Below, piece by piece: positions 1 to 64,000 of a stretch of 64,000 nt of DNA. Origin of the DNA: an uncultured Candidatus Saccharibacteria bacterium (GTDB taxonomy: Bacteria > Patescibacteriota > Doudnabacteria > UBA920). Both the position numbers and the translations under genes were made by a program. The number at the start of each line of letters is the position of its first letter. The stretch's first letter is position 1. The stretch spans positions 113-64,112 of the forward strand of contig CAYJQY010000006.1 in NCBI GenBank assembly GCA_964372905.1, given 5' to 3'. Under the pieces are notes generated by a model, which did not search any database, had not been told where the DNA came from, and was given only the letters and a program-made list of their open reading frames with translations.

Positions 1-17
1 CAACGCGCGGGGACGGG

Positions 18-764
18 ATGGCCAATCGCGGAAAGGCGCCGGCCGGCGCCACCCAAAAAATCCTGTTTGACTGCAGCGAGGGCGTGCGATTCCGGCTGGC
101 CCAAGCCGGCTATGATTACGCCGGCATTCATCATGTGGCCATAACCCATGCGCACACCGACCACAACGCCTTTCTGCACTATCTTCAGTCAGTCTACCTC
201 AAAGGCGCCTGGAGCGGCGAACAATTCAAGAATGATGAAATGCATCTCTATGCGCCGCGGCACATCATAAAAAACTTACCCGAACTTTGGCGATTTTACT
301 TCCAACAGCCCGGCGAACCGTTTTATAAATCCCCGGCGTTGAAATTTCATATCATGCCCGATGAAACCGCAATAATCGGCAACGGCAAACTTTCCGCGGT
401 CAAAGTTCATCACGAAGCCGGCTTTAGCGATGCCGTGGCTTTCCGTTTGGAAACGCCCGAAGGAATTTTTGTTTACTCGGGCGATACCGGCGAGTGCGAA
501 GGCATCCGCGCCATCAGCCAAGATGCCGATTTGTTTGTCTGCGAAGCCTCGGCAAGAATCGGAGATGAGCAATCGGCCACCAACTGGGGGCATTTGAATC
601 CGCGGCAGGCCGGCGCTATCGCCAAAAACGGCGGGGTAAAAAAATTAATTCTTTTTCACCACACGGGCCTGGATTCTGATGAAGCCATGTTGGCCGACTG
701 CCGCGCCTCGGGTTTTGCCAACGAAATTGTCATCGGCCAGGATTTTCAGGTTTTGGAAATCTAA
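18..764 (+). CDS. MBL-fold metallo-hydrolase (RNase Z / beta-lactamase-like)
   Basis: HxHxDH motif (HAHTDHNAF) followed by a later His/Asp ligand pattern typical of metallo-beta-lactamase-fold hydrolases; 248 aa. Confidence 0.7.
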   Translation: MANRGKAPAGATQKILFDCSEGVRFRLAQAGYDYAGIHHVAITHAHTDHNAFLHYLQSVYLKGAWSGEQFKNDEMHLYAPRHIIKNLPELWRFYFQQPGEPFYKSPALKFHIMPDETAIIGNGKLSAVKVHHEAGFSDAVAFRLETPEGIFVYSGDTGECEGIRAISQDADLFVCEASARIGDEQSATNWGHLNPRQAGAIAKNGGVKKLILFHHTGLDSDEAMLADCRASGFANEIVIGQDFQVLEI

Positions 765-846
765 CTTCCTAATCTGTCTCTATGCAGCGCCCGTGGAAAA
801 AATTAAGGGAGCTTTAGTTTACCGCGGCCGGAAGGATATAAAAATA

Positions 847-1764
847 TTACTTCAAAAAAACCACATCCATATATCCTGTGGTGTTTTCGGGATTGCCGGT
901 GAACTCGTAGGAGTTGGCGCGGCGGAAAATATAAGGGCGCGTTTCGTTCCAGGCCCGGGCCAGGGCCAGGGCCAAGCGCACGGCCGCGGGCGAATCAAGG
1001 TGCTGGGCCGTAATTTTTTCGCCCTGCATTTGCTCAATGTAATGAGCGGCTTCCTCGTCGCTTTTATTAGCCACGGCAACTGGCTGGTAATGGTTAAAGT
1101 CCACGCTCACAACCACCGCAATGTTGGAATAAGATACCAAAACTTTCTGCACACTTTCAAGCATATCCGGTGGGACGGTGGGAGCAAAAAGCAGCGGCAC
1201 AATAGTAGCATCGGGAAATAATTTTTTGATGAACACCGCTTCCACGGCCATGGAATGTTCCCCGTCAAAACAGGCATCGTCAATTTTAATTTCATGCTGG
1301 AGCAGTTGGCCAACAATATCTAAATTAACGGTTAGCTCGCCAAAAGGGGTGCGATAAGAACGCCGGGTCGTGGATAGCGGTGCCTGGCAGTGGAGATAAT
1401 GATCCGGCCCCATGATGATAAAAGTATCGCGAGGGCCCGGCGCGGCCTGGAATGTCTTATAAAACTCCGCAATGACCGGTGCGGCCGTGGGCAAATGGTG
1501 GCTGGTTATGCCAATGCGCGTTTCCCCGCTGACCGGTTGAGTCGCCGCACGGTCCAGACTCTGATTGATGAGACTGCCCAACGAGGTTAAATCAAGTCCA
1601 GAACCTGCGGTACCATCTATCCAATTCGCAGCCGCAGGCAGAGACGGCTCGGACGGCGCAACAGATAGCGGTCCGTGTTTGGAAACAAGTGCTAACGCTG
1701 CAACAATACCAACCATTATTAAAACTGCGGCCAGCGGTCGAATAAGCGTCCGAGAATCTTTCAT
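847..1764 (-). CDS. MEMO1 / AmmeMemoRadiSam system protein B family protein with N-terminal TM anchor
   Basis: MGPDHY and later HS...E motifs characteristic of the Memo/extradiol-dioxygenase class III fold. An N-terminal hydrophobic helix suggests membrane anchoring. Confidence 0.6.
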   Translation of the reverse strand: MKDSRTLIRPLAAVLIMVGIVAALALVSKHGPLSVAPSEPSLPAAANWIDGTAGSGLDLTSLGSLINQSLDRAATQPVSGETRIGITSHHLPTAAPVIAEFYKTFQAAPGPRDTFIIMGPDHYLHCQAPLSTTRRSYRTPFGELTVNLDIVGQLLQHEIKIDDACFDGEHSMAVEAVFIKKLFPDATIVPLLFAPTVPPDMLESVQKVLVSYSNIAVVVSVDFNHYQPVAVANKSDEEAAHYIEQMQGEKITAQHLDSPAAVRLALALARAWNETRPYIFRRANSYEFTGNPENTTGYMDVVFLK

Positions 1765-1766
1765 TA

Positions 1767-4700
1767 TTATTTTATCTCGACTTGCGCAGCTGGGCTGATA
1801 TTGAGAACATTCAGGTCCCTGGTCGACTGAATCAATGCCGGATTGGCGCCAAAGTCACCTTTGCTGACCACGCGCGCAAAATAGTTAATAGTGAGTTTGG
1901 AACAATTGGGCGGCGGAAAATAACGGTAGACATTAAAGTAGAGGGCATTATTTTCAATGACCGAAGGATACCACGAAGCATTGCAGTCATTCGGCAAGCT
2001 TAAACCATAGGAGTACGGCTGGGTGATAGGCTTAAGGCCGGAAGGCAGAAAGTCAACGACCTGGTATTCGCCCTCCAAAGCCTGACTGCTGATTTGCGGA
2101 GTTAACACCACACGAACGATGTCGCCGTCACGGAATGAGGTGGTAGCTTTACCATCAACCATATAAGCCCGGCTAACGCTAATGGTGCCATCTTTCTTCA
2201 AAGCCGCGGGGTCCTGACCCCGTTCAAAGTAACTGGTCACGGCAACCTGGCCGGACACTCCGGAAAAACGCAGGCGCGCCAAGTCATCCAAGGACAATGT
2301 CCGCCGGAAGCTTTGGCCGTTTTTCAGTTCGAGAGTTTCAGTTTTATCCCCGATGGTATAACTGAACTTGGCCGATTCAGCGCTGGTGCGGGAAAGTTCC
2401 GAACGCAAGATAAGTACCCGTTCCAAAACATCAAGATCGCGCTCGGGATAATGATTCTGGAGATACTCCCACATCCCAGCGGTATCATCTTTGATGCCGA
2501 GCAAAGAACTCAATTCAGCCATGCTCGCGGTGAGCTTAACTTTTTTGGTGATATCGGTCTCCAAATCCAAGGATTTTTCCGGGCCGTGCGAATCCAGATG
2601 TCCTTGAAGCGCATCAAAATAAATCATGCGGGCATTTTCCAGGTCGCCAAATTTGGCAAAAGCCAAAGCAACATAAAGTTTGTCCGTTGGCGTCAAATCT
2701 TTACTTTGGGCAAAAACTTTTAACAACACTAGGGCCGAAGCCTTGAGACTGGCCAAGCCATAATAGGCCAAGGCCTGCCGGTGAATATCGGTTTTTTCAT
2801 CCTTCAAAGACATTCTAAAATATTCGATAACAGATTGGCGGTACACCATGTCCGGCACCAAGTCAGCAACCTTAGCTGACAATTCTAATTCCGGATCAGA
2901 ATAGCTAAACAAAGCGATACCCCCGCTCCCGGTCTGGTAAGCACCGAGGTCAAGACTTTCAGGTTTGTCTTCGCCAAAGTAGTCTACGAGCAACTGACGG
3001 GCGGCGAAACTGGCCGCTTGCTGGTCAGAGCGAACCCCGCCGTAGGCCAGATTTCGCGTGGCAGCATAGTACCGGCCGCGGCCAGCATCGCTAAACAACA
3101 GCTCGGTAAACCCGTTTTGGTTGCCGGCTATTCCGGTGAGCGACGAAGCCACAGTATACACTTGGCTTTCCCCTGTCTTAAAGTAACTTTTGGCCACATG
3201 GATAGTCCGGACAATGCCGTCGCGCAAATCGCCTTGGCTCGCGGCAATGTGCAGTGCGTGGTCGCCTTCCGGAAGCGCGCCCAAAGGAATGTTCCATTCA
3301 TTATCGCTAGTCCGTTGTTTGGCATTGAGTTTCAAAGTGTCGCTAGTCATACTGTAATCTTTAGCTGCGCCGCTTAGGCCCGTGCCGAAAACTCGCACGC
3401 GTAAGGTCGGACGGTCGCCGACCAGATATTGCTGGTTCATGGTCGCTTCAACAAAGAACGGCAAAGTTGTTTTCACCAGCTTCTCGGCATCCCCAGCCTT
3501 AAGGTTGTCGGGATCAAAAGCCTGGGCAGTCACACGCCAGGAAGTTATATTGTCAGGGCTGGTAAAGCTCAAATGAGCCTTGCCGTTTTCATCGGTTTGC
3601 AGAATTTCGTAGGTTGCGGTATCAAGGAAATTACTGCGCTCGCTGCTGCCGCCTTTTTCTGCATTGTGGACATAGAAATTGTCCGCAAAATAAGTATGAT
3701 AATTACCAACCACAATATTGTAGACTTCGGTGTTGGGCTGAATCACGGTTTCAAGCGAAGTAATGGGCACGCTCGCGCCCGAGGCCAAGAGCAGCGTGTC
3801 GCCTTCGTGCACGTTGCCCGCCGGCTTCCACGAACCGTTGCTGAATATGGTGTGTTCCGGAGTCACTCGCAATTTTTGGTTGATGATGAGGTAATCGCCA
3901 ACCATATGGCTGGAAATTCCCTGGACCACGGCTTTGGCCAGCGTGCCGTTGCGGTCAGACTTGCGCGTCACGATCTCGTCACCGACGCGGATTTGTTCAA
4001 TCGGCTTGCTGCGGCCATTGGCCATAAGTATTTGCGTGCCGGCCAGGAAACAGCCGCCCTTTTCCGCGCCACCGAACTGATTAGGCGTGCCGAGAAGACC
4101 AAAATAGGAAGCCCCGGTCAAAGGCAAAACGTAAATATTCTGGTATAGCCTCGGCAAAATTGACTCCCGATAATCGTAGGGCAAAACATGGAAAATGGCT
4201 TCGTCTACCGCCGCCACGTTAAGCTCGGAACGGACTCCGCGTTTATCTTTATCGGTTACGGCAAAATCAATATTGATCTGCTCGCCCGGCTTGTAAGCAT
4301 CTTTGTCCGATTTGATGTCAATATTCAGCTTCCTATCCTCTTCTTTATACGAAGCATAAATGCTATTGGTCTCAACAAAACCGTAGGGCCCAAGCACTAC
4401 AGCTCGGTACTGGACATTGGGCAGAAAATCCTGGCCGAATGTTTCGCTGAAAGCCAAATCTTGCTGGATGGAAATTCTCGAAATGTTGTTTTGGTAGCGA
4501 TAGAACAGGACATTGGCCCCCGGCTGGAGCTTGCCCTCCTGGACTCCGAGGGTTAAATTGACCTGCTCGCCGACACTGTAATCTTTACTGTAAATCTCAT
4601 CCTTAGTGCCGCCGACAATGCGCAAGTCTACGGCAAACGGATTATTAGGATCATAGGTTTGATAGCCGGCAAAGACTCCAAAACCGTAAGCGCTAAATTC

Positions 4701-7280
4701 AACCTCCAGCTTTCTGCCCTCTCGGTCCTGGCCGTTAATATTCAGCAGGTAATAACCGTTTTCAAGTTTGGGTAAATCTTTCTGGAAGATCCATTCTCCA
4801 TTATTGTCCGTGGTGCCGCTGAAAGAATCAAAACCATCGCGGTGCTCCTCATACCGGTAAAGTTTATACACAATTTTATTGATAGGGTCGTAAGCATCTC
4901 CAGTCTCAACTGGGGTATAGTAGACTTTGATAATTTTGGCCGACAGTGGGTGGCCAGAAACTGGTGGGCCGAAAGAATCGTAACTGTAAAAGTCGCTTGG
5001 GGCAGCAGAATTTTGTTGCAAGACAATATCATTGAGCTTGGCCTTAAATGTGTGCTGGGTGCCCTGCTGTTTGTCTTGGTAGCCCTGGAGATACATATGC
5101 GGACCGAACACTAAAACCGAAGCCTCGGCGTAAATTTCTCCCTCTTCGGCAGCTTGTGGCGCAAAACTCAACATCAATGATCGCGGATAAAAAATATTAG
5201 AACCTTCAATGTATTCCGGAGTTAGCGCGACCGAAGCCTCGCCGTTTTGATTCAGCTTGACCTGGCCGGAAATATCAGAATTCCAGTAACCTCGGTAGTC
5301 CAAAGTCATGTTGGGAACAGGCGTCCCATCAAAAAAAGCAGCTTTAACTTTAAATTCTACGGGCTGTCCGGCAAAAATCTGATCTTTAGAAACAGTAGTA
5401 GTGAGCTGATAAGCCGGCTTGGTATAAGTTTGGACTTCAATGTTGGTGTTAGCCACGACATCAGTGCCATTGAGCACGACCAACGAATAAGTTTGCGGTC
5501 TTAGTCCCTGAAAGTGCAATTCGCCCTGGAAGGTATCAAAATTTGAGACCAAGACATCAGCAGAAACAAGAGGCTTGTTATCTGGCCTTAAAGTATCGCC
5601 TGTATAATAATAGCCTTCAAACAGGCCGACCGTAAGTTTTTTCTCACGCAGATCTTGGGTTCTGCCTTTAGCCACGCCCCAAATTTTTACCGTATCGCTG
5701 ACCTGATAAACCGGCCGGTCAACGGAAATGAATTTCCAATACTGGTCGCCTGTGGGCAAAGTCCCATACCAGCCATCTATAACTTTCACATAAACGGGCT
5801 GACTGGCCGGGATGTCCAGCTTAAAGAAGCCGGGGGTGGTCGGCCCTGATTCATCTTGCAGGACTTGAGGCGGGCTGAACTCGACCAAGCCTTGCGCGTT
5901 GGTGATGCCTAAGCCTCCGCTACTTCCCGCGCCCACAAAAGAAGCTTTGGCTTCCGCAATCGGCGCTTTTTTGCTGAAGTCATACAGCCAGATAAAACCT
6001 TTGTCATGGGTTAAGGAAAAATAATGGGCCGAGTCCGTTATCTGCAGCCACATTTGCCGCCGATTTTGGCCGAACGTAACATCGATAACATAGTATCCTG
6101 GGGCTAGCGCCTGCGGCAGTTCAAAAAAATTTTGGTAATTGACCGTTTGTATGTTGGGCTTGAAGCTGGCTACTTTATTGGCCTTGCCGGGATCAAACAA
6201 AGTGCCGCCGTGGCGATAAAAATTGGTCCAGCCCCACTCCCAGTTGCGGCTATTTTGATAAGAAGTGATAAAATCATCGCCGTTGGCAAGGCGGTAGACA
6301 TCGGCCAAGCTAATTTCTTTGCCCGGGTCAAAGTTATAATAGTAGACAGACAGGGCCGGCTTATTGCTCGGCAGGAATTCGGCAAAATCATTCTGGAAAT
6401 CAAAATACGAAGTATTGCTGCCCTCGTTGCTGCTGGTCTCAAAACTAAAACTAAAATCCTTGTCCAGCTTATCCTCGCTTCCGCTAATCCCTAAACCCTT
6501 GCGGACCGTAACGGTGTAGACCTTGCTTTCTGCAAAACCGCTCGGTACGAAGACCAAGGTATCGTCATGAACTTCAAAACGGCCGGAAACCCTGGGATTT
6601 ATTTCAAAATAATTTTCCGGGTTGGTCAGACCTTCGCGGTTAAATGTAAGTTCGACCCCGGAATTTATCGGCACGAAAGTTCCCTTATTGGCAGGAAAAG
6701 TTTTTATAATCTGAAAAGGCGCTTTAATCTGAAAAGCCCAAGAATATTCCCGATCAGCATAATCGGGATTAGTAATCGCAACTGTGTAGATGGAATCGCC
6801 GGCCAGCGGTTGCTGGGGCGTTAATTCGTAGGCGGAACTAGTGGCGGGAGCATTGGCCGCGAAGACTTCTTTGATAAAAATACCAATGAGATTAAGGCCG
6901 GCAACTTTCTTGACCGAAAAATCCGCTTCAGGACTAAATTTAACAATTTTCTTTATGGCCTGGGTCGACAGCGGCTGGTCGCTTCTTAATGTGAACGATG
7001 TATTCGGCTGCGTTCCAGCCGCATCTTCCTGCTTGGCACTTAATGTAAATTTGGCCGGGTGCGCCGGTTTGGCAAAATAAGTTCGGTAAACAAACCAACC
7101 CGCTACGAGCACAATTACTCCCAGCACAACGCCGGCAATGGCTTTTTTATTTTTGAAATGTGAGGCGAGAGGGCCTCGTGACGCATTCGCAGGCACTGGT
7201 TGTTGCGGAGCCGGGGTCATGCCTGGCGATAGAGGAGCTTGGGGGGCGAAGCTGTCTTCCAACGACTCAATTTCGTTCAT
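1767..7280 (-). CDS. giant (1837 aa) membrane-anchored surface protein with embedded Hint/BIL domain; possible thioester-less alpha-2-macroglobulin-like architecture
   Basis: Single N-terminal TM helix after a short cytoplasmic N-terminus, then a long beta-rich ectodomain with MG-like segments. A C-terminal receptor-binding-like segment (EYQVVDFLPSGLKP) is present and no CxEQ thioester motif is seen. The Hint domain begins CFLAGTQIL and ends FYVHN. Confidence 0.55.
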   Translation of the reverse strand: MNEIESLEDSFAPQAPLSPGMTPAPQQPVPANASRGPLASHFKNKKAIAGVVLGVIVLVAGWFVYRTYFAKPAHPAKFTLSAKQEDAAGTQPNTSFTLRSDQPLSTQAIKKIVKFSPEADFSVKKVAGLNLIGIFIKEVFAANAPATSSAYELTPQQPLAGDSIYTVAITNPDYADREYSWAFQIKAPFQIIKTFPANKGTFVPINSGVELTFNREGLTNPENYFEINPRVSGRFEVHDDTLVFVPSGFAESKVYTVTVRKGLGISGSEDKLDKDFSFSFETSSNEGSNTSYFDFQNDFAEFLPSNKPALSVYYYNFDPGKEISLADVYRLANGDDFITSYQNSRNWEWGWTNFYRHGGTLFDPGKANKVASFKPNIQTVNYQNFFELPQALAPGYYVIDVTFGQNRRQMWLQITDSAHYFSLTHDKGFIWLYDFSKKAPIAEAKASFVGAGSSGGLGITNAQGLVEFSPPQVLQDESGPTTPGFFKLDIPASQPVYVKVIDGWYGTLPTGDQYWKFISVDRPVYQVSDTVKIWGVAKGRTQDLREKKLTVGLFEGYYYTGDTLRPDNKPLVSADVLVSNFDTFQGELHFQGLRPQTYSLVVLNGTDVVANTNIEVQTYTKPAYQLTTTVSKDQIFAGQPVEFKVKAAFFDGTPVPNMTLDYRGYWNSDISGQVKLNQNGEASVALTPEYIEGSNIFYPRSLMLSFAPQAAEEGEIYAEASVLVFGPHMYLQGYQDKQQGTQHTFKAKLNDIVLQQNSAAPSDFYSYDSFGPPVSGHPLSAKIIKVYYTPVETGDAYDPINKIVYKLYRYEEHRDGFDSFSGTTDNNGEWIFQKDLPKLENGYYLLNINGQDREGRKLEVEFSAYGFGVFAGYQTYDPNNPFAVDLRIVGGTKDEIYSKDYSVGEQVNLTLGVQEGKLQPGANVLFYRYQNNISRISIQQDLAFSETFGQDFLPNVQYRAVVLGPYGFVETNSIYASYKEEDRKLNIDIKSDKDAYKPGEQINIDFAVTDKDKRGVRSELNVAAVDEAIFHVLPYDYRESILPRLYQNIYVLPLTGASYFGLLGTPNQFGGAEKGGCFLAGTQILMANGRSKPIEQIRVGDEIVTRKSDRNGTLAKAVVQGISSHMVGDYLIINQKLRVTPEHTIFSNGSWKPAGNVHEGDTLLLASGASVPITSLETVIQPNTEVYNIVVGNYHTYFADNFYVHNAEKGGSSERSNFLDTATYEILQTDENGKAHLSFTSPDNITSWRVTAQAFDPDNLKAGDAEKLVKTTLPFFVEATMNQQYLVGDRPTLRVRVFGTGLSGAAKDYSMTSDTLKLNAKQRTSDNEWNIPLGALPEGDHALHIAASQGDLRDGIVRTIHVAKSYFKTGESQVYTVASSLTGIAGNQNGFTELLFSDAGRGRYYAATRNLAYGGVRSDQQAASFAARQLLVDYFGEDKPESLDLGAYQTGSGGIALFSYSDPELELSAKVADLVPDMVYRQSVIEYFRMSLKDEKTDIHRQALAYYGLASLKASALVLLKVFAQSKDLTPTDKLYVALAFAKFGDLENARMIYFDALQGHLDSHGPEKSLDLETDITKKVKLTASMAELSSLLGIKDDTAGMWEYLQNHYPERDLDVLERVLILRSELSRTSAESAKFSYTIGDKTETLELKNGQSFRRTLSLDDLARLRFSGVSGQVAVTSYFERGQDPAALKKDGTISVSRAYMVDGKATTSFRDGDIVRVVLTPQISSQALEGEYQVVDFLPSGLKPITQPYSYGLSLPNDCNASWYPSVIENNALYFNVYRYFPPPNCSKLTINYFARVVSKGDFGANPALIQSTRDLNVLNISPAAQVEIK
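3663..4052 (-). other. Hint / bacterial intein-like (BIL) domain inside the giant protein
   Basis: Translation reads GGAEKGG|CFLAGTQILMANG...TPEHTIFS...NIVVGNYHTYFADNFYVHN|AEKGG. An N-terminal Cys and a terminal His-Asn are present, with no homing-endonuclease insert (~130 aa). The +1 residue is Ala, which matches a BIL domain better than a splicing intein. Confidence 0.75.
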
Positions 7281-7365
7281 ATAAATTCAATTAAAATTAG
7301 TAGTCTAATTAGCCCTAATTGTACAACCAAGCCGAATTTTATACAAACTCTCTTGCTGTAACTGC

Positions 7366-8619
7366 TCACTCTGTTTCGGAATAGTCGCGATAGTTTTTTA
7401 GCATATCGCCGAAATAATCATATTGAATGGCCGTGCGGATTTTTTCCATTAAGTTGAGATAGAACCGCAGGTTGTGCATGGTGGCCAATCTTGTGCCTAG
7501 CATTTCGCCGGTCGCGAATAAGTGCCGCAGATAGGCGCGGGTGTGATTGAGGCACAAATAGCAGTTGCATGTCGGATCAACGGTGTTAAAATCTTCCTTA
7601 AATTTTTCTAAACGGATGTCCAGGGTTTCGTAGCCTTCCACGGCGCTGCTTTGGCCGGCCGTGCCTCGGCTATCTTTTTCCTGCGGGGCGCTTTCCGTTC
7701 CACGGCGGGCGGCCCCGCCGCCGCGGCGCGCGCTAATATACAGCTTCCCGTGGCGCGCCTCCCGTGTCGGGATCACGCAATCAAACAAATCGCAGCCGCG
7801 GCTTACCGCCTGGACTATGTCAAACGGCGTGCCCACGCCGAGCAAGTGTTTCGGCGCAGCCTCGGGCAGGTGCGGCATCGCGGCTTCCACGGCTTTCAGC
7901 ATTTCTTCCTGCGGCTCGCCCACGGCCACGCCGCCGATGGCAAAGCCCTCAAAGCCCAGCGCGACCATGTCGCGCGCCGACTGCTCGCGCAAATCCGGAA
8001 AACTCGCGCCCTGCACAATGCCCCACAATTTTTGGCCCGGGTTGATTGGGTCGCCGCTTTTCAATATATGCCGATGCTCGCGCACGGCCCGCTCGGCCCA
8101 ACGCGCAGTTAAAGCCACGGCCTCTTCCGCGCGCTTGCGCTCAAACGGGTAGCCGGGAAAATCGTCCAGAATTAAAGCGATGTCACTGCCCAAATTGGTC
8201 TGAATGTCTACGGATTTTTCCGGCGATAAAATTTCCTGCTTGCCGTCCAGATCAAACTGGAATAAAACGCCGGCCTCCATAACTTTGCGCATCTTGGCCA
8301 AAGAAAAAACCTGGAAGCCGCCGGAGTCGGTGAAAATCGGCCCTTTCCAGTTCATGAATTTATGCAGACCACCGGCTTTGTAAATCAGCGCGTCGCCAGG
8401 GCGTTGCCAGAGATGATAGGTGTTGGTCAAAATAATGTCCGCGCCCCAAAATTTCAGCTCTTCGCTGGTTACAGCCTTAACGGTGCCGCGCGTGCCAATA
8501 GGCAGGAACGCGGGAGTGCGAACGGCGCCGTGTCCGGTGTGAATTATGCCAGTGCGGGCATGCAAGACGGCGCGGGTGCGGCTAGCCGAATCTTTTTTCA
8601 AAATCTCAAAATAAGACAT
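7366..8619 (-). CDS. tgt: queuine tRNA-ribosyltransferase (tRNA-guanine transglycosylase)
   Basis: The N-terminus (TPAFLPIGTRGTVKAV) matches Tgt, as do the catalytic Asp regions and the C-terminal zinc site CxCxxC...H (CNCYLCLNHTRAYLRHL). A ~45-aa Gly/Arg/Ser-rich insertion is present. Confidence 0.9.
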   Translation of the reverse strand: MSYFEILKKDSASRTRAVLHARTGIIHTGHGAVRTPAFLPIGTRGTVKAVTSEELKFWGADIILTNTYHLWQRPGDALIYKAGGLHKFMNWKGPIFTDSGGFQVFSLAKMRKVMEAGVLFQFDLDGKQEILSPEKSVDIQTNLGSDIALILDDFPGYPFERKRAEEAVALTARWAERAVREHRHILKSGDPINPGQKLWGIVQGASFPDLREQSARDMVALGFEGFAIGGVAVGEPQEEMLKAVEAAMPHLPEAAPKHLLGVGTPFDIVQAVSRGCDLFDCVIPTREARHGKLYISARRGGGAARRGTESAPQEKDSRGTAGQSSAVEGYETLDIRLEKFKEDFNTVDPTCNCYLCLNHTRAYLRHLFATGEMLGTRLATMHNLRFYLNLMEKIRTAIQYDYFGDMLKNYRDYSETE

Positions 8620-8677
8620 AAACGCAGTTTAACAAAACAGCGCTGCACCCTGCAACGCTGTGGTTATAAACAACAGT

Positions 8678-8947
8678 CTATCTACCGGCAGATGCGGTCT
8701 TGGGAACTCCCTTGTCATAACGATGGCTGTGTAACAAATGTGTTTTGCCGCGCGCCACTGCCTCAATAATCTCTCTGGCGTCGCTGGCATCACTGGAATA
8801 AGGATGAATTGCGTATTGCCCATCCTGGTTTCGAAATAATTTTGCTCCAGTATCCAACATGACTTCACGGCCTTCATCAAACTCGCGATTCATCTCTGCT
8901 ATTTCCTCTGAAGAGCCAGCAATGGCCCCTACTTCGTCATTGCTCAA
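8678..8947 (-). CDS. hypothetical protein
   Basis: Open reading frame only; no recognisable motif. Confidence 0.25.
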   Translation of the reverse strand: MSNDEVGAIAGSSEEIAEMNREFDEGREVMLDTGAKLFRNQDGQYAIHPYSSDASDAREIIEAVARGKTHLLHSHRYDKGVPKTASAGR

Positions 8948-8971
8948 AAAAACTGGCCGACCCTGTTCATA

Positions 8972-9538
8972 TTAGTCTCGCGCTTTATATAGACTTTCAA
9001 TATCTGAAAAGTCACCAGCAATTATTTTTCTATCGTTGTCTTTGCCGTTACCTACTGGTAAGCCACCTCTCTGATGTCGCTGCAAGCTAGAATCAAGCGT
9101 ATACTCCCAAGCATGGGGGTCCTTAGATGCTCTTCTAATAGTTGGGTTTTGAGTCCGTGCGTGCTTGCCAACAGGTTCTCTACCATGTCTGCCGTGTTTG
9201 CCCGGCAAGCCTCGCCTACCCTCGCGCAAATGACCTTCCCTATAACTTCTGCTATCTCGGTCGTTCCAGATATCATCTTTTTTTGACTCGTTAACCTCAT
9301 CCGCCGCAGAACCTTGGATCGCCCGCAAATCAGCTTCGGGCCTTATCTCAACATAAGACATGCTTTCAGCGTGCCCAGGGCGATCTTTTGGCGCCAAACT
9401 TAAGTGCGGTGCGGGTTTGCTCTGTCTTTCTGGGTTTCTTTTTTTTAATTGCATTGAATCTAATCTTTCTTCTCTCTGATCTTTATAGTTCGGATTGAAA
9501 ACTTTTCCCCAATTTATTCTCTCCCCGGGTCTCGGCAT
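8972..9538 (-). CDS. hypothetical highly charged (Arg/Lys/Asp/Glu-rich) protein
   Basis: 188-aa ORF with disordered-looking composition, preceded by a consensus sigma70-type promoter. Confidence 0.45.
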   Translation of the reverse strand: MPRPGERINWGKVFNPNYKDQREERLDSMQLKKRNPERQSKPAPHLSLAPKDRPGHAESMSYVEIRPEADLRAIQGSAADEVNESKKDDIWNDRDSRSYREGHLREGRRGLPGKHGRHGREPVGKHARTQNPTIRRASKDPHAWEYTLDSSLQRHQRGGLPVGNGKDNDRKIIAGDFSDIESLYKARD

Positions 9539-9579
9539 AAATTTTATTTTTTAGTTTCTAACATTTTACTCTTTTATAC

Positions 9580-9608
9580 ATTATAGCATAAATTTGATAA
9601 TCTTGCAA
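9580..9608 (-). promoter_or_regulatory. sigma70-like promoter (TTGCAA-17-TATAAT with TGc extended -10)
   Basis: Minus-strand reading TTGCAAgattatcaaatttaTGCTATAATg. The -35 box is at 9603-9608 and the -10 box at 9580-9585, with 17-nt spacing, about 40 nt upstream of the 9538 start. Confidence 0.6.
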
Positions 9609-9636
9609 ACCAAAATTACAAAATTTTCCTGCTTTT

Positions 9637-12009
9637 TTATCGATCATAATTCCGGCGCGGCGAGCCGCCGCCACTGCGGTCAAAACCGCCGCCTCCGCTG
9701 CCGTGGCGCGGGCCGCCGTGGCCCCCGCCGAAACCGCCGCGGCCCCTAAAACCTCCGCCGCCAGGCCGGCCGCCATGACTGCTGAAACCGCCGCCGCCTC
9801 CATGGCCATTGCCCCGGCCGCCGAAACCACCGTGGCCCCCGCCGAATCCCCCGCGATCTCCGCCCTGGGCCAGCTGTTCCGGCGTGGGCGGCGCGGCGAA
9901 TGGTTTGTGAGTCAAGTTGATGCGGCCCATGTCATCAATTTCACTAACCTGAACTTTCAATGTGTCGCCAACTTTCACCACATCTTCCACGCGGCCGACA
10001 TGATAATTCGCCAACTGCGAAATATGTACCAGGCCTTCCTTGCCGGGCAGGACTTCCACGAACGCGCCGAAATCCATCAACCTGGTAACTTTACCTTCAA
10101 AGACTTCGCCCGGCATAACTTCGCGCACAATGTCCTGAATCCATTTTGTAGCCTTAGCGGCGGACTCTGCATCGGTGGAAGTCACCATGACTAAACCGTC
10201 ATCTTCAATGTCAATTTTTACCCCCGGACAGTTGGCAATAATTTCGTTGATGATCTTGCCGCCGGCGCCGATGACTTCGCGAATTTTGTCCGGCTTGATC
10301 ATAAAGCTGGTGATGCGCGGGGCATACTGGGACAAATCCGGCCGCGGGGCGGACAGAGTCTGTTTCATGGCCGCTAAAATGTGCGCGCGGCCGACCTTGG
10401 CCTGCTCTAAAGCCTGGGCCAAAATTTCCGGCGTCAGGCCTTTAACTTTAATATCAAGCTGCAGCGCGGTGATGCCGGTTTCGTTGCCCGCGACTTTGAA
10501 ATCCATGTGGCCGTTGAAATCTTCAATTCCGGCAATGTCGGTCAAAACTTTAAAATTATTGGGATTGGATTCATCCATGACCAAACCCATGGCCACGCCG
10601 CCGATGACTTCTTTAATCGGCACGCCTGCGTCCATCAAAGCCAAAGTGGAGCCACAAGTAGACGCCATGGAAGTGGAGCCGTTGCTGGACATGGTTTCGG
10701 ACACCAGGCGCATGGTGTAAGGAAACTCCGCCTGCGGCGGCAGCACAATTTCCACGGCGCGCTCGGCCAAAGCCCCGTGCCCGATTTCGCGTCGGCCCGG
10801 ACCGCGGATTGGCGCCACTTCGCCCACGGAAAAGCCAGGCATGTTGTAATGGTGAATATAGCGCTTGGCGCGACCTTCCATCGGGTCTTCCATACTGTCC
10901 AAAATCTGCTCATCGCCCTTACTGCCTAGCGTAACCGTGGTCAAAACCTGGGTTTCGCCGCGGGTGAACAGCGCCGAGCCGTGCGTGCGGGGCAAAACAC
11001 CGACTTCGCAGGTAATTTTGCGAGTTTCATCCAGCTTGCGGCCGTCCACGCGCCGCTCTTTTTCCAAAATCTGCTGCTGCTGGAATTTTTTCAAGATTTT
11101 GTCCGCGGCTTCAGAAACTTCGGCCTCAATATTTACCCCTTCCAAATTACCCAGCGCGGTTTTCACCTGCTCTGAAATTTTCGCAAACAAAGCCGTGATA
11201 TTATTGTCGCGCCGCTCTTTCTCGGCCACATAAACCGCCTGTTCAATGGCATCCGGCGTGAGCAATCTTTGCACTTGTTCAAGAATTTGGGGATTGAGCT
11301 CATGAATGATGGGAACGGCCTTTTCGTGGCCAACCTGTTTGCGGAATTTTTCCTGGACTTCCACGAGCGTTTTGAGATGCGGCTGGGCGAATTTAATTCC
11401 TTCCACGATTTCTGCTTCGCTCACCAGCTTGGCGCCGGCTTCCACCATAATAATATGCTCGGCCGTGCCGGAGACGATCAAATCCAACGAGCTTTTTTCG
11501 CGATCCCCGTTAACCGGATTAACAACATATTTGCCGTCAATCTTGCCCACGCGGCAGGCGGCAATGGGCCCATCAAATGGTACATTGGAAATATGCAGCG
11601 CCATGCTGGCCGCGTTCACGGCCACCATGTCCGGGTCGTTGACGCCGTCAATGGACAGCACCAGGGCCACAACTTGCAAATCATTGCGCATACCTTCGGG
11701 AAACATCGGGCGCAAAGAGCGGTCAATGACGCGGCCGGTCAAAACCGCTTCATCCGTGGCCCGGCCTTCGCGCTTGACCCAGCGGCTGCCCTTGATTTTT
11801 CCCGCGGCGTAGAGCCGTTCCTCATAATCCACCAAGAGCGGAAAAAAACTAATGCCTTCGCGCTGGCGGTCGCTCATTACTGCCGTGGCCAAAACTACGG
11901 TGTCGCCAATACGGGCCAAAATTGCGCCGTTGGCTTGTCCGGCCAAACGGCCGGTTTCAAAACTAAACTCGCCCTCCCCGACCTTACAGGATATGATTTT
12001 CTTTTCCAT
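9637..12009 (-). CDS. pnp: polynucleotide phosphorylase with C-terminal Gly/Arg-rich (RGG/FGG) tail
   Basis: Two RNase PH domains, KH and S1 regions are recognisable (MDAGVPIK, GHGALAERA...). The likely start is MEKKIISCKV at 12009, with AAGGGAAG upstream. The ~75-aa C-terminal tail is GGFGGGHGGFGGRGNGHGG... . Confidence 0.92.
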   Translation of the reverse strand: MEKKIISCKVGEGEFSFETGRLAGQANGAILARIGDTVVLATAVMSDRQREGISFFPLLVDYEERLYAAGKIKGSRWVKREGRATDEAVLTGRVIDRSLRPMFPEGMRNDLQVVALVLSIDGVNDPDMVAVNAASMALHISNVPFDGPIAACRVGKIDGKYVVNPVNGDREKSSLDLIVSGTAEHIIMVEAGAKLVSEAEIVEGIKFAQPHLKTLVEVQEKFRKQVGHEKAVPIIHELNPQILEQVQRLLTPDAIEQAVYVAEKERRDNNITALFAKISEQVKTALGNLEGVNIEAEVSEAADKILKKFQQQQILEKERRVDGRKLDETRKITCEVGVLPRTHGSALFTRGETQVLTTVTLGSKGDEQILDSMEDPMEGRAKRYIHHYNMPGFSVGEVAPIRGPGRREIGHGALAERAVEIVLPPQAEFPYTMRLVSETMSSNGSTSMASTCGSTLALMDAGVPIKEVIGGVAMGLVMDESNPNNFKVLTDIAGIEDFNGHMDFKVAGNETGITALQLDIKVKGLTPEILAQALEQAKVGRAHILAAMKQTLSAPRPDLSQYAPRITSFMIKPDKIREVIGAGGKIINEIIANCPGVKIDIEDDGLVMVTSTDAESAAKATKWIQDIVREVMPGEVFEGKVTRLMDFGAFVEVLPGKEGLVHISQLANYHVGRVEDVVKVGDTLKVQVSEIDDMGRINLTHKPFAAPPTPEQLAQGGDRGGFGGGHGGFGGRGNGHGGGGGFSSHGGRPGGGGFRGRGGFGGGHGGPRHGSGGGGFDRSGGGSPRRNYDR

Positions 12010-12373
12010 TAACTTCCCTTTTGTTTCGGGATGAGCTACAAATTCACGATGACTTACCTGCGGCCATTGCGCCGTCATAAGTCTTCGCACTATCTGTAGA
12101 CCATGCCGATTAATTATTTTATTGATGCTTCCTGCGGGCAACTGTCTCTCAAACGCGCGTCAGGCTGCTTCCGCCCTTGCTTCAGATGATATGGTTTGAC
12201 CATCGTAGCTAGAATTGGCAATAATTTTTTTTATCGAGCTGGAAGACAAACCTTTAACGCTATCTTTACCAGTTATACCTTTCAACCAAGCGTCATCGGG
12301 TGATTCCATGCCAAACGATGTTTCTCCTTGAGATGTCGACATATTTTTTTATTAAATATTTAAATATAGCATT

Positions 12374-12655
12374 TTAAGCTGCTGCCTGAGTCCGCTTTAA
12401 CTTCAATTTATCCGTGAGTTTCTCGTAGCGCTTCTCATCTTCGTTCTTGAGGTAGCGCAGGAGACGGCGACGGTTACCCACCATTTTCAGGAGGCCGCGG
12501 CGCGAGTGGTTGTCTTTGGGATGCTGCTTTAAGTGATCGCTGACCTGGTCGATCTCCTTGGTCAAAATGGCAATCTGCACTTCCGGACTGCCCGTATCAT
12601 CTTTGTGAGTTTGGAACTTTCTGATAAGAGCGTCTTTTTCCTTTTTGGTGAGCAT
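12374..12655 (-). CDS. rpsO: 30S ribosomal protein S15
   Basis: [32 protein letters not shown]...[18 protein letters not shown] is the S15 signature. The internal Met at 12655 gives the canonical ~93 aa, and the gene is in the classical rpsO-pnp arrangement. Confidence 0.9.
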
Positions 12656-12947
12656 ATACTTGGATTCCCTCGGCTTGGCCCCTCTTTTGTTATCCCGCGC
12701 GCTATTTTTGAGGATAGCCGAGCGAATCAACGGAGCCGCCGGTTTGGGCCTTTCTTCACGCGGCCGGCAGTATGGGCTAGCCCGTGGATATTACTAATTG
12801 TAATTACTGATACAGCCTACAGTATAAAGTATTCTAAAGATTTTTTCAAGTGCGGTGCAATAATAACTGCTCACTAGACTAAAAACTCCAGGAGAGGTGG
12901 CCCGACTCGGGGGCCCGCCATTGGGCGCGCAGGGCTTTGACCGCATT

Positions 12948-13015
12948 GGCGCGGAAACGATTGGCGAGAAAAGCATGGGACAATAACTGCTTTTCAAGGC
13001 AATCGTTTCCGCGCC
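12948..13015. ncRNA. long nested hairpin / palindromic structured element (function unknown)
   Basis: A 16-bp perfect outer stem pairs ggcgcggaaacgattg (12948-12963) with caatcgtttccgcgcc (13000-13015). An 8-bp inner stem pairs gaaaagca with tgcttttc around a 12-nt loop. No flanking U-tract on either strand. Confidence 0.4.
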
Positions 13016-13102
13016 TCTAAATGAGGGTGAGTCAAGACAGGACCCCGACTGAAGAAAATAACACAATGAGTAATTACTAAAAATATGTTATAATGCGCCC
13101 AT

Positions 13103-13570
13103 ATGAACCTGCGCGCCCCGGACGCCAAACTGGCCCAACTCTTCGACCGGCTGTTTGTTCCTTTTGCCCGGATTGCCATTTTTTTTATTTACTTCTGGTT
13201 CGGCCTGCTCAAGCTCCTCGGGCTTTCCCCGGCCGCCGGACTGGTCCGCCAGCTGTTTGACCAGAGCATCCACTTCATGCAGTTTGATCCGTTCTACGCG
13301 CTGTTTGCCTCTTTTGAAATGCTTATCGGCATCCTCTTCCTGGTGCCGCGGCTGACGCGGCTGGCCGTGGCGCTGTTTTTCCTGCACATGATAACTGCGT
13401 TCCTGCCTTTGATTTTCCTGCCCGGCGCAACCTGGCAGGCGTTTTTGGTCCCCACGCTGGAGGGGCAATACATCATCAAAAATCTGGCGCTCATTGCCTG
13501 CGTCATCGGCATTGCCCGATATGAATTGAACCGGCAGACAAAAGTGGCAAGCAAAAACCCTCCAAGCTAA
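13103..13570 (+). CDS. DoxX-like small integral membrane protein
   Basis: 155 aa with four predicted hydrophobic helices; composition and length are DoxX-family-like. Confidence 0.5.
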   Translation: MNLRAPDAKLAQLFDRLFVPFARIAIFFIYFWFGLLKLLGLSPAAGLVRQLFDQSIHFMQFDPFYALFASFEMLIGILFLVPRLTRLAVALFFLHMITAFLPLIFLPGATWQAFLVPTLEGQYIIKNLALIACVIGIARYELNRQTKVASKNPPS

Positions 13571-13585
13571 AGGAGGGCTTTTCAA
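13556..13585 (+). terminator. rho-independent terminator overlapping the stop codon of the DoxX-like gene
   Basis: ccctcc-aagctaa-ggaggg followed by cttttcaat. Confidence 0.45.
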
Positions 13586-13623
13586 TATTGCGGCTATTGA
13601 GCCGGTGCAGTTTGCCGCGCGCT

Positions 13624-13761
13624 TTAGGCGGGCTGTGCATCGGCAGGCTTGGCCGGCTCATCCTGCGGCGCAGGAGCGGCTGGCGCGGGCGCGGCGGCTG
13701 GTTCAGCCGGAGCAGGAACTGCGGCGGGCGCATTGAGGTTGGCGTTGTCGTCTTCCATCAT
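13624..13761 (-). CDS. small acidic Pro/Ala-rich protein (hypothetical)
   Basis: MMEDDNANLNAPAAVPAPAEPAAAPAPAAPAPQDEPAKPADAQPA, with an AAGGAAA Shine-Dalgarno 7 nt upstream of the internal ATG. Confidence 0.35.
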   Translation of the reverse strand: MMEDDNANLNAPAAVPAPAEPAAAPAPAAPAPQDEPAKPADAQPA

Positions 13762-13777
13762 AATATGATTTCCTTTT

Positions 13778-14110
13778 CTAACTAATAATTTTGTGCGTGC
13801 ATCGACATACAACGCTTATGCAGTATAGCGGAAAAATTGAATTGAGACAATGGTAAGTGAGTTTGAAATGAATATCACCGTTGATGTGCGCCAGATCGTG
13901 CGCGCCTAGAGAAAGCAATGCCTGCGCCGATACAATATTGTAACTGTCCACTACATTGTTGATATTCGGCAGCGTGTGCGAGCGTTGAATAATCTGGAGG
14001 AGATGTTGGACCGGCGGGAGCATACCGGTCATGCCCAGCTCGGCATAAAACATAGCGTACTCGTTCAAGATTGGCGAGGCCAGCAATTCATCAAAAATGA
14101 AATAAACCAA
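13778..14110 (-). CDS. hypothetical protein
   Basis: 110-aa ORF with no recognised motif. Confidence 0.25.
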   Translation of the reverse strand: MVYFIFDELLASPILNEYAMFYAELGMTGMLPPVQHLLQIIQRSHTLPNINNVVDSYNIVSAQALLSLGAHDLAHINGDIHFKLTYHCLNSIFPLYCISVVCRCTHKIIS

Positions 14111-14362
14111 TCCATACTTGCATTATAGCAACTCTGAAATAGAGAGCAACGCTAAAATTTGAGCTAAATTTGAATCTTTCTTGAGAAATATTTTAACTCT
14201 GCTCTATATTTAGCTAGTTCATGCCTATATTTCCGCCAACCGCTTCCAGGGCCGAGTGATATATTGGCTGGGCGCCTCGGTTTAGAACTAAGGTTCTAAG
14301 AGTATCATGAGGGACTTTGAGACGCTTTCTCAGAGGGTGTTTAACGCTCCTGATCTGGCTAA

Positions 14363-14710
14363 CTACTCCAAACTTTCAAGCCGGTAAATATCATACGCGA
14401 CTTCTTCGTAAGGATGTACTCTTTTTAGCGCTGCGATCACATCCGCAACAACTTCCGCATCGCATTGACACTCAATCCGTTCTTCTTCCACTTCTTCCAG
14501 CTTCCCAACTTCTCCTATTGCTGGTTTGGCGCCTTCTTCAGGCTTAAAACGACCAATACCTTTAGTACTAAAAGAACAGAAAGAGTAATTTCCCAGTTTG
14601 CCCGCTCCAGCTTTAGCAATGGCTTCTCTGGCGGCATCGGCATGAGACATGGGGATGGTAAAAATAAGTTTATATTTTGAGGTCATAGTTTTGATGACTG
14701 AGCGGGTCAA
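14363..14710 (-). CDS. small PII/CutA-like fold protein (uncharacterised family)
   Basis: 115 aa with a beta-alpha-beta signature and a C-terminal HPYEE motif reminiscent of the CutA/PII-like superfamily; assignment tentative. Confidence 0.35.
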   Translation of the reverse strand: MTRSVIKTMTSKYKLIFTIPMSHADAAREAIAKAGAGKLGNYSFCSFSTKGIGRFKPEEGAKPAIGEVGKLEEVEEERIECQCDAEVVADVIAALKRVHPYEEVAYDIYRLESLE

Positions 14711-14711
14711 T

Positions 14712-15131
14712 CTAGAATTCTAGTTCCCAAACCGTGGTTGGGTGAGAATTATAATCCCGATAGCATAACCACCGGGGCGTTATCTTAAACCACCTCGTGT
14801 CTGGAAACTGTTCCCACTTTTTTGCATCCGGATTTTTATTGAAATACGCTTGTTTATATTTACCAGATTCCTCTTCTGACAATTCCACAGCTATACCTTC
14901 AAGTTGAATGCCAATATTTTCTTGCCCACCTACTACAAATGCTACATTTGGGTTATGTTTAAGATTATTATATTTGCGGTAAGTTGTCGAGGTATCAAAA
15001 ACCAACTCAAACTCATCCGTTTCCCCAAATTCAATAACTGCGGCTTCAGGTTTATTTTCAAGACTCGTGGTCGCTAACACTCCTATAAGGTGTTTCTTTA
15101 TAAAATCTAAAGCTACTTGTTTTTTGTCCAT
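14712..15131 (-). CDS. pyridoxamine 5'-phosphate oxidase-like FMN-binding split-barrel protein
   Basis: The N-terminal stretch ...LIGVLATTSLENKPEAAVIEFGETDEFELVFDTS... matches PNPOx-like split-barrel proteins, as does NPNVAFVV. Confidence 0.65.
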   Translation of the reverse strand: MDKKQVALDFIKKHLIGVLATTSLENKPEAAVIEFGETDEFELVFDTSTTYRKYNNLKHNPNVAFVVGGQENIGIQLEGIAVELSEEESGKYKQAYFNKNPDAKKWEQFPDTRWFKITPRWLCYRDYNSHPTTVWELEF

Positions 15132-15195
15132 AACTAATTTAGTAACTATTTTGGCTGCCCAAACAGGATTAGAACCCTGCCATTATAGCACTTTT

Positions 15196-16299
15196 TCATC
15201 CCACCAAGCCCCGCAAATACTCCACAAACTCCCGGGCCACATTGAACCCGCTGGCCTCCTCGAACGGCTTGAGGCCGGGCCAGCGGTTGACTTCCAAAAC
15301 ATAGAAGCGGCCTGGCGCGTCGGTATTTTCTCCATGCACGGTGCTGGAACCAGGCGCGCCGTTGGAACCGCCCGTCGCCGGGACTTCCAGCACATCAATC
15401 TTGCACAGTTCGCGCTCGGTGGCGCGCGCGGCGCGCTCCATGAACTTGGTCAGCTCCGGCACCCGCGCCGTCTGTATCACCTCAAAGTCTTTTAAGTCCG
15501 GCACATGCTTTTCGGGATTGATGCCATAGCGCACGGCCACGGGCAACGCCTTGTACCCAACCACGATAAACTTGTACTCGCGCGGCGCACGAATAAACTC
15601 CTGCACCAGGATCTCCTCGGCCAGATAGCGCGCCGCAATTTCGGCCAAACGCGCGGCTGAATCCACATAGTACACATGCTGGGCGCCAAAGCCAAAATTC
15701 CACTTTAGAACTTTGGGATATTTTATTGAGGCGCGGCCCTTGGACCCGCGGCCGCCAGAACGGCCATCGCTGCCGCTAGGGCCGCCCCTCGGGCTGCCGC
15801 CCGCGGCGCTAAATGCGCGCCCGGCCGCGCCTTCGGCAGTGCCGCCCACGCCACCGATGCCAACCAGACGCCCGGCTCCCGCCCCACCGGAGGCCGCACC
15901 CCCCGCCGCATCTATCTCCGCCAACACCTCGGTTCGTGGCACAGGCACGCCGGCCTGCTCCAAGGCCCGGTAGACCTCTAATTTGCCTTTGCCAAGCCCG
16001 TTTTTGGCCAGGGCGCTGTCAATAACCACCTTTCCAGCATCAGAAAAACTGCGGGCCAAATCCACAATTGGGCGCAATTTCAGCGACCCCATTTTGTGGC
16101 CTGTTTCAACATAGCCTTGCCGCACGAACAGGGCATCAAACGCCCCGATATCTACCTTATAATTTGCCGCGGCCAATTCGCGAATGTCCATGGCTGTCAC
16201 GGCCACGCCGGCCGCGCGGCCTTCCTCCTTCAGTCGCCGTGTGGCATAAGCATCTTTCGGTGAAATCAATAATAAACGCATAACTGTCATGTTAGCCAA
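15196..16299 (-). CDS. RimK-like ATP-grasp ligase with Gly-rich low-complexity insertion
   Basis: A pre-ATP-grasp N-domain is followed by ATP-grasp motifs (EFIRAPREYKFIVVG..., FYVLEVNRWPGL). A ~60-aa Gly/Ala/Ser/Arg-rich insert separates the domains. Confidence 0.65.
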   Translation of the reverse strand: MANMTVMRLLLISPKDAYATRRLKEEGRAAGVAVTAMDIRELAAANYKVDIGAFDALFVRQGYVETGHKMGSLKLRPIVDLARSFSDAGKVVIDSALAKNGLGKGKLEVYRALEQAGVPVPRTEVLAEIDAAGGAASGGAGAGRLVGIGGVGGTAEGAAGRAFSAAGGSPRGGPSGSDGRSGGRGSKGRASIKYPKVLKWNFGFGAQHVYYVDSAARLAEIAARYLAEEILVQEFIRAPREYKFIVVGYKALPVAVRYGINPEKHVPDLKDFEVIQTARVPELTKFMERAARATERELCKIDVLEVPATGGSNGAPGSSTVHGENTDAPGRFYVLEVNRWPGLKPFEEASGFNVAREFVEYLRGLVG

Positions 16300-16319
16300 A
16301 AATTGGCCATTTAGCTATA

Positions 16320-17381
16320 ATGCCGTCAGAGCAAGATATTGGGCGACGCCGGCAGCAGCACAGGCAGAAGCGTCAGCGTGGCACAACAAAACCTATGGAA
16401 ACCCAAAATCAAAAAAACCAACCCTCCAACAAATCTGCGCTACAGAAATACTTCAACGACTTCCTCGAATACTGCGAGGTTGAAAAAAATCGCAGCCAGA
16501 AAACTATCGAAGGATACGCCCACTATCTGCGCCGCTTTGTGGGGTTCGCCGAACGCAACGGCGTGACCAAGCCGGAAAAAATCACTCTTGATTTAGTGAG
16601 GTCATTTCGCCTCTACCTAAATCGCATGCAGGATGGGCATGGGCACAATCTCAAATTACTCACCCAGAGTTATCACGTTATTGCCTTGCGCTCCTTTTTG
16701 AAATATTTGATAAAACGCGACATGGCCACGCTGGCGCCGGAGAAAATTGAACTGCCCAAAACCCCCAGCCGCGAAGTCAGCGTGCTGGAAGTCAGCGAAA
16801 TAGAACGGATGCTGGATGCGGCCAAGCGGGAAAAAAACGAATTGCTCCGCTTGCGCGACCACGCCATTTTGTTGACGTTATTTTCTAGCGGCGTGCGTAT
16901 CTCCGAACTAACCCAAATCCGCCGCACCACAATTAATCTTAAGCGCGGTGAATGCACGGTACGCGGCAAAGGCGATAAACTCCGCCTGGTCTTTCTCTCC
17001 CCCGACGCCATTGCCGCTCTTGCACTGTATCTAAAAAAACGGAGCGATAATAATCCTTTCCTGTTTGTAAACCACACGACTGTCGGGCAAAACGTGACCA
17101 AACAAATAGAGGCACAAGACGCAAAAAAAGGCGCGGGGCTCACGCCGCGCAGCGTCCAGCGCATGATAAAAAAATACGCGCTCATTGCCGGCATCATGCG
17201 CAAGGTCAGCCCGCATACCTTCCGACATTCTTACGCCACCGACCTGCTGCGGAACGGCGCCGACATCCGCAGCGTCCAGTCGCTCCTCGGCCACGCCTCC
17301 ATCACCACGACGCAAATTTACACCCACGTCACCAACCAGGGCCTGCGCGAAATTCATCGGAAGTTTCATAATAAAAAGTAA
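16320..17381 (+). CDS. tyrosine site-specific recombinase (XerC/XerD-like)
   Basis: The C-terminal catalytic motifs HTFRHSYATDLLRNGADIRSVQSLLGHASITTTQIYTHV contain the R..H..R..Y residues. A basic N-terminal extension is present, and an alternative start METQNQ lies at 16395. Confidence 0.85.
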   Translation: MPSEQDIGRRRQQHRQKRQRGTTKPMETQNQKNQPSNKSALQKYFNDFLEYCEVEKNRSQKTIEGYAHYLRRFVGFAERNGVTKPEKITLDLVRSFRLYLNRMQDGHGHNLKLLTQSYHVIALRSFLKYLIKRDMATLAPEKIELPKTPSREVSVLEVSEIERMLDAAKREKNELLRLRDHAILLTLFSSGVRISELTQIRRTTINLKRGECTVRGKGDKLRLVFLSPDAIAALALYLKKRSDNNPFLFVNHTTVGQNVTKQIEAQDAKKGAGLTPRSVQRMIKKYALIAGIMRKVSPHTFRHSYATDLLRNGADIRSVQSLLGHASITTTQIYTHVTNQGLREIHRKFHNKK

Positions 17382-17523
17382 AGCAGGAATCCGCCGCCGC
17401 GCAGGCCAGACTATATCGTTCTAAATTCACCAAAAGTAAAGCGCCTGCATCTTTTTTTTATTCGATGCAGGCGCTTACTGATCAGACGAACTATTCATTG
17501 GTCGTTTAATTTCATTAATGGTT

Positions 17524-17706
17524 TTATAAAGACCACCGCCATGCGCTCTTTAAGCGCATGCCCTCTTCAACCATTTTGTCGCGCTGGTATTCCCGTTGGG
17601 TTTCCTTTGTATAGATTGTCAAAGGAGTCTCGCAATTGGGACACAAGCCCGAAACGGATTGCGCGTGTCCGCAGGTGTCGCACATATACATGTAAAGATT
17701 TTGCAT
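17524..17706 (-). CDS. small zinc-ribbon protein (hypothetical)
   Basis: CDTCGH...CPNCETP gives a CxxC...CxxC pair; 60 aa. Confidence 0.3.
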   Translation of the reverse strand: MQNLYMYMCDTCGHAQSVSGLCPNCETPLTIYTKETQREYQRDKMVEEGMRLKSAWRWSL

Positions 17707-17915
17707 AGCGCTTTCACCTCCCCGGCGCTCCGGTTTAGGATTTCCGCCACCAGGCGTGCTGCCGAAATTTGGCTTAATTTTATTGTTTTTTCAACATGCG
17801 ACCTTTCACCTATGGTTTATACCCCTGTCAAAATTTTGTCAAGTGGGCTCTGAACATAGGCCGAAAAAGTCGCGAAATACCCTAAAAACCATTACACTAT
17901 AATAATCGAATATGT

Positions 17916-28045: not shown

Positions 28046-28320
28046 ATATTAAATTCCTTTCAAGGTATTAATAACCTTTTATACAAGTATTTTAGCAGAT
28101 TTTATAAATTTGTATAGATCCCGGCCTAGTGCCAGCTTATTAATTTTAGATCACTTTTATCTTCAAAAGTCCTCTTAAAAATTACCCATTATTTCTTTAT
28201 TGTTTACCCCTTAGCTCATCCAGTTTCTTTTTGGCCTCGCAGGGCGGGTCGATGTGTTGAAGCACGACTTTCTGGCCCGTCGTACCAGCCGTATTTACAA
28301 ACAGCATACCTTATTTAAAG

Positions 28321-29484
28321 TTATTTTTTAATAAACTGCCCTAGCGCCTGCGCGGCTTCTGTGAGTTCAGCCTCGGGAACGCCGAACGACAGGCGGATAT
28401 AACCTTCCTGGCCAAAAGCGCTGCCCGGCACAGTGGCAATATTAGCTTTATCTAACAATTCTTCGCAAAATTTTACGGAGTTAGTTTGGGCAGAGCCTAA
28501 TTGCTTCAAAGCAATAAACAAATAAAGCGCGGACGCTGGAGCATCCACAGTCATTCCCAGGTGAGTTCGACAGGCTGCAATGAGAGCATCGCGGCGCTTT
28601 TGCATAGCCGCCCGCGCCTTGGGAATTATAGCCGCGGCATTATCTACCGCGGCAAGCGCGGCCCATTGGCTGATTGAGGAAGTGCCGCTGGTACTTTGGC
28701 CCTGAAGCATGGCCAATATTTTAATGACCGGCTCCGGGGCAAGTACAAAACCGACCCGCCATCCGGTCATGGCAAAATGCTTGGAGCAGCTTTGGATGAC
28801 TATAGTCCGGTCCCGATACTCGGGGAACGAAGCGCAAGAAACAAATTCCCGGCCATCGTATACCAATCCGCTGTAGACTTCATCTGACATGACCAAGACA
28901 TTATGGCGCTGGGCCAGGTCCAAAATTTGCCTCAAGGCCTCCCGATGATAGAAAACACCCGTGGGGTTGGCGGCATTGTTCAGTATGATCATCTTGGTTT
29001 TCTTGGTAAAAGCGTTTTCCAACTCTGCGGGATCAACCTGCCATTTATCTTCTTCTTTAGTATTAACAATAACAGGACTGCCGCCATAAATGCGGACTAT
29101 ATCAGGGTACGAAGTCCAATAAGGCGCGATGAGAATTACCTCATCGCCCTTTTGGATGAAAGCTTGGCAGAAGGCATAAATACCAAATTTGCCGCCGCAG
29201 GTCACCAAGACTTGTTCAGCAGTATACTGGGTTTGGTACGACTCATTCATCCACTTTGCCATAGATTGCCGCAATTCAGGAATACCGGCAACGGGTGGAT
29301 ACAGCGTCTTACCGGCGCGGACCGCTTCGTCGGCCGCGGCAATAATTAGCTCGTCGGGAGGCAAGATGGCCTCACCGGCGCTAAGGTTGTAAACACGCTC
29401 TCCTGCAGCCTTCTTTTGCAACGCCAGACTATTCATAGCTACGGTAGCCGAAGCGGCAATGATTACTACGGGGTCAAATTTCAT
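28321..29484 (-). CDS. class I/II pyridoxal-phosphate aminotransferase (aromatic/aspartate aminotransferase of the Phe/Tyr branch)
   Basis: The PLP-lysine motif SCSKHFAMTGWRVGF and the NPTG motif are present. It is the last gene of the aro-phe-tyr operon. Confidence 0.85.
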   Translation of the reverse strand: MKFDPVVIIAASATVAMNSLALQKKAAGERVYNLSAGEAILPPDELIIAAADEAVRAGKTLYPPVAGIPELRQSMAKWMNESYQTQYTAEQVLVTCGGKFGIYAFCQAFIQKGDEVILIAPYWTSYPDIVRIYGGSPVIVNTKEEDKWQVDPAELENAFTKKTKMIILNNAANPTGVFYHREALRQILDLAQRHNVLVMSDEVYSGLVYDGREFVSCASFPEYRDRTIVIQSCSKHFAMTGWRVGFVLAPEPVIKILAMLQGQSTSGTSSISQWAALAAVDNAAAIIPKARAAMQKRRDALIAACRTHLGMTVDAPASALYLFIALKQLGSAQTNSVKFCEELLDKANIATVPGSAFGQEGYIRLSFGVPEAELTEAAQALGQFIKK

Positions 29485-29750
29485 AAGCGTTTCTGTGCTT
29501 TTTTGGCATCGTCAATAATCAGGCCAAAGATATTTTTCACACTGCGGGGGTCAAGACCCAATTGCAAGGCCCAGCGCTGGTGCAGCATTTTAAGTTCTTG
29601 TTCGCGCCGGACATCGGTAACCGGTAATTTTTGATCGCGCTTCAAGGAGCCCAGACGTTGGGCCAGCCTGGCACGCTCCGCTAATTTCTTTATGATTACC
29701 CAATCAAGCTGCGCGATTTTTTCCCTTAGGTTGGGAATTTTGCTGTTCAT
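29481..29750 (-). CDS. chorismate mutase (AroQ class, monofunctional)
   Basis: 89-aa helical protein with LR..ID.ID..I..LL..R and the arrangement of conserved Arg/Lys/Glu residues typical of AroQ. Confidence 0.75.
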   Translation of the reverse strand: MNSKIPNLREKIAQLDWVIIKKLAERARLAQRLGSLKRDQKLPVTDVRREQELKMLHQRWALQLGLDPRSVKNIFGLIIDDAKKAQKRL

Positions 29751-30481
29751 ACTAATTCCCTCTCAATTTCCTGCAGGCGCCTTAAAAGCTTCTGTCGCAC
29801 TTCTTGAGTATAAGGATTATAGCGCTGCATGTCTAAAAACAGCTGCCAAGTATCATTAGTAACCATGCTCTCCATGTTCAGCAAAGATTCATAATCCGGG
29901 GTGGCAATAATTTGCTTCTGCAAATGCAAGCCTTCCAAGCCTCTACCGATAAAATGTACCAGGGCCTGGGAACGAGCCATCTGGCGATCATGGTCATCCG
30001 GGGTGGCATGGATTATTTCCAATGATAAGCCACGCAGCAAGGATTCAAATTGATTAAGCTGTCTGGCGGAAACCTGCAGCGGTGATACCACGATTTTCTT
30101 GCCTGCGAGACTGCCCTGCTTCACGGAATCTGGTCCAAAAAGCGGATGCGTAGCAATAAGCGGCTGGCTGGCCGGAAAGACAGATTGCATAATCTTAGCC
30201 GGGTAGGCCTTAACCGAGCAGGCATCGATGACTATTGTTTCTAGCGGGACCAAAGGGGAAACAGCTTGGCAACAATCAGCAAATTCCGAAATGGGTACCA
30301 ACAAAAATAGCATGTCGGTTTGCGTAACTCGTTCCAGCGACACCTTGGTTACATTTTTTTGATTCGATAAAACAGCTTGTCGGTCATGCACTAACACCCG
30401 GCCAAACGGGGCCAACGACTTGGCCCAAAGCTGGCCGAAGCGACCATAGCCGATAATGCCGAAAGTAAACTCTGAATTCAT
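29747..30481 (-). CDS. tyrA: prephenate/arogenate dehydrogenase (no ACT domain)
   Basis: An N-terminal Rossmann motif GIIGYGRFG is followed by the TyrA catalytic region HPLFGP. Confidence 0.8.
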   Translation of the reverse strand: MNSEFTFGIIGYGRFGQLWAKSLAPFGRVLVHDRQAVLSNQKNVTKVSLERVTQTDMLFLLVPISEFADCCQAVSPLVPLETIVIDACSVKAYPAKIMQSVFPASQPLIATHPLFGPDSVKQGSLAGKKIVVSPLQVSARQLNQFESLLRGLSLEIIHATPDDHDRQMARSQALVHFIGRGLEGLHLQKQIIATPDYESLLNMESMVTNDTWQLFLDMQRYNPYTQEVRQKLLRRLQEIERELV

Positions 30482-31056
30482 TATTTTTTCTTAACGATAA
30501 TAAAGGTTGTAATGTTTGGATGCATATCCTGAATGTCTTCTTTGAGCACAGCCAATCCATAAAGTTTGGCGCTGCGCATGGGCGCAATGACGGCAGTGGT
30601 TTCAGACAAGGTATGGCGGGCTAAATCGTGGGCAGCTTTGGCTGTATCATCCCATTCAACTAAAGGTATGCCTGGAAATTCTGTTGTCAGATAGCGCTGG
30701 CATTGGATTAGGGCTTGACCGTGGGAAACCACTTGAGTTATGGCCGAAGCGCTGGTACCCGGCAACACTAACAAACACTGCCTGACCTCCATGGGTAACT
30801 GATCAAGCAAAGTAAAGACATGTTTGCCCATAGCGGTAAAAGCCGGGAGCACAAGTCCGCCTTGCGAATTAACCACGGGAAAAATTCCCAGATTGGCTTC
30901 CCCGGAATCAAGCCTGCTGAATACGCCCTCCATATCAGTGGCATAGATAATGTGAGATTCTACTCCCTGTTGCTCGGAATAGAGCATGCCAGCCTGTTCA
31001 GAGAACGACCCAGCATCACCAGCTACAGCCAATTGGATTGTGGATTGATCAGCCAT
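30481..31056 (-). CDS. pheA: prephenate dehydratase catalytic domain only (no ACT domain)
   Basis: PDT-domain motifs are present in a protein of only 191 aa: VNSQGG (ENS-like) and NITTF (TRF-like). Confidence 0.75.
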
Positions 31057-32134
31057 TTTGCGCTTTATGTCGGAGATAATGATCCATAATCACTAGGGCG
31101 GACATAGCATCAACAATGGGCACGGCGCGGGGCAAAACGCATGGGTCATGGCGACCCGCAGCCTGCATTGTTACGGCTTCGCGCTTATGATTAACTGTGC
31201 CTTGCTGCTTCGATATTGTTGCCACGGGTTTGAATGCCACCCGGAAATAAATAGTTTCGCCGTTAGAAATTCCTCCCAAAGTCCCGCCGGCATAATTGGT
31301 TGCCGTGCGCACCCGCCCGGAATCATCAACATAAAAAGAATCATTATGCTGACTCCCGCGCAGCTTCACTCCAGCAAACCCTGAACCGATTTCAAAACCT
31401 TTGACCGCATTGATGCTCAACATCGCTTTGCCTAAATCAGCGGGTAACTTATCGAAGACCGGTTCTCCCAGCCCGGCCGGAACATTGCGGATAACTCCTT
31501 TAATCACCCCGCCAATAGAATCTCCTTCATTCTTCACTTTCTCAATGAGGCTGATCATTTGCTCGGCCACGGCCGGATCAGGACAGCGAACAATATTTTT
31601 GTCGATATCTTCCCTGGTTACCCCTTCCATATCTAGCGAGGCTGTAATATCCCCAACCTGTTCGACGTAGCTAAAAATTATAACGCCAAGCTTTTCCCGC
31701 AAGAATTTTTTCGCCACTGCACCCGCGGCCACCCGGGCTAGCGTCTCGCGCGCTGAAGCGCGGCCGCTCCCCCGCCAGTCCCGGATGCCATACTTGGCTT
31801 CATAGGTAAAATCGGCGTGGGAGGGACGGTAGAGATTTCTCAATGCGGCGTAATCTTCCAGCCGCGCATCTTTATTGTAGGCCAGCAGTAAAATCGGCGT
31901 GCCGGTAGTTGCGCCATCACTGACGCCGGATAAGATATGGATAGTATCTGCTTCCTTGCGGGGCGTGGTAATAGCACTCTGGCCCGGCTTTCTCCGGTCC
32001 AAGTCGGCTTGAATATCGGCCTCCGACAATTCCAAACCAGGCGGGCAGCCGTCGATAATAACCCCTACGGCGCCGCCGTGCGATTCCCCGCAAGTCGTGA
32101 TCCGAAAAAGTTGTCCAAATGAATTTCCCGGCAT
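31049..32134 (-). CDS. aroC: chorismate synthase
   Basis: [28 protein letters not shown] at the N-terminus and a later [14 protein letters not shown] region. Confidence 0.92.
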
Positions 32135-32145
32135 GTCAGTGATAT

Positions 32146-33261
32146 TTAATAGAAATATTTTAATGCCCGCGCAATTACGCTGTCGGGCACTTTATGGGCC
32201 CACGAACTTTTATTTTGATGGGCTTGCCCCGGCTTATCTAACAAGATATACCTGACCTGGCCTTTGAGAGTCTTTTTATCGTGGCAGGTGGCATTGATAA
32301 TAGCGGCCGCTGAATATTTACGGATAATTTTTGAATCAATGCCTAAACTTGCGACTAAGCTTTCAATATTTTTATAATCTGCCGGCTTCAATAAACCCAT
32401 CTCGAAGGACATCCGCGATTCAACCAAGATGCCCAGCCCCGTGGCGTAACCATGCGCCAAACTGTAGTTACTAAGACGTTCCAGCGCATGGCCAATGGTA
32501 TGGCCGAAATTTAATAACGCGCGCGGGCCTGCCTCACGCTCATCCTTGCTAATAACAGACGCTTTAATGCTCACGGCCCGCTTAATAATCCGCTTTAATA
32601 TACGTTGGCTCTTATGTTCGTGCCGGATAGATTGAGCTATCAGATCTAGCGCCTTCGGTTGATGGGTTAAGAACATCTTGAGCGCTTCGACCAAGCCGTT
32701 TATTATTTGGCCGCGGGGCAGGGTTTTGAGATAGTCCGTAACGATATATACGGCGCGCGGCTGCCAAAACGCGCCAATCATATTTTTGCCGTACGGGGTA
32801 TCAATCCCGGTCTTGCCGCCAATGGAGCTATCCAGCATACCCAGCAGAGTAGTCGGAACTTGCACATAGGGAATGCCCCGCATATAAGTAGCGGCGACAA
32901 ATCCGGCCATGTCCCCCACCACCCCTCCTCCCAATGCGATAATGGCAGTATCGCGCCCATGGCGGGCGCGAAGCAGCTCGGCATCCATGCGCGTTTTCAC
33001 GGTTTGATTCTTAGACTGTTCTCCCCCAGGAAAGGCGATGAGCGAGACGGCCAAGCCGCTTTTGCGCAGTAGCTTAATTAAAGCTTGGCCGTGCAATTTT
33101 TTAATTGTTAAGTCGGTAATAATTACGTAGCGGCCTACAGGCAGGCGCAAGGCCTTAATCTTGCCCGCCAAGCTTTTATCATTCCCGAGCAGGGCAATAT
33201 CGTATGAGGAAGGTGTTATCCTGTGCAGCCGCACGCGCACCTTATCAGTTTTTGAGCTCAT
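32146..33261 (-). CDS. aroB: 3-dehydroquinate synthase
   Basis: [30 protein letters not shown] together with metal-binding His residues. Confidence 0.9.
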
Positions 33262-34288
33262 GAAATACTTCTTTAATAATCAATTCGGTATCTTCCCAGC
33301 TTAAACAAGGATCAGTAATCGATAGGCCGCCGCGGTCAATTGTTTCAGAGCTCAACTCGTCAACCTTCTGATTACCTTCTTTAATAAAGCTCTCGAGCAT
33401 CAAACCTTTGACCAACCGTTTCAGATCAGGACGCTCGCGGAGCATGGCCATCACCTCGCGGACTACAGTAACTTGCCCCCGATGGTCCTTTTGGCCGTTG
33501 ACCAAGCAATTATCGTGGCTGGCGTCAATGATAATCGCGGGGTTTTTAATTACATTGTCTTCAAACAAAGCTTGAGCTTGGAGCAGGTGCTTGAGGCCGT
33601 AGTTTGGGCCGTCGGCGCCGCCGCGCAAAATCAGGTGGGCAAAGAGGTTGCCGGTGGTTTGAACTTGGAATCCATTAAATACCGCGGTGTGGGGATGTTG
33701 CGCGGCGACAATACCGTTGACCGCGGCTTGAATCGAACCGCTGGTGGAATTTTTCATTCCCGTAGGGTACCCGACAGCCGAAGCAAAAATGCGATGCTCC
33801 TGATCCTCGACACTGCGCGCGCCGATGCTCAACCATGATAACAACTCAATAAAACCTTTGGCGTTATGAGTAAATACCGCATCATCGGCAATCGGCAGGC
33901 CCATGTCAATGATTTTTATCATGAGGCTGCGGCAATATTTGATGCCTTCTGTTATGTCAGGTTCCTGGTATGGGTCAACCTGATTAATAGGGCCGGTCCA
34001 GCCTTTGGCAGTGCGGGGTTTTTGGATATAGACCCGCATGACCAGTTTGAGCCGATCTTTAACCTGCTCATCCAAAACCTTAAGGCGCTTAGCATACTCC
34101 AACACGGCATCATACGGCCAGGCCGAGCACGGCCCGACAATGCACATCAGGCGGTCGTCTTGGCCGGTAAGAATATCCTCGATTTCTTGGCGGTCATGGG
34201 CAATGCGCTCATGTCCCTGCTCCGACAAGGGAAAGGCTTGAATGATTTCTTCCGGAGAAGGAATTTTTTTAATTACCGTGTAGTTCAT
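33245..34288 (-). CDS. 3-deoxy-7-phosphoheptulonate (DAHP) synthase, class I
   Basis: IVGPCS motif, KPRT and the (beta/alpha)8 pattern typical of AroG/F/H-type DAHPS; 347 aa. Confidence 0.85.
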   Translation of the reverse strand: MNYTVIKKIPSPEEIIQAFPLSEQGHERIAHDRQEIEDILTGQDDRLMCIVGPCSAWPYDAVLEYAKRLKVLDEQVKDRLKLVMRVYIQKPRTAKGWTGPINQVDPYQEPDITEGIKYCRSLMIKIIDMGLPIADDAVFTHNAKGFIELLSWLSIGARSVEDQEHRIFASAVGYPTGMKNSTSGSIQAAVNGIVAAQHPHTAVFNGFQVQTTGNLFAHLILRGGADGPNYGLKHLLQAQALFEDNVIKNPAIIIDASHDNCLVNGQKDHRGQVTVVREVMAMLRERPDLKRLVKGLMLESFIKEGNQKVDELSSETIDRGGLSITDPCLSWEDTELIIKEVFHELKN

Positions 34289-35105
34289 ACTGCTTATTCT
34301 GAATTTTAGTTAATAAATAATCCTCGGCTTGCTTAAAGGACATGGTTTGGCCGGACAATAAACGGACCTGTTCGAGGGCTTGGGCAATAAACATAGTTAG
34401 GCCGGAAATTATTGAGGCGCGCTGCTGTCTTGCCGAACGCAGTAATATCGTCTCAAGAGGGTTGTAGACGATGTCAAAGACGGTCTGGTCGGAATTAAAG
34501 ATAAAGTCGGGCAGCGGAGTGGCTTGGTGCCGGGGATACATGCCGATAGGTGTTGTATTAACAACGAGATCAAAAGTTGTAGTTGATAAGGCGGCCGTAT
34601 CTATAACAGTACCGCCAAACTTATCAGCCAGAACCTGGGCTTTGTCAGCGGTGCGGTTAAGATAAAAAATGTTAGCGTCTTTTTCGCGTAGGAAATAAGC
34701 GACCGCACGGGCTGCCCCGCCCGCACCCACCACCAAAACATTTTTTTTTCCCAACGATACACTCCGCAGTGCGTAGCTGACCCCCACAACATCGGTATTG
34801 TAGCCATACAACCTGCCTTGCCGGTTGATTACAGTATTAACCGCACCAACAGCCTTTGCTACCTCATCTACTTCATCGACTAATGCCGAAACTGTTTCCT
34901 TGTGGGGAATCGTCACTGCAGTCAGTGGTACTCCCAAGCTTCTTGCGGCCGAGACTACTCCTTCGACCTGCGGATGCGGAAACGCCAACATCACGGCATC
35001 AAGACCAAGCTTGCGATAAATATAATTATGGAGCAGCGGGCTCAACGAGTGGGTCAAGGGATGGCCAACGACCATATGAAGTTTTGTAATTGCTGAAATA
35101 TCCAT
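34269..35105 (-). CDS. aroE: shikimate dehydrogenase
   Basis: VVGHPLTHSLSPLLHN N-terminal motif and an NADP-binding GAGGAARAV region. Confidence 0.88.
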   Translation of the reverse strand: MDISAITKLHMVVGHPLTHSLSPLLHNYIYRKLGLDAVMLAFPHPQVEGVVSAARSLGVPLTAVTIPHKETVSALVDEVDEVAKAVGAVNTVINRQGRLYGYNTDVVGVSYALRSVSLGKKNVLVVGAGGAARAVAYFLREKDANIFYLNRTADKAQVLADKFGGTVIDTAALSTTTFDLVVNTTPIGMYPRHQATPLPDFIFNSDQTVFDIVYNPLETILLRSARQQRASIISGLTMFIAQALEQVRLLSGQTMSFKQAEDYLLTKIQNKQYELHGN

Positions 35106-35106
35106 A

Positions 35107-35556
35107 CTAGGTTTGAGAAGAGAAATGTTGGTGGAGCCTTAAAACGGCTCGGACGTATCCACGCTCTTTTTGGCCGCTAATTTGCTCCAGACAGGCCGCG
35201 GCAGTGACCGACACTTGCCGCCACGGCTCCCGGGCATTAATATCGGACAGATGAACTTCAATACAGGGCAACCGGGAATCGAGCAAACAATCATGCAAAG
35301 AGTAGCTGTACTGGGTGAGAGCGCCAGGATTAATAATGATCCCTTGGGCTTGGCCAGAGGCGTCTTGAATGAAATCAATTAAGGCGCCTTCGTGGTTAGA
35401 CTGATAGGTCATAACAGTATGTCCCAACTTTTCAGCTTCGCGGGTAACCAGCTGTTCAATATCGGCCAGAGTCAACGAACCGTAATGAGCAGTGTCTCTG
35501 GTTCCCAGCTTGTTTAGATTTGGACCATGGATTAAGAGTAACTTAGCCATAAGCAA
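35107..35556 (-). CDS. aroQ: 3-dehydroquinate dehydratase, type II
   Basis: LLLIHGPNLNKLGTRD..YG and a later HLSDI..REPWR region; 149 aa. Confidence 0.88.
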   Translation of the reverse strand: MLMAKLLLIHGPNLNKLGTRDTAHYGSLTLADIEQLVTREAEKLGHTVMTYQSNHEGALIDFIQDASGQAQGIIINPGALTQYSYSLHDCLLDSRLPCIEVHLSDINAREPWRQVSVTAAACLEQISGQKERGYVRAVLRLHQHFSSQT

Positions 35557-36081
35557 TTATGTCATTAATAAACTCTGTAGGGTGCTGACAGTCTGGTCCA
35601 ATGATTTGCTGTTATCAATCGTTAGGTGGGACAATTTACGGTAAATCGCATCGCGTTCGATCCATAAATCATTGAAGGCCAGATAAGAATTTTTTTCCAG
35701 CGGGAAGAAGGCCGGCCGGCCGTTGACCATAATGCGCTCGTAAACTTTGCTTTTATCCGCAGTCACATGAACAATAATGTGTCCCCGCATCAATTGCAGA
35801 TTTTCCGGTTTTAACGGGGTTCCTCCGCCGAGCGAAATAACCATGGAAGAATCAGCGGCCAGGACGGACTCGAGCGCTTGGTGTTCCAAAGCACGAAAAT
35901 ATTCTGTTCCGTGCTGCCTCATAATTTCCCGGCAGGAAGAATTATTTCCCGTCATCTGCCCATAGCGCTGTTCAATAGCCTCGTCCAAATCACAGTATGA
36001 TTGGGAGGACATTTCAGCTAATTGCTTGCCGATTGCTGACTTACCGACGTGTTTAAAACCAATTAAGAGTATGTGTTGCAT
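35557..36081 (-). CDS. aroK: shikimate kinase
   Basis: A P-loop ILLIGFKHVGKSAIG is followed by DLD and the shikimate-binding region. Confidence 0.85.
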   Translation of the reverse strand: MQHILLIGFKHVGKSAIGKQLAEMSSQSYCDLDEAIEQRYGQMTGNNSSCREIMRQHGTEYFRALEHQALESVLAADSSMVISLGGGTPLKPENLQLMRGHIIVHVTADKSKVYERIMVNGRPAFFPLEKNSYLAFNDLWIERDAIYRKLSHLTIDNSKSLDQTVSTLQSLLMT

Positions 36082-36090
36082 ATAATTTGT

Positions 36091-37389
36091 TTATTGCTTA
36101 AGGCTGACCCGAGCTCCTAATTGGGCCATGATAGCCGGAAATGTGGGAAATGTCTTATCAACTGCTTCGGCCGTATCTATGCTAGTCTGTCCGCTGGCCA
36201 GCAGGCCGGCCAGAGTTAATGCCATGATGGTGCGATGATCATTGTGGCCATGCACGGCCGTGCCACGAAGTCTGCTATGGGAAACGGTTAAACGATCAGT
36301 ATCCCCATTAATCTTGGCGCCCAGCGCAGACAAGCCTTGCTCCATGCTCTGAATACGGTCAGTTTCTTTGCTCCGCACATGGGCAATATTTACCAATTCA
36401 GTTGCGCCTTCGGCATAAGTGCCAATGACCGCCAGCGTCGGAACCAGATCAGGAATGTCGCTGCAGTCAATTCGCCGACCTTGCAGCGGCGCTCCCCCAT
36501 TGATTACCAATTCATCTTCATTAACTTGAATATCGACGCCCATATCCCGCAAAATTGGAATTAAGCGTTTGTCGCCCTGACTGTCATTCATGTCCAGGCC
36601 GCGCACGGTAACTGATCCGGGAACCATGACCGCGGCAGCGATGATATATGATGCAGAGGAAAAATCGCCAGGAATTGATTTGCTGAAACTGCGATAGCGC
36701 TGTCCTCCGGTAATCTCAAAGACATCTTTCCCCTGCTCTCGGTTCTGTTTATACTGAACACCCAAATCATCCAAATAACGGCAAGTCATTTCCACATACG
36801 GTCGCTCCTGAAGATTCTGCACGATAATTTTTGAATCCTGGAGCGCAAGCGGCAAAGACAACAACAACGCGGAAAGATATTGGGAATTAGAGCCGTCAAC
36901 CGTTGTTTCACCGCCCTTGAGCGCGCCGCGCACCGAAACCGGCAGCGTACCCGAACCGTTGATAGATTCAATTTCCATACCCAAATCAGCGAGCGACTTA
37001 AGCAGCGGCTCAACAGGCCTTTGACGCATTTGTTCGTCGCAATCTAAAATAACGACTTTTTCGTTGTTCTTCCGCAAGCCCAGCATCGGCAGCAAAAAAT
37101 TCGTCGTAATGCCGGAATTACCCGTCGCCACCCGGTCCGCTGTCGGTGACAGAGGCACGCCGCTGCTTTCAACCATAATATTTTTATCGTCAGAAAAAGA
37201 AATACGCGCCCCAAGCGCCTGGCAGGCGGCAATGGCGGAGCGCGTATCTTCACAATCCAAGGCGTTACTAATGCGCGATGTTCCGACGGCGAGAGTCGCC
37301 AAAATCAGCGCGCGGATAGTATGCGATTTGGATGCGGGAATGGTTGCAATTCCCTCTAACTTTTGAATTTTTTGGCTGATAAGTTTCAT
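36091..37389 (-). CDS. aroA: 3-phosphoshikimate 1-carboxyvinyltransferase (EPSP synthase)
   Basis: 432 aa with an N-terminal IPASKSHTIRALILA motif and the EPSPS two-domain inside-out alpha/beta fold. Confidence 0.92.
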   Translation of the reverse strand: MKLISQKIQKLEGIATIPASKSHTIRALILATLAVGTSRISNALDCEDTRSAIAACQALGARISFSDDKNIMVESSGVPLSPTADRVATGNSGITTNFLLPMLGLRKNNEKVVILDCDEQMRQRPVEPLLKSLADLGMEIESINGSGTLPVSVRGALKGGETTVDGSNSQYLSALLLSLPLALQDSKIIVQNLQERPYVEMTCRYLDDLGVQYKQNREQGKDVFEITGGQRYRSFSKSIPGDFSSASYIIAAAVMVPGSVTVRGLDMNDSQGDKRLIPILRDMGVDIQVNEDELVINGGAPLQGRRIDCSDIPDLVPTLAVIGTYAEGATELVNIAHVRSKETDRIQSMEQGLSALGAKINGDTDRLTVSHSRLRGTAVHGHNDHRTIMALTLAGLLASGQTSIDTAEAVDKTFPTFPAIMAQLGARVSLKQ

Positions 37390-37400
37390 TGGATTATGTA

Positions 37401-37430
37401 AAATAAAAAAGGGCCTCGCTTCCGAGGTCC
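37401..37430 (-). terminator. candidate attenuator terminator upstream of aroA (hairpin + U-tract)
   Basis: Minus strand ggaccucg-gaag-cgaggccc followed by uuuuuuauuuu. A 5-bp GC stem is extended by 2 bp after an A·C mismatch. It lies 12-40 nt upstream of the aroA start codon. Confidence 0.45.
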
Positions 37431-37458
37431 TTACTGTGTATAACTTTAAATCAGAGTT

Positions 37459-37557
37459 CTACATAGCAACAAACACCTCGGCACGCGGGGTAAAGGAGAA
37501 ATACCAGAAATTGCTGATTGTGCGGGCGATTGAACTCATATAACGACAGTATAGCAT
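37459..37557 (-). CDS. candidate aro-operon leader peptide rich in Phe/Trp/Tyr codons
   Basis: The minus-strand ORF ATG CTA TAC TGT CGT TAT ATG AGT TCA ATC GCC CGC ACA ATC AGC AAT TTC TGG TAT TTC TCC TTT ACC CCG CGT GCC GAG GTG TTT GTT GCT ATG TAG encodes MLYCRYMSSIARTISNFWYFSFTPRAEVFVAM, with a second in-frame ATG at 37539. Its stop lies ~30 nt before the hairpin. Confidence 0.4.
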   Translation of the reverse strand: MLYCRYMSSIARTISNFWYFSFTPRAEVFVAM

Positions 37558-37575
37558 AGATAAAATTGCTGTCAA
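37548..37575 (-). promoter_or_regulatory. sigma70-like promoter for the aro operon / leader (TTGACA-16-TATACT)
   Basis: Minus-strand reading TTGACAgcaattttatctatgcTATACT. It shares the aatttTATGCTATAnTGT module seen at 9580 and 59266. Confidence 0.45.
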
Positions 37576-37714
37576 CTTTGATATGTTTGGCACACCCTTT
37601 TGTTTAAATGTGACCTAACGTGGCGAACTGAAATAAAAATACCGCCGCTGAGCTGTGGGGGATAAAAATCTATTTGACAAAATTGTCGGCATAGAATATA
37701 GTTCAGATATTCTT

Positions 37715-37804
37715 ATGTTCAATTCCTCCGAAAAACGCGCTGTTTCCCTGTCCTGGTGGTGGACTCTGCCCTCTCCGCAAAGTCCGCGTTTTTCCCGTGC
37801 ATAA
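37715..37804 (+). CDS. candidate trp leader peptide with three consecutive Trp codons
   Basis: ATG TTC AAT TCC TCC GAA AAA CGC GCT GTT TCC CTG TCC TGG TGG TGG ACT CTG CCC TCT CCG CAA AGT CCG CGT TTT TCC CGT GCA TAA encodes MFNSSEKRAVSLSWWWTLPSPQSPRFSRA. Its stop lies 25 nt before a strong terminator that abuts trpE. Confidence 0.55.
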   Translation: MFNSSEKRAVSLSWWWTLPSPQSPRFSRA

Positions 37805-37829
37805 GCTAGTCGTTTAACACAGCTTTCCA

Positions 37830-37871
37830 CGCCTTCCGGACCGTTGCGGAAGGCGTTTTTTATTTTGCTTT
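37830..37871 (+). terminator. rho-independent terminator (trp attenuator) immediately upstream of trpE
   Basis: A perfect 9-bp stem pairs cgccttccg with cggaaggcg around the loop gaccgttg, followed by ttttttattttgcttt. The trpE ATG lies at 37883. Confidence 0.75.
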
Positions 37872-37882
37872 ATTCTTTCTTT

Positions 37883-39238
37883 ATGAAAAATTTACCTCTC
37901 CTCACCCTTACATCCAAGCCCGCGTTCATCAGATTCGATACTAAACTCGACTTTTTTGACCTGTTCAAAAAAATTGAAGCGCAGTATGAAATTTGCTTCA
38001 TCCTTGAATCGCTCATCGAAAATGCCGAAGGCCGCTATTCCCTCATTGGATTCGCGCCGGATACAATCATCCGCGCCCGCGGAAACAACCTGTTCATCGG
38101 CTCAAAAAAATATGCCATCAGCAACCCCTACGCAGCTCTGCGGCAAATCATGCCCATTCAGCCATCGACTCAACATTATACTGGCGGCTTGGTCGGATAC
38201 ATGAGCTATGAAGCGGCTAACTACTTTGAGCCAGCCCTAAAACTGAAAACCCACCCCGACTTCGACCCGATCTGCTTCGGCTTTTACACTGACGGCCTTA
38301 TGCTCGATAAATTCACTGATGAAATTTCCTATTTTTACCATAACAAAAACCGTCTGACCAAAATTAAAAAATTGCTAGCTGCAACGGCAAAGTCGGATAA
38401 AAAAACCGTAGTCAAAAAAAATAACCAAAGCCTGTCCAAAGCTAGGCATCGCCGCCAGGTCGAAAAAGTTTTGCGGGAGATCCGGGCGGGCAATGCTTTT
38501 CAGTGCGAAGTCGGTATCCGCACCAGCTACTCTATCACCGGTCCGACCATCCCCCTCTACGAAACCCTGCGCCAAGTCAGCCCTGCGCCGTACATGTACT
38601 ATATAAAATTCGGAGATAAAAAATTAATCGGCTCAAGCCCCGAACTATTATTCAGTATCAACGGCAAAGAAATGGCGACATTCCCCCTGGCCGGTACCGT
38701 AAAAAGGGGGCAAACCGCCAGCCAGGACAAAAATAATGCCCGAGACTTGCTCCACGATCCCAAAGAACGAGCCGAACACGCCATGTTAGTTGACCTCCAC
38801 CGCAATGACCTGGGGCGGGTGGCCAAATTCGGCACAGTCAACCTGCGACGCTTCATGGACATCAAACAGTTCAGCCATGTTCAACACCTATCCAGTGAAA
38901 TCACCGGAATTATTAAAAACGGGGCAGATATGTTCTCCGGCCTCGCCAGTTGTTTCCCGGCGGGGACCTTGACCGGTGCGCCAAAAATAGAAGTTATGAA
39001 AATTATTGACCGCAACGAGCACAGCGGACGCGGGCCCTACGGGGGCGCAGCCGGCTATTTTGGCTTTAACGGCAATTGCGCCTTTGCTATTCCCATCCGC
39101 AGCCTGTTCATTTCCGGATCAAAAGGTTATATCCAAGCTTCCGGCGGCATTGTCTATGATTCCACGCCCGAACGTGAATACCAAGAAATCCAAAATAAAC
39201 TGGCCGGATTAAACCTCATGCTTGATCAATTTAGATAA
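37883..39238 (+). CDS. trpE: anthranilate synthase component I
   Basis: A chorismate-binding C-terminal domain (GGAAGYFGFNG, ...G.VYDS.PE.E..E) and an N-terminal LES Trp-feedback motif are present. It is followed by trpG and trpD. The ORF track starts at TTG 37844, but ATG 37883 is preferred. Confidence 0.88.
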   Translation: MKNLPLLTLTSKPAFIRFDTKLDFFDLFKKIEAQYEICFILESLIENAEGRYSLIGFAPDTIIRARGNNLFIGSKKYAISNPYAALRQIMPIQPSTQHYTGGLVGYMSYEAANYFEPALKLKTHPDFDPICFGFYTDGLMLDKFTDEISYFYHNKNRLTKIKKLLAATAKSDKKTVVKKNNQSLSKARHRRQVEKVLREIRAGNAFQCEVGIRTSYSITGPTIPLYETLRQVSPAPYMYYIKFGDKKLIGSSPELLFSINGKEMATFPLAGTVKRGQTASQDKNNARDLLHDPKERAEHAMLVDLHRNDLGRVAKFGTVNLRRFMDIKQFSHVQHLSSEITGIIKNGADMFSGLASCFPAGTLTGAPKIEVMKIIDRNEHSGRGPYGGAAGYFGFNGNCAFAIPIRSLFISGSKGYIQASGGIVYDSTPEREYQEIQNKLAGLNLMLDQFR

Positions 39239-39243
39239 AACAT

Positions 39244-39858
39244 ATGAAAATTCTCCTGATCGACAACTACGATTCGTTTACCTATAACCTCTACCAGCTG
39301 GCGGGCGAACTGTTGGAAAACCGAGGCAAGCCGTTTGTCTTGGATGTTGTTAGAAACGATGCCATTACAGCAAAAACGATTCGTGATAAAGGCTACGACA
39401 GGATTATCATTTCCCCCGGACCGGGCGATCCGGCTGATGAATCTTATTTTGGGATCTGCAGACAGGTACTGCTCCAGATTGGTCAAACCACACCAGTATT
39501 GGGTATTTGTCTAGGCATGCAGGGACTAGCTCATTGTTACGGCGGTAAGGTTACCAAAGCGCCCATCCCCATGCACGGAAAAACCAGCCAGATCTGCCAT
39601 AATAGCAGCGGCGTCTTTGCCGGCCTGCCGGACAATCTCGAAGTCATGCGCTATCATTCTCTCATAGTTGATAAACGCTCCCTCCCCGCCTCGCTGGCCA
39701 TTACGGCCGAAACCACAGATAACAACAAAGAAATTATGGGGCTGAAGCACAAAAAATATCCCATTGAAGGCGTCCAGTTCCATCCTGAATCATTTGCCAC
39801 CGAATACGGCGCGCGCCTGCTGGAAAACTTTTTATCAAACCCTTTAACCCAGAAATAA
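39244..39858 (+). CDS. trpG: anthranilate synthase component II (glutamine amidotransferase)
   Basis: Class I GATase triad context: GICLGMQ, and HPE near the C-terminus. Confidence 0.88.
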   Translation: MKILLIDNYDSFTYNLYQLAGELLENRGKPFVLDVVRNDAITAKTIRDKGYDRIIISPGPGDPADESYFGICRQVLLQIGQTTPVLGICLGMQGLAHCYGGKVTKAPIPMHGKTSQICHNSSGVFAGLPDNLEVMRYHSLIVDKRSLPASLAITAETTDNNKEIMGLKHKKYPIEGVQFHPESFATEYGARLLENFLSNPLTQK

Positions 39859-40863
39859 ATGCATCCCCTGCTATACAAACTGCAACTGGGTGAGAGGCTG
39901 GATTTTAGCCAAGCTCGCCAGCTGCAATCAGAAATCCTAAACGGGTCAATACTGACCGATGTATTACTTGATATTCTGCGAGCGTTCAACCGTACCTTAA
40001 CACCCGATGAATTTGCCGGACTGTTTGCCGCTTCCGAGGAAGCCATGATTCCGGTAGCGGCTAAAGTCCAAGCTCTCGATACTTGCGGCACCGGCGGTGA
40101 TGGCCACAATACCTTTAATATCTCCACGGCCGCGGCAATCATTTGCGCCGGGGCCGGAGTCGCGGTCGCTAAACACGGCAACCGGTCGGCCAGCAGTTTA
40201 TGCGGCAGCGCCGATGTCCTGGAAGCGCTCGGCGTAGATATTAACTTAAGTCCATTCCTAGCAGCCCAATATTTACAACCGGGCGCTATGGTGTTTTTAT
40301 TTGCGCGTTCATTCAATCCAGCATTCAAACATGCGGCAGAAGCGCGCAAACAATTTAACAAGCCGACCTATTTCAATTTCCTCGGTCCCCTGCTTAATCC
40401 AGCCCACGCGCCCTCCCGGTTACTCGGCGTCGCCGACCCGAGCATGATAGAAATTATGGGCCAAACTTTAATTCAATCAGGAGTGAAACGGGCCTGGCTA
40501 TTCCACAGCCAGGACGAATTAGACGAAATCAGCACTGCTGGACCAACCACGATTTATGATTTTTCTGCCTCAAGGGCCCCAAAGGTTTTTTTGCTTGATC
40601 CTCAAGCTTACGACCTACCGGCCTATGCTATTGCAGATTTGGCTGGCGGCACGGCTGAAACGAATGCTGAAATAATTAGAAGCATTATGAAAAACCGGGC
40701 CACCGATGCACAAAAGACTGCAGCCATATTAAATGCGGCGGCGGGTTTAGTAGTCGCCGGTAAAGCTCAAAATTTTGGCCAAGGCCTGGAATTAGCAGAA
40801 AAATCTTTGCAAAGCGGCGCGGCGAACAAAGCGTTACAGACCCTAATTAATATTGGAAAATAG
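39859..40863 (+). CDS. trpD: anthranilate phosphoribosyltransferase
   Basis: GTGGDG motif, KHGNRS, and the overall TrpD glycosyltransferase family 3 pattern. Confidence 0.9.
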   Translation: MHPLLYKLQLGERLDFSQARQLQSEILNGSILTDVLLDILRAFNRTLTPDEFAGLFAASEEAMIPVAAKVQALDTCGTGGDGHNTFNISTAAAIICAGAGVAVAKHGNRSASSLCGSADVLEALGVDINLSPFLAAQYLQPGAMVFLFARSFNPAFKHAAEARKQFNKPTYFNFLGPLLNPAHAPSRLLGVADPSMIEIMGQTLIQSGVKRAWLFHSQDELDEISTAGPTTIYDFSASRAPKVFLLDPQAYDLPAYAIADLAGGTAETNAEIIRSIMKNRATDAQKTAAILNAAAGLVVAGKAQNFGQGLELAEKSLQSGAANKALQTLINIGK

Positions 40864-41629
40864 TATGGACCTGCTTCAACAAATTATAACGACAAAGCGA
40901 CAGGAAATTGCCGCGGCAAAAAAACTTAGGCCGCCTAAAGTTTTGCAAAGTCTAATACCTTCAAACAGCTCGGGTCGCAACCACATGCGCAAAAAAAATA
41001 AGATGCAATTAATTGCCGAAATTAAAGCCAAGAGTCCGAGCAAAGGCATTATCCGTCCAAAATTTAATCCGGTCGAATTGGCAAAGGAGTTCGAAAATAG
41101 CGGAGCCAATGCCATTTCTGTTTTGACTGATGAAACTTATTTTGGCGGGAGCCTACAGGTCTTAGAACAAATTCGATTTACAACTCAACTCCCTCTCCTC
41201 CGTAAAGATTTTCTCATTGATCCCTATCAATTGCTTGAGACTAAAGCTTATGGAGCTGATATAGTCCTGCTGATAGCGCGCATACTGGACGATAATCTAC
41301 CCACCTTTTTAGCAATCAGCCAAGAACTCGGATTGCAACCATTGATTGAAGTCCATACCCAAGCAGAATTAACCCAGGTATTGAAACAAGTGAAACCAAA
41401 CGAAACTATTATGGTCGGGGTAAACAATCGCGATCTCAATTCATTCGCTACCGACATGAATATCAGCCTGCAATTAGCCGAACATATTCCCGCCCCATTT
41501 ATTAAAGTATCTGAAAGCGGCATTCATGGCCAGGCAACTTTGAAATTGCTGGCGCAGGCCGGTTTCGATGCCGTACTCATCGGAGAGGGGCTGGCGCAGA
41601 ATCCAACATTAACGACATTCCTTCAATAA
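40853..41629 (+). CDS. trpC: indole-3-glycerol phosphate synthase
   Basis: [12 protein letters not shown] and [11 protein letters not shown] match the IGPS TIM barrel. Confidence 0.88.
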
Positions 41630-41630
41630 G

Positions 41631-42821
41631 ATGAACACTACTCATAAACCAGGATACTTTGGCGAATTCGGCGGGCAATATGTTCCGGAAACCCTGATGA
41701 GCGCGCTTGCGGATCTGGAGCAATCTTACCATTCTTATCAAAAAAATAAGCAGGAACAAAAACTGCTTCAGCAACTACTAAAAGACTATGTCGGTCGGCC
41801 GACTCCGCTTTACCATGCCAAACAATTATCAAAACAATTACATGCCGACATCTACCTGAAGCGGGAAGATTTGGCTCATACCGGCGCCCACAAAATCAAC
41901 AATGCACTAGGTCAAGGTTTGCTGGCGCGCTCCATGGGTAAATCCCGGCTCATTGCCGAAACCGGAGCAGGACAACACGGCGTGGCCACTGCTACGATAG
42001 CGGCCAGCCTGGGTATGCGCTGCACCGTGTATATGGGCACGCGCGACATTGAACGGCAGAAACCCAATGTCTTCCGGATGAAACTGCTGGGCGCCGAAGT
42101 AATCCCGGTTCGAGCAGGCAGCCAAATATTAAAAGACGCCATTAATGAAGCCCTTCGCGATTGGATTGCCAACAGAGATAGCACCCACTATCTCTTAGGT
42201 TCAGTGCTTGGCCCTCACCCCTACCCAACCATAGTTAGAGATTTTCAAACAGTTATTGGCAAAGAGGCCCGCAAACAAATTATAGAACAAGTCGGATGTT
42301 TACCCGACTACCTCATTGCCTGTGTCGGGGGAGGCAGCAATGCCATTGGCTTATTCCACCGGTTTCTCAAGGATCGCGAAGTCCAAATGATAGGGGTGGA
42401 AGCAGGAGGTCTGGGAATAGCTTCCGGGCAGCACGCCGCGCGGTTTGCCGGCGGTAAAACCGGCATTTTGCACGGAACAAAATCTTATGTGCTTCAAGAC
42501 TCCTATGGCCAAATTAAAGAAACGCATAGTGTGTCGGCCGGACTTGATTATCCCAGCATTGGACCCGAACACAGTTTTCTCCATCGCATAAAAAGAATTA
42601 AATATATCCAGGCTACCGACCAACAGGCCTTGCAAGCCTTTTCACTACTGTCCAGGACCGAGGGGATTATTTCTGCTTTGGAATCCGCGCATGCTATTGC
42701 TGGCGCCGTCAAAATGCATCGCCAGTTCAAAAAAAGCACACGGCGTCCTCTAGTAATCATCAACCTTTCCGGCCGAGGAGATAAAGATTTGGATACCGCC
42801 ATTAAACATTTATCTTTATGA
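41631..42821 (+). CDS. trpB: tryptophan synthase beta chain
   Basis: The PLP-lysine region [10 protein letters not shown] and GGGSNA are present. Confidence 0.93.
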
Positions 42822-43618
42822 ACCGGATCACCAATACTTTTGACCAGCTGCAAAAAAATTCACAAACGGCTTTTATGCCTTTTGTGGTAGCCGGGGATCC
42901 AAATTTTTCTACTAGCCTCAAAATTCTCCGGCTGCTCACCCGATCGGCGGATGTTTTAGAAATCGGCTTCCCCTACTCTGACCCGTTAGCCGATGGCCCT
43001 ACCATTCAAGCAGCAGACGAACGGGCACTAAAATCCAGTATGAATACAGATAAAGTGTTTGATTTAATTCTAGCGGTCAGAAAATCGACTTCCATCCCGA
43101 TTAGCGTGCTCGTCTACGCCAATTTGGTTTTTCGATACGGTATCAATCGGTTCTACCAGCGGGCCAAACAAGTTGGCATTGACGGAATCCTCATTCCTGA
43201 TATTCCCGTGGAAGAATCAGCGCCATACTTAAAGGCAGCCAAAAAATACGGCATTGACCAAATTTTCCTGGTTACCCCGACTACTTCACCACACAGATTG
43301 AAAAAGATTCTCGCTGTAGCCCAGGGCTATATCTATCTTGTTTCGCTGCTGGGCGTTACCGGAGCCCGCACAAAACTTCATCCGTCGACATTACGACTGA
43401 TCAAAAAAATTAAGAAACAAACTCAACTCCCAGTAGCGGTTGGATTCGGCATTTCAACTGCTGATCATGTAAAAGCCGTCACAAAAGTCGGTGTAAATGG
43501 ATACATAATCGGCAGCGCCCTTATCAACATCATCGGCAAGCACGGCAAAAATAGATCCTTATTTCCAGCAATCAAGCGGTATATACAAACCGTAACTTCA
43601 CCAAGTCATGGCTCCTAA
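42818..43618 (+). CDS. trpA: tryptophan synthase alpha chain
   Basis: [28 protein letters not shown] and GFGIS motifs. Confidence 0.9.
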
Positions 43619-44231
43619 AGTAAAAATCTGCGGGGTGCGCACTATCAACGCCGCCCAAACAGTCGAAGCTTGCGCCGGAGATTTTATCGGCCTGAATTTT
43701 GTGCCCAGTTCCAAACGTTTTGTTAGCATCGAGCAAGCTAAAAATATAATTGACGCTCTTCCTGTGGAGCGAAAAGTAAAAATTGTTGGCGTATTTAAAG
43801 ACCAGTCATTATCTGCAATCCAGACTGTGCTTAATCAAATCCCTCTAGACTTCGTTCAGCTCCACGGACAAGAAGATCCAGAATTCTGCTCGCAAATATC
43901 CCTGCCCGTAATTAAGGCTTTTGCTTTACCGGCCAATTTTGATATAGAAACTCTTAAACAAAAGATGGCTCAATACAAGATGGCCATATACTTAGTCGAT
44001 CGCCAAGTCCTCGGGCAAGGACAATCACTTAATACCGGTAGAGTGAAACAACTAACGAATGAGTTCCCCATTATGTTAGCCGGCGGGTTAAGCCCCGAAA
44101 ACATTGCCGAAATTTTAGCCCAGGTCAACCCCTACGCAGTAGATGCCGCGGGAGGCGTAGAGACTCATGGTCAACAAAATGAACAAAAAATCATACAATT
44201 CATACAAAAGGCTAAAGGAAAGCTGGGCTAG
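43608..44231 (+). CDS. trpF: phosphoribosylanthranilate isomerase
   Basis: KICGVRT, DFIGLNF and VQLHG motifs of the PRAI TIM barrel; last gene of the trp operon. Confidence 0.85.
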   Translation: MAPKVKICGVRTINAAQTVEACAGDFIGLNFVPSSKRFVSIEQAKNIIDALPVERKVKIVGVFKDQSLSAIQTVLNQIPLDFVQLHGQEDPEFCSQISLPVIKAFALPANFDIETLKQKMAQYKMAIYLVDRQVLGQGQSLNTGRVKQLTNEFPIMLAGGLSPENIAEILAQVNPYAVDAAGGVETHGQQNEQKIIQFIQKAKGKLG

Positions 44232-44286
44232 ACCGGAGATCTATAATCTGTGGGTCTGAAATTGAACTCATGGTAAGATATATATT

Positions 44287-44973
44287 ATGCGCCAGCGTAT
44301 CCAAAAATTTTTGAGCAGCCAGGGGGTGGCCTCACGGCGGAAAGCCGAAGAGTTTATCAAATCCAAGCAAGTTATCATAAATAGCCGCATAGCTAAGCTC
44401 GGCGACACAGTTGATCCGGAAAAAGATGAAATCAAAGTCTACGGCAAAATTATCAAACCGACCGCTCAAAAAATTTATATCGCGCTATATAAACCGCGCG
44501 GCTTCGTGGTCAGCAAACGCGACCCACAGGGCCGCAAGACAGTTTTTTCACTCCTGCCTCCCGAACTCCGCGGCAAAGTCTGGAATGTCGGCCGGCTTGA
44601 CTATGGCAGCGAAGGTTTGTTCATCTTAACCAACGATGGCGAACTAACCCAGCAACTGGCCCATCCTAAATACGAACACGACAAAGAATACCAAGTTACC
44701 ACAAGCGCCGCGCCAACAGAAAACCAACTTGAACAACTCCGCAGCGGCGTGGATATTGCCACCGGCACCACGGCCCCAGCCCAGGTAAAAGTGCGCAACA
44801 ACAAAATCCACATCACCATCCATGAAGGCAAGAAACGGCAAATCCGGCGCATGTTTGATGCCGTAGGCTTGGACGTGAAAGAATTGGTGCGCGTTCGCAT
44901 TAATAAACTACAGATACCGCCGGACCTCAAGCCCGGCGAATATCGCATTATTAAACGCGAAGAAATTTTATAA
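44287..44973 (+). CDS. S4-domain pseudouridine synthase (RsuA/RluB family)
   Basis: An N-terminal S4 motif (RIQKFLSSQGVASRRKAEEFIKSKQVIIN) is followed by the catalytic Asp region GRLDYGSEGLFILTNDG. Confidence 0.85.
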   Translation: MRQRIQKFLSSQGVASRRKAEEFIKSKQVIINSRIAKLGDTVDPEKDEIKVYGKIIKPTAQKIYIALYKPRGFVVSKRDPQGRKTVFSLLPPELRGKVWNVGRLDYGSEGLFILTNDGELTQQLAHPKYEHDKEYQVTTSAAPTENQLEQLRSGVDIATGTTAPAQVKVRNNKIHITIHEGKKRQIRRMFDAVGLDVKELVRVRINKLQIPPDLKPGEYRIIKREEIL

Positions 44974-45036
44974 TAATGTCAGGCGATTGGGATCATAGCA
45001 TCAACAATGTCGATACAACTAAAAAACCGCCATTGT

Positions 45037-45066
45037 CGTATGGCGGTAAACTCTAAAATAACTGTA
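45037..45066 (-). terminator. rho-independent terminator downstream of DUF1003 gene
   Basis: Minus strand accgccau-acgaca-auggcggu followed by uuuuuu. Confidence 0.55.
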
Positions 45067-45231
45067 TGAACTGGAAAAAAGATGTGGCGCCGGCGCAAAT
45101 AGCTTTAGTGGCAATCTTTTTAGTCCTCGTCGCTATTACTCTAGCCTACTTGGCCGCGGGCTGGAAATTGCGCCCGGCCAACGACCTAGAGGTCCATACC
45201 CGGAAACTTGGACCTGGTACGAAGCCTTAAA

Positions 45232-45696
45232 CTACTTTTGCTGCGATTTCAGGAGCTCAATATCCTGAATTAATTTCTGCAGCCCCGCTTCAATGCGGTC
45301 AATGGCAACCTTGGCCTGTACGTCCGCTGCCTCTTCCTCGTCATCATCTTCGGACAGCTCCACAATATCTTCCTGAATTTCATCAACATCTTTTTCCAAG
45401 CTTTCAACGTCTTCCTGAATTTCATCAATATTTTCCTCAACCTCTTCCAAGCTCTGGGTGTTGCGGTTGACCGTCATCTGAATGAAAATGGCGAGATAGA
45501 TGGCTTCCAGCGACACCGCGGTAGTCAAAATAAGCAAAACCTCTTCAGTGGTAACGCCGTAGAGACGCAGGGCAAAAATCGCAATAAACAAAACGCTGTG
45601 GACAATAATGGAATTTGTTGAACCGATCCATTCAGTCCATTTGAGAGCCAGCCGTTCGGGGCCGGAAAGCGGCTTTTTTGACTGTAGCGGGGTCAT
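45232..45696 (-). CDS. DUF1003-family membrane protein with acidic coiled-coil tail
   Basis: Two TM helices (IIVHSVLFIAIFAL..., LLILTTAVSLEAIYLAIFI) are followed by a Glu/Asp-rich heptad tail (EENIDEIQEDVESLEKDVDEIQEDIVELSEDDDEEE). Confidence 0.55.
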   Translation of the reverse strand: MTPLQSKKPLSGPERLALKWTEWIGSTNSIIVHSVLFIAIFALRLYGVTTEEVLLILTTAVSLEAIYLAIFIQMTVNRNTQSLEEVEENIDEIQEDVESLEKDVDEIQEDIVELSEDDDEEEAADVQAKVAIDRIEAGLQKLIQDIELLKSQQK

Positions 45697-45828
45697 ATTT
45701 TTAAAACTATGGCGCTTGCGGGCGCGAAATAAAAAAATTACTTTAAGCTATTCAGTAATTTCTTTCTATATTATAGCACTTTGCGGCAAAAGAATCAATG
45801 CCCTATAATACGTCATGGGCGTTAGCAG

Positions 45829-45903
45829 GTCCCCGTGGTGAAATGGATATCACGACAGTCTTCGGAACTGTTGTTGGGGGTTCGAATCCCTCCGGGGACA
45901 CCA
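45829..45903 (+). tRNA. tRNA-Arg (anticodon TCG)
   Basis: Acceptor GTCCCCG/CGGGGAC and D-arm GTGAAATGGATATCAC (argW-like). The anticodon stem ACAGT/ACTGT has loop CTTCGGA, and the CCA is encoded. TTGCGG-17-TATAAT lies upstream. Confidence 0.8.
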
Positions 45904-45964
45904 GGAATCAAGCTGTCGTTGAAAAATTTTATAGGTTATAATAAACTATCTATGTTGAAAATAC

Positions 45965-46040
45965 GGGTCGGTAGCTCAGCTGGCAGAGCAGTCCGCTCTT
46001 AACGGAAAGCGCGTGGGTTCGAATCCCACCCGACCCACCA
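45965..46040 (+). tRNA. tRNA-Lys (anticodon CTT)
   Basis: Acceptor GGGTCGG/CCGACCC and D-arm GCTCAGCTGGCAGAGC. The anticodon loop is CTCTTAA, the T-arm is GTGGGTTCGAATCCCAC, and the CCA is encoded. It resembles E. coli tRNA-Lys. Confidence 0.8.
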
Positions 46041-46051
46041 AAAGGAAATAA

Positions 46052-46336
46052 CTACTGAAACGGATCAGCTACAGTCGCGGGCGGGTTCTGGGAACTAACT
46101 TCCTGGCCCGCCTCGATTATTTTTACCGCTTCATCGTAGGCGGTAAAATTGACCCGCACCGACCGGCTGGGAAAAGGCACCGGCGGCTCCCCGCGCAAAC
46201 CCGGCATAATGGCAAGCGACCGCCACAGGACCAGAACTTCCAGAACCAGTAACACGATTAATACAATCCAAAATAACGACGTAGCGTTACGTTTGAATCG
46301 GGCGATTAAATCGGAAAAAGACAGATTAAACTTCAT
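46052..46336 (-). CDS. small single-TM protein of the pilus assembly cluster (PilP-like?)
   Basis: 94 aa with an N-terminal TM helix, translationally coupled downstream of pilO; no recognised motif. Confidence 0.35.
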   Translation of the reverse strand: MKFNLSFSDLIARFKRNATSLFWIVLIVLLVLEVLVLWRSLAIMPGLRGEPPVPFPSRSVRVNFTAYDEAVKIIEAGQEVSSQNPPATVADPFQ

Positions 46337-46878
46337 TTGGTGATAAAAAATGTGGCGTTAAAAACAGCCGTGACGTCGTCGCCTTGCGAGTTTATCGCAA
46401 TTGTTTTTACGTGGGTGACAAAACTCAAGCGTTCCATAGTCTCGAGAAACGCCACCACGTTCGGAAACGGACCGGTAAGGGTAACGGTATACGGGATACT
46501 CAAAATTTCGCCCTTGACGTTAGGGGTTTTAGCCCCGCTTTGCGCCGTGCCCGAAACACTTAGCCTGAAATCTAAGCCGGTTCCATTCCCTAACGCCTCC
46601 AAGGTCTTAATTTCATTAACCACCCGAACATCTTTGCTAAAAAAGTCATCGGGATGATGGGGCTTTTGCGTTAAAGCATCGATATCCTGCTTGCCGAGCT
46701 GATAATTCCGCAGTTCATTTTGGAGATCGGTGAGCTGCTTGCGCTGGTCAGTTACGGCCAGGGCCAAAGCGGCGTTACTGCGGTCCAACAATTTGAAGCC
46801 GTACAAGAACAACACAAGGCAGCCGACTAGATAGACGGCGGCAAGCGCATAAATTTTTTGCTTATTGGACCAGTTCAT
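46333..46878 (-). CDS. pilO: type IV pilus assembly protein PilO
   Basis: Single N-terminal TM helix, coiled coil, then a ferredoxin-like periplasmic domain; sits in pilM-N-O order. Confidence 0.65.
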   Translation of the reverse strand: MNWSNKQKIYALAAVYLVGCLVLFLYGFKLLDRSNAALALAVTDQRKQLTDLQNELRNYQLGKQDIDALTQKPHHPDDFFSKDVRVVNEIKTLEALGNGTGLDFRLSVSGTAQSGAKTPNVKGEILSIPYTVTLTGPFPNVVAFLETMERLSFVTHVKTIAINSQGDDVTAVFNATFFITK

Positions 46879-47447
46879 GGAATGTCTTTTGCCTGGCTAA
46901 TGAAGCTGTCCTTGATATAAAAAGTGAAGTGAAAAGCTACGTCAGTCGGTTTTTGGACATTTTCCAGGGGGTAATCGATATTCTCGAATTCGGCCCTATC
47001 CTGACTAATATTATTGTACAAGGCAATTACTGCTTCACGCGTCGGGCTAGTGCCCCGAATATCAATCTGCTTTTTGCTCAAATTGCCCTGAAGATTAGTA
47101 ATAACTAAATCTGGGGGCACTTGGGCGGCAAAAGCCCGCAGCACCCGCGACCAGGCGGGAGTGGCATCGATCAATGTTTTAAAATCCGTGATTTCGCTAT
47201 TGATAAAGGCAATCCTTTTTTTAAGTTCAGCATTTTCCTCGCGGTTGGATTGGCGCTTAAGCTGCTCAATCTCTGCGACAATGACGCTCTGCTGCCGCTC
47301 TAAATACAGCTTGGTCACGATTTGACCCACAAAAACCACGGCTACGGTAATTAAGCTCAATTCGATCAATACCACGAAACTGCGAAAAATACCTTCGTAG
47401 TAAAGTTCTTTTTGCTTGTCCTTGGGAAGAAGATTAATGATTTTCAT
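46875..47447 (-). CDS. pilN: type IV pilus assembly protein PilN
   Basis: Short cytoplasmic N-terminus (INLLP motif), one TM helix, a coiled coil and a periplasmic domain. Confidence 0.7.
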   Translation of the reverse strand: MKIINLLPKDKQKELYYEGIFRSFVVLIELSLITVAVVFVGQIVTKLYLERQQSVIVAEIEQLKRQSNREENAELKKRIAFINSEITDFKTLIDATPAWSRVLRAFAAQVPPDLVITNLQGNLSKKQIDIRGTSPTREAVIALYNNISQDRAEFENIDYPLENVQKPTDVAFHFTFYIKDSFISQAKDIP

Positions 47448-47459
47448 ATGTTTCCGAGG

Positions 47460-48515
47460 TTACATAAGCGTCCTCATAACCAAACCAATGGCCGCCGTAA
47501 GTCCCAACGAATCAAAAGCGGGCAAAGGCGGCTCGGCCAAGTGCGGAATATTTTGCCACGGGTTTGCCACTTCAATCTTGACATCATCCCCCTCCTTAAT
47601 TTCAGCTTGCAAATATTCCGACAGATTTTTCATTTTTGCCATGCCGCCGCTCAAAACTATCTTGCCGACTTTTTCCTGGGAGTGGTCATAGTGAAATTTA
47701 AGGATGTTCTTGATTTCCTCGCTCAAATTAGTAAGCAGGGGCAGGAGCGCAGTCTTGATGTTGGGATACTCGGGAGTATTGTCGATGCCGATTTGCCGTT
47801 TGATCTTTTCGGCCTGTTCGCTGGACACGCCCAAGGTTTGGGCAATGCGCTCGGTAAAGCTGTTGCCGGCAATGGGGATGGACGAGCTAAACTGCAGATT
47901 GCCCTGTTCGACCATAATCAGATTGGTCTTGAACGAGTCCAGATCAACAATCAACGAAGTCTCCGTGCTGCCGGGCGCTATCAGCGCGCGCTCCAGGCTC
48001 TGCGACTCAACCTCAATGGCGACAATATTCAAATGGGCTTTTTCCAAAGTGTGAATGTATTTATCAACGGTTTCCTTGGGCGAAGCAATAATCAGAACGG
48101 CCATGCGGCCGTCTTTGGTGCCCAAGACCTGCCAGTCAAAATAAACCTGGTCAATGGGCAGAGGAATATAGGCCTCGGCCTCGAACGGCACGGCGTTCTC
48201 CAGCTCCTGTTCGCTCATTACAGGCAGATGAATAACGCGCACGAACGATTTGGTCTCCGGCAAACTGACGATAACCCGGTTGGTGTTTATCCGTCCGTAG
48301 GCCGGCTGTTGCAAGCACTGCTCGATGAACCGCGCCAGGGTATTCTCGTCGAGAATGGTGTCGCTGGCCACCACGTTTTTGGGCAGGTTGGCATTGGCAA
48401 AACTGCGCACGCGCACCGCAGGCCCGCTGCGTTCCAGCTGCATCATCTTGACCGCCGTGCCGTTGAGCTGGAGGCCGAAGGCCGGCAATGCTATTTTGAA
48501 GGGGTTAAATTTCAT
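47460..48515 (-). CDS. pilM: type IV pilus assembly ATPase-like protein PilM (actin fold)
   Basis: 351-aa ASKHA/actin-like two-domain pattern, at the head of the pilMNO block. Confidence 0.75.
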   Translation of the reverse strand: MKFNPFKIALPAFGLQLNGTAVKMMQLERSGPAVRVRSFANANLPKNVVASDTILDENTLARFIEQCLQQPAYGRINTNRVIVSLPETKSFVRVIHLPVMSEQELENAVPFEAEAYIPLPIDQVYFDWQVLGTKDGRMAVLIIASPKETVDKYIHTLEKAHLNIVAIEVESQSLERALIAPGSTETSLIVDLDSFKTNLIMVEQGNLQFSSSIPIAGNSFTERIAQTLGVSSEQAEKIKRQIGIDNTPEYPNIKTALLPLLTNLSEEIKNILKFHYDHSQEKVGKIVLSGGMAKMKNLSEYLQAEIKEGDDVKIEVANPWQNIPHLAEPPLPAFDSLGLTAAIGLVMRTLM

Positions 48516-48534
48516 TCTTCGGATTATTATTTAT

Positions 48535-48620
48535 TGCCTCGCCGGTTGCCCGCAAGCAGCAGAGTTGCGCCTATGTTCACAGGTAGCAAATGCTGCTTGC
48601 CGGGCAATCCGGCTCGGCAA
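48535..48620. repeat. REP-like palindromic intergenic element, copy 1
   Basis: cctcgccggttgcccgcaagcagcagagttgcgc-[15-nt loop]-gcaaatgctgcttgccgggcaatccggctcggc. The long imperfect inverted repeat lies between pilM and pilC. Confidence 0.7.
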
Positions 48621-48629
48621 AGATATAAA

Positions 48630-49889
48630 TCATTGAATCGTTTGACTGATATTATAAATCGGACCAATGAGGGCGAGGGCTAAAAGGCCGACCACGCCGC
48701 CGATAACCAACAGCAGAAGCGGCTCAATGATTGAGGACAGATTGCGCATGGTATCGTCGACTTCGGTTTCGTAATGCGCGGCTAATTGCTCCAAAATATT
48801 TTCAATGGTGCCGGTTTCTTCCCCCACTTCCAGCATTTGTGTAACAATGTAGGGAAATAATTTTTCGTTCTGGCTAAAAGCCTCGGTGAGCGGCTTGCCG
48901 ATGCGGACGTTATTGGCCGTCTCACTCGCGACTTCGCGGTAATAAATGTTTCCCAGCGCGTCGCCGCTGACCTTTAGCCCCTCGACAATGGCAATGCCGC
49001 TTTTGAGCATGGAGCCGAGGATGCGGGAAAAGCGGGCCAGATTGATTTTCTTAACGATGGGGTTGATTACCGGCATGTGGAGCAAAAACCAGTCAAAGCC
49101 GCGCTTGCCGGCCGGGGTGCGCAAAAAATAGAATAATCCCCCGACAAAAACAATAAGCCCAACTATTACGGTCACGGAATGAGCGGCCATGAAATCGCTT
49201 ATGGCAATAACTATGCGCGTGGCCAAAGGCAGCTGGGTATTGAATTCCTTGAAAATCGAAGTCAGTTTCGGCAAAACGAAAATAGCCATGAGGAGCCCGA
49301 TTAAAACCATGGCCGACACAATGACCGCCGGATAAATCATGGCGCCTTTGGTCTTGCTTTTTAAGTCGGCCTCGCGTTCCAACTGGTTGCTTAAATAATC
49401 GAGGCTTTTTTCGAGATTGCCCGACATCTCCCCCACCTTAATCATGCTGATAAAAATATTGGAAAAAATACTGGGGTAGGCACCCATTGCCTCATGCAAA
49501 CTTTTCCCCGATTCCACGCCCGCGGCCAGGTCGCTGAGGATTTTTTTAAATTTTTTATTTTTAGTCTGATGAGCCAAAATGGCTAAAGCCCGCGGCCCGG
49601 CAATGCCGCTTTTGAGCATGATGGCAAAATCTTCAATAAAGACGATTTTTTCCTTCAGCGGAACCGTGCCAAAATTCCGCAGCAGGCCCAGCAGGGACGA
49701 ACGGCTCTGTTCTTCCTTTAATTCAATGGGCAACAAGCCCTGCTCTTTGAGCAGGTGGCCGGCCGCCAGCGTGGTGGCGGCATCAATGGTTCCGGATTGT
49801 TTGCCGCCCCCAGTAGCCAGGGCAGTGTAAAGAAAGCGTGGCATATTAGTAATTATCTCTTCTCGCCGCCGAGCCAGTTTGCCCGGCAA
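48630..49889 (-). CDS. pilC: type IV pilus assembly platform protein PilC (GspF family)
   Basis: Two GspF-type repeats with 3 TM helices; 419 aa. Confidence 0.85.
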   Translation of the reverse strand: MPGKLARRREEIITNMPRFLYTALATGGGKQSGTIDAATTLAAGHLLKEQGLLPIELKEEQSRSSLLGLLRNFGTVPLKEKIVFIEDFAIMLKSGIAGPRALAILAHQTKNKKFKKILSDLAAGVESGKSLHEAMGAYPSIFSNIFISMIKVGEMSGNLEKSLDYLSNQLEREADLKSKTKGAMIYPAVIVSAMVLIGLLMAIFVLPKLTSIFKEFNTQLPLATRIVIAISDFMAAHSVTVIVGLIVFVGGLFYFLRTPAGKRGFDWFLLHMPVINPIVKKINLARFSRILGSMLKSGIAIVEGLKVSGDALGNIYYREVASETANNVRIGKPLTEAFSQNEKLFPYIVTQMLEVGEETGTIENILEQLAAHYETEVDDTMRNLSSIIEPLLLLVIGGVVGLLALALIGPIYNISQTIQ

Positions 49890-49950
49890 GTAGCATTTGC
49901 ACCGAGGTACATTTGCGCAACTCTGCTACTTGCGGGCAGCTGGCGAGGCG
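49864..49950. repeat. REP-like palindromic intergenic element, copy 2 (inverted orientation)
   Basis: Its reverse complement (cgcctcgccagctgcccgcaagtagcagagttgcgc...gcaaatgctacttgccgggcaaactggctcgg) aligns with copy 1. It lies between pilC and pilB. Confidence 0.7.
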
Positions 49951-49962
49951 ACCAATGCATGA

Positions 49963-51723
49963 CTATTCTCTCGTGACTCTTAATATCTCTTCGATAGTGG
50001 TGACTCCCCGGACGGCCTTAATGAAGCCATCTTGCCACATGAGGATCGTGCCTTTGGCTTCGGCCAAGTCTTGGATTTCCTGGCTGGCCGCGCGTTTAAT
50101 GATCATTTCCCCTATTTCCGACGTAACCTCGAGAATTTCATGGACGCCCAGGCGTCCGCGGTATCCAGTATGGTTGCATTTGTCGCAGCCCTTGCCTTTA
50201 TAAAATTTCAGATCCTCGAATTTGCCGGTTTTGGCGGGTATGACTTTTTCGCGCTGAAGAACTTTCATCAATTTGTCGAGGTCGAACTGTTTGCGCAACG
50301 TGGCGGCGGTGGCTTCATCCACGTCCATCTTCTCTTTGCAATCCAGACAAATAATGCGCACCAGGCGCTGGCCCATAACCGAGTTGATGGTGGAGGCAAT
50401 GAGGTACGGCTCTTCGCCAATGTCAATTAAGCGCGGCAAGGCGCCGGCCGCGCTGTTGGTATGCAAGGTTGAGAGTACAATATGCCCGGTCATAGCCGCG
50501 TGCATGGCTTCCTCGGCCGTTTCCCGGTCGCGGATTTCTCCGATCATAATAATATTCGGATCCTGACGCAGCAGGGAGCGCAAGCCCAGAGCAAACGTCA
50601 AGCCGATTTTAGGGTTAACCTGCATCTGGTTAGTGCCGGGGATGTGGTATTCCACCGGGTCTTCGATCGTAGAAATATTTACGTTCTTGGTATTCAAAAT
50701 AGTCAAGATGGCATAAAGCGTCGTGGACTTGCCGCTGCCGGTCGGTCCGGTTATCAAAATCATACCATGCGGTTTGTGAATGCTTCGGCTGACCAAATCC
50801 AATTGCTGCGGCAAAAATCCCAGCTGCTCCAGGGTCAAGGCCTTGCTCGATTCATCAAGTAAACGCATTACCACTTTTTCGCCGTCGAACACGGGAATAG
50901 TGGACACGCGCAAACTGTACTTGTAGCCCTCTTTTTCCAGCTTGAACCGGCCGTCCTGCGGCAGACGGTGCTCATCAATTTTTAAATCCGCCAGAACTTT
51001 TATGCGCGCTACCAACGCAGCATGAATAACTTTGGGCAAAGTCATAACATCGTGGAGCACGCCGTCAATGCGGTAGCGCACGGTCACGGCGTTTTCTTGC
51101 GGCTCAATGTGAATATCCGAGGCCTTTTCTATGACCGCGTATTCGAGAAGCGTGTCCACCACCTGAATGACCGGAATTTCCTCGGCCATTTTTTTGAGCT
51201 CTTCGGCCAGGCCGGCGGCGCTCACGGCGCCAGAACCGCCCGCTTCCGTAGTCTTGCCCTCATCCACCAAGTGCTGAATTTCCCCTTCCAAATTGGAATG
51301 ATATTTTGACAGGCCGAAATCCAAACTCTGCTTGCCGATAAGATAGGCCTTGATGGACAACCCGGTCTTCTTTTTCATGAACTCCTTGGTCTGGATGTCA
51401 GTGGGGTCAACCATGGCCACGGACAGCTCGTTCTTGCCTTTGGCGAAACTGATGATCTTGTGGCGGTGGGCAATGGGCTCGGGCACCAAATTCAGGACCT
51501 CCGGCGCGATATTTTGGTCGCGCAGGTCAATCACCGGCACGCCCAGGGCCTGGCTCTTCAATTCCAGCAACGCTTTCTCATCGATAATTTTTTGGTCGAT
51601 AAGAAAGTCATCCCATTCCATGGGCTTATTCAAATGTTTAGCTTCTGCTTCCAGCTCTTTCAGCCGATCCGCGGTAACGATTTTTTTTTCTTTGAGGAGC
51701 TGATTCAGCTCGGTGGTGATCAT
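49963..51723 (-). CDS. pilB: type IV pilus assembly ATPase PilB (GspE family)
   Basis: Walker A GPTGSGKST, Asp box, Walker B and His box are present, with a tetracysteine zinc site (CLDCKEK...CDKCNHTGY) and an N-terminal GSPII domain. Confidence 0.92.
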   Translation of the reverse strand: MITTELNQLLKEKKIVTADRLKELEAEAKHLNKPMEWDDFLIDQKIIDEKALLELKSQALGVPVIDLRDQNIAPEVLNLVPEPIAHRHKIISFAKGKNELSVAMVDPTDIQTKEFMKKKTGLSIKAYLIGKQSLDFGLSKYHSNLEGEIQHLVDEGKTTEAGGSGAVSAAGLAEELKKMAEEIPVIQVVDTLLEYAVIEKASDIHIEPQENAVTVRYRIDGVLHDVMTLPKVIHAALVARIKVLADLKIDEHRLPQDGRFKLEKEGYKYSLRVSTIPVFDGEKVVMRLLDESSKALTLEQLGFLPQQLDLVSRSIHKPHGMILITGPTGSGKSTTLYAILTILNTKNVNISTIEDPVEYHIPGTNQMQVNPKIGLTFALGLRSLLRQDPNIIMIGEIRDRETAEEAMHAAMTGHIVLSTLHTNSAAGALPRLIDIGEEPYLIASTINSVMGQRLVRIICLDCKEKMDVDEATAATLRKQFDLDKLMKVLQREKVIPAKTGKFEDLKFYKGKGCDKCNHTGYRGRLGVHEILEVTSEIGEMIIKRAASQEIQDLAEAKGTILMWQDGFIKAVRGVTTIEEILRVTRE

Positions 51724-51741
51724 GTTTTTGTTTCAGGAAGT

Positions 51742-51838
51742 CCCTCGCCTCGCCAGTTGCCCGCGAATAGCAGAGTTGCACATATGTTTCTCGGAGCAAA
51801 TGCTATTCGCCGGGCAAGCTGGCTCGACAGCTTCAAGT
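51742..51838. repeat. REP-like palindromic intergenic element, copy 3
   Basis: ccctcgcctcgccagttgcccgcgaatagcagagttgcac-[loop]-aaatgctattcgccgggcaagctggctcg. The stem differs from copy 1 by paired compensatory changes. It lies upstream of pilB. Confidence 0.7.
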
Positions 51839-51937
51839 TAAAAAAGATTCGCAGGAAAGCCAAAAAGGATTTTTGGCCGGCTTTTTTATCATTAAGCCTC
51901 ATTCTTAATAAATTATAGCACAAAACGGAACAAAAAT

Positions 51938-51972
51938 CAAAAAGCTCCCCCTGCTAAGGAGAGCTTTTATTA
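51938..51972 (-). terminator. rho-independent terminator downstream of secreted-protein gene 52005..53510
   Basis: The hairpin agctccccctgctaaggagagct is flanked by A/T runs on both sides. Confidence 0.45.
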
Positions 51973-52004
51973 ACTTATTTTGGTTTTGTAATTTTAGTCT
52001 ACAA

Positions 52005-53510
52005 CTAGGGATTGAGTTGGCCGGCTACTCGGGAAGTCATTACTCCTTGTTGAGCTATGGTCTTGTCAGCGGTGTTGGCCGCTACAACATCGGACAAACT
52101 ATAGCCCCAGGAGGTAAAGACCGCCATGGAAGGAATGCCCATCAAACTGGATTGGCCAACTAATTGAATAGTGCCGCTATTGTTAACCAGGACTCCCGGA
52201 CGGTGCGCCTCGGTTGAGCTGGCTATGTTGGAGGTCTTGCTTAAGAATGACGAGTCGCCGTACTGGGCGCGACTAAAGGAAAAGCCCAGACCTTTGAACA
52301 CGGCCTCACTGGTAAAGGACGCCTTCTGGCCGCCGGTTATAAGAGCGCATTCGCCTTTTACGTCCGTACCCTTAGCTGCTGTCGCGCAGAACAGACTGCC
52401 GTCGCGCGGGGCGATGAAAGCTCCCTGCGGCAGGGCCAAGTCACCGGTGTTGGCAATGACCACCTGGCTCCAGGAAAGGAAACCGTAGGACAAGAACGCT
52501 CCGGCGGAAGTAAAGGCGCGGCGCATGTTGTCGCCGGTAATAAACCAGACCGTGCCGTCGGAGGTCTTGATCACGCTTCCGGCGCTATGCGCACCGCCTG
52601 TTGGCGGGGAGGCAACTCCGGGTTTAACCGCTAAAGCATAAACACTGAAGTGAGTCAAATTGACCGTAATGGTATTATTGACTGTGTCCACTACCACGGG
52701 CAAGGTTTCCCACTGGGCAGTGGCGCTATTGTAAAACAACACCGTCAGATTGCTTTCGTTGGTACCCGGAGGCAATTGGGATTCGTTATAGCTGAAGGTA
52801 ACGGTTACGGCGCTGTTGAAGTTGGTCACCGCAGTGCCGTTGCTGGAAGCAGAAAGAGTAAAGGGCATACCAACCAGGGCAGTGGCCCCCGCAGTGCTAA
52901 TACCCACCGTAATGCCGGCATTGGCTAACGTGGTCGTGCTGACGTTTACTGTGGTATTGCTGCCCACCGCGCCAGGAGGCACAGAGACTTGCACACTGGG
53001 CGTGCCAGTGTCGCTGGGAGTGTAAGTAGTGGTTCCTCCGGCAGAAGGCGTGGCTGTTACCGACCCCGTAGTGGTAGAAGGCCCAGACGGAGCAGATCCG
53101 CCGCCACCGCCACCGCCACCGCCACTGAAACAGGCAGTGGATGTCGGGGTCAGAGTGATATTTTCCACGGAAGAACCAGAGGCAATAACTATAGTTTCCA
53201 CTCTCGATCCGCTACAACTCGTAGTAATGGTAGCTTGATTAGTTTGACCAGAGATACTCATATGTCTGCTTGCCGAAGTCAGCGTGAACGTCGTATCGGC
53301 CGGCAAAGTTACAACTATACTATCGTCATTAACAACGAGAGAGTCGGCCTCCGAACCAGCTATAATGGTTAGGTCAATATCTGGCGCAGTCAAGGCGACC
53401 GTGGTGTCAGCGTCGTAAGTAAGGTCCTGCGCAAAGGCGATACTGGCCCCGGCTAAGCTTATGCCCAATCCCAGACCTACCGCAACTAGCCGCCTAAGAT
53501 ATTTTTTCAT
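52005..53510 (-). CDS. secreted Ser/Thr/Gly-rich surface protein with C-terminal ~170-aa FTSAGAF-repeat domain
   Basis: Signal peptide MKKYLRRLVAVGLGLGISLAGASIAFA. A poly-Gly run (GGGGGGGGG) and T/S-rich beta regions are present. The C-terminal domain is shared with the 55299..57539 protein. Confidence 0.6.
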   Translation of the reverse strand: MKKYLRRLVAVGLGLGISLAGASIAFAQDLTYDADTTVALTAPDIDLTIIAGSEADSLVVNDDSIVVTLPADTTFTLTSASRHMSISGQTNQATITTSCSGSRVETIVIASGSSVENITLTPTSTACFSGGGGGGGGGSAPSGPSTTTGSVTATPSAGGTTTYTPSDTGTPSVQVSVPPGAVGSNTTVNVSTTTLANAGITVGISTAGATALVGMPFTLSASSNGTAVTNFNSAVTVTFSYNESQLPPGTNESNLTVLFYNSATAQWETLPVVVDTVNNTITVNLTHFSVYALAVKPGVASPPTGGAHSAGSVIKTSDGTVWFITGDNMRRAFTSAGAFLSYGFLSWSQVVIANTGDLALPQGAFIAPRDGSLFCATAAKGTDVKGECALITGGQKASFTSEAVFKGLGFSFSRAQYGDSSFLSKTSNIASSTEAHRPGVLVNNSGTIQLVGQSSLMGIPSMAVFTSWGYSLSDVVAANTADKTIAQQGVMTSRVAGQLNP

Positions 53511-53547
53511 AAGGCATAATAGTTAATTGTTAAAGGATTGGTTAAGC

Positions 53548-54987
53548 TTAGGGGGCTACTGATGCCATTGCCGTCCAGGTATTTGCGGCGGTGCAAGCAT
53601 ATATCGTCGAGTCTGCGTCGCCATCGGTCCTTAGGAACATGCTTCCCTGCGCACAATCAGAGGTCGGGGCACCAGTACCAGTAGAAATAGTAACGCCGCT
53701 AGACAGCCGGATATCAGCCGTGCCGTAAGAGACTGCTTGGTAACTGTCTATTGCTCCGCTGAACAAATCCAAGCCGTAATCGAACTTAGAGGCCGCGGTA
53801 GAGTTCAAGTACCGAACTCCATATGCAGCACCGGGGGTCATAACCGCTGCTGGATCACCTCCAAGCACAGCCAAAATGGCCGCGTCTGCAGTACCATTTT
53901 CGTCTTCGCCGACTTCGCCGATAACGCCGGCCGCAGGGTAATCACTGGCGTTGGTGTCAACACTGTATTTGCCGATAACGCCGGCGATGTCGCTGACGCT
54001 GGTGGGATCAACAGTGCCCATAACATTTCCCATGACCGCACCGCCATAACTGCTACCTATGAAGTCACTAAGTGTCGCGTCCGCTTCGACTGATTGCTGA
54101 GACTCGCCGTCACTGGCACCAAATGTCGGGCTTAAAACAATCTTTGCGCCGCTAGTGGCGCCGACATCAGCCGCTGCGCCGCCAATGGTAATTGCTCCAT
54201 TAGTGGCGTTGGAGATCGTCTCGCCGTTTTGCAGGCGAATATCCGCTGTGTCAAAACTGACGGCCTTGAAATCACCGACAGCGGCGTGGAAGAGATCAAT
54301 ACCATAGGTAAATTTGCTAGTATCGAGTGTGTTCAGATACTGCACCCCATAAGCAGCATTGGCGGTAACCAAGTAGCTGGGATCGCCGCCGTCCAAGACA
54401 GCCATGAAAGCGGCATCAGCCACGCCGTCAGTTTCTGCATCAACTCCAATGGTGGCAACAACTCCGGCTTTCGGGCCAGTCAAATCGTCAGCAGTGGTCA
54501 CAGAGTAAGCGCCGATCACGCCGGCGTGGTAGCCGGCAACGGTATTGGTAAGATCATCGCCGTGGAAGTGACCCATTACAGCGGCGTGGAAAGAACTCGT
54601 GCCGCCGGCCGCGCCTTCGTATGTAAGATCACTGGCCACGGGCTGGAAAGAACCTGTGGCGGCAGTGGCTCTGGTTACCTCGTAAGTAAGACTGCCCGCG
54701 CCGCCGTTAATGGTGACGCCGCCTGTTGTAAAATCTGCGCTGCCGAGGGTCAAGCTGCCTGTAGTCAGCGCCTCGCCAATGGCGATACTGCCAGTAGTAT
54801 TCGCGCCGCCAACGGTCAGGGCTGATATGGCTGCTGAATTAACGGTCAGCGCGGCGTCAGAAACCACAGAAGTTGCGCTGAACGTCAGCGCTGCATAGGC
54901 TGCCGAGGCGGCCACAAAGAAAAACGCCAGCGACAGCGCAAACACCGAGGAAGCACGGTAACCAGCTTGAAAAGAGAATATTTTCAT
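53548..54987 (-). CDS. secreted protein with internally duplicated ~190-aa domain
   Basis: N-terminal hydrophobic signal. Two homologous halves (...AGVIGAYSV...GVQYLNTLDTSKFTYGIDLF...ADIRLQNGETIS, then ...AGVIGKYSV...GVRYLNSTAASKFDYGLDLF...ADIRLSSGVTIS). Gly/Ala/Thr-rich. Confidence 0.55.
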   Translation of the reverse strand: MKIFSFQAGYRASSVFALSLAFFFVAASAAYAALTFSATSVVSDAALTVNSAAISALTVGGANTTGSIAIGEALTTGSLTLGSADFTTGGVTINGGAGSLTYEVTRATAATGSFQPVASDLTYEGAAGGTSSFHAAVMGHFHGDDLTNTVAGYHAGVIGAYSVTTADDLTGPKAGVVATIGVDAETDGVADAAFMAVLDGGDPSYLVTANAAYGVQYLNTLDTSKFTYGIDLFHAAVGDFKAVSFDTADIRLQNGETISNATNGAITIGGAAADVGATSGAKIVLSPTFGASDGESQQSVEADATLSDFIGSSYGGAVMGNVMGTVDPTSVSDIAGVIGKYSVDTNASDYPAAGVIGEVGEDENGTADAAILAVLGGDPAAVMTPGAAYGVRYLNSTAASKFDYGLDLFSGAIDSYQAVSYGTADIRLSSGVTISTGTGAPTSDCAQGSMFLRTDGDADSTIYACTAANTWTAMASVAP

Positions 54988-55204
54988 ATTGTTTATTTTT
55001 TGTTTAATTATTAAAGTTATATTTTTTTAGTGATGATTCTCCTTTTAGAAAGGGAAAACTCGACCTATTTTCTGGCCTCTCGTTAAAGAAAACCATCACG
55101 CGAAATTTGAATTGCTTTAGTTTCTTGGACTCAAAGCTAATCTATACCTATAACGACTATAAAATAACGCCTACAATAAGTCAAACCCAAGAGTTATCCA
55201 CAAT

Positions 55205-55248
55205 ACATAGAATAAACAGCAAGAACCGCCCCGAAGGGCGGTTCTTGC
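55205..55248 (-). terminator. rho-independent terminator downstream of acidic secreted-protein gene
   Basis: A perfect 13-bp stem pairs gcaagaaccgccc with gggcggttcttgc around the loop cgaa, with a T-rich run downstream on the minus strand. Confidence 0.6.
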
Positions 55249-55298
55249 TGTAACGCTTACGCGTTACTCACTAACGCTTTAACCTATTCCATCATATA

Positions 55299-57539
55299 TT
55301 AGAAGACATTCAAGAACAGATCGTCTGTCTTGAATTCATCCAAGTTGAAGATGTAGTTGTTGTCGTTAGTGTCATCGATTTCAGTACCCCAGTTGATGGA
55401 CTCTATTTCTACGTTAACCAAGCCATCATCCCCTTCGACGATCACCGTTAGAGTGAACGATCGAGTGGTATCTTCGTCTACCTCAAAGACGTCCGCGTTG
55501 TCTTCGCTGTCAGACGTTGATGATGTCAAGGAACACGTAACTAGGGCCGCGCTGACGTCGGATACCTCAAATTCAATTCCTTCGCCTGCGTCGCCAATGG
55601 TGTCTTCGTCATCGCACGAACTGTCGATGCGCATGTCGTCATCAAAGGCGGTTGCCTTGAAGTTAACCTTGAAGGTGCCAACATCGGTTGAACCAACAGT
55701 TGCCGGATCACCAGGGGTAGTTACGGATGCGCTCGCGCTAACGAACGAGACCATAATACCTGCTTCGTAGAGAGCATGGAAATCAGGAACAGCAGTACCG
55801 GTGCGGTCGCCGGCAGCAAGATCCTCGCCCTCTTCGTCCTCAACGTCAATGGCGGCGCGCTCAACCGCGGTAACCTGCGCGCGAACGGTGTCGCCATCAA
55901 CAATACCGTCAGCAATTGACTGGAGGTCTGAAGTCACTTGGAACTCATGCTTGCCTGTATCGAGAGTCAAATCGAGGTCGTCGAAGATGATTGTCTCATC
56001 AGTTCCGGCCCCGGCCGGCACGTTTTCCGAGCCTACTTCATCACCGTCAACAATGAGGTGAACAGCGGAGATCGCGTCCTCCAGGTCCACCCCGACAGAA
56101 TCATAGTTAACCGGGAAGTCATCGATGGTTAAGTCAGACTGGCCTTTTACTTCCAAGATACCCGAGAGCAGCACTTCGTCATCGGTGTCGTCAACGTCAT
56201 CGATGTCAATAACGTGTGCTTCGTTAATGGCGTCGTCATCTTCATTGAGTGAGAGTTTCAGCTCAACGTCGGCTGAAGTCGCGAACGTCTCAAATGAGAA
56301 GGTTCGGAGAGCCGGCAGGTCGCCGGTTGCATCATCGGTCGTTGAAGCTCCCTGCGCATCGACAAAGCGAAGCGACTCAATCGTTACGTCCCAGGTATCA
56401 CCTTCATCGTCAGAGTCAAGATTGTTTATGCCAGAGACTGCAACGTAAAGATTCGCGGTAGCGTCTGACATGATCTTAGGACAGCCGGTGAGAGAGATTG
56501 TCCTGTCGTGGGCGTTGTCGTCGTTGAACTTATCCGCGTCAACGCGGGCAACCTCGGTGCTGCCAAGCCAGAGGGACACATCGGTAGCGAATTCATCAAA
56601 GTTGTCGTTCACGGCTGTATTCAGATCAAAGTTCACCCGGACAGCGGTTAAACGGATATCTGAACCGTCGTCTGCCTCGACTTCAAGGCCGGCGACTTTC
56701 ACATCGTCTTCACCCTCTCCCACTTCCTCGTTGCTGAGACTGGAGATCAGCTGGGCATCCTCGAGCGAACCGGCGCCGCCCGCGAGGGTGCAGTCGCCTG
56801 CAACCGGAGGAGGCGTGGTCGTGGTCAAGCTAGGCACTAACTGGCCCGCCATGCGGGAAGCGAGTACGCCGACTTGGGTAAGCGCGTTGTCAGCCGCGTT
56901 GGCCGGAACTGTGTTGTTGAAGGACATGCCCCAAGAGTTGAAGGTCGCAACGTCGGGGATGCCGATCAAACCGGAGTTGCCGACGAAGTAAACGGTACCG
57001 GCCTTATTGACCAAGCTGCCAGCAGGGTGCTGCATGGAAGCGCTGTCAATGTTAGAACCGGAAGCCATCCAGGAAACATCGGCGAAAGAACCATTGGCAA
57101 AATTAAAGCCAAGGCCGGTGAAGACCGAAGCAGAGGTAAAGCCGCGTCGCTGTACGCCGCCGCTACCGTCTAAGGCCATGAAATAACCCGTGCCTCTATC
57201 AGCGCCGCGATCCGAGAAGATGATAGTTCCCGGAGCGGGCGGGATGAAGGCGGGGGTGCACTGCGCGAGAGCTAAATCATCCGCGTTCGCATCAACAACT
57301 CCGGCAAAAGAATTGAAGCCGTAGCTCAAGAAGGCGCCGGCGGAAGTGTAGGCGGCTCGGCAGGGTCCGGGCAGAATCGACCAGATTGTACCGCTGGCGT
57401 TGACGTTCGTGCCAACAGCGTGAGCCGCGGCAAAAGCCGTGGTTGGCGCAAAGGCAAGAGCGGAAACAGCCATGGCAATGGACGATGCCACCGCAAAGAT
57501 TTTCCTTACTAAAGGAGAATTACTCATTATTAACTCCAT
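55299..57539 (-). CDS. secreted highly acidic (Asp-rich) surface protein with N-terminal FTSAGAF-repeat domain
   Basis: The signal peptide is followed by a ~170-aa domain homologous to the C-terminus of the 52005..53510 protein (AAYTSAGAFLSYGFNSF...RRGFTSASVFTGLGFNF...VATFNSWGMSF). Long D/E-rich beta segments follow (DIDDVDDTDDE...). Confidence 0.6.
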   Translation of the reverse strand: MELIMSNSPLVRKIFAVASSIAMAVSALAFAPTTAFAAAHAVGTNVNASGTIWSILPGPCRAAYTSAGAFLSYGFNSFAGVVDANADDLALAQCTPAFIPPAPGTIIFSDRGADRGTGYFMALDGSGGVQRRGFTSASVFTGLGFNFANGSFADVSWMASGSNIDSASMQHPAGSLVNKAGTVYFVGNSGLIGIPDVATFNSWGMSFNNTVPANAADNALTQVGVLASRMAGQLVPSLTTTTPPPVAGDCTLAGGAGSLEDAQLISSLSNEEVGEGEDDVKVAGLEVEADDGSDIRLTAVRVNFDLNTAVNDNFDEFATDVSLWLGSTEVARVDADKFNDDNAHDRTISLTGCPKIMSDATANLYVAVSGINNLDSDDEGDTWDVTIESLRFVDAQGASTTDDATGDLPALRTFSFETFATSADVELKLSLNEDDDAINEAHVIDIDDVDDTDDEVLLSGILEVKGQSDLTIDDFPVNYDSVGVDLEDAISAVHLIVDGDEVGSENVPAGAGTDETIIFDDLDLTLDTGKHEFQVTSDLQSIADGIVDGDTVRAQVTAVERAAIDVEDEEGEDLAAGDRTGTAVPDFHALYEAGIMVSFVSASASVTTPGDPATVGSTDVGTFKVNFKATAFDDDMRIDSSCDDEDTIGDAGEGIEFEVSDVSAALVTCSLTSSTSDSEDNADVFEVDEDTTRSFTLTVIVEGDDGLVNVEIESINWGTEIDDTNDNNYIFNLDEFKTDDLFLNVF

Positions 57540-64000: not shown

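Follow-up and report, generated by a model that had tools for sequence, protein, structure and literature searches.

We found that a 64,000-nucleotide stretch of DNA from an uncultured Candidatus Saccharibacteria bacterium (GCA_964372905.1 CAYJQY010000006.1:113-64112, referred to here as the window) encodes a bacterial homologue of alpha-2-macroglobulin (A2M) that lacks the thioester, crosses the membrane with a single N-terminal helix and contains an embedded Hint domain. The Hint domain is a type-A bacterial intein-like (BIL) domain with its catalytic residues intact; it forms a fixed part of this A2M homologue of the Patescibacteria (CPR bacteria) and is placed where the bait loop ends towards the C-terminus. 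It is somewhat more probable than not that, after export, the BIL domain would cut its own chain at the bait site and give two non-covalently associated chains. Both parts are known: BIL and Hint domains cut themselves or splice, and A2M proteins are activated by a cut in the bait loop. The combination of the two exactly at the activating site is what stands out. In the literature within reach (most subscription journals lay outside it), we found neither a description of a macroglobulin or CPR protein with a Hint, intein or BIL domain nor a self-processing domain in the bait loop of any described A2M.

The gene and the recognised parts of the host protein were as follows.

1767..7280, minus strand: A2M-like gene with embedded Hint domain (ORF list and translation, Pfam, Foldseek)
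7143-7280, minus strand: proline-rich cytoplasmic tail of 46 aa before the transmembrane helix (translation)
7086..7142, minus strand: single N-terminal transmembrane helix, aa 47-65, AIAGVVLGVIVLVAGWFVY (hydrophobicity)
6435..6722, minus strand: Big_5 bacterial Ig-like domain, aa 187-282, opening the MG-type beta-sandwich array (Pfam, E 3e-9)
4188..4586, minus strand: A2M_BRD bait-region domain, aa 899-1031 (Pfam, E 6e-9, over the cut-off)
3387..3608, minus strand: A2M domain, aa 1225-1298, beginning right behind a conserved R-x-x-F-x-D and including PDNITSW at nt 3537-3557 (Pfam, E 1e-9)
2388..3086, minus strand: helical TED-like domain without thioester, aa 1399-1631 (AlphaFold model)
1824..2180, minus strand: bMG10 C-terminal MG domain, aa 1701-1819, with EYQVVDFLPSGLKP at nt 2028-2069 (Pfam, E 5.5e-6)

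The ORF list and translation gave a protein of 1837 aa with an ATG start on the minus strand; plus-strand coding of 1767-7280 was ruled out, its translation being packed with stops. Three separate assemblies carried the identical 1837-aa protein, which is therefore no assembly chimera. The sole strongly hydrophobic 19-mer of the protein was found at aa 47-65 (Kyte-Doolittle mean 2.45), in agreement with the single-pass topology given in the initial annotation. No anti-sigma domain was recognised in the N-terminal tail.

The initial annotation had also likened the host to the thioester-less members of the A2M family, and this likeness held. Pfam recognised the A2M_BRD, A2M and bMG10 domains, and the C-terminal segment EYQVVDFLPSGLKP, in which the likeness had been seen, lies within bMG10, a region that the family profile aligned with the C-terminal MG domain of ECAM. 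Structure prediction and comparison with bacterial A2M, proposed there as a check, pointed the same way: the AlphaFold model, which covers aa 640-1837 with a pLDDT of 85, had ECAM (5a42, E 4.6e-43) and Salmonella A2M (4u48, 3e-41) as its best Foldseek matches, with eukaryotic A2M, C5 and TEP1 among the further ones. Only three Cys were found in the protein (1077, 1766 and 1793), none of them in a CxEQ thioester motif, and the motif was not found in any inspected family sequence. The TED-like domain, the sole helical block of the model (model residues 760-992), is free of Cys. Judged by eye only, the position equivalent to CxEQ would be taken by AYGGVRSDQQAAS (nt 3009-3047).

The Hint domain and its surroundings contained the following features.

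4056..4118, minus strand: bait-like, disordered loop in front of the Hint domain, aa 1055-1075, PLTGASYFGLLGTPNQFGGAEKG (AlphaFold, profile alignment)
4053..4067, minus strand: N-flank AEKGG, aa 1072-1076, GCGGAAAAGGGCGGC (translation)
3663..4052, minus strand: 130-aa Hint domain of the type-A BIL/PT-HINT kind, aa 1077-1206, starting CFLAGTQILMANG and ending VGNYHTYFADNFYVHN (Pfam, profile against PDB, model)
4050-4052, minus strand: Cys1 (Cys1077) of the Hint domain
3852-3863, minus strand: block B of the Hint domain, TPEH, aa 1140-1143
3711-3725, minus strand: VYNIV of the Hint domain
3684-3698, minus strand: HTYFA of the Hint domain
3663-3668, minus strand: terminal His-Asn of the Hint domain (...FYVHN)
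3648..3662, minus strand: C-flank AEKGG, aa 1207-1211, GCAGAAAAAGGCGGC (translation)

The complete Hint module of about 130 aa at nt 3663..4052 was confirmed in its coordinates, start and end. In the HMM search that had been suggested for it, the isolated segment matched PT-HINT (E 7.5e-12) above the gathering score, and Vint, Hom_end_hint and Hint_2 were above or near the Pfam cut-offs. When the family profile was compared with the PDB, the best solved match was the type-A BIL domain 2LWY (2lwy_A, E 5.9e-16), with whose 138-aa chain the Hint domain aligned end to end; mini-inteins followed at about 1e-9, and weak matches to Hedgehog chains were also obtained. AlphaFold modelled the segment as a confident beta-rich fold. 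Block B, whose absence had been named as a reason to reject the domain, is present as TPEH (T-x-x-H), and together with the N-terminal nucleophile it marks the segment as a member of the Hint superfamily. The sequence features of a type-A BIL were all found, namely the C-terminal His-Asn that belongs to the definition of the type (PMC4031507), the mini size of 130 aa, the lack of a homing-endonuclease insert and the lack of a +1 nucleophile, the residue after the terminal His-Asn being Ala (Ala1207). A canonical class 1 intein has Cys, Ser or Thr at +1 and is inserted at a conserved site of a conserved and usually essential protein, whereas the +1 residue here is Ala and the site is a disordered, variable, Gly-rich loop of a surface protein. 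With Cys1, T-x-x-H and His-Asn in place and 2LWY as its closest solved match, the domain is of the BIL type and not a canonical intein, as had been proposed. No further Hint copies were found within the window.

The order of the Pfam domains along the host was A2M_BRD, Hint and A2M. The 21-residue loop before the domain (aa 1055-1075, model residues 416-436) had a pLDDT below 50, as did the C-flank at model residues 568-573, and the disorder in the model was confined to these two linkers around the Hint domain. Profile alignment matched the Gly-rich flank motif with the ECAM segment directly behind the bait stretch, a stretch that is disordered after elastase cleavage (PMC4498604). The suggestion that the Hint domain sits where a bait region would be is thus supported by its place between A2M_BRD and A2M, by the low-confidence loop before it and by the ECAM alignment.

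The same architecture was found in about 165 related proteins and in at least 80 Patescibacteria genomes. A search of 1.84 billion cluster representatives gave 367 matches at E<=1e-30; among the top 150, most were 1700-1900 aa long and matched end to end, and the best 80 genome loci were all (80/80) from CPR bacteria of many lineages. Conservation was counted in 125 proteins after removal of redundancy at 50% identity. All 125 contained both Cys1 and the terminal His-Asn, and T-x-x-H was present in all variants listed. The +1 position was occupied by Asp (48), Glu (26), Ala (22) or Gln (16), and by Ser, Thr or Cys in only 7/125. The length of the Hint domain ranged between 127 and 131 aa in nearly all relatives, and no degenerate copy was seen among the roughly 165 proteins. 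The domain evolved more slowly than its host (mean Kimura-corrected distance 0.98 versus 1.55). Among closer relatives it has co-diverged with the host (r = 0.87 in the first 21 proteins), and the signal at depth is weak (Spearman 0.37 over 7750 pairs, 0.09 in the distant half); because a 130-aa domain saturates, co-divergence cannot prove deep vertical inheritance. The domain is scattered over the host tree, where its presence or absence changes at least five times, and some Hint-less relatives are nested within Hint-bearing clades; in these trees, neighbour-joining with midpoint rooting only, each change may be a gain or a loss.

The pentapeptide AEKGG was found flush before Cys1 and again flush after the Asn, and both copies and their nucleotides matched the initial annotation exactly. 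The last two Gly of the N-flank are the -2 and -1 residues of the scissile Gly-Cys bond; in the C-flank, Ala is the non-nucleophilic +1 residue and Lys (Lys1209) the +3 residue. Taken alone, the repeat is only weakly unusual, with two 5-mers repeated within 200 aa against 0.28 expected, a value reached by 4% of shuffles. We regard it as real because it is flush with both Hint ends and the same flank pattern recurs in the family. Among the 125 members, the N-flank contained Gly at -1 in 120 and at -2 in 115, and A-E at -5/-4 in about 80; the C-flank followed the pattern x-(E)-K-G-G, and its Lys occupied +2 or +3 in 122. The exact AEKGG/AEKGG duplication was limited to a subset of the family. 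Flank pairs sharing at least four residues made up 11% within proteins versus 4.7% of mismatched pairs, a slight excess that may be explained by subfamily structure. The Hint-less relatives contained one Gly-rich AEKGG-type linker at the Hint site and not the plain tandem pair that had been named as counter-evidence; the duplication is therefore old and conserved, and not the scar of a fresh insertion. Two synonymous positions distinguish the 15-nt copies, and the neighbouring DNA is unlike; this comparison is uninformative on recency, and AEKGG was rejected as DNA-level evidence for a recent insertion. Of the insertion or recombination footprint proposed earlier, the duplication around the Hint domain stood, and its reading as a recent scar fell. 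Both flanks, conserved at the protein level over deep divergence, are an ancient, selected feature.

The gene neighbourhood contained one recurrent partner beside the A2M-like gene.

847..1764, minus strand: Memo-like gene (AmmeMemoRadiSam protein B family) with its own N-terminal membrane helix (Pfam Memo, E 2e-23; TIGR04336, E 7e-33)

This gene lies 2 nt downstream of the A2M-like gene on the same strand. A Memo-like gene was directly downstream in 53/74 related loci, and also in loci L001-L004. An ECF sigma gene was directly upstream in 31/69 related loci. The gene upstream in the window is a tRNA-guanine transglycosylase (tgt), and tblastn found no sigma homologue anywhere in the window; with tgt upstream and no anti-sigma domain, the window's gene lacks the features of an ECF sigma/anti-sigma pair. 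Pfam gave no known anti-sigma domain in the N-terminal tails of the sigma-linked relatives either, and because these tails match none, the anti-sigma or signalling idea is one of gene order alone. A class A PBP gene was located on the opposite strand at a distance of about 10.6 kb. A second giant ORF (20317-25812) was considered as a paralogue and rejected, having no blastp similarity and no Pfam match.

In the mechanism that we favour, the precursor would be exported and its ectodomain would fold, Cys1077 would form a thioester with Gly1076, and Asn1206 would cyclise. The main outcome would be cleavage at one or both Hint ends and not splicing, because the +1 Ala (Asp, Glu or Gln in relatives) is no nucleophile. 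BILs without a +1 nucleophile yield mainly N- and C-cleavage products, and a single mutation turns them into efficient splicers (PMC7664689; PMC4031507). The predicted products are an N-terminal chain that is anchored in the membrane, consists of MG domains and ends in ...AEKGG, and a C-terminal chain (MG, CUB-like, TED-like and MG10) starting with AEKGG.... The two chains would probably stay together non-covalently, because in known bacterial A2Ms the bait segment loops out of one MG domain; the ECAM bait region lies within MG8 (PMC4498604), and MagD fragments co-migrate in gel filtration after bait cleavage (PMC5764988). The protein would make on itself the bait cut that proteases make on other A2Ms, perhaps as a maturation or priming of the trap, and in the many relatives encoded directly behind an ECF sigma gene this may be the first, built-in cleavage step of a device that signals across the membrane. 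Several considerations speak against the self-cut. Fast constitutive cleavage, with the usual A2M conformational change, would leave the trap spent before any contact with a protease. The Hint-less relatives evidently work without a Hint domain. The thioester would have to form in an extracellular setting that might oxidise Cys1. Type-A BILs can splice at low efficiency without a +1 nucleophile (PMC4031507), and the doubled AEKGG linker would then be a harmless spliced junction.

Such splicing is the core of an alternative that we regard as possible but doubtful, in which the Hint domain is a benign passenger without host function. The BIL would excise itself when the freed amine of Ala1207 aminolyses the Gly1076 thioester, giving a single-chain A2M-like protein with the bait linker ...GGAEKGG-AEKGGSS..., and it would persist because precise deletion is a rare event and the host protein would be disabled by the 130-aa insert if it stayed unprocessed. 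Splicing without a +1 nucleophile is possible, at low efficiency, for type-A BILs that have His-Asn (PMC4031507), and the flexible Gly-rich flanks on both sides would aid the meeting of the ends. The spliced junction would look like the single GGGGAEKGGGG linker of Hint-less relatives, and the patchy distribution, with its at least five changes on the host tree, is what a dispensable element would be expected to have. However, cleavage products predominate in the BILs studied (PMC4031507, PMC7664689), and a single change of the +1 residue to Cys, Ser or Thr would suffice for efficient splicing, but 118/125 members avoid it. Moreover, the domain lacks a homing endonuclease and sits in a variable loop instead of a conserved essential site, and the entire Hint domain is more conserved than the host, with no decayed copy among about 165 proteins.

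Two further readings use the thioester or the cut in other ways. It is unlikely, though worth considering, that the Hint domain is a reactive centre, the Gly1076-Cys1077 thioester replacing the lost CxEQ and being resolved by an amine (a lysine of a trapped protease, a cell-wall amine or the +2/+3 Lys in an 'isopeptide splice'), and/or that the protein is a giant anti-sigma factor of the A2M type for which the self-cut is a constitutive first step, with loss of the C-terminal chain upon protease attack releasing the ECF sigma. The narrower, Hedgehog-like hand-off, in which an outside nucleophile would resolve the thioester and the N-terminal chain would become covalently attached, seems to us improbable. 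Its acceptor could be a lysine of the attacking protease, a cell-wall amine or the protein's own C-flank Lys at +2/+3, and the Hint domain would supply the reactive thioester missing from the TED domain of this A2M lineage. It would account for a thioester-forming Cys1 in every member of a family without CxEQ, for the weak Hedgehog-chain matches, and for a Hint domain exactly where a protease would be held during the bait cut; the scissile context G-G/C-F is identical to the Hedgehog processing site, and simple cleavage leaves the Lys at +2/+3 in 122/125 unexplained. But the invariant terminal His-Asn leads to C-terminal cleavage by Asn cyclisation, which a Hedgehog-type transfer does not need, and the sequence names no acceptor. 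Hint-less, thioester-less relatives exist, and MagD traps protease without any thioester (PMC5764988). The +2/+3 Lys may itself be an inherited linker or bait residue, because several Hint-less relatives also have Lys in their single linker. A polymorphic-toxin pretoxin HINT, which would free a toxin module at the C-terminus of a surface protein, is very improbable, although PT-HINT was the best Pfam model and one homologue bears the NCBI name 'polymorphic toxin-type HINT domain-containing protein'. The 630 residues behind the Hint domain are a conserved A2M, CUB-like, TED-like and MG10 half, alignable family-wide and to ECAM, and not a variable toxin tip, and the gene that follows is the conserved Memo-like one and no immunity gene; the domain content led us to reject this reading.

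The combination is preserved intact in hundreds of lineages of the Patescibacteria, bacteria with very small genomes that live in attachment to other cells. If the Hint domain performs the bait cut, as in the reading that we prefer, the macroglobulin would mature or arm itself without a protease, and BIL domains, whose biological role remains poorly defined, would gain a clear host function. The frequent ECF sigma and exported Memo-like partners suggest an unstudied cell-surface sensing module of CPR bacteria. If the reactive-centre or anti-sigma reading were true, the protein would be a protease-sensing signalling or capture device specific to these bacteria.

The Hint domain resembles the type-A BILs, such as Clostridium thermocellum BIL4 (PDB 2LWY), in its fold of about 130 aa, its Cys1, T-x-x-H and His-Asn, its lack of an endonuclease and a +1 nucleophile, and its location in a non-conserved region of a secreted or surface protein. 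Known BILs are found in variable regions of adhesins, cellulosomal proteins and FhaB/MafB or Rhs-type toxins, where they release or diversify C-terminal modules, whereas this domain occupies one fixed site, the A2M bait loop, and is flanked on both sides by a conserved Gly-rich motif. With canonical mini-inteins (Mtu RecA mini-intein) it shares the fold and the catalytic blocks (E about 1e-9), but it lacks a +1 Cys, Ser or Thr, shows no endonuclease trace and does not occupy a conserved site of an essential protein.

The host shares with ECAM/YfhM, Salmonella A2M and MagD the MG array, bait-region domain, A2M/MG, CUB, helical TED and C-terminal MG10, and also the outward-facing anchorage to the cytoplasmic membrane, which is made here by an N-terminal transmembrane helix instead of a lipid or signal peptide. 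Like the type II MagD, it has a bait region but no CxEQ (definition in PMC5764988); unlike MagD, it is not part of a six-gene magABCDEF operon, and no magABCEF genes are adjacent. It differs from the type I ECAM in lacking both CxEQ and an adjacent pbpC. Its partners are instead the Memo-like gene and, in relatives, the ECF sigma factor.

The proposed constitutive extracytoplasmic self-cut of a single-pass membrane protein is comparable to that of the SEAL domains of RsgI anti-sigma factors and of SEA and GAIN domains. In the SEAL/RsgI type, the fragments are held by an undisrupted beta-sheet and the partner is an ECF-type sigma factor (PMC10556640, PMC10328401). Nearly half of the relatives are encoded directly behind an ECF sigma gene; the window's own gene has no sigma factor beside it, and the anti-sigma role of the relatives is inferred from gene order only. 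The Hint chemistry, thioester formation and Asn cyclisation on another fold, also sets it apart from SEAL, SEA and GAIN.

The complement proteins C3, C4 and C5 carry an extra (anaphylatoxin) domain at what is presumably the topologically equivalent position of their structures. They are processed at this domain into two chains that stay together, and several complement proteins were among the Foldseek matches of the host model. In complement, the inserted domain is a helical bundle and not a Hint domain, C3 and C4 possess a thioester, and the cuts are made by furin and convertases and not by the proteins themselves. The self-arming of the Hint-bearing macroglobulin, if true, would parallel the two-chain processing of C3, C4 and C5.

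A catalytically complete type-A bacterial intein-like (BIL) domain, as judged by its residues, was found within the bait loop of an alpha-2-macroglobulin (A2M) fold that lacks the thioester. The host gene runs from 7280 to 1767 on the minus strand of the window (ATG start, 1837 aa). The coordinates in the initial annotation were exact, and the strand is now set to minus; on translation, the plus-strand frame over this region contained stops throughout and is not coding. The same 1837-aa protein was present in three independent assemblies. It contained only one strongly hydrophobic segment (aa 47-65) and only three cysteines (1077, 1766 and 1793), and the CxEQ motif was absent. The following domains were matched in Pfam:

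aa 187-282: Big_5 (E 3e-9)
aa 899-1031: A2M_BRD (E 6e-9)
aa 1092-1200: PT-HINT (E 6e-10; isolated segment 7.5e-12)
aa 1225-1298: A2M (E 1e-9)
aa 1701-1819: bMG10 (E 5.5e-6)

The AlphaFold2 model of aa 640-1837, with 45 homologues as input, had a mean pLDDT of 85 and a pTM of 0.62. Its top Foldseek matches in the PDB were the bacterial A2M ECAM (5a42, E 4.6e-43) and then Salmonella A2M (4u48, E 3e-41), with eukaryotic A2M, C5, CD109 and TEP1 at lower rank. The model was of low confidence or disordered at aa 1055-1075, before Cys1, and at aa 1207-1212, the second AEKGG; two further short low-confidence loops (aa 756-764 and 866-880) were found in the MG array.

The Hint module annotated at aa 1077-1206 was confirmed (nt 3663-4052, minus strand) and reads CFLAGTQILMANG...TPEH...VGNYHTYFADNFYVHN. 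A profile built on 20 Hint segments from the family had its best PDB match in the 'bacterial intein-like domain' 2LWY (E 5.9e-16), followed by the Hint of a toxin-type protein, with mini-inteins far behind (~1e-9). A C-terminal His-Asn and no +1 nucleophile are the defining traits of type-A BILs; in these, splicing is possible and cleavage products predominate (PMC4031507, PMC7664689). The window Hint fits this definition, and a canonical intein was ruled out because the +1 residue is Ala. Its nearest non-A2M relatives (P0087, P0103, P0114, P0144, P0169, P0189, P0193 and P0197) each contained between 2 and 10 Hint domains of PT-HINT type in tandem, along with Tim44-like, PKD, Big_9 or cadherin-like domains, and look like self-fragmenting polyproteins. 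For the A2M-like protein, a toxin-release reading, taken from the NCBI name of a homologue, was excluded by domain content.

The Gly-rich motif (GGAE-KGG...R-x-x-F) was aligned by the family profile to ECAM ...RFGGDGDELKRGG... and, by our own count from Arg923-Leu942 with provisional numbering, would come directly after the ECAM stretch RYGADIYDIYGQVIEGQGRL, which turns disordered after elastase cleavage of the bait region (PMC4498604). In the model, the equivalent of this stretch, the loop at aa 1055-1075, is a low-confidence segment running into the Hint. The Hint therefore follows the bait loop at its C-terminal end and separates the two halves of the bait-carrying MG domain.

A word-index search found 20 homologues with the Hint (30-48% identity) and about 25 without it (1620-1760 aa). 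When 1.84 billion cluster representatives were searched exhaustively by HMMER with aa 1000-1300, 367 matches reached E<=1e-30; the majority of the top 150 were 1700-1900-aa proteins aligned end to end (bait domain, Hint and A2M domain). When one genome per species was scanned, 568 relatives were found, and the full junction was present in all of the best 80 (loci L008-L087), from Saccharibacteria, Doudna-, Portnoy-, Uhr-, Peregrini-, Peri-, Magasanik-, Dojka-, Gottesman-, Moran-, Kerfeld-, Gracili-, Falkow- and Wildermuthbacteria and other Patescibacteria (CPR). Many records with the gene were titled 'uncultured Gammaproteobacteria bacterium' (L013, L014, L020, L038, L043 and others), and of L056 and L063, one was titled Nanoarchaeia and one WOR-1; such titles probably reflect mislabelled or mis-binned MAGs and not true occurrences outside Patescibacteria. 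The longest open frame through the gene was much shorter (928-1553 aa) in L058 (CP181398.1, a Kerfeldbacteria chromosome), L018, L042 and L051, which could be due to pseudogenes, frameshifts or an alternative genetic code. Among 125 non-redundant family members, the residues were conserved as follows:

Cys1: 125/125; Phe2: 124/125
Block B: T-x-x-H in every listed variant
Hint C-terminus: His-Asn 125/125; VHN 121/125
Upstream flank: -1 Gly 120/125; -2 Gly 115/125
+1 residue: D48, E26, A22, Q16, S5, N3, K2, I1, T1, C1
Lys at +2 or +3: 122/125

The Hint is under purifying selection in this thioester-less family. Its mean corrected distance (0.98) was below that of the remainder of the protein (1.55), indicating slower evolution, and sequences missed by the first pattern were intact too, so that no decayed copy was seen.

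The AEKGG pentapeptide was verified on both sides of the Hint, flush before Cys1077 (nt 4053-4067, minus strand, GCGGAAAAGGGCGGC) and flush after Asn1206 (nt 3648-3662, minus strand, GCAGAAAAAGGCGGC). Hint-less relatives contained a single copy of the Gly-rich motif at the same site, in these linkers:

P0023: GGGGAEKGGGG
P0024: GGGGAEQGGG
P0026: GGGGAEKGGG
P0027: GGGGAERGGGG
P0028: GGGKGGGG

The Hint-bearing proteins contained G-A-E-x-G-G ahead of Cys1 and x-(E)-K-G-G behind Asn, with the exact AEKGG/AEKGG pair in only a subset. Flanks sharing at least four residues amounted to 11% within one protein vs 4.7 ± 1.6% for mismatched pairs. To the initial annotation, the repeat looked like a footprint of domain insertion or a recombination site; the single motif of the Hint-less homologues bears out a duplicated host motif. 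As both halves are kept in proteins that share only 30% identity, the duplication is an old, selected arrangement and no recent insertion scar. On neighbour-joining host trees, the Hint-less P0021/22, P0023-27 and P0030 were nested among Hint-bearing lineages, with a minimum of five presence/absence state changes. Hint and host distances were strongly correlated among closer relatives (r = 0.87) and weakly at depth (Spearman 0.37). We read this pattern, with the direction provisional, as a probable old acquisition in CPR with several precise losses afterwards, an outcome that the repeat on both sides would favour.

The A2M-like gene lies between tgt upstream and a Memo-like gene downstream. 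The following features were found in the window, where all ORFs read well under genetic code 11:

847-1764, minus strand: Memo-like gene (AmmeMemoRadiSam protein B family), 2 nt past the A2M-like stop, with its own N-terminal membrane helix
15196-16299, minus strand: ATP-grasp-like gene, divergent from the tyrosine recombinase gene
16320-17381, plus strand: tyrosine recombinase gene (Phage_integrase, N-terminal SAM-like domain), probably XerC/D-like
17916-20363, plus strand: class A penicillin-binding protein (PBP) gene (transglycosylase, transpeptidase, Big_7), ~10.6 kb from the A2M-like gene
20317-25812, minus strand: second giant ORF (1831 aa, Leu- and Glu-rich), without Pfam match or similarity to the A2M-like protein, convergent with the PBP gene and overlapping its 3' end by ~45 nt
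26098-26174, 27246-27322, 45829-46040 and 58617-58799: tRNA gene regions (six genes: Arg-GCG, Arg-TCT, Arg-TCG, Lys-CTT, Pro-TGG and Gly-TCC)

The Memo-like gene was directly downstream in 53 of the 74 loci with enough sequence among the best 80, and also in L001-L004; this pairing was kept across CPR lineages. At some loci, PGA_cap and YkuD/Peptidase_S11 cell-wall genes came after it or were fused with it. An ECF sigma factor gene was directly upstream, often overlapping, in 31/69 loci of the 80 (examples of such genes: L002, 5447-6004; L007, 9484-10014; also L008, L015 and L021). Since the Hint-less P0021 has the sigma link and the Hint-less P0024 the Memo link, both associations belong to the A2M-like family and not to the Hint. 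The sigma-linked proteins shared a short N-terminal motif (..IIDKLFSKL..), which had no match among Pfam anti-sigma models; from gene order, they resemble giant anti-sigma factors whose ectodomain is an A2M. The window protein has an N-terminal tail of another type, rich in Pro, and no sigma homologue was found anywhere in the window.

After export, a thioester would form between Cys1077 and Gly1076 and Asn1206 would cyclise; as the +1 residue is no nucleophile, cleavage at the Hint ends would prevail and the single protein would become two chains. These would stay associated, because the bait of known A2Ms loops out of a single MG domain (PMC4498604) and the fragments of MagD, another bacterial A2M, remain together after bait cleavage (PMC5764988). 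One rival reading is a passenger element with low-efficiency splicing. One substitution at +1 can make an efficient splicer of a BIL (PMC7664689); Ser, Thr and Cys were nearly absent at +1 where one substitution would suffice, which argues that efficient splicing is not the selected outcome. In another rival, the thioester would pass, as in Hedgehog proteins, to an outside or neighbouring amine; this would account for the near-invariant Lys at +2/+3 and stand in for the missing CxEQ thioester.

Both building blocks, BIL and A2M, are known, and precomputed Pfam annotations already show the architecture. In the full-text literature, where subscription journals are thinly covered, no paper was found that describes this CPR family or connects Hint, BIL or intein domains to A2M-family proteins. 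What appears new is a BIL whose position is fixed and integrated into the host, and an A2M whose bait is predicted to process itself, a widespread combination unexpected for specialists of both fields. In having no CxEQ, the host resembles the thioester-less 'type II' bacterial A2Ms (PMC5764988), but at the window gene there was no mag operon as in that type, nor a neighbouring pbpC as in type I; adjacent pbpC is typical of ECAM-type A2Ms, whereas the window PBP gene is placed otherwise. Functionally, the closest analogies to the proposed cleavage are the complement proteins, which become two chains by furin processing, and the RsgI anti-sigma factors, whose autoproteolysis is constitutive (PMC10556640, PMC10328401).

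Follow-up and report, generated by a model that had tools for sequence, protein, structure and literature searches.

The 64-kb stretch of DNA analysed here, referred to as the window, comes from an uncultured bacterium of the Patescibacteria (CPR) and contains two divergent operons. On the minus strand, aroA (start at 37389) heads an operon of 11 genes, which continues with aroK, aroQ, aroE, a DAHP synthase gene, aroB, aroC, pheA, tyrA and genes for a CM_2 chorismate mutase and an aminotransferase, and on the plus strand the trpE ATG at 37883 opens an operon of seven genes, trpE, G, D, C, B, A and F. The gene context agrees with the preliminary description of the locus in the number of genes and in their divergence; the spacer, there given as 494 bp, spans 37390..37882 and measures 493 bp. 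The claim that PheA and TyrA are catalytic domains lacking ACT was borne out by their domain content, as the pheA product comprised PDT only and the tyrA product PDH_N only, and no ACT domain was found in either. A causal tie between the absent ACT domains and control at the RNA level is no more than plausible. Two predicted sigma-70-type promoters fire outwards from the spacer, both matching the consensus at 11 of 12 positions, with about 100 bp between their -35 boxes. Judging from the sequence and its folding, the region very likely constitutes two independent ribosome-mediated transcription attenuators arranged back to back, each served by its own promoter. On both sides, an ORF containing codons for the end products is followed by an intrinsic terminator, and a mutually exclusive antiterminator forms in folding depending on ribosome position, the two states being close in energy on the trp side. 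Conservation and covariation were found for the aro element (eight leaders, three compensatory pairs), and the corresponding evidence for the trp element, from two relatives, is weaker.

On the trp side, the promoter (TTGACA, 17 nt, TATAGT; 37674..37702, plus strand) would, from its match to the consensus, place the transcription start near 37707-37710 (+). It is followed by a leader ORF of 29 codons at 37715..37804 (+), encoding MFNSSEKRAVSLSWWWTLPSPQSPRFSRA, whose ATG, 12 nt past the -10 box, is not preceded by a Shine-Dalgarno site. As described earlier, the ORF includes three consecutive Trp codons, UGG UGG UGG at 37754..37762 (+), which form a putative stall site and are the sole in-frame WWW on the plus strand of the window; TGGTGGTGG was counted twice in the window, compared to 0.25 expected occurrences. 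Segment 1 of the putative switch (37730..37769, +) is made up of GAAAAACGC(G) at 37730-39, GGACU at 37761-65 and UGC at 37767-69, and in folding it pairs, when the ribosome is absent, with segment 2 (37774..37799, +; UCCGCAAAGUCCGCGUUUUUCCCGUG). Segment 2 can alternatively pair with segment 3 (37828..37850, +; CACG, CGGAC and UUGCGGA), which forms the 3' side of the antiterminator and overlaps the intrinsic terminator from its 5' arm through the loop into the start of its 3' arm. This terminator (37829..37868, +) consists of a perfect 10-bp stem of ACGCCUUCCG with CGGAAGGCGU (37829-38 with 37847-56; -19.2 kcal/mol) followed by a T-run, UUUUUUAUUUU, and ends 15 nt upstream of the trpE ATG. The hairpin had been reported as perfect, GC-rich and followed by a U-tract; the perfect pairing and the tract stand, but its length of 9 bp and its distance of 25 nt from the ORF had to be amended to 10 bp and 24 nt, respectively.

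Folding of the free trp leader RNA gave segments 1:2 together with the terminator at -44.3 kcal/mol (z = -2.7 compared to shuffles), and when a ribosome was placed on the first Trp codon in constrained folds, the energies were -28.0 for the antiterminator and -25.3 for the terminator. With the ribosome stalled on the second Trp codon the two states were equal in energy, on the third the terminator was favoured by about 2 kcal/mol, and with the ribosome at the leader stop codon the terminator alone formed. When positions 37865-68 were included, the terminator was favoured at every stall position. Since the two states are nearly isoenergetic, the argument depends on which structure folds first as the RNA is transcribed, and the same holds for E. 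coli. In the proposed mechanism, transcription would begin a few bases before the Shine-Dalgarno-less ATG, and a ribosome would read the 29-codon leader behind the RNA polymerase. If Trp-tRNA were scarce, the ribosome would stall on the UGG run (37754-62) and mask segment 1, leaving segment 2 (37774-99) free to pair with segment 3 (37828-50), which would block the terminator and allow trpEGDCBAF to be transcribed. With plentiful Trp-tRNA, the ribosome would instead reach the stop codon (37802-04) and cover segment 2, so that the 10-bp terminator could form; an untranslated leader would hold segments 1 and 2 paired and terminate as well.

The aro promoter (37548..37575, minus strand) comprises TTGACA, a 16-nt spacer and TATACT with an extended -10 TG, and is the best match on its strand; from this match, transcription is predicted to start near 37541 (-). 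The leader ORF at 37459..37539 (-) has 26 codons and a stop, encodes MSSIARTISNFWYFSFTPRAEVFVAM, and begins 8 nt past the -10 box. A longer ORF of 32 codons, 37557..37459, had been proposed earlier, and its frame is indeed open. Its first ATG, however, lies inside the -10 hexamer, which makes the in-frame ATG at 37539 the most likely start. Translation from 37557 would call for a transcript from another promoter further upstream and is very improbable, even though a homologous leader (L142) likewise extends upstream in frame, from a GTG start. A single promoter match on the strand is strong, and position 37557 falls within its -10 hexamer region. In four relatives (L134, L135, L136 and L146) no in-frame start codon precedes the ATG located past the -10 box, in a fifth, L152, no in-frame ATG precedes it, and the alignment to the covariance model described below begins at the AUG at 37539. 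The "YC(R)YM" likeness of the extension to L142 is accounted for by conserved promoter and spacer DNA, and the regulatory logic would be the same whichever ATG is used.

The aromatic run Phe-Trp-Tyr-Phe-Ser-Phe was confirmed in this frame at 37492..37509 (-; UUC UGG UAU UUC UCC UUU). The 5' arm of the antiterminator (37475..37490, -) contains CCGAGGU at 37481-75, within the codons Ala-Glu-Val, and an upstream extension (CC, CGC) that pairs with the 3' arm of the terminator. The intrinsic terminator (37401..37432, -) reads AAGG-A-CCUCG, a GAAG loop and CGAGG-C-CCUU, followed by a U-run; it is modest, with a stability of -12.6 kcal/mol and one A-C mismatch, and ends about 15 nt upstream of the aroA ATG. 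The hairpin and U6 tract noted earlier are thus present, at 37432..37405, and the suggested pairing of cgaggt with the 5' arm of the terminator was found in the minimum-free-energy fold. In constrained folds, the antiterminator was the minimum-free-energy structure unless a ribosome was positioned at or past the last Phe codon. The mutually exclusive terminator and antiterminator structures anticipated for the two sides were consequently both recovered, with the choice between them set by ribosome position, and with close energies for trp. The full aro leader of the window folded no better than shuffles (z = -0.8), and it is without the clean segment 1 (ACCUC) found in most relatives. By the proposed mechanism, the probably leaderless 26-codon ORF would present its aromatic run to the ribosome, and CCGAGGU (37481-75) would by default pair with the terminator 5' arm ACCUCGG (37428-22), the terminator forming only if the ribosome clears the aromatic codons, reaches the end of the ORF and covers CCGAGGU. 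As CCGAGGU would stay uncovered unless the ribosome gets that far, a shortage of any charged aromatic tRNA should raise transcription of the 11-gene operon.

All seven of the other distinct Patescibacteria aroA upstream regions fetched had an aromatic-rich leader and the same switch, with aromatic blocks such as FYFYFW, FYFYFF, FYFYW, FYFFYW and YSFWFIF. An ORF with at least five of six aromatic residues was present in seven of the eight distinct regions, the eighth (L152) having YSFWFIF, four of six, compared to a background, estimated from 0.97 Mb of fetched DNA, of approximately one such ORF (ATG-initiated, 8-45 codons, at least 5/6 aromatic residues) in every 130 kb of strand. The aromatic codons differ synonymously (UUU/UUC, UAU/UAC) while residues and reading frame are kept, and the position of the stop relative to the antiterminator arm is conserved. 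The promoter of L142 has the same layout as that of the window, with GTTATATG after the -10 box, and precedes a 26-codon homologue of the leader ending in FVAM. An alignment of seven aro leaders (A3, the window and six relatives) had 68% column identity, and all seven shared the folding response of the window to ribosome position.

The CCGAGG/CCUCGG antiterminator and the terminator were kept in every distinct Patescibacteria aroA upstream region fetched. Across eight sequences, the 6-bp core of the antiterminator was paired in 47 of 48 cells, and three of its pairs showed compensatory changes (CG to UA, GC to AU and GC to AU), a covariation score matched by 4 of 500 shuffles. Because plain MAFFT shifts the switch segments of L135 and L146 out of register by one base, the segments used for this count were extracted by hand after their order and spacing had been checked. 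In L146 all four segments are altered together, to ACCUU, AAGG, ACCUU and AAGGU. A covariance model (R1) built from seven Patescibacteria relatives, with the window excluded, matched the window at 37401..37539 (-) over model positions 1-127 of 127 (38.1 bits, E 1.5e-4), the full extent of the aro leader RNA; this was the sole significant match in the window and places the element in the aro family. The conservation of aromatic codons that the preliminary description proposed to look for in homologues was thus seen, together with that of the antiterminator and the terminator. All these relatives are distant, the nearest other AroA being 56% and the nearest other TrpE 61% identical, and no TrpE between 61% and 100% identity was found in genome and metagenome scans and a search of 5.8 billion proteins. 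Three further contigs (L076, L077 and L129) come from the same strain as the window and are identical in this region, which, together with the lack of close relatives, leaves the helices of the window itself without fine-scale covariation. The organism is also present in the Logan runs ERR4904390, ERR4904391 and ERR3478686.

For the trp leader the comparison covers two relatives from other lineages, L130 (MKKETIKLACFGWGWAL) and L147 (...VQWLWSS...), a number too thin for a covariance model, so that a sequence profile was used. Both have W-x-W leaders with the same switch, the CAAAGUCC box that lies in segment 2 of the window, and the TTGACA-17-TAnnnT promoter layout, and in constrained folds with a stalled ribosome the antiterminator was clearly favoured in both. 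An invariant CAAAGTCC box and the terminator 3' arm are common to the three leaders, and the best match in the window to the L130 and L147 profile was 37754-37864, at an E of 0.0097, i.e. borderline homology. Homologues thus lend the trp reading some support, weaker than that for aro.

Most Patescibacteria trpE relatives use T-boxes, which control the same operon in the same phylum through the same terminator/antiterminator output but sense uncharged tRNA by direct binding, with no leader peptide. The trp leader of the window could accordingly be read as a T-box, possibly degenerate, that senses uncharged tRNA-Trp and in which the small ORF is incidental. At least 14 fetched Patescibacteria trpE loci have a AAGGUGGnACCGCG box and a terminator, and GGUGGUGGAC in the window superficially resembles GGUGGUACC. 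The Rfam T-box model (RF00230) scored 33.5 bits (E 6e-6) on L001 and 42.8 bits (E 2e-8) on L150, which served as positive controls, whereas a permissive search of 37300-38000 gave no T-box match at E up to 10, and on this basis the assignment was rejected. Moreover, the transcript from start to terminator, approximately 155 nt, is too short for Stem I and an antiterminator, and the UGG run precedes the terminator by 67 nt and lies not in an antiterminator bulge but in frame within an ATG-initiated ORF with a rightly placed stop. With the peptide-type design recurring in L130 and L147 as well, a T-box is extremely improbable here, and leader-peptide attenuation is the preferred reading. T-box and leader-peptide control of one operon within one phylum would then represent a clean case of regulatory replacement.

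A different objection concerns both sides of the locus: the small ORFs could be due to chance, the hairpins could be constitutive terminators, stability elements or protein-binding sites, and a repressor, e.g. a TrpR/YerC-like protein, could regulate the promoters. The approximately 100 bp between the -35 boxes could accommodate operators, genes of the PF01371 Trp_repressor family adjoin the trp or aro loci of L134 and L147, and the aro leader of the window is, as noted, no stabler than shuffles. Nevertheless, tblastn detected no TrpR/YerC-like gene in the window, and with no notable, operator-like palindrome between the promoters either, TrpR-type control was rejected. Chance ORFs would also sit poorly with the presence of aromatic-rich ORFs in all eight distinct aroA upstream regions, given their background frequency, with the conserved aro frame, stop placement and synonymous codon variation, or with a WWW that is unique on its strand. 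These considerations make the repressor explanation very improbable, and a repressor could add to the two attenuators but would not replace them. (G/U)AG repeats of the TRAP type were absent from the region as judged by eye only.

Both leaders are probably translated in a leaderless manner, with no Shine-Dalgarno site, as suggested by the distance from the -10 box to the ATG (8 nt for aro, 12 nt for trp and 7-14 nt in the relatives) and by the lack of Shine-Dalgarno motifs in the genes of the window. Such a motif precedes one of the 34 long ORFs in the window (background 13%), so that a leader devoid of it is normal for the host organism. Start codons close to the transcription start and lacking a Shine-Dalgarno site are characteristic of the leaderless leader peptides of Deinococcus deserti, which include a trpEGD leader (PMC4007540), and of the leaderless Cys-rich sORF attenuators of mycobacteria (bioRxiv 10.1101/834739). 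In those organisms, which belong to other phyla, the leader start codon lies at, or 1-2 nt from, transcription starts mapped by dRNA-seq (PMC4007540; bioRxiv 10.1101/834739), whereas leaderless status in the window is read from promoter spacing alone, and the trp leader may carry 5-8 nt of 5' UTR where those cases have none.

The combined evidence inclines us, somewhat beyond even chances, towards the view that aromatic-synthesizing Patescibacteria (CPR) carry two uncatalogued RNA families, both leaderless and free of Shine-Dalgarno sites. One would be an aro leader sensing Phe, Tyr and Trp through a symmetrical switch of four segments (ACCUC / GAGG / ACCUC / GAGGU) with read-through as its default, and the other a trp leader that replaces the T-box of sister lineages. 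Patescibacteria have a reduced translation machinery, and if this view is correct, the 70S ribosome would load at the extreme 5' end of the RNA as it emerges from the polymerase, a minimal form of transcription-translation coupling; the apparently leaderless sensors would thus be simple loci for studying such coupling in CPR. The aro element further suggests that one peptide could read three aromatic tRNA pools and tune the shikimate, Phe and Tyr pathway in its entirety, a combined sensor that would suit an organism without ACT-domain feedback on PheA and TyrA. The alignments and the covariance model could seed two RNA families and thereby improve CPR annotation, where such ORFs go uncalled.

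Leader-peptide attenuation is textbook biology, and no description of it in Patescibacteria was found in the literature searched. The mechanism of both elements is precedented (E. coli trpL and pheL, C. glutamicum aroR, Deinococcus), and neither RNA family is catalogued in Rfam. The trp element shares with the E. coli trpL attenuator (RF00513; Yanofsky 1981, as reviewed in PMC4007540 and PMC11802643) a short leader ORF containing a run of Trp codons, four segments pairing as 1:2 and 3:4 or as 2:3, a terminator just before trpE, termination when the leader is untranslated, and a similar energy relation, with an antiterminator of lower or roughly equal stability that has to form before the terminator. 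The two have no sequence similarity, and the window leader has three Trp codons where trpL has two. The 11 codons between the Trp run and the stop put segment 2 inside the ORF, unlike in trpL, and other differences are the missing Shine-Dalgarno site, the short predicted 5' UTR (~5-8 nt) and the complementarity of segment 1 (37731-38) to the terminator 3' arm and U-tract (37853-60). Hence the geometry once called that of a classical trp attenuator holds for the four-segment switch, but, being probably leaderless and without a Shine-Dalgarno site, it is not strictly classical. The aro switch departs further, as its folding predicts read-through by default when untranslated, which trpL does not show.

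In design, the aro element resembles the aroR leader (Phe-Tyr-Phe) that precedes the aroF operon in Corynebacterium glutamicum, of another phylum (Neshat et al. 2014, as outlined in PMC11802643). Both have a mixed-aromatic peptide, common shikimate-pathway genes and ribosome stalling, the latter predicted in the window, according to the same account, in which Tyr is reportedly without effect on aroR. Trp, absent from the Phe-Tyr-Phe block given there, is part of the block in the window (FWYFSF) and in relatives (FYFYFW), and the 11-gene operon led by aroA includes Phe and Tyr branch enzymes, unlike that of aroR. Like the E. coli pheL leader of pheA (RF01859; PMC3082878), the aro leader is rich in aromatic codons and followed by a terminator, but pheL encodes a Phe-only run and controls pheA alone, whereas the window run is mixed. 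At gathering thresholds, an Rfam scan of the window and 30 related loci returned tRNAs alone, and Trp_leader (RF00513) had no match in 37300-38000 even at E up to 10. In the permissive Rfam scan of the region, FopS, Phe_leader and C0719 appeared as sub-threshold terminator look-alikes; the Phe_leader match (RF01859) reached 18 bits (gathering score 55) and involved the terminator hairpin only, so the element is not a member of that family.

The analyses confirm the features observed in the sequence and support the reading of the trp and aro elements between trpE and aroA as leader-peptide attenuators that would work in the classical manner, as the preliminary description had proposed, though with a corrected start codon on the aro side and with the classical geometry qualified by putatively leaderless starts. 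The aroA–trpE intergenic region spans 37390..37882 (493 bp), bounded by the aroA start codon at 37389 (minus strand) and the trpE ATG at 37883 (plus strand). The gene content described earlier was matched by Pfam on both strands. The 11 minus-strand genes encode EPSP synthase, shikimate kinase, type II dehydroquinase, shikimate dehydrogenase, DAHP synthase, dehydroquinate synthase, chorismate synthase, prephenate dehydratase (PDT domain only, 191 aa), prephenate dehydrogenase (PDH_N only), a CM_2 chorismate mutase and a class I/II aminotransferase, and the plus-strand genes are trpE, G, D, C, B, A and F. Protein comparisons place the host in the Patescibacteria (CPR): its PNPase is 75–80% identical to proteins labelled Patescibacteria or Doudnabacteria, and the nearest TrpE (≤61% identity) and AroA (≤56%) both come from the Patescibacteria/Doudnabacteria group.

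A promoter scan returned two outward-facing matches, each with 11/12 consensus positions: TTGACA-17-TATAGT at 37674..37702 (plus) on the trp side, and TTGACA-16-TATACT with an extended-10 TG at 37575..37548 (minus) on the aro side. The trp leader ATG at 37715 lies 12 nt past its -10 box. The aro start proposed earlier, ATG 37557, falls within the -10 region, and the next in-frame ATG, 37539, located 8 nt past the -10 box and giving the product MSSIARTISNFWYFSFTPRAEVFVAM, is preferred instead. No Shine-Dalgarno (SD) motif is present before either leader, aroA or trpE. Since an SD-like 4-mer was found at -20..-4 for just 1 of the 34 window ORFs of ≥200 aa (starting, for example, at 37389-, 37883+, 39244+ and 36081-), compared to 13% of random positions, an SD-less leader is no argument against translation. 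The survey suggests that SD-less initiation is the norm across the host genome, and leaderless initiation is probably the norm as well. A Logan contig from the same organism (ERR4904391) begins at window position 37707, 5 nt past the trp -10 box and near the predicted transcription start; this could be a coincidence or reflect an RNA-derived run.

The 29-codon trp leader ORF with three consecutive TGG codons was present as described, at 37715..37804 (plus), with UGG UGG UGG at 37754..37762. This is the sole in-frame WWW on the plus strand of the window, where the 9-mer itself occurs twice (0.25 expected). The terminator hairpin was borne out as a perfect stem with a U-tract, but its length is 10 bp rather than 9 (37829-38 with 37847-56, -19.2 kcal/mol), and it is followed by UUUUUUAUUUU. 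Folding indicated mutually exclusive antiterminator and terminator structures that depend on ribosome position. Without a ribosome, the leader folded at about -44.5 kcal/mol (z = -2.7; 0/200 shuffles as stable) into a long 1:2 hairpin (37730-38/37786-94, 37761-65/37781-85, 37767-69/37777-79) plus the terminator. With the ribosome at the first or second Trp codon, the antiterminator (37774-80/37844-50, 37782-86/37837-41, 37796-99/37828-31) was the best fold of the free 3' RNA, and with the ribosome at the stop codon the terminator was the only structure formed. The energies were close: -28.0 kcal/mol for the antiterminator vs -25.3 for the terminator at the first Trp codon, -25.3 for both at the second, and -23.5 vs -25.3 at the third, while inclusion of four more 3' bases favoured the terminator state at all three. 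In these models the trp switch is thermodynamically balanced, and its operation must, as in E. coli, rest on earlier formation of the antiterminator. Segment 1 (37731-38) has a second complementary stretch at 37853-60, which comprises the end of the terminator and the U-tract.

No close relative was found, and three further contigs from the same organism were identical in this region. Most fetched Patescibacteria trpE loci carry a T-box instead of a peptide leader, with a AAGGUGGnACCGCG box and a terminator at at least 14 loci. T-box-like leaders lie upstream of trpE on L001 (2776-2955) and L150 (1127-1343), and on the further loci L004, L005, L017, L078, L080-L084, L087, L088 and L104. For L001 and L150 the Rfam T-box model scored 33.5 and 42.8 bits (E 6e-6 and 2e-8). 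Both values fall far short of the gathering threshold (93), which means that routine annotation would overlook such leaders; the same permissive search gave no T-box match in the window's 37300-38000. Peptide leaders did occur in two other lineages with the same switch: L130-133 (TrpE 61% identical; TTGACA-17-TATCAT, 7 nt, ATG; MKKETIKLACFGWGWAL) and L147-149 (59%; TTGACA-17-TATAAT, 8 nt, ATG; MGNTLNINYDFFANVQWLWSSSRHKVRFELSA). Segment 2 in both contains the CAAAGTCC box, which is invariant between them and the window, and the terminator 3' arm AAGGyGUUUUUU is likewise common to all three. With a stalled ribosome their antiterminator was the clear MFE (-17 to -21 vs ~-10.5 kcal/mol), and with no ribosome, or one at the stop codon, the terminator formed. 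A profile of these leaders had its top window match at 37754..37864 (E 0.0097). Elsewhere, the unclassified MAG locus L035 has MKKNITSNLKWWQAFPNR plus a terminator, and Marinomonas and Neptunomonas have MNWCWRSV-type leaders. The latter loci (L009, L013, L020, L072 and others) contain two distinct small W-x-W ORFs before trpE, within -193..-163 and -73..-37: MNWCWRSV (ATG start), which looks like the usual gammaproteobacterial trpL, and ..NNWVWVLPL (TTG start), which is without explanation. In L147, ~180 nt of unexplained sequence (1062-1243) separates the trp terminator from the trpE start codon, and a divergent Trp_repressor-family gene (PF01371) lies upstream; a PF01371 gene is also near the L134 locus.

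On the aro side, CCGAGGU, at 37481-75 in the codons for Ala-Glu-Val, forms a helix with the terminator 5' arm, ACCUCGG (37428-22). This antiterminator, put forward in the preliminary description, appeared in the MFE structure of the free leader RNA and in the best fold when the ribosome stalls on F17 to S21 of the leader peptide. The alternative terminator (-12.6 kcal/mol, then a U-run) formed only with the ribosome at F22 or beyond, through the stop at 37461-59. The window fold by itself is weak evidence (z = -0.8 vs shuffles), and the aro attenuator is convincing because of the comparative data, which include compensatory changes in relatives. The gene order aroA-aroK-aroQ-aroE-DAHPS-aroB is kept across Patescibacteria, and all seven other distinct aroA upstream regions that were fetched have a promoter, an ATG 8-14 nt past the -10 and a short aromatic-rich ORF: MNIHSQAFYFYFFGTS (L134), MKIRSSSQFYFYFWKTS (L135), MNTNTRAFYFYFWKTS (L136), MNMHTQTFYFYWKAS (L138), MNIHTQAFYFFYWKTF (L146), MDLYIKSQSFYFYFWASSKVGAFVAM (L142; 26 aa, C-terminus as in the window) and MIMQCKQYSFWFIFTPSTSEDIVGIV (L152; F-T-P as in the window). 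The background rate of unrelated ORFs of this kind was ~1 per 130 kb strand in ~0.97 Mb of fetched DNA.

The window and six relatives aligned with 68% column identity. In folds of all seven, the 2:3 helix (CCGAGG/CCUCGG) held until the ribosome reached the stop, then gave way to the terminator; in most relatives it was accompanied by an outer 1:4 helix (GGAAAACCUC with GAGGUUUUUU), and RNAalifold also found the alternative 1:2 (CCUC/GAGG) plus 3:4 state. With segments extracted in register after checking order and spacing, the 6-bp antiterminator core was paired in 47/48 cells, with compensatory changes at three pairs (covariation score 0.254, reached by 4/500 shuffles). The terminator was 87.5% paired with one compensatory pair, and the 1:2 and 1:4 helices were ~90% paired. 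All four segments change in concert in L146 (ACCUU, AAGG, ACCUU, AAGGU), and in L138 a C-to-U in segment 3 is matched by a G-to-A in segment 2. When the window was left out, a covariance model of the seven relatives gave one significant match in the 64-kb window, at 37401..37539 (minus; 38.1 bits, E 1.5e-4), covering model positions 1-127 with its first base exactly at AUG 37539. In L135, L138, L142 and L146, the trp operon (trpB, trpA) immediately precedes the aro leader and is read in the same direction, while the window has divergent operons; the aro attenuator travels with aroA whatever adjoins it upstream.

In the proposed mechanism, transcription start, leader translation, stalling and regulated read-through are each functional steps that we infer. 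Compared to E. coli trpL, translation here would probably begin without an SD and no more than a few nt from the 5' end; the aro sensor combines codons for Phe, Tyr and Trp and would control the common pathway together with the Phe and Tyr branches, and the untranslated aro switch would default to read-through, whereas the trp switch would default to termination. Precedents are known for both the leaderless start and the mixed-aromatic sensor: in Deinococcus deserti, 14 leader peptides, one of them for trpEGD, are predicted to be leaderless (PMC4007540), leaderless attenuator ORFs rich in Cys occur in mycobacteria (bioRxiv 10.1101/834739), and the aroF operon of C. glutamicum is regulated by aroR, a leader with Phe-Tyr-Phe (Neshat 2014, as cited in PMC11802643). 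No description of such attenuators in Patescibacteria was found in the literature searched, and no Rfam model matches either element in the window or its relatives; they are probably two uncatalogued RNA families. The mechanism is a known one, in a phylum in which amino-acid biosynthesis is itself unusual.

Elsewhere in the window, large ORFs of 1831, 501, 479 and 746 aa had no Pfam match at E ≤1e-5; they lie in 20317..25812, 52005..54987 and 55299..57539 (all minus), with a type IV pilus ATPase gene (49963..51723) nearby. A 1837-aa alpha-2-macroglobulin-like protein (1767..7280, minus; A2M, A2M_BRD and bMG10 domains) carries a Hint/pretoxin-HINT-like insert at residues ~1076-1200, possibly an intein.

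Follow-up and report, generated by a model that had tools for sequence, protein, structure and literature searches.

Three related hairpin elements lie in the non-coding spacers of the pilB-pilC-pilM locus of a Doudnabacteria-like patescibacterium

The episymbiotic lifestyle of Patescibacteria depends on type IV pili; to our knowledge, almost nothing is known about gene regulation in this phylum. The 64-kb stretch of DNA analysed here in full (hereafter the window) comes from the genome of a Doudnabacteria-like member of the Patescibacteria (CPR) and carries three related copies of a GC-rich imperfect palindrome of 86–89 nt (about 87 nt) around the genes pilB, pilC and pilM. What kind of element is this, and would it affect the expression of the pilus genes?

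A covariance model made from the three copies (R1) matched the window at 48534-48623 (+), 49863-49951 (-) and 51745-51833 (+) with 105–108 bits, as compared to 20 bits for the best score elsewhere, which places the copies essentially where an earlier note on this DNA had put them. The element termini are GCCTCGCC and GGCTCGRC, and the core pattern GCAGAGTTGC-N8-24-GCAAATGC occurs three times in the window, with 0 occurrences expected from shuffles. The three copies are paralogous, and their GC content is 56–62%, as opposed to 42% in other intergenic DNA. Copy 2 is inverted with respect to copies 1 and 3, again as previously claimed: asymmetric internal loops and bulges common to all three (GAG opposite A, a bulged C and a bulged N) render the orientation unambiguous, and R1 scored only 36–47 bits on the wrong strand. 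The outer stem of copy 3 is partly degenerate. Two Logan contigs (run ERR4904390) terminate within copy 3; as a practical warning, such hairpins can break short-read assemblies.

Table 1 Hairpin copies, pil genes and neighbouring features in the window.
Feature	Position	Strand	Location or product	Basis
Copy 1	48534-48620	+	pilC-pilM spacer	R1, 107 bits
Copy 1, 5' arm	48534-48568
Copy 1, apical loop	48569-48585
Copy 1, 3' arm	48586-48620
Copy 2	49866-49951	-	pilB-pilC spacer	R1, 108 bits
Copy 2, 5' arm	49951-49917
Copy 2, loop	49916-49901
Copy 2, 3' arm	49900-49866
Copy 3	51745-51830	+	pilB 5' leader	R1, 105 bits
Copy 3, 5' arm	51745-51779
Copy 3, loop	51780-51795
Copy 3, 3' arm	51796-51830
pilB	49963-51723	-	T2SSE/MshEN assembly ATPase, 586 aa	Pfam PF00437, E = 6e-130
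pilC	48630-49844	-	T2SSF platform protein, 404 aa	Pfam PF00482; 404-aa database entry P0001
pilM	47460-48515	-	351 aa	Pfam PF11104
pilN-like gene	46875-47447		downstream of pilM	Pfam PF05137
Small ORF	46333-46878		after pilN-like gene	ORF list
Small ORF	46052-46336		after pilN-like gene	ORF list
Promoter-like site TTGATT-17-TG-n-TATAAT	51912-51940	-		consensus scan only
Terminator-like hairpin with T-run	51940-51968	-	end of upstream 501-aa gene	consensus scan only
Tyrosine recombinase gene	16320-17381		31 kb away from the elements

All three elements lie within a single minus-strand transcription unit, one in its 5' leader and two between cistrons (Table 1), in keeping with the intra-operonic positions proposed earlier; Pfam agrees with the gene identities, and homologues of pilC use the ATG at 49844. 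The terminator-like hairpin closes off the upstream gene, which makes pilB the first gene of its unit, and the pilB transcript would begin near 51905, judging from the promoter-like site. Further downstream, pilM, the pilN-like gene and the two small ORFs are separated by 12 nt or less or overlap, as do the other operon junctions of the window genome. No Shine-Dalgarno motif was found upstream of the genes in the window. Copy 1, which would be read as its reverse complement, begins 9 nt past the pilC stop codon and stops 18 nt short of the pilM ATG. For copy 2, which would be read in the element sense, the gap is 11 nt from the pilB stop codon and 21 nt to the pilC ATG. Copy 3 is preceded by ~75 nt of leader, counted from the predicted transcription start, and 21 nt separate its end from the pilB ATG.

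Each copy folds into a stem-loop of ~30 bp, with 30 pairs in five helical segments; the hairpin described in the earlier note is thus present, at a size other than the ~25 bp given there. Predicted free energies range from -39 to -58 kcal/mol, and comparison with shuffled sequences gave z-scores between -3.3 and -7.7 (copy 1, -55.6 on the plus and -57.6 kcal/mol on the minus strand; copies 2 and 3 on the mRNA strand, -53.5 and -44.4 kcal/mol, respectively). The stem variants gcaagcagc/gctgcttgc, gcaagtagc/gctacttgc and gcgaatagc/gctattcgc had been quoted correctly. Within the inner stem, eight of nine variable columns sit in four pairs compensated within the same copy, a level reached in none of 10^6 simulations with independent substitutions placed at random, and five pairs are changed on both sides as compared to 0–1 in slid-partner controls. 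In every compensated pair, the changes are transitions and are confined to one copy. What the stems conserve is the hairpin and not the primary sequence, in line with the earlier note. Covariation alone is no proof of selection on RNA, as REPINs display it alike (PMC3116915), and hairpin-templated correction of quasi-palindromes could also yield compensatory change. G-U versus C-A mismatches showed no clear strand bias and were uninformative as to strand preference. Outside the pairs, nine of ten internal-loop and bulge bases are invariant across the three copies, and the apical loop varies at 9 of its 17 columns (53%, versus 18% of arm columns). By analogy with REPINs, this pattern would be expected if arms and termini were recognised and the centre served as a spacer (PMC3116915).

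Comparison with close relatives revealed the elements to be derived insertions, since the same junctions there mostly measure 34 nt or less or overlap (pilB-pilC: 3, 2, 10, -1, 19 and 2 nt; pilC-pilM: 34, 22, 8, -4, -1, 22, 6, 9, -1 and 1 nt); the gene order pilB-pilC-pilM is kept in relatives without the elements. The relatives are too divergent for empty sites to be aligned. An expanded pilB-pilC spacer is found in 5 of 11 close relatives, and four of the five (L123, L126, L129 and L130) hold a long hairpin. The fifth, L120, runs into the contig end and has a weak hairpin only; the spacer of this closest, 84% relative, at least 85 nt long, showed no significant homology to the element (p = 0.03–0.75, six tests). 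L123 and L126, with PilC only 68% identical, carry a similar AT-rich hairpin in this spacer. Hairpin repeats unrelated to the element occur in relatives at pil and non-pil sites, for instance ACTAGT-rich ones in the L130 pilB-pilC spacer and at 18128-18197 of L126. In a rough survey of long spacers, structured ones (z ≤ -3) were no commoner at pil junctions (3/13 and 2/8) than at other same-strand junctions (27/112).

Are the three copies part of a wider repeat family, as the earlier note had proposed? Within the window, they sit at three consecutive junctions of 54, with none in the other 51 (chance under random placement, ~0.002), and R1 found no fourth copy in the remaining ~60 kb of flanking genome. 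Nor did it find anything in 15 related pil loci, in 80 metagenomic PilC loci (649 kb in total) or in extra contigs of the same organism, and window proteins looked up in other assemblies led to overlapping contigs only. A 23-base pattern returned nothing from the JGI metagenomes and IMG/VR, and blastn gave no match among PLSDB plasmids. An 18-base gapped core pattern hit at least 117 loci in genome contigs, of which those listed were chance matches without flank similarity. With no other copy in the flanking genome, related loci or two public collections, the proposed wider family gained no support; if anything, the data in hand favour what the note had set against its own reading, namely that there are only these three copies, arisen by local duplication. 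No transposase, RAYT or HUH gene was detected among 30 window proteins scanned, a set without several window ORFs including the largest; no insertion sequence was found in the window; and the borders of the copies show neither a consistent TA terminus nor any target-site duplication beyond chance 2–4-nt matches at inconsistent offsets.

In anatomy—long inverted arms, either orientation, putative co-transcription—the element resembles repeats of the REPIN, ERIC and MITE types. REPINs are REP doublets forming hairpins, in which 'compensatory changes ... are common' (Bertels & Rainey 2011, PMC3116915), and which depend on a RAYT transposase and number tens to hundreds per genome (PMC3116915). The conserved inverted arms (two of ~35 nt), the looser spacer (16–17 nt), the hairpin (~90 nt, putatively in ssDNA or mRNA) and the compensatory changes across it that characterise a REPIN are all found here, as are the extragenic location and the use of either orientation. 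Unlike REPINs, the element is known from three copies in one operon, its arms lack a recognisable GTAG/CGTC-tagged REP unit, and no RAYT accompanies it among the scanned proteins. Classical enterobacterial REP/BIME sequences are likewise palindromic, GC-rich and intra-operonic, yet a REP unit measures 20–40 bp, carries a GTAG or CGTC tag at one end and is present in high copy number (PMC3733652). The label 'REP-like' of the earlier note is accordingly a fair anatomical analogy with palindromic intergenic repeats that fails on length (86–89 nt with 35-nt arms) and on the tag, as GTAG/CTAC occurs in copy 2 only, internally, with GCAG and ATAG in its place in copies 1 and 3. At malE-malF, REPs reportedly shield upstream mRNA from 3' exonucleases, as Newbury and colleagues are said to have found in 1987.

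ERIC/IRU and Correia/NEMIS elements are bacterial MITEs of ~100 bp, intergenic and co-transcribed, which form long mRNA stem-loops and modulate the stability of mRNA segments, ERIC via RNase E in an orientation-dependent manner and Correia via RNase III; their terminal inverted repeats are short or 24 bp long, they have TA termini and target-site duplications, and their dispersed copies number in the tens to hundreds (PMC2229807, PMC2649163). Terminal inverted repeats, a size below ~200 bp (here 86–89 nt) and, by the predicted fold, a long stem-loop transcript are shared with such MITEs, as is the position between genes. Unlike them, the whole element is one hairpin with neither target-site duplication nor TA terminus and has no dispersed copies in the 64 kb, and it bears no sequence similarity to ERIC or Correia families. 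Several other classes were rejected. On the transcribed strand, none of the copies is followed by a T-run or U-tract, and none appeared in the terminator scan, which speaks against intrinsic terminators; the consensus scan placed no promoter-like site within the copies; and no Rfam family reached its gathering threshold on them, only tRNAs passing in the window. The best sub-threshold Rfam scores, 20–23 bits to microRNA precursor models, reflect a generic hairpin. A coding remnant was considered and rejected on the basis of the ORF list and a database look-up, and six-frame peptides of the copies had no match among 5.8 billion protein clusters.

The elements resemble an ordinary small family of palindromic repeats, and any function would be putative. 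We regard it as an even call that they are a small lineage-specific family of hairpin repeats, inserted into the operon's non-coding spacers and probably acting only as generic mRNA hairpins. Palindromic repeats would have entered the pilB-pilC-pilM unit, in either orientation, at the only places where it is non-coding, and most likely they are co-transcribed with it. Each transcript copy would then form a ~30-bp stem-loop (-44 to -58 kcal/mol), maintained through compensatory change, that starts 9–11 nt past the stop codon (for copy 3, ~75 nt into the leader) and ends 18–21 nt before the ATG, which would leave the AU-rich initiation region free. If the copies affect expression, they should do so as any stable mRNA hairpin would: as substrates for an RNase III-type enzyme, by blocking exonucleases or by breaking translational coupling. 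They are unlikely to be sequence-specific riboregulators; the inversion of copy 2 excludes any RNA recognition by sequence that all three copies share and is as expected of inserted repeats. Clustering at three consecutive junctions is unusual for a dispersed mobile family and is in line with local duplication or with selection specific to the operon; also against such a family, there are no members elsewhere in the collections searched, no transposition footprint and no mobilising enzyme among the 30 proteins.

Somewhat doubtful, in our judgement, yet the best of the alternatives, is that these are operon-specific cis-regulatory hairpins, one of them duplicated locally and all three kept by selection. 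With comparable reserve, they might be processing or stability sites between pilB, pilC and pilM that set relative protein output without Shine-Dalgarno motifs, like the RNase III sites of phage T7. The polycistronic early transcript of T7 has related irregular hairpins with internal loops in its leader and between successive cistrons, an arrangement mirrored here; unlike the T7 sites, which share one orientation and have demonstrated cleavage, one copy is inverted and the hairpins are known from sequence. The 30 predicted pairs exceed the duplex of ~20 bp or more that RNase III requires. The exclusive clustering in one operon, the strong covariation with conserved internal loops, the regular spacing from stop and start codons, the lack of Shine-Dalgarno motifs and the expanded, hairpin-bearing pilB-pilC spacers of relatives, including the similar pair in L123 and L126, argue for such control. 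Against it, the RNA of copy 2 is complementary to that of copies 1 and 3, making a common sequence-specific RNA signal impossible; the nearest relatives lack the elements; the rough survey found structured spacers no commoner at pil junctions; and the mismatches show no clear strand bias. Less probable still is a recently evolved operon-specific control module, in which a repeat was captured to punctuate pilB, pilC and pilM with RNase III-type processing sites or stability barriers, translation being uncoupled without Shine-Dalgarno motifs. Were this true, sister lineages, with unrelated hairpins at these junctions, would have arrived convergently at solutions to the same need.

We think it improbable that the copies are functionless quasi-palindromes which persist as the spacers tolerate them, their compensation stemming from template-switch correction and not from selection. 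All compensated pairs being transitions in single copies would fit this origin, the elements have no tie to any phenotype and relatives do well without them; yet template-switch correction should erase bulges and internal loops, whose bases are nearly all invariant while the apical loop drifts.

Very improbable is a role as DNA-level sites, in which a recombinase, an HUH enzyme or a regulator would bind the palindromes as duplex or as folded single strands (candidates being attC-like cassette boundaries, Xer-type sites or operators on either side of pilB and pilC): sites recognised as folded DNA typically combine unpaired bases conserved within a covarying stem with function in either orientation, and the window holds a tyrosine recombinase gene, but this looks like an ordinary Xer-type enzyme and is distant, no HUH or RAYT gene was among the proteins scanned, and the pil gene order is conserved in relatives without the elements. 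Integron attC sites (57–141 bp) are also imperfect palindromes between genes with conserved extrahelical bases and covarying stems; here, their RYYYAAC/GTTRRRY cores are absent (the nearest, GTTGCCC/GGGCAA, breaks the purine/pyrimidine pattern), orientation is mixed as opposed to uniform in cassettes, no integron integrase is adjacent, and the flanked genes, unlike cassettes, form a conserved core operon.

Should the hairpins be insertions that are simply tolerated, the list of small palindromic repeat families grows by one. If they shape the pilBCM transcript, they would offer a simple, testable case of post-transcriptional control in the phylum, and also a case of repeat 'tinkering' creating such control.

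The type IV pilus assembly cluster lies on the minus strand at 46-52 kb of the window and carries three copies of a hairpin repeat, one each in the pilC-pilM spacer (copy 1), the pilB-pilC spacer (copy 2) and the pilB leader (copy 3). A covariance model made from the copies scored 105-108 bits on each and, with filters off, returned no further match above 20 bits in the whole window; the core pattern of the element occurred three times versus zero expected. The coordinates, the consensus, the orientation and the covarying triplets given in an earlier note were all correct. Each copy is an imperfect palindrome of two 35-nt arms around a 16-17-nt apical loop, predicted to fold into five helical segments (30 base pairs in total) separated by a TC/TC internal loop, two single-base bulges and a GAG/A internal loop, with free energies of -39 to -58 kcal/mol (z-scores of -3.3 to -7.7 versus shuffles). 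The asymmetric loops common to all copies make orientation assignable, copy 2 being inverted relative to copies 1 and 3. GC content is 56-62% in the elements versus 42% in the remaining intergenic DNA.

Positions of the hairpin repeats, the pilus genes and other features of the window
Feature	Position	Strand	Remark
Hairpin repeat copy 1	48534-48620	+
Hairpin repeat copy 2	49866-49951	-
Hairpin repeat copy 3	51745-51830	+
pilB	49963-51723	-	Pfam/ORFs
pilC	48630-49844	-	Pfam/ORFs
pilM	47460-48515	-	Pfam/ORFs
pilN-like gene	46875-47447	-	Pfam/ORFs
Two small ORFs	downstream of pilN-like gene	-	ORFs
Terminator-like hairpin	51968-51940		closes gene upstream of pilB
Promoter-like site	51940-51912		TTGATT-17-TGnTATAAT, ahead of pilB
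AT-rich small hairpin	51859-51877		GCCAAAAAGGATTTTTGGC; between predicted promoter and copy 3; terminator-like on + strand
Three large genes (501, 479, 746 aa)	52005-57539	-	directly upstream of pilB
Non-coding region, 630 nt	57540-58169		upstream of 746-aa gene
Promoter-like site in this region	58163-58135	-	perfect consensus, TTGACA-17-TATAAT
Nested hairpin in this region	57994-58067		23-bp arms
Stretch without convincing gene, 961 nt	12142-13102
Hairpin in this stretch	12948-13015		28-bp arms, 89% complementary, -48 kcal/mol
Tyrosine recombinase, 353 aa	16320-17381		Phage_integrase and N-terminal SAM-like domain; divergent to neighbouring gene
Aromatic amino-acid biosynthesis block	28321-44231		near-complete

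Among the copies, nine columns of the inner stem are variable; eight of these fall into four pairs whose two sides changed in the same copy (A-U to G-C or the reverse). In 10^6 simulations that placed independent substitutions at random, this degree of compensation never arose. Pair counting gave five double-changed pairs, reached in 6 of 500 shuffles, about as low a share as three sequences allow; sliding the partner by 1-3 columns left only 0-1. Unpaired internal-loop and bulge bases were invariant at 9 of 10 positions, and 9 of 17 apical-loop columns varied. Pairing in the stem is thus preserved, and so are its irregularities. The constraint may act on RNA or on folded DNA; the balance of G-U and C-A mismatches does not clearly point to the transcribed strand.

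Since the upstream gene ends in a terminator-like hairpin and pilB is preceded by a promoter-like site, pilB probably opens its transcript. Read along the mRNA (minus) strand, the hairpins start 9 nt past the pilC stop codon (copy 1), 11 nt past the pilB stop codon (copy 2) and ~75 nt into the leader (copy 3), and end 18, 21 and 21 nt before the start codons of pilM, pilC and pilB, respectively. None of the three is followed by a U-tract or contains a promoter-like site. Across the window, start codons lack a visible Shine-Dalgarno-like motif and leaders are AU-rich (30 nt upstream, 40 genes).

Two Logan contigs from run ERR4904390 (the end of L207 and the start of L118) abut with a 21-nt overlap inside copy 3 (~51810-51830), in the arm transcribed first (the 3' arm in element sense), and the assembly of run ERR4904391 passes through this site uninterrupted. 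The break could stem from a strain bubble or from a hairpin- or repeat-induced assembly break. The 501-aa protein also has a coexisting strain variant in the same run, ERR4904390; it and the 479- and 746-aa proteins had no Pfam match and may be pilus-associated or surface proteins.

Spacers were tallied in relatives with a PilC identity of ≥61% to the protein of the window. At the pilB-pilC junction, six relatives had a short spacer (≤19 nt) and five an expanded one; at pilC-pilM, ten were short (≤34 nt) and two expanded. The element was absent wherever a junction was visible in the two closest relatives, L120 (PilC identity 84%; pilC-pilM spacer of 34 nt) and L121 (78%; spacers of 3 and 22 nt). 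Because most of these junctions are short in relatives, and the genome's own other operon junctions are ≤12 nt or overlapping, the most plausible view is that the elements were inserted where genes had once been tightly spaced.

In most expanded spacers of relatives there are long hairpins, unrelated in sequence and often of low complexity: GAATTATGAA-type in loci L123 and L126, AGTACTT-type in L126 and ACTAGT-type in L130, with similar hairpins also at non-pil sites of those genomes. ACTAGT/GGAAC-rich low-complexity hairpins lie at L130 5940-5997, L126 637-661 and L126 18128-18197, one of these positions being a pilB-pilC spacer and the rest non-pil. That they recur across two distinct Doudnabacteria-like genomes suggests that the clade carries dispersed families of hairpin repeats. 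Structured long spacers were not commoner at pil junctions (3 of 13 and 2 of 8) than at other same-strand junctions (27 of 112), so this rough survey, small in sample and crude in gene calls, gives no good evidence of a pilus-specific demand for hairpins. Other features appeared at 68% PilC identity: a 230-nt nested palindrome (-127 kcal/mol) of inverted ACTGTCATCCTGAGTGAAACGAAGGATCT copies upstream of a relative's pil operon (L126 5660-5890), and, near the pil operon of L214, a reverse-transcriptase (RVT_1) gene (17589-18626), which may belong to a retron or group II intron.

The host belongs to the Patescibacteria (CPR), close to Candidatus Doudnabacteria (65-77% identity to named relatives in PilC and Tgt), and the same contig was recovered in three sequencing runs only. 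No family member was found in 15 related pil loci, 80 metagenomic PilC loci (649 kb in total), pattern scans of JGI metagenomes and IMG/VR, PLSDB plasmids or a six-frame peptide search of 5.8 billion protein clusters; Rfam gave no match, and a loose core pattern yielded only chance matches among those listed from the reference genome collection.

In REPINs the arms are conserved, the spacer drifts and compensatory changes are common (PMC3116915), a pattern that the element shares. ERIC and Correia elements, co-transcribed palindromic repeats that change segmental mRNA stability via RNase E or RNase III (PMC2229807), offer precedents for a co-transcribed palindromic repeat. Classical REPs are 20-40 bp long with a GTAG/CGTC tag (PMC3733652), features that the element lacks. 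As to copy number and a RAYT gene, three copies were seen in the window, and the 30 window proteins scanned included no RAYT or other transposase. MITE-type target-site duplications were not found at the elements, and integron attC core sites are absent from them. We file the element as one that works and looks like a REPIN/MITE-type repeat, outside any named family.

The best-supported reading, to which we give about an even chance, is a small, lineage-specific hairpin family of REPIN/ERIC/MITE-like anatomy, whose copies would have inserted in either orientation into the operon's available non-coding slots and would form highly stable stem-loops in the operon's mRNA. Given the inversion of copy 2, only a generic-hairpin function could be common to all three at the RNA level. 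A regulatory triplet specific to the operon, by analogy with phage T7 RNase III sites, is the main rival and seems rather unlikely: support for it comes from the regular placement and tight clustering of the copies, which fill three consecutive junctions of the 54 in the window (random-placement probability ~0.002), but one copy is inverted and relatives lack the element. We rate sites acting at the DNA level (attC-like, Xer sites, operators) and self-correcting palindromes of a purely neutral kind as less likely.

Elsewhere in the window, the hairpin in the 961-nt stretch is unrelated in sequence to the pil elements, and no Rfam match was found there; the nested hairpin upstream of the 746-aa gene is possibly a long structured leader or small RNA. 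The tyrosine recombinase is probably Xer-type. The aromatic block (shikimate kinase, dehydroquinase II, chorismate mutase, prephenate dehydratase and dehydrogenase, an aminotransferase, anthranilate synthase and trpD/C/F/B/A-like genes) is unusual, because to our knowledge Patescibacteria genomes normally lack such pathways.

A literature search on such repeats in Patescibacteria found nothing relevant. The significance is modest unless whole-genome and transcript data show an operon-specific control module. The three-copy hairpin repeat is real and cleanly defined, its compensatory change is convincing, and it represents a kind of element well known in bacteria and apparently not yet described in Patescibacteria.
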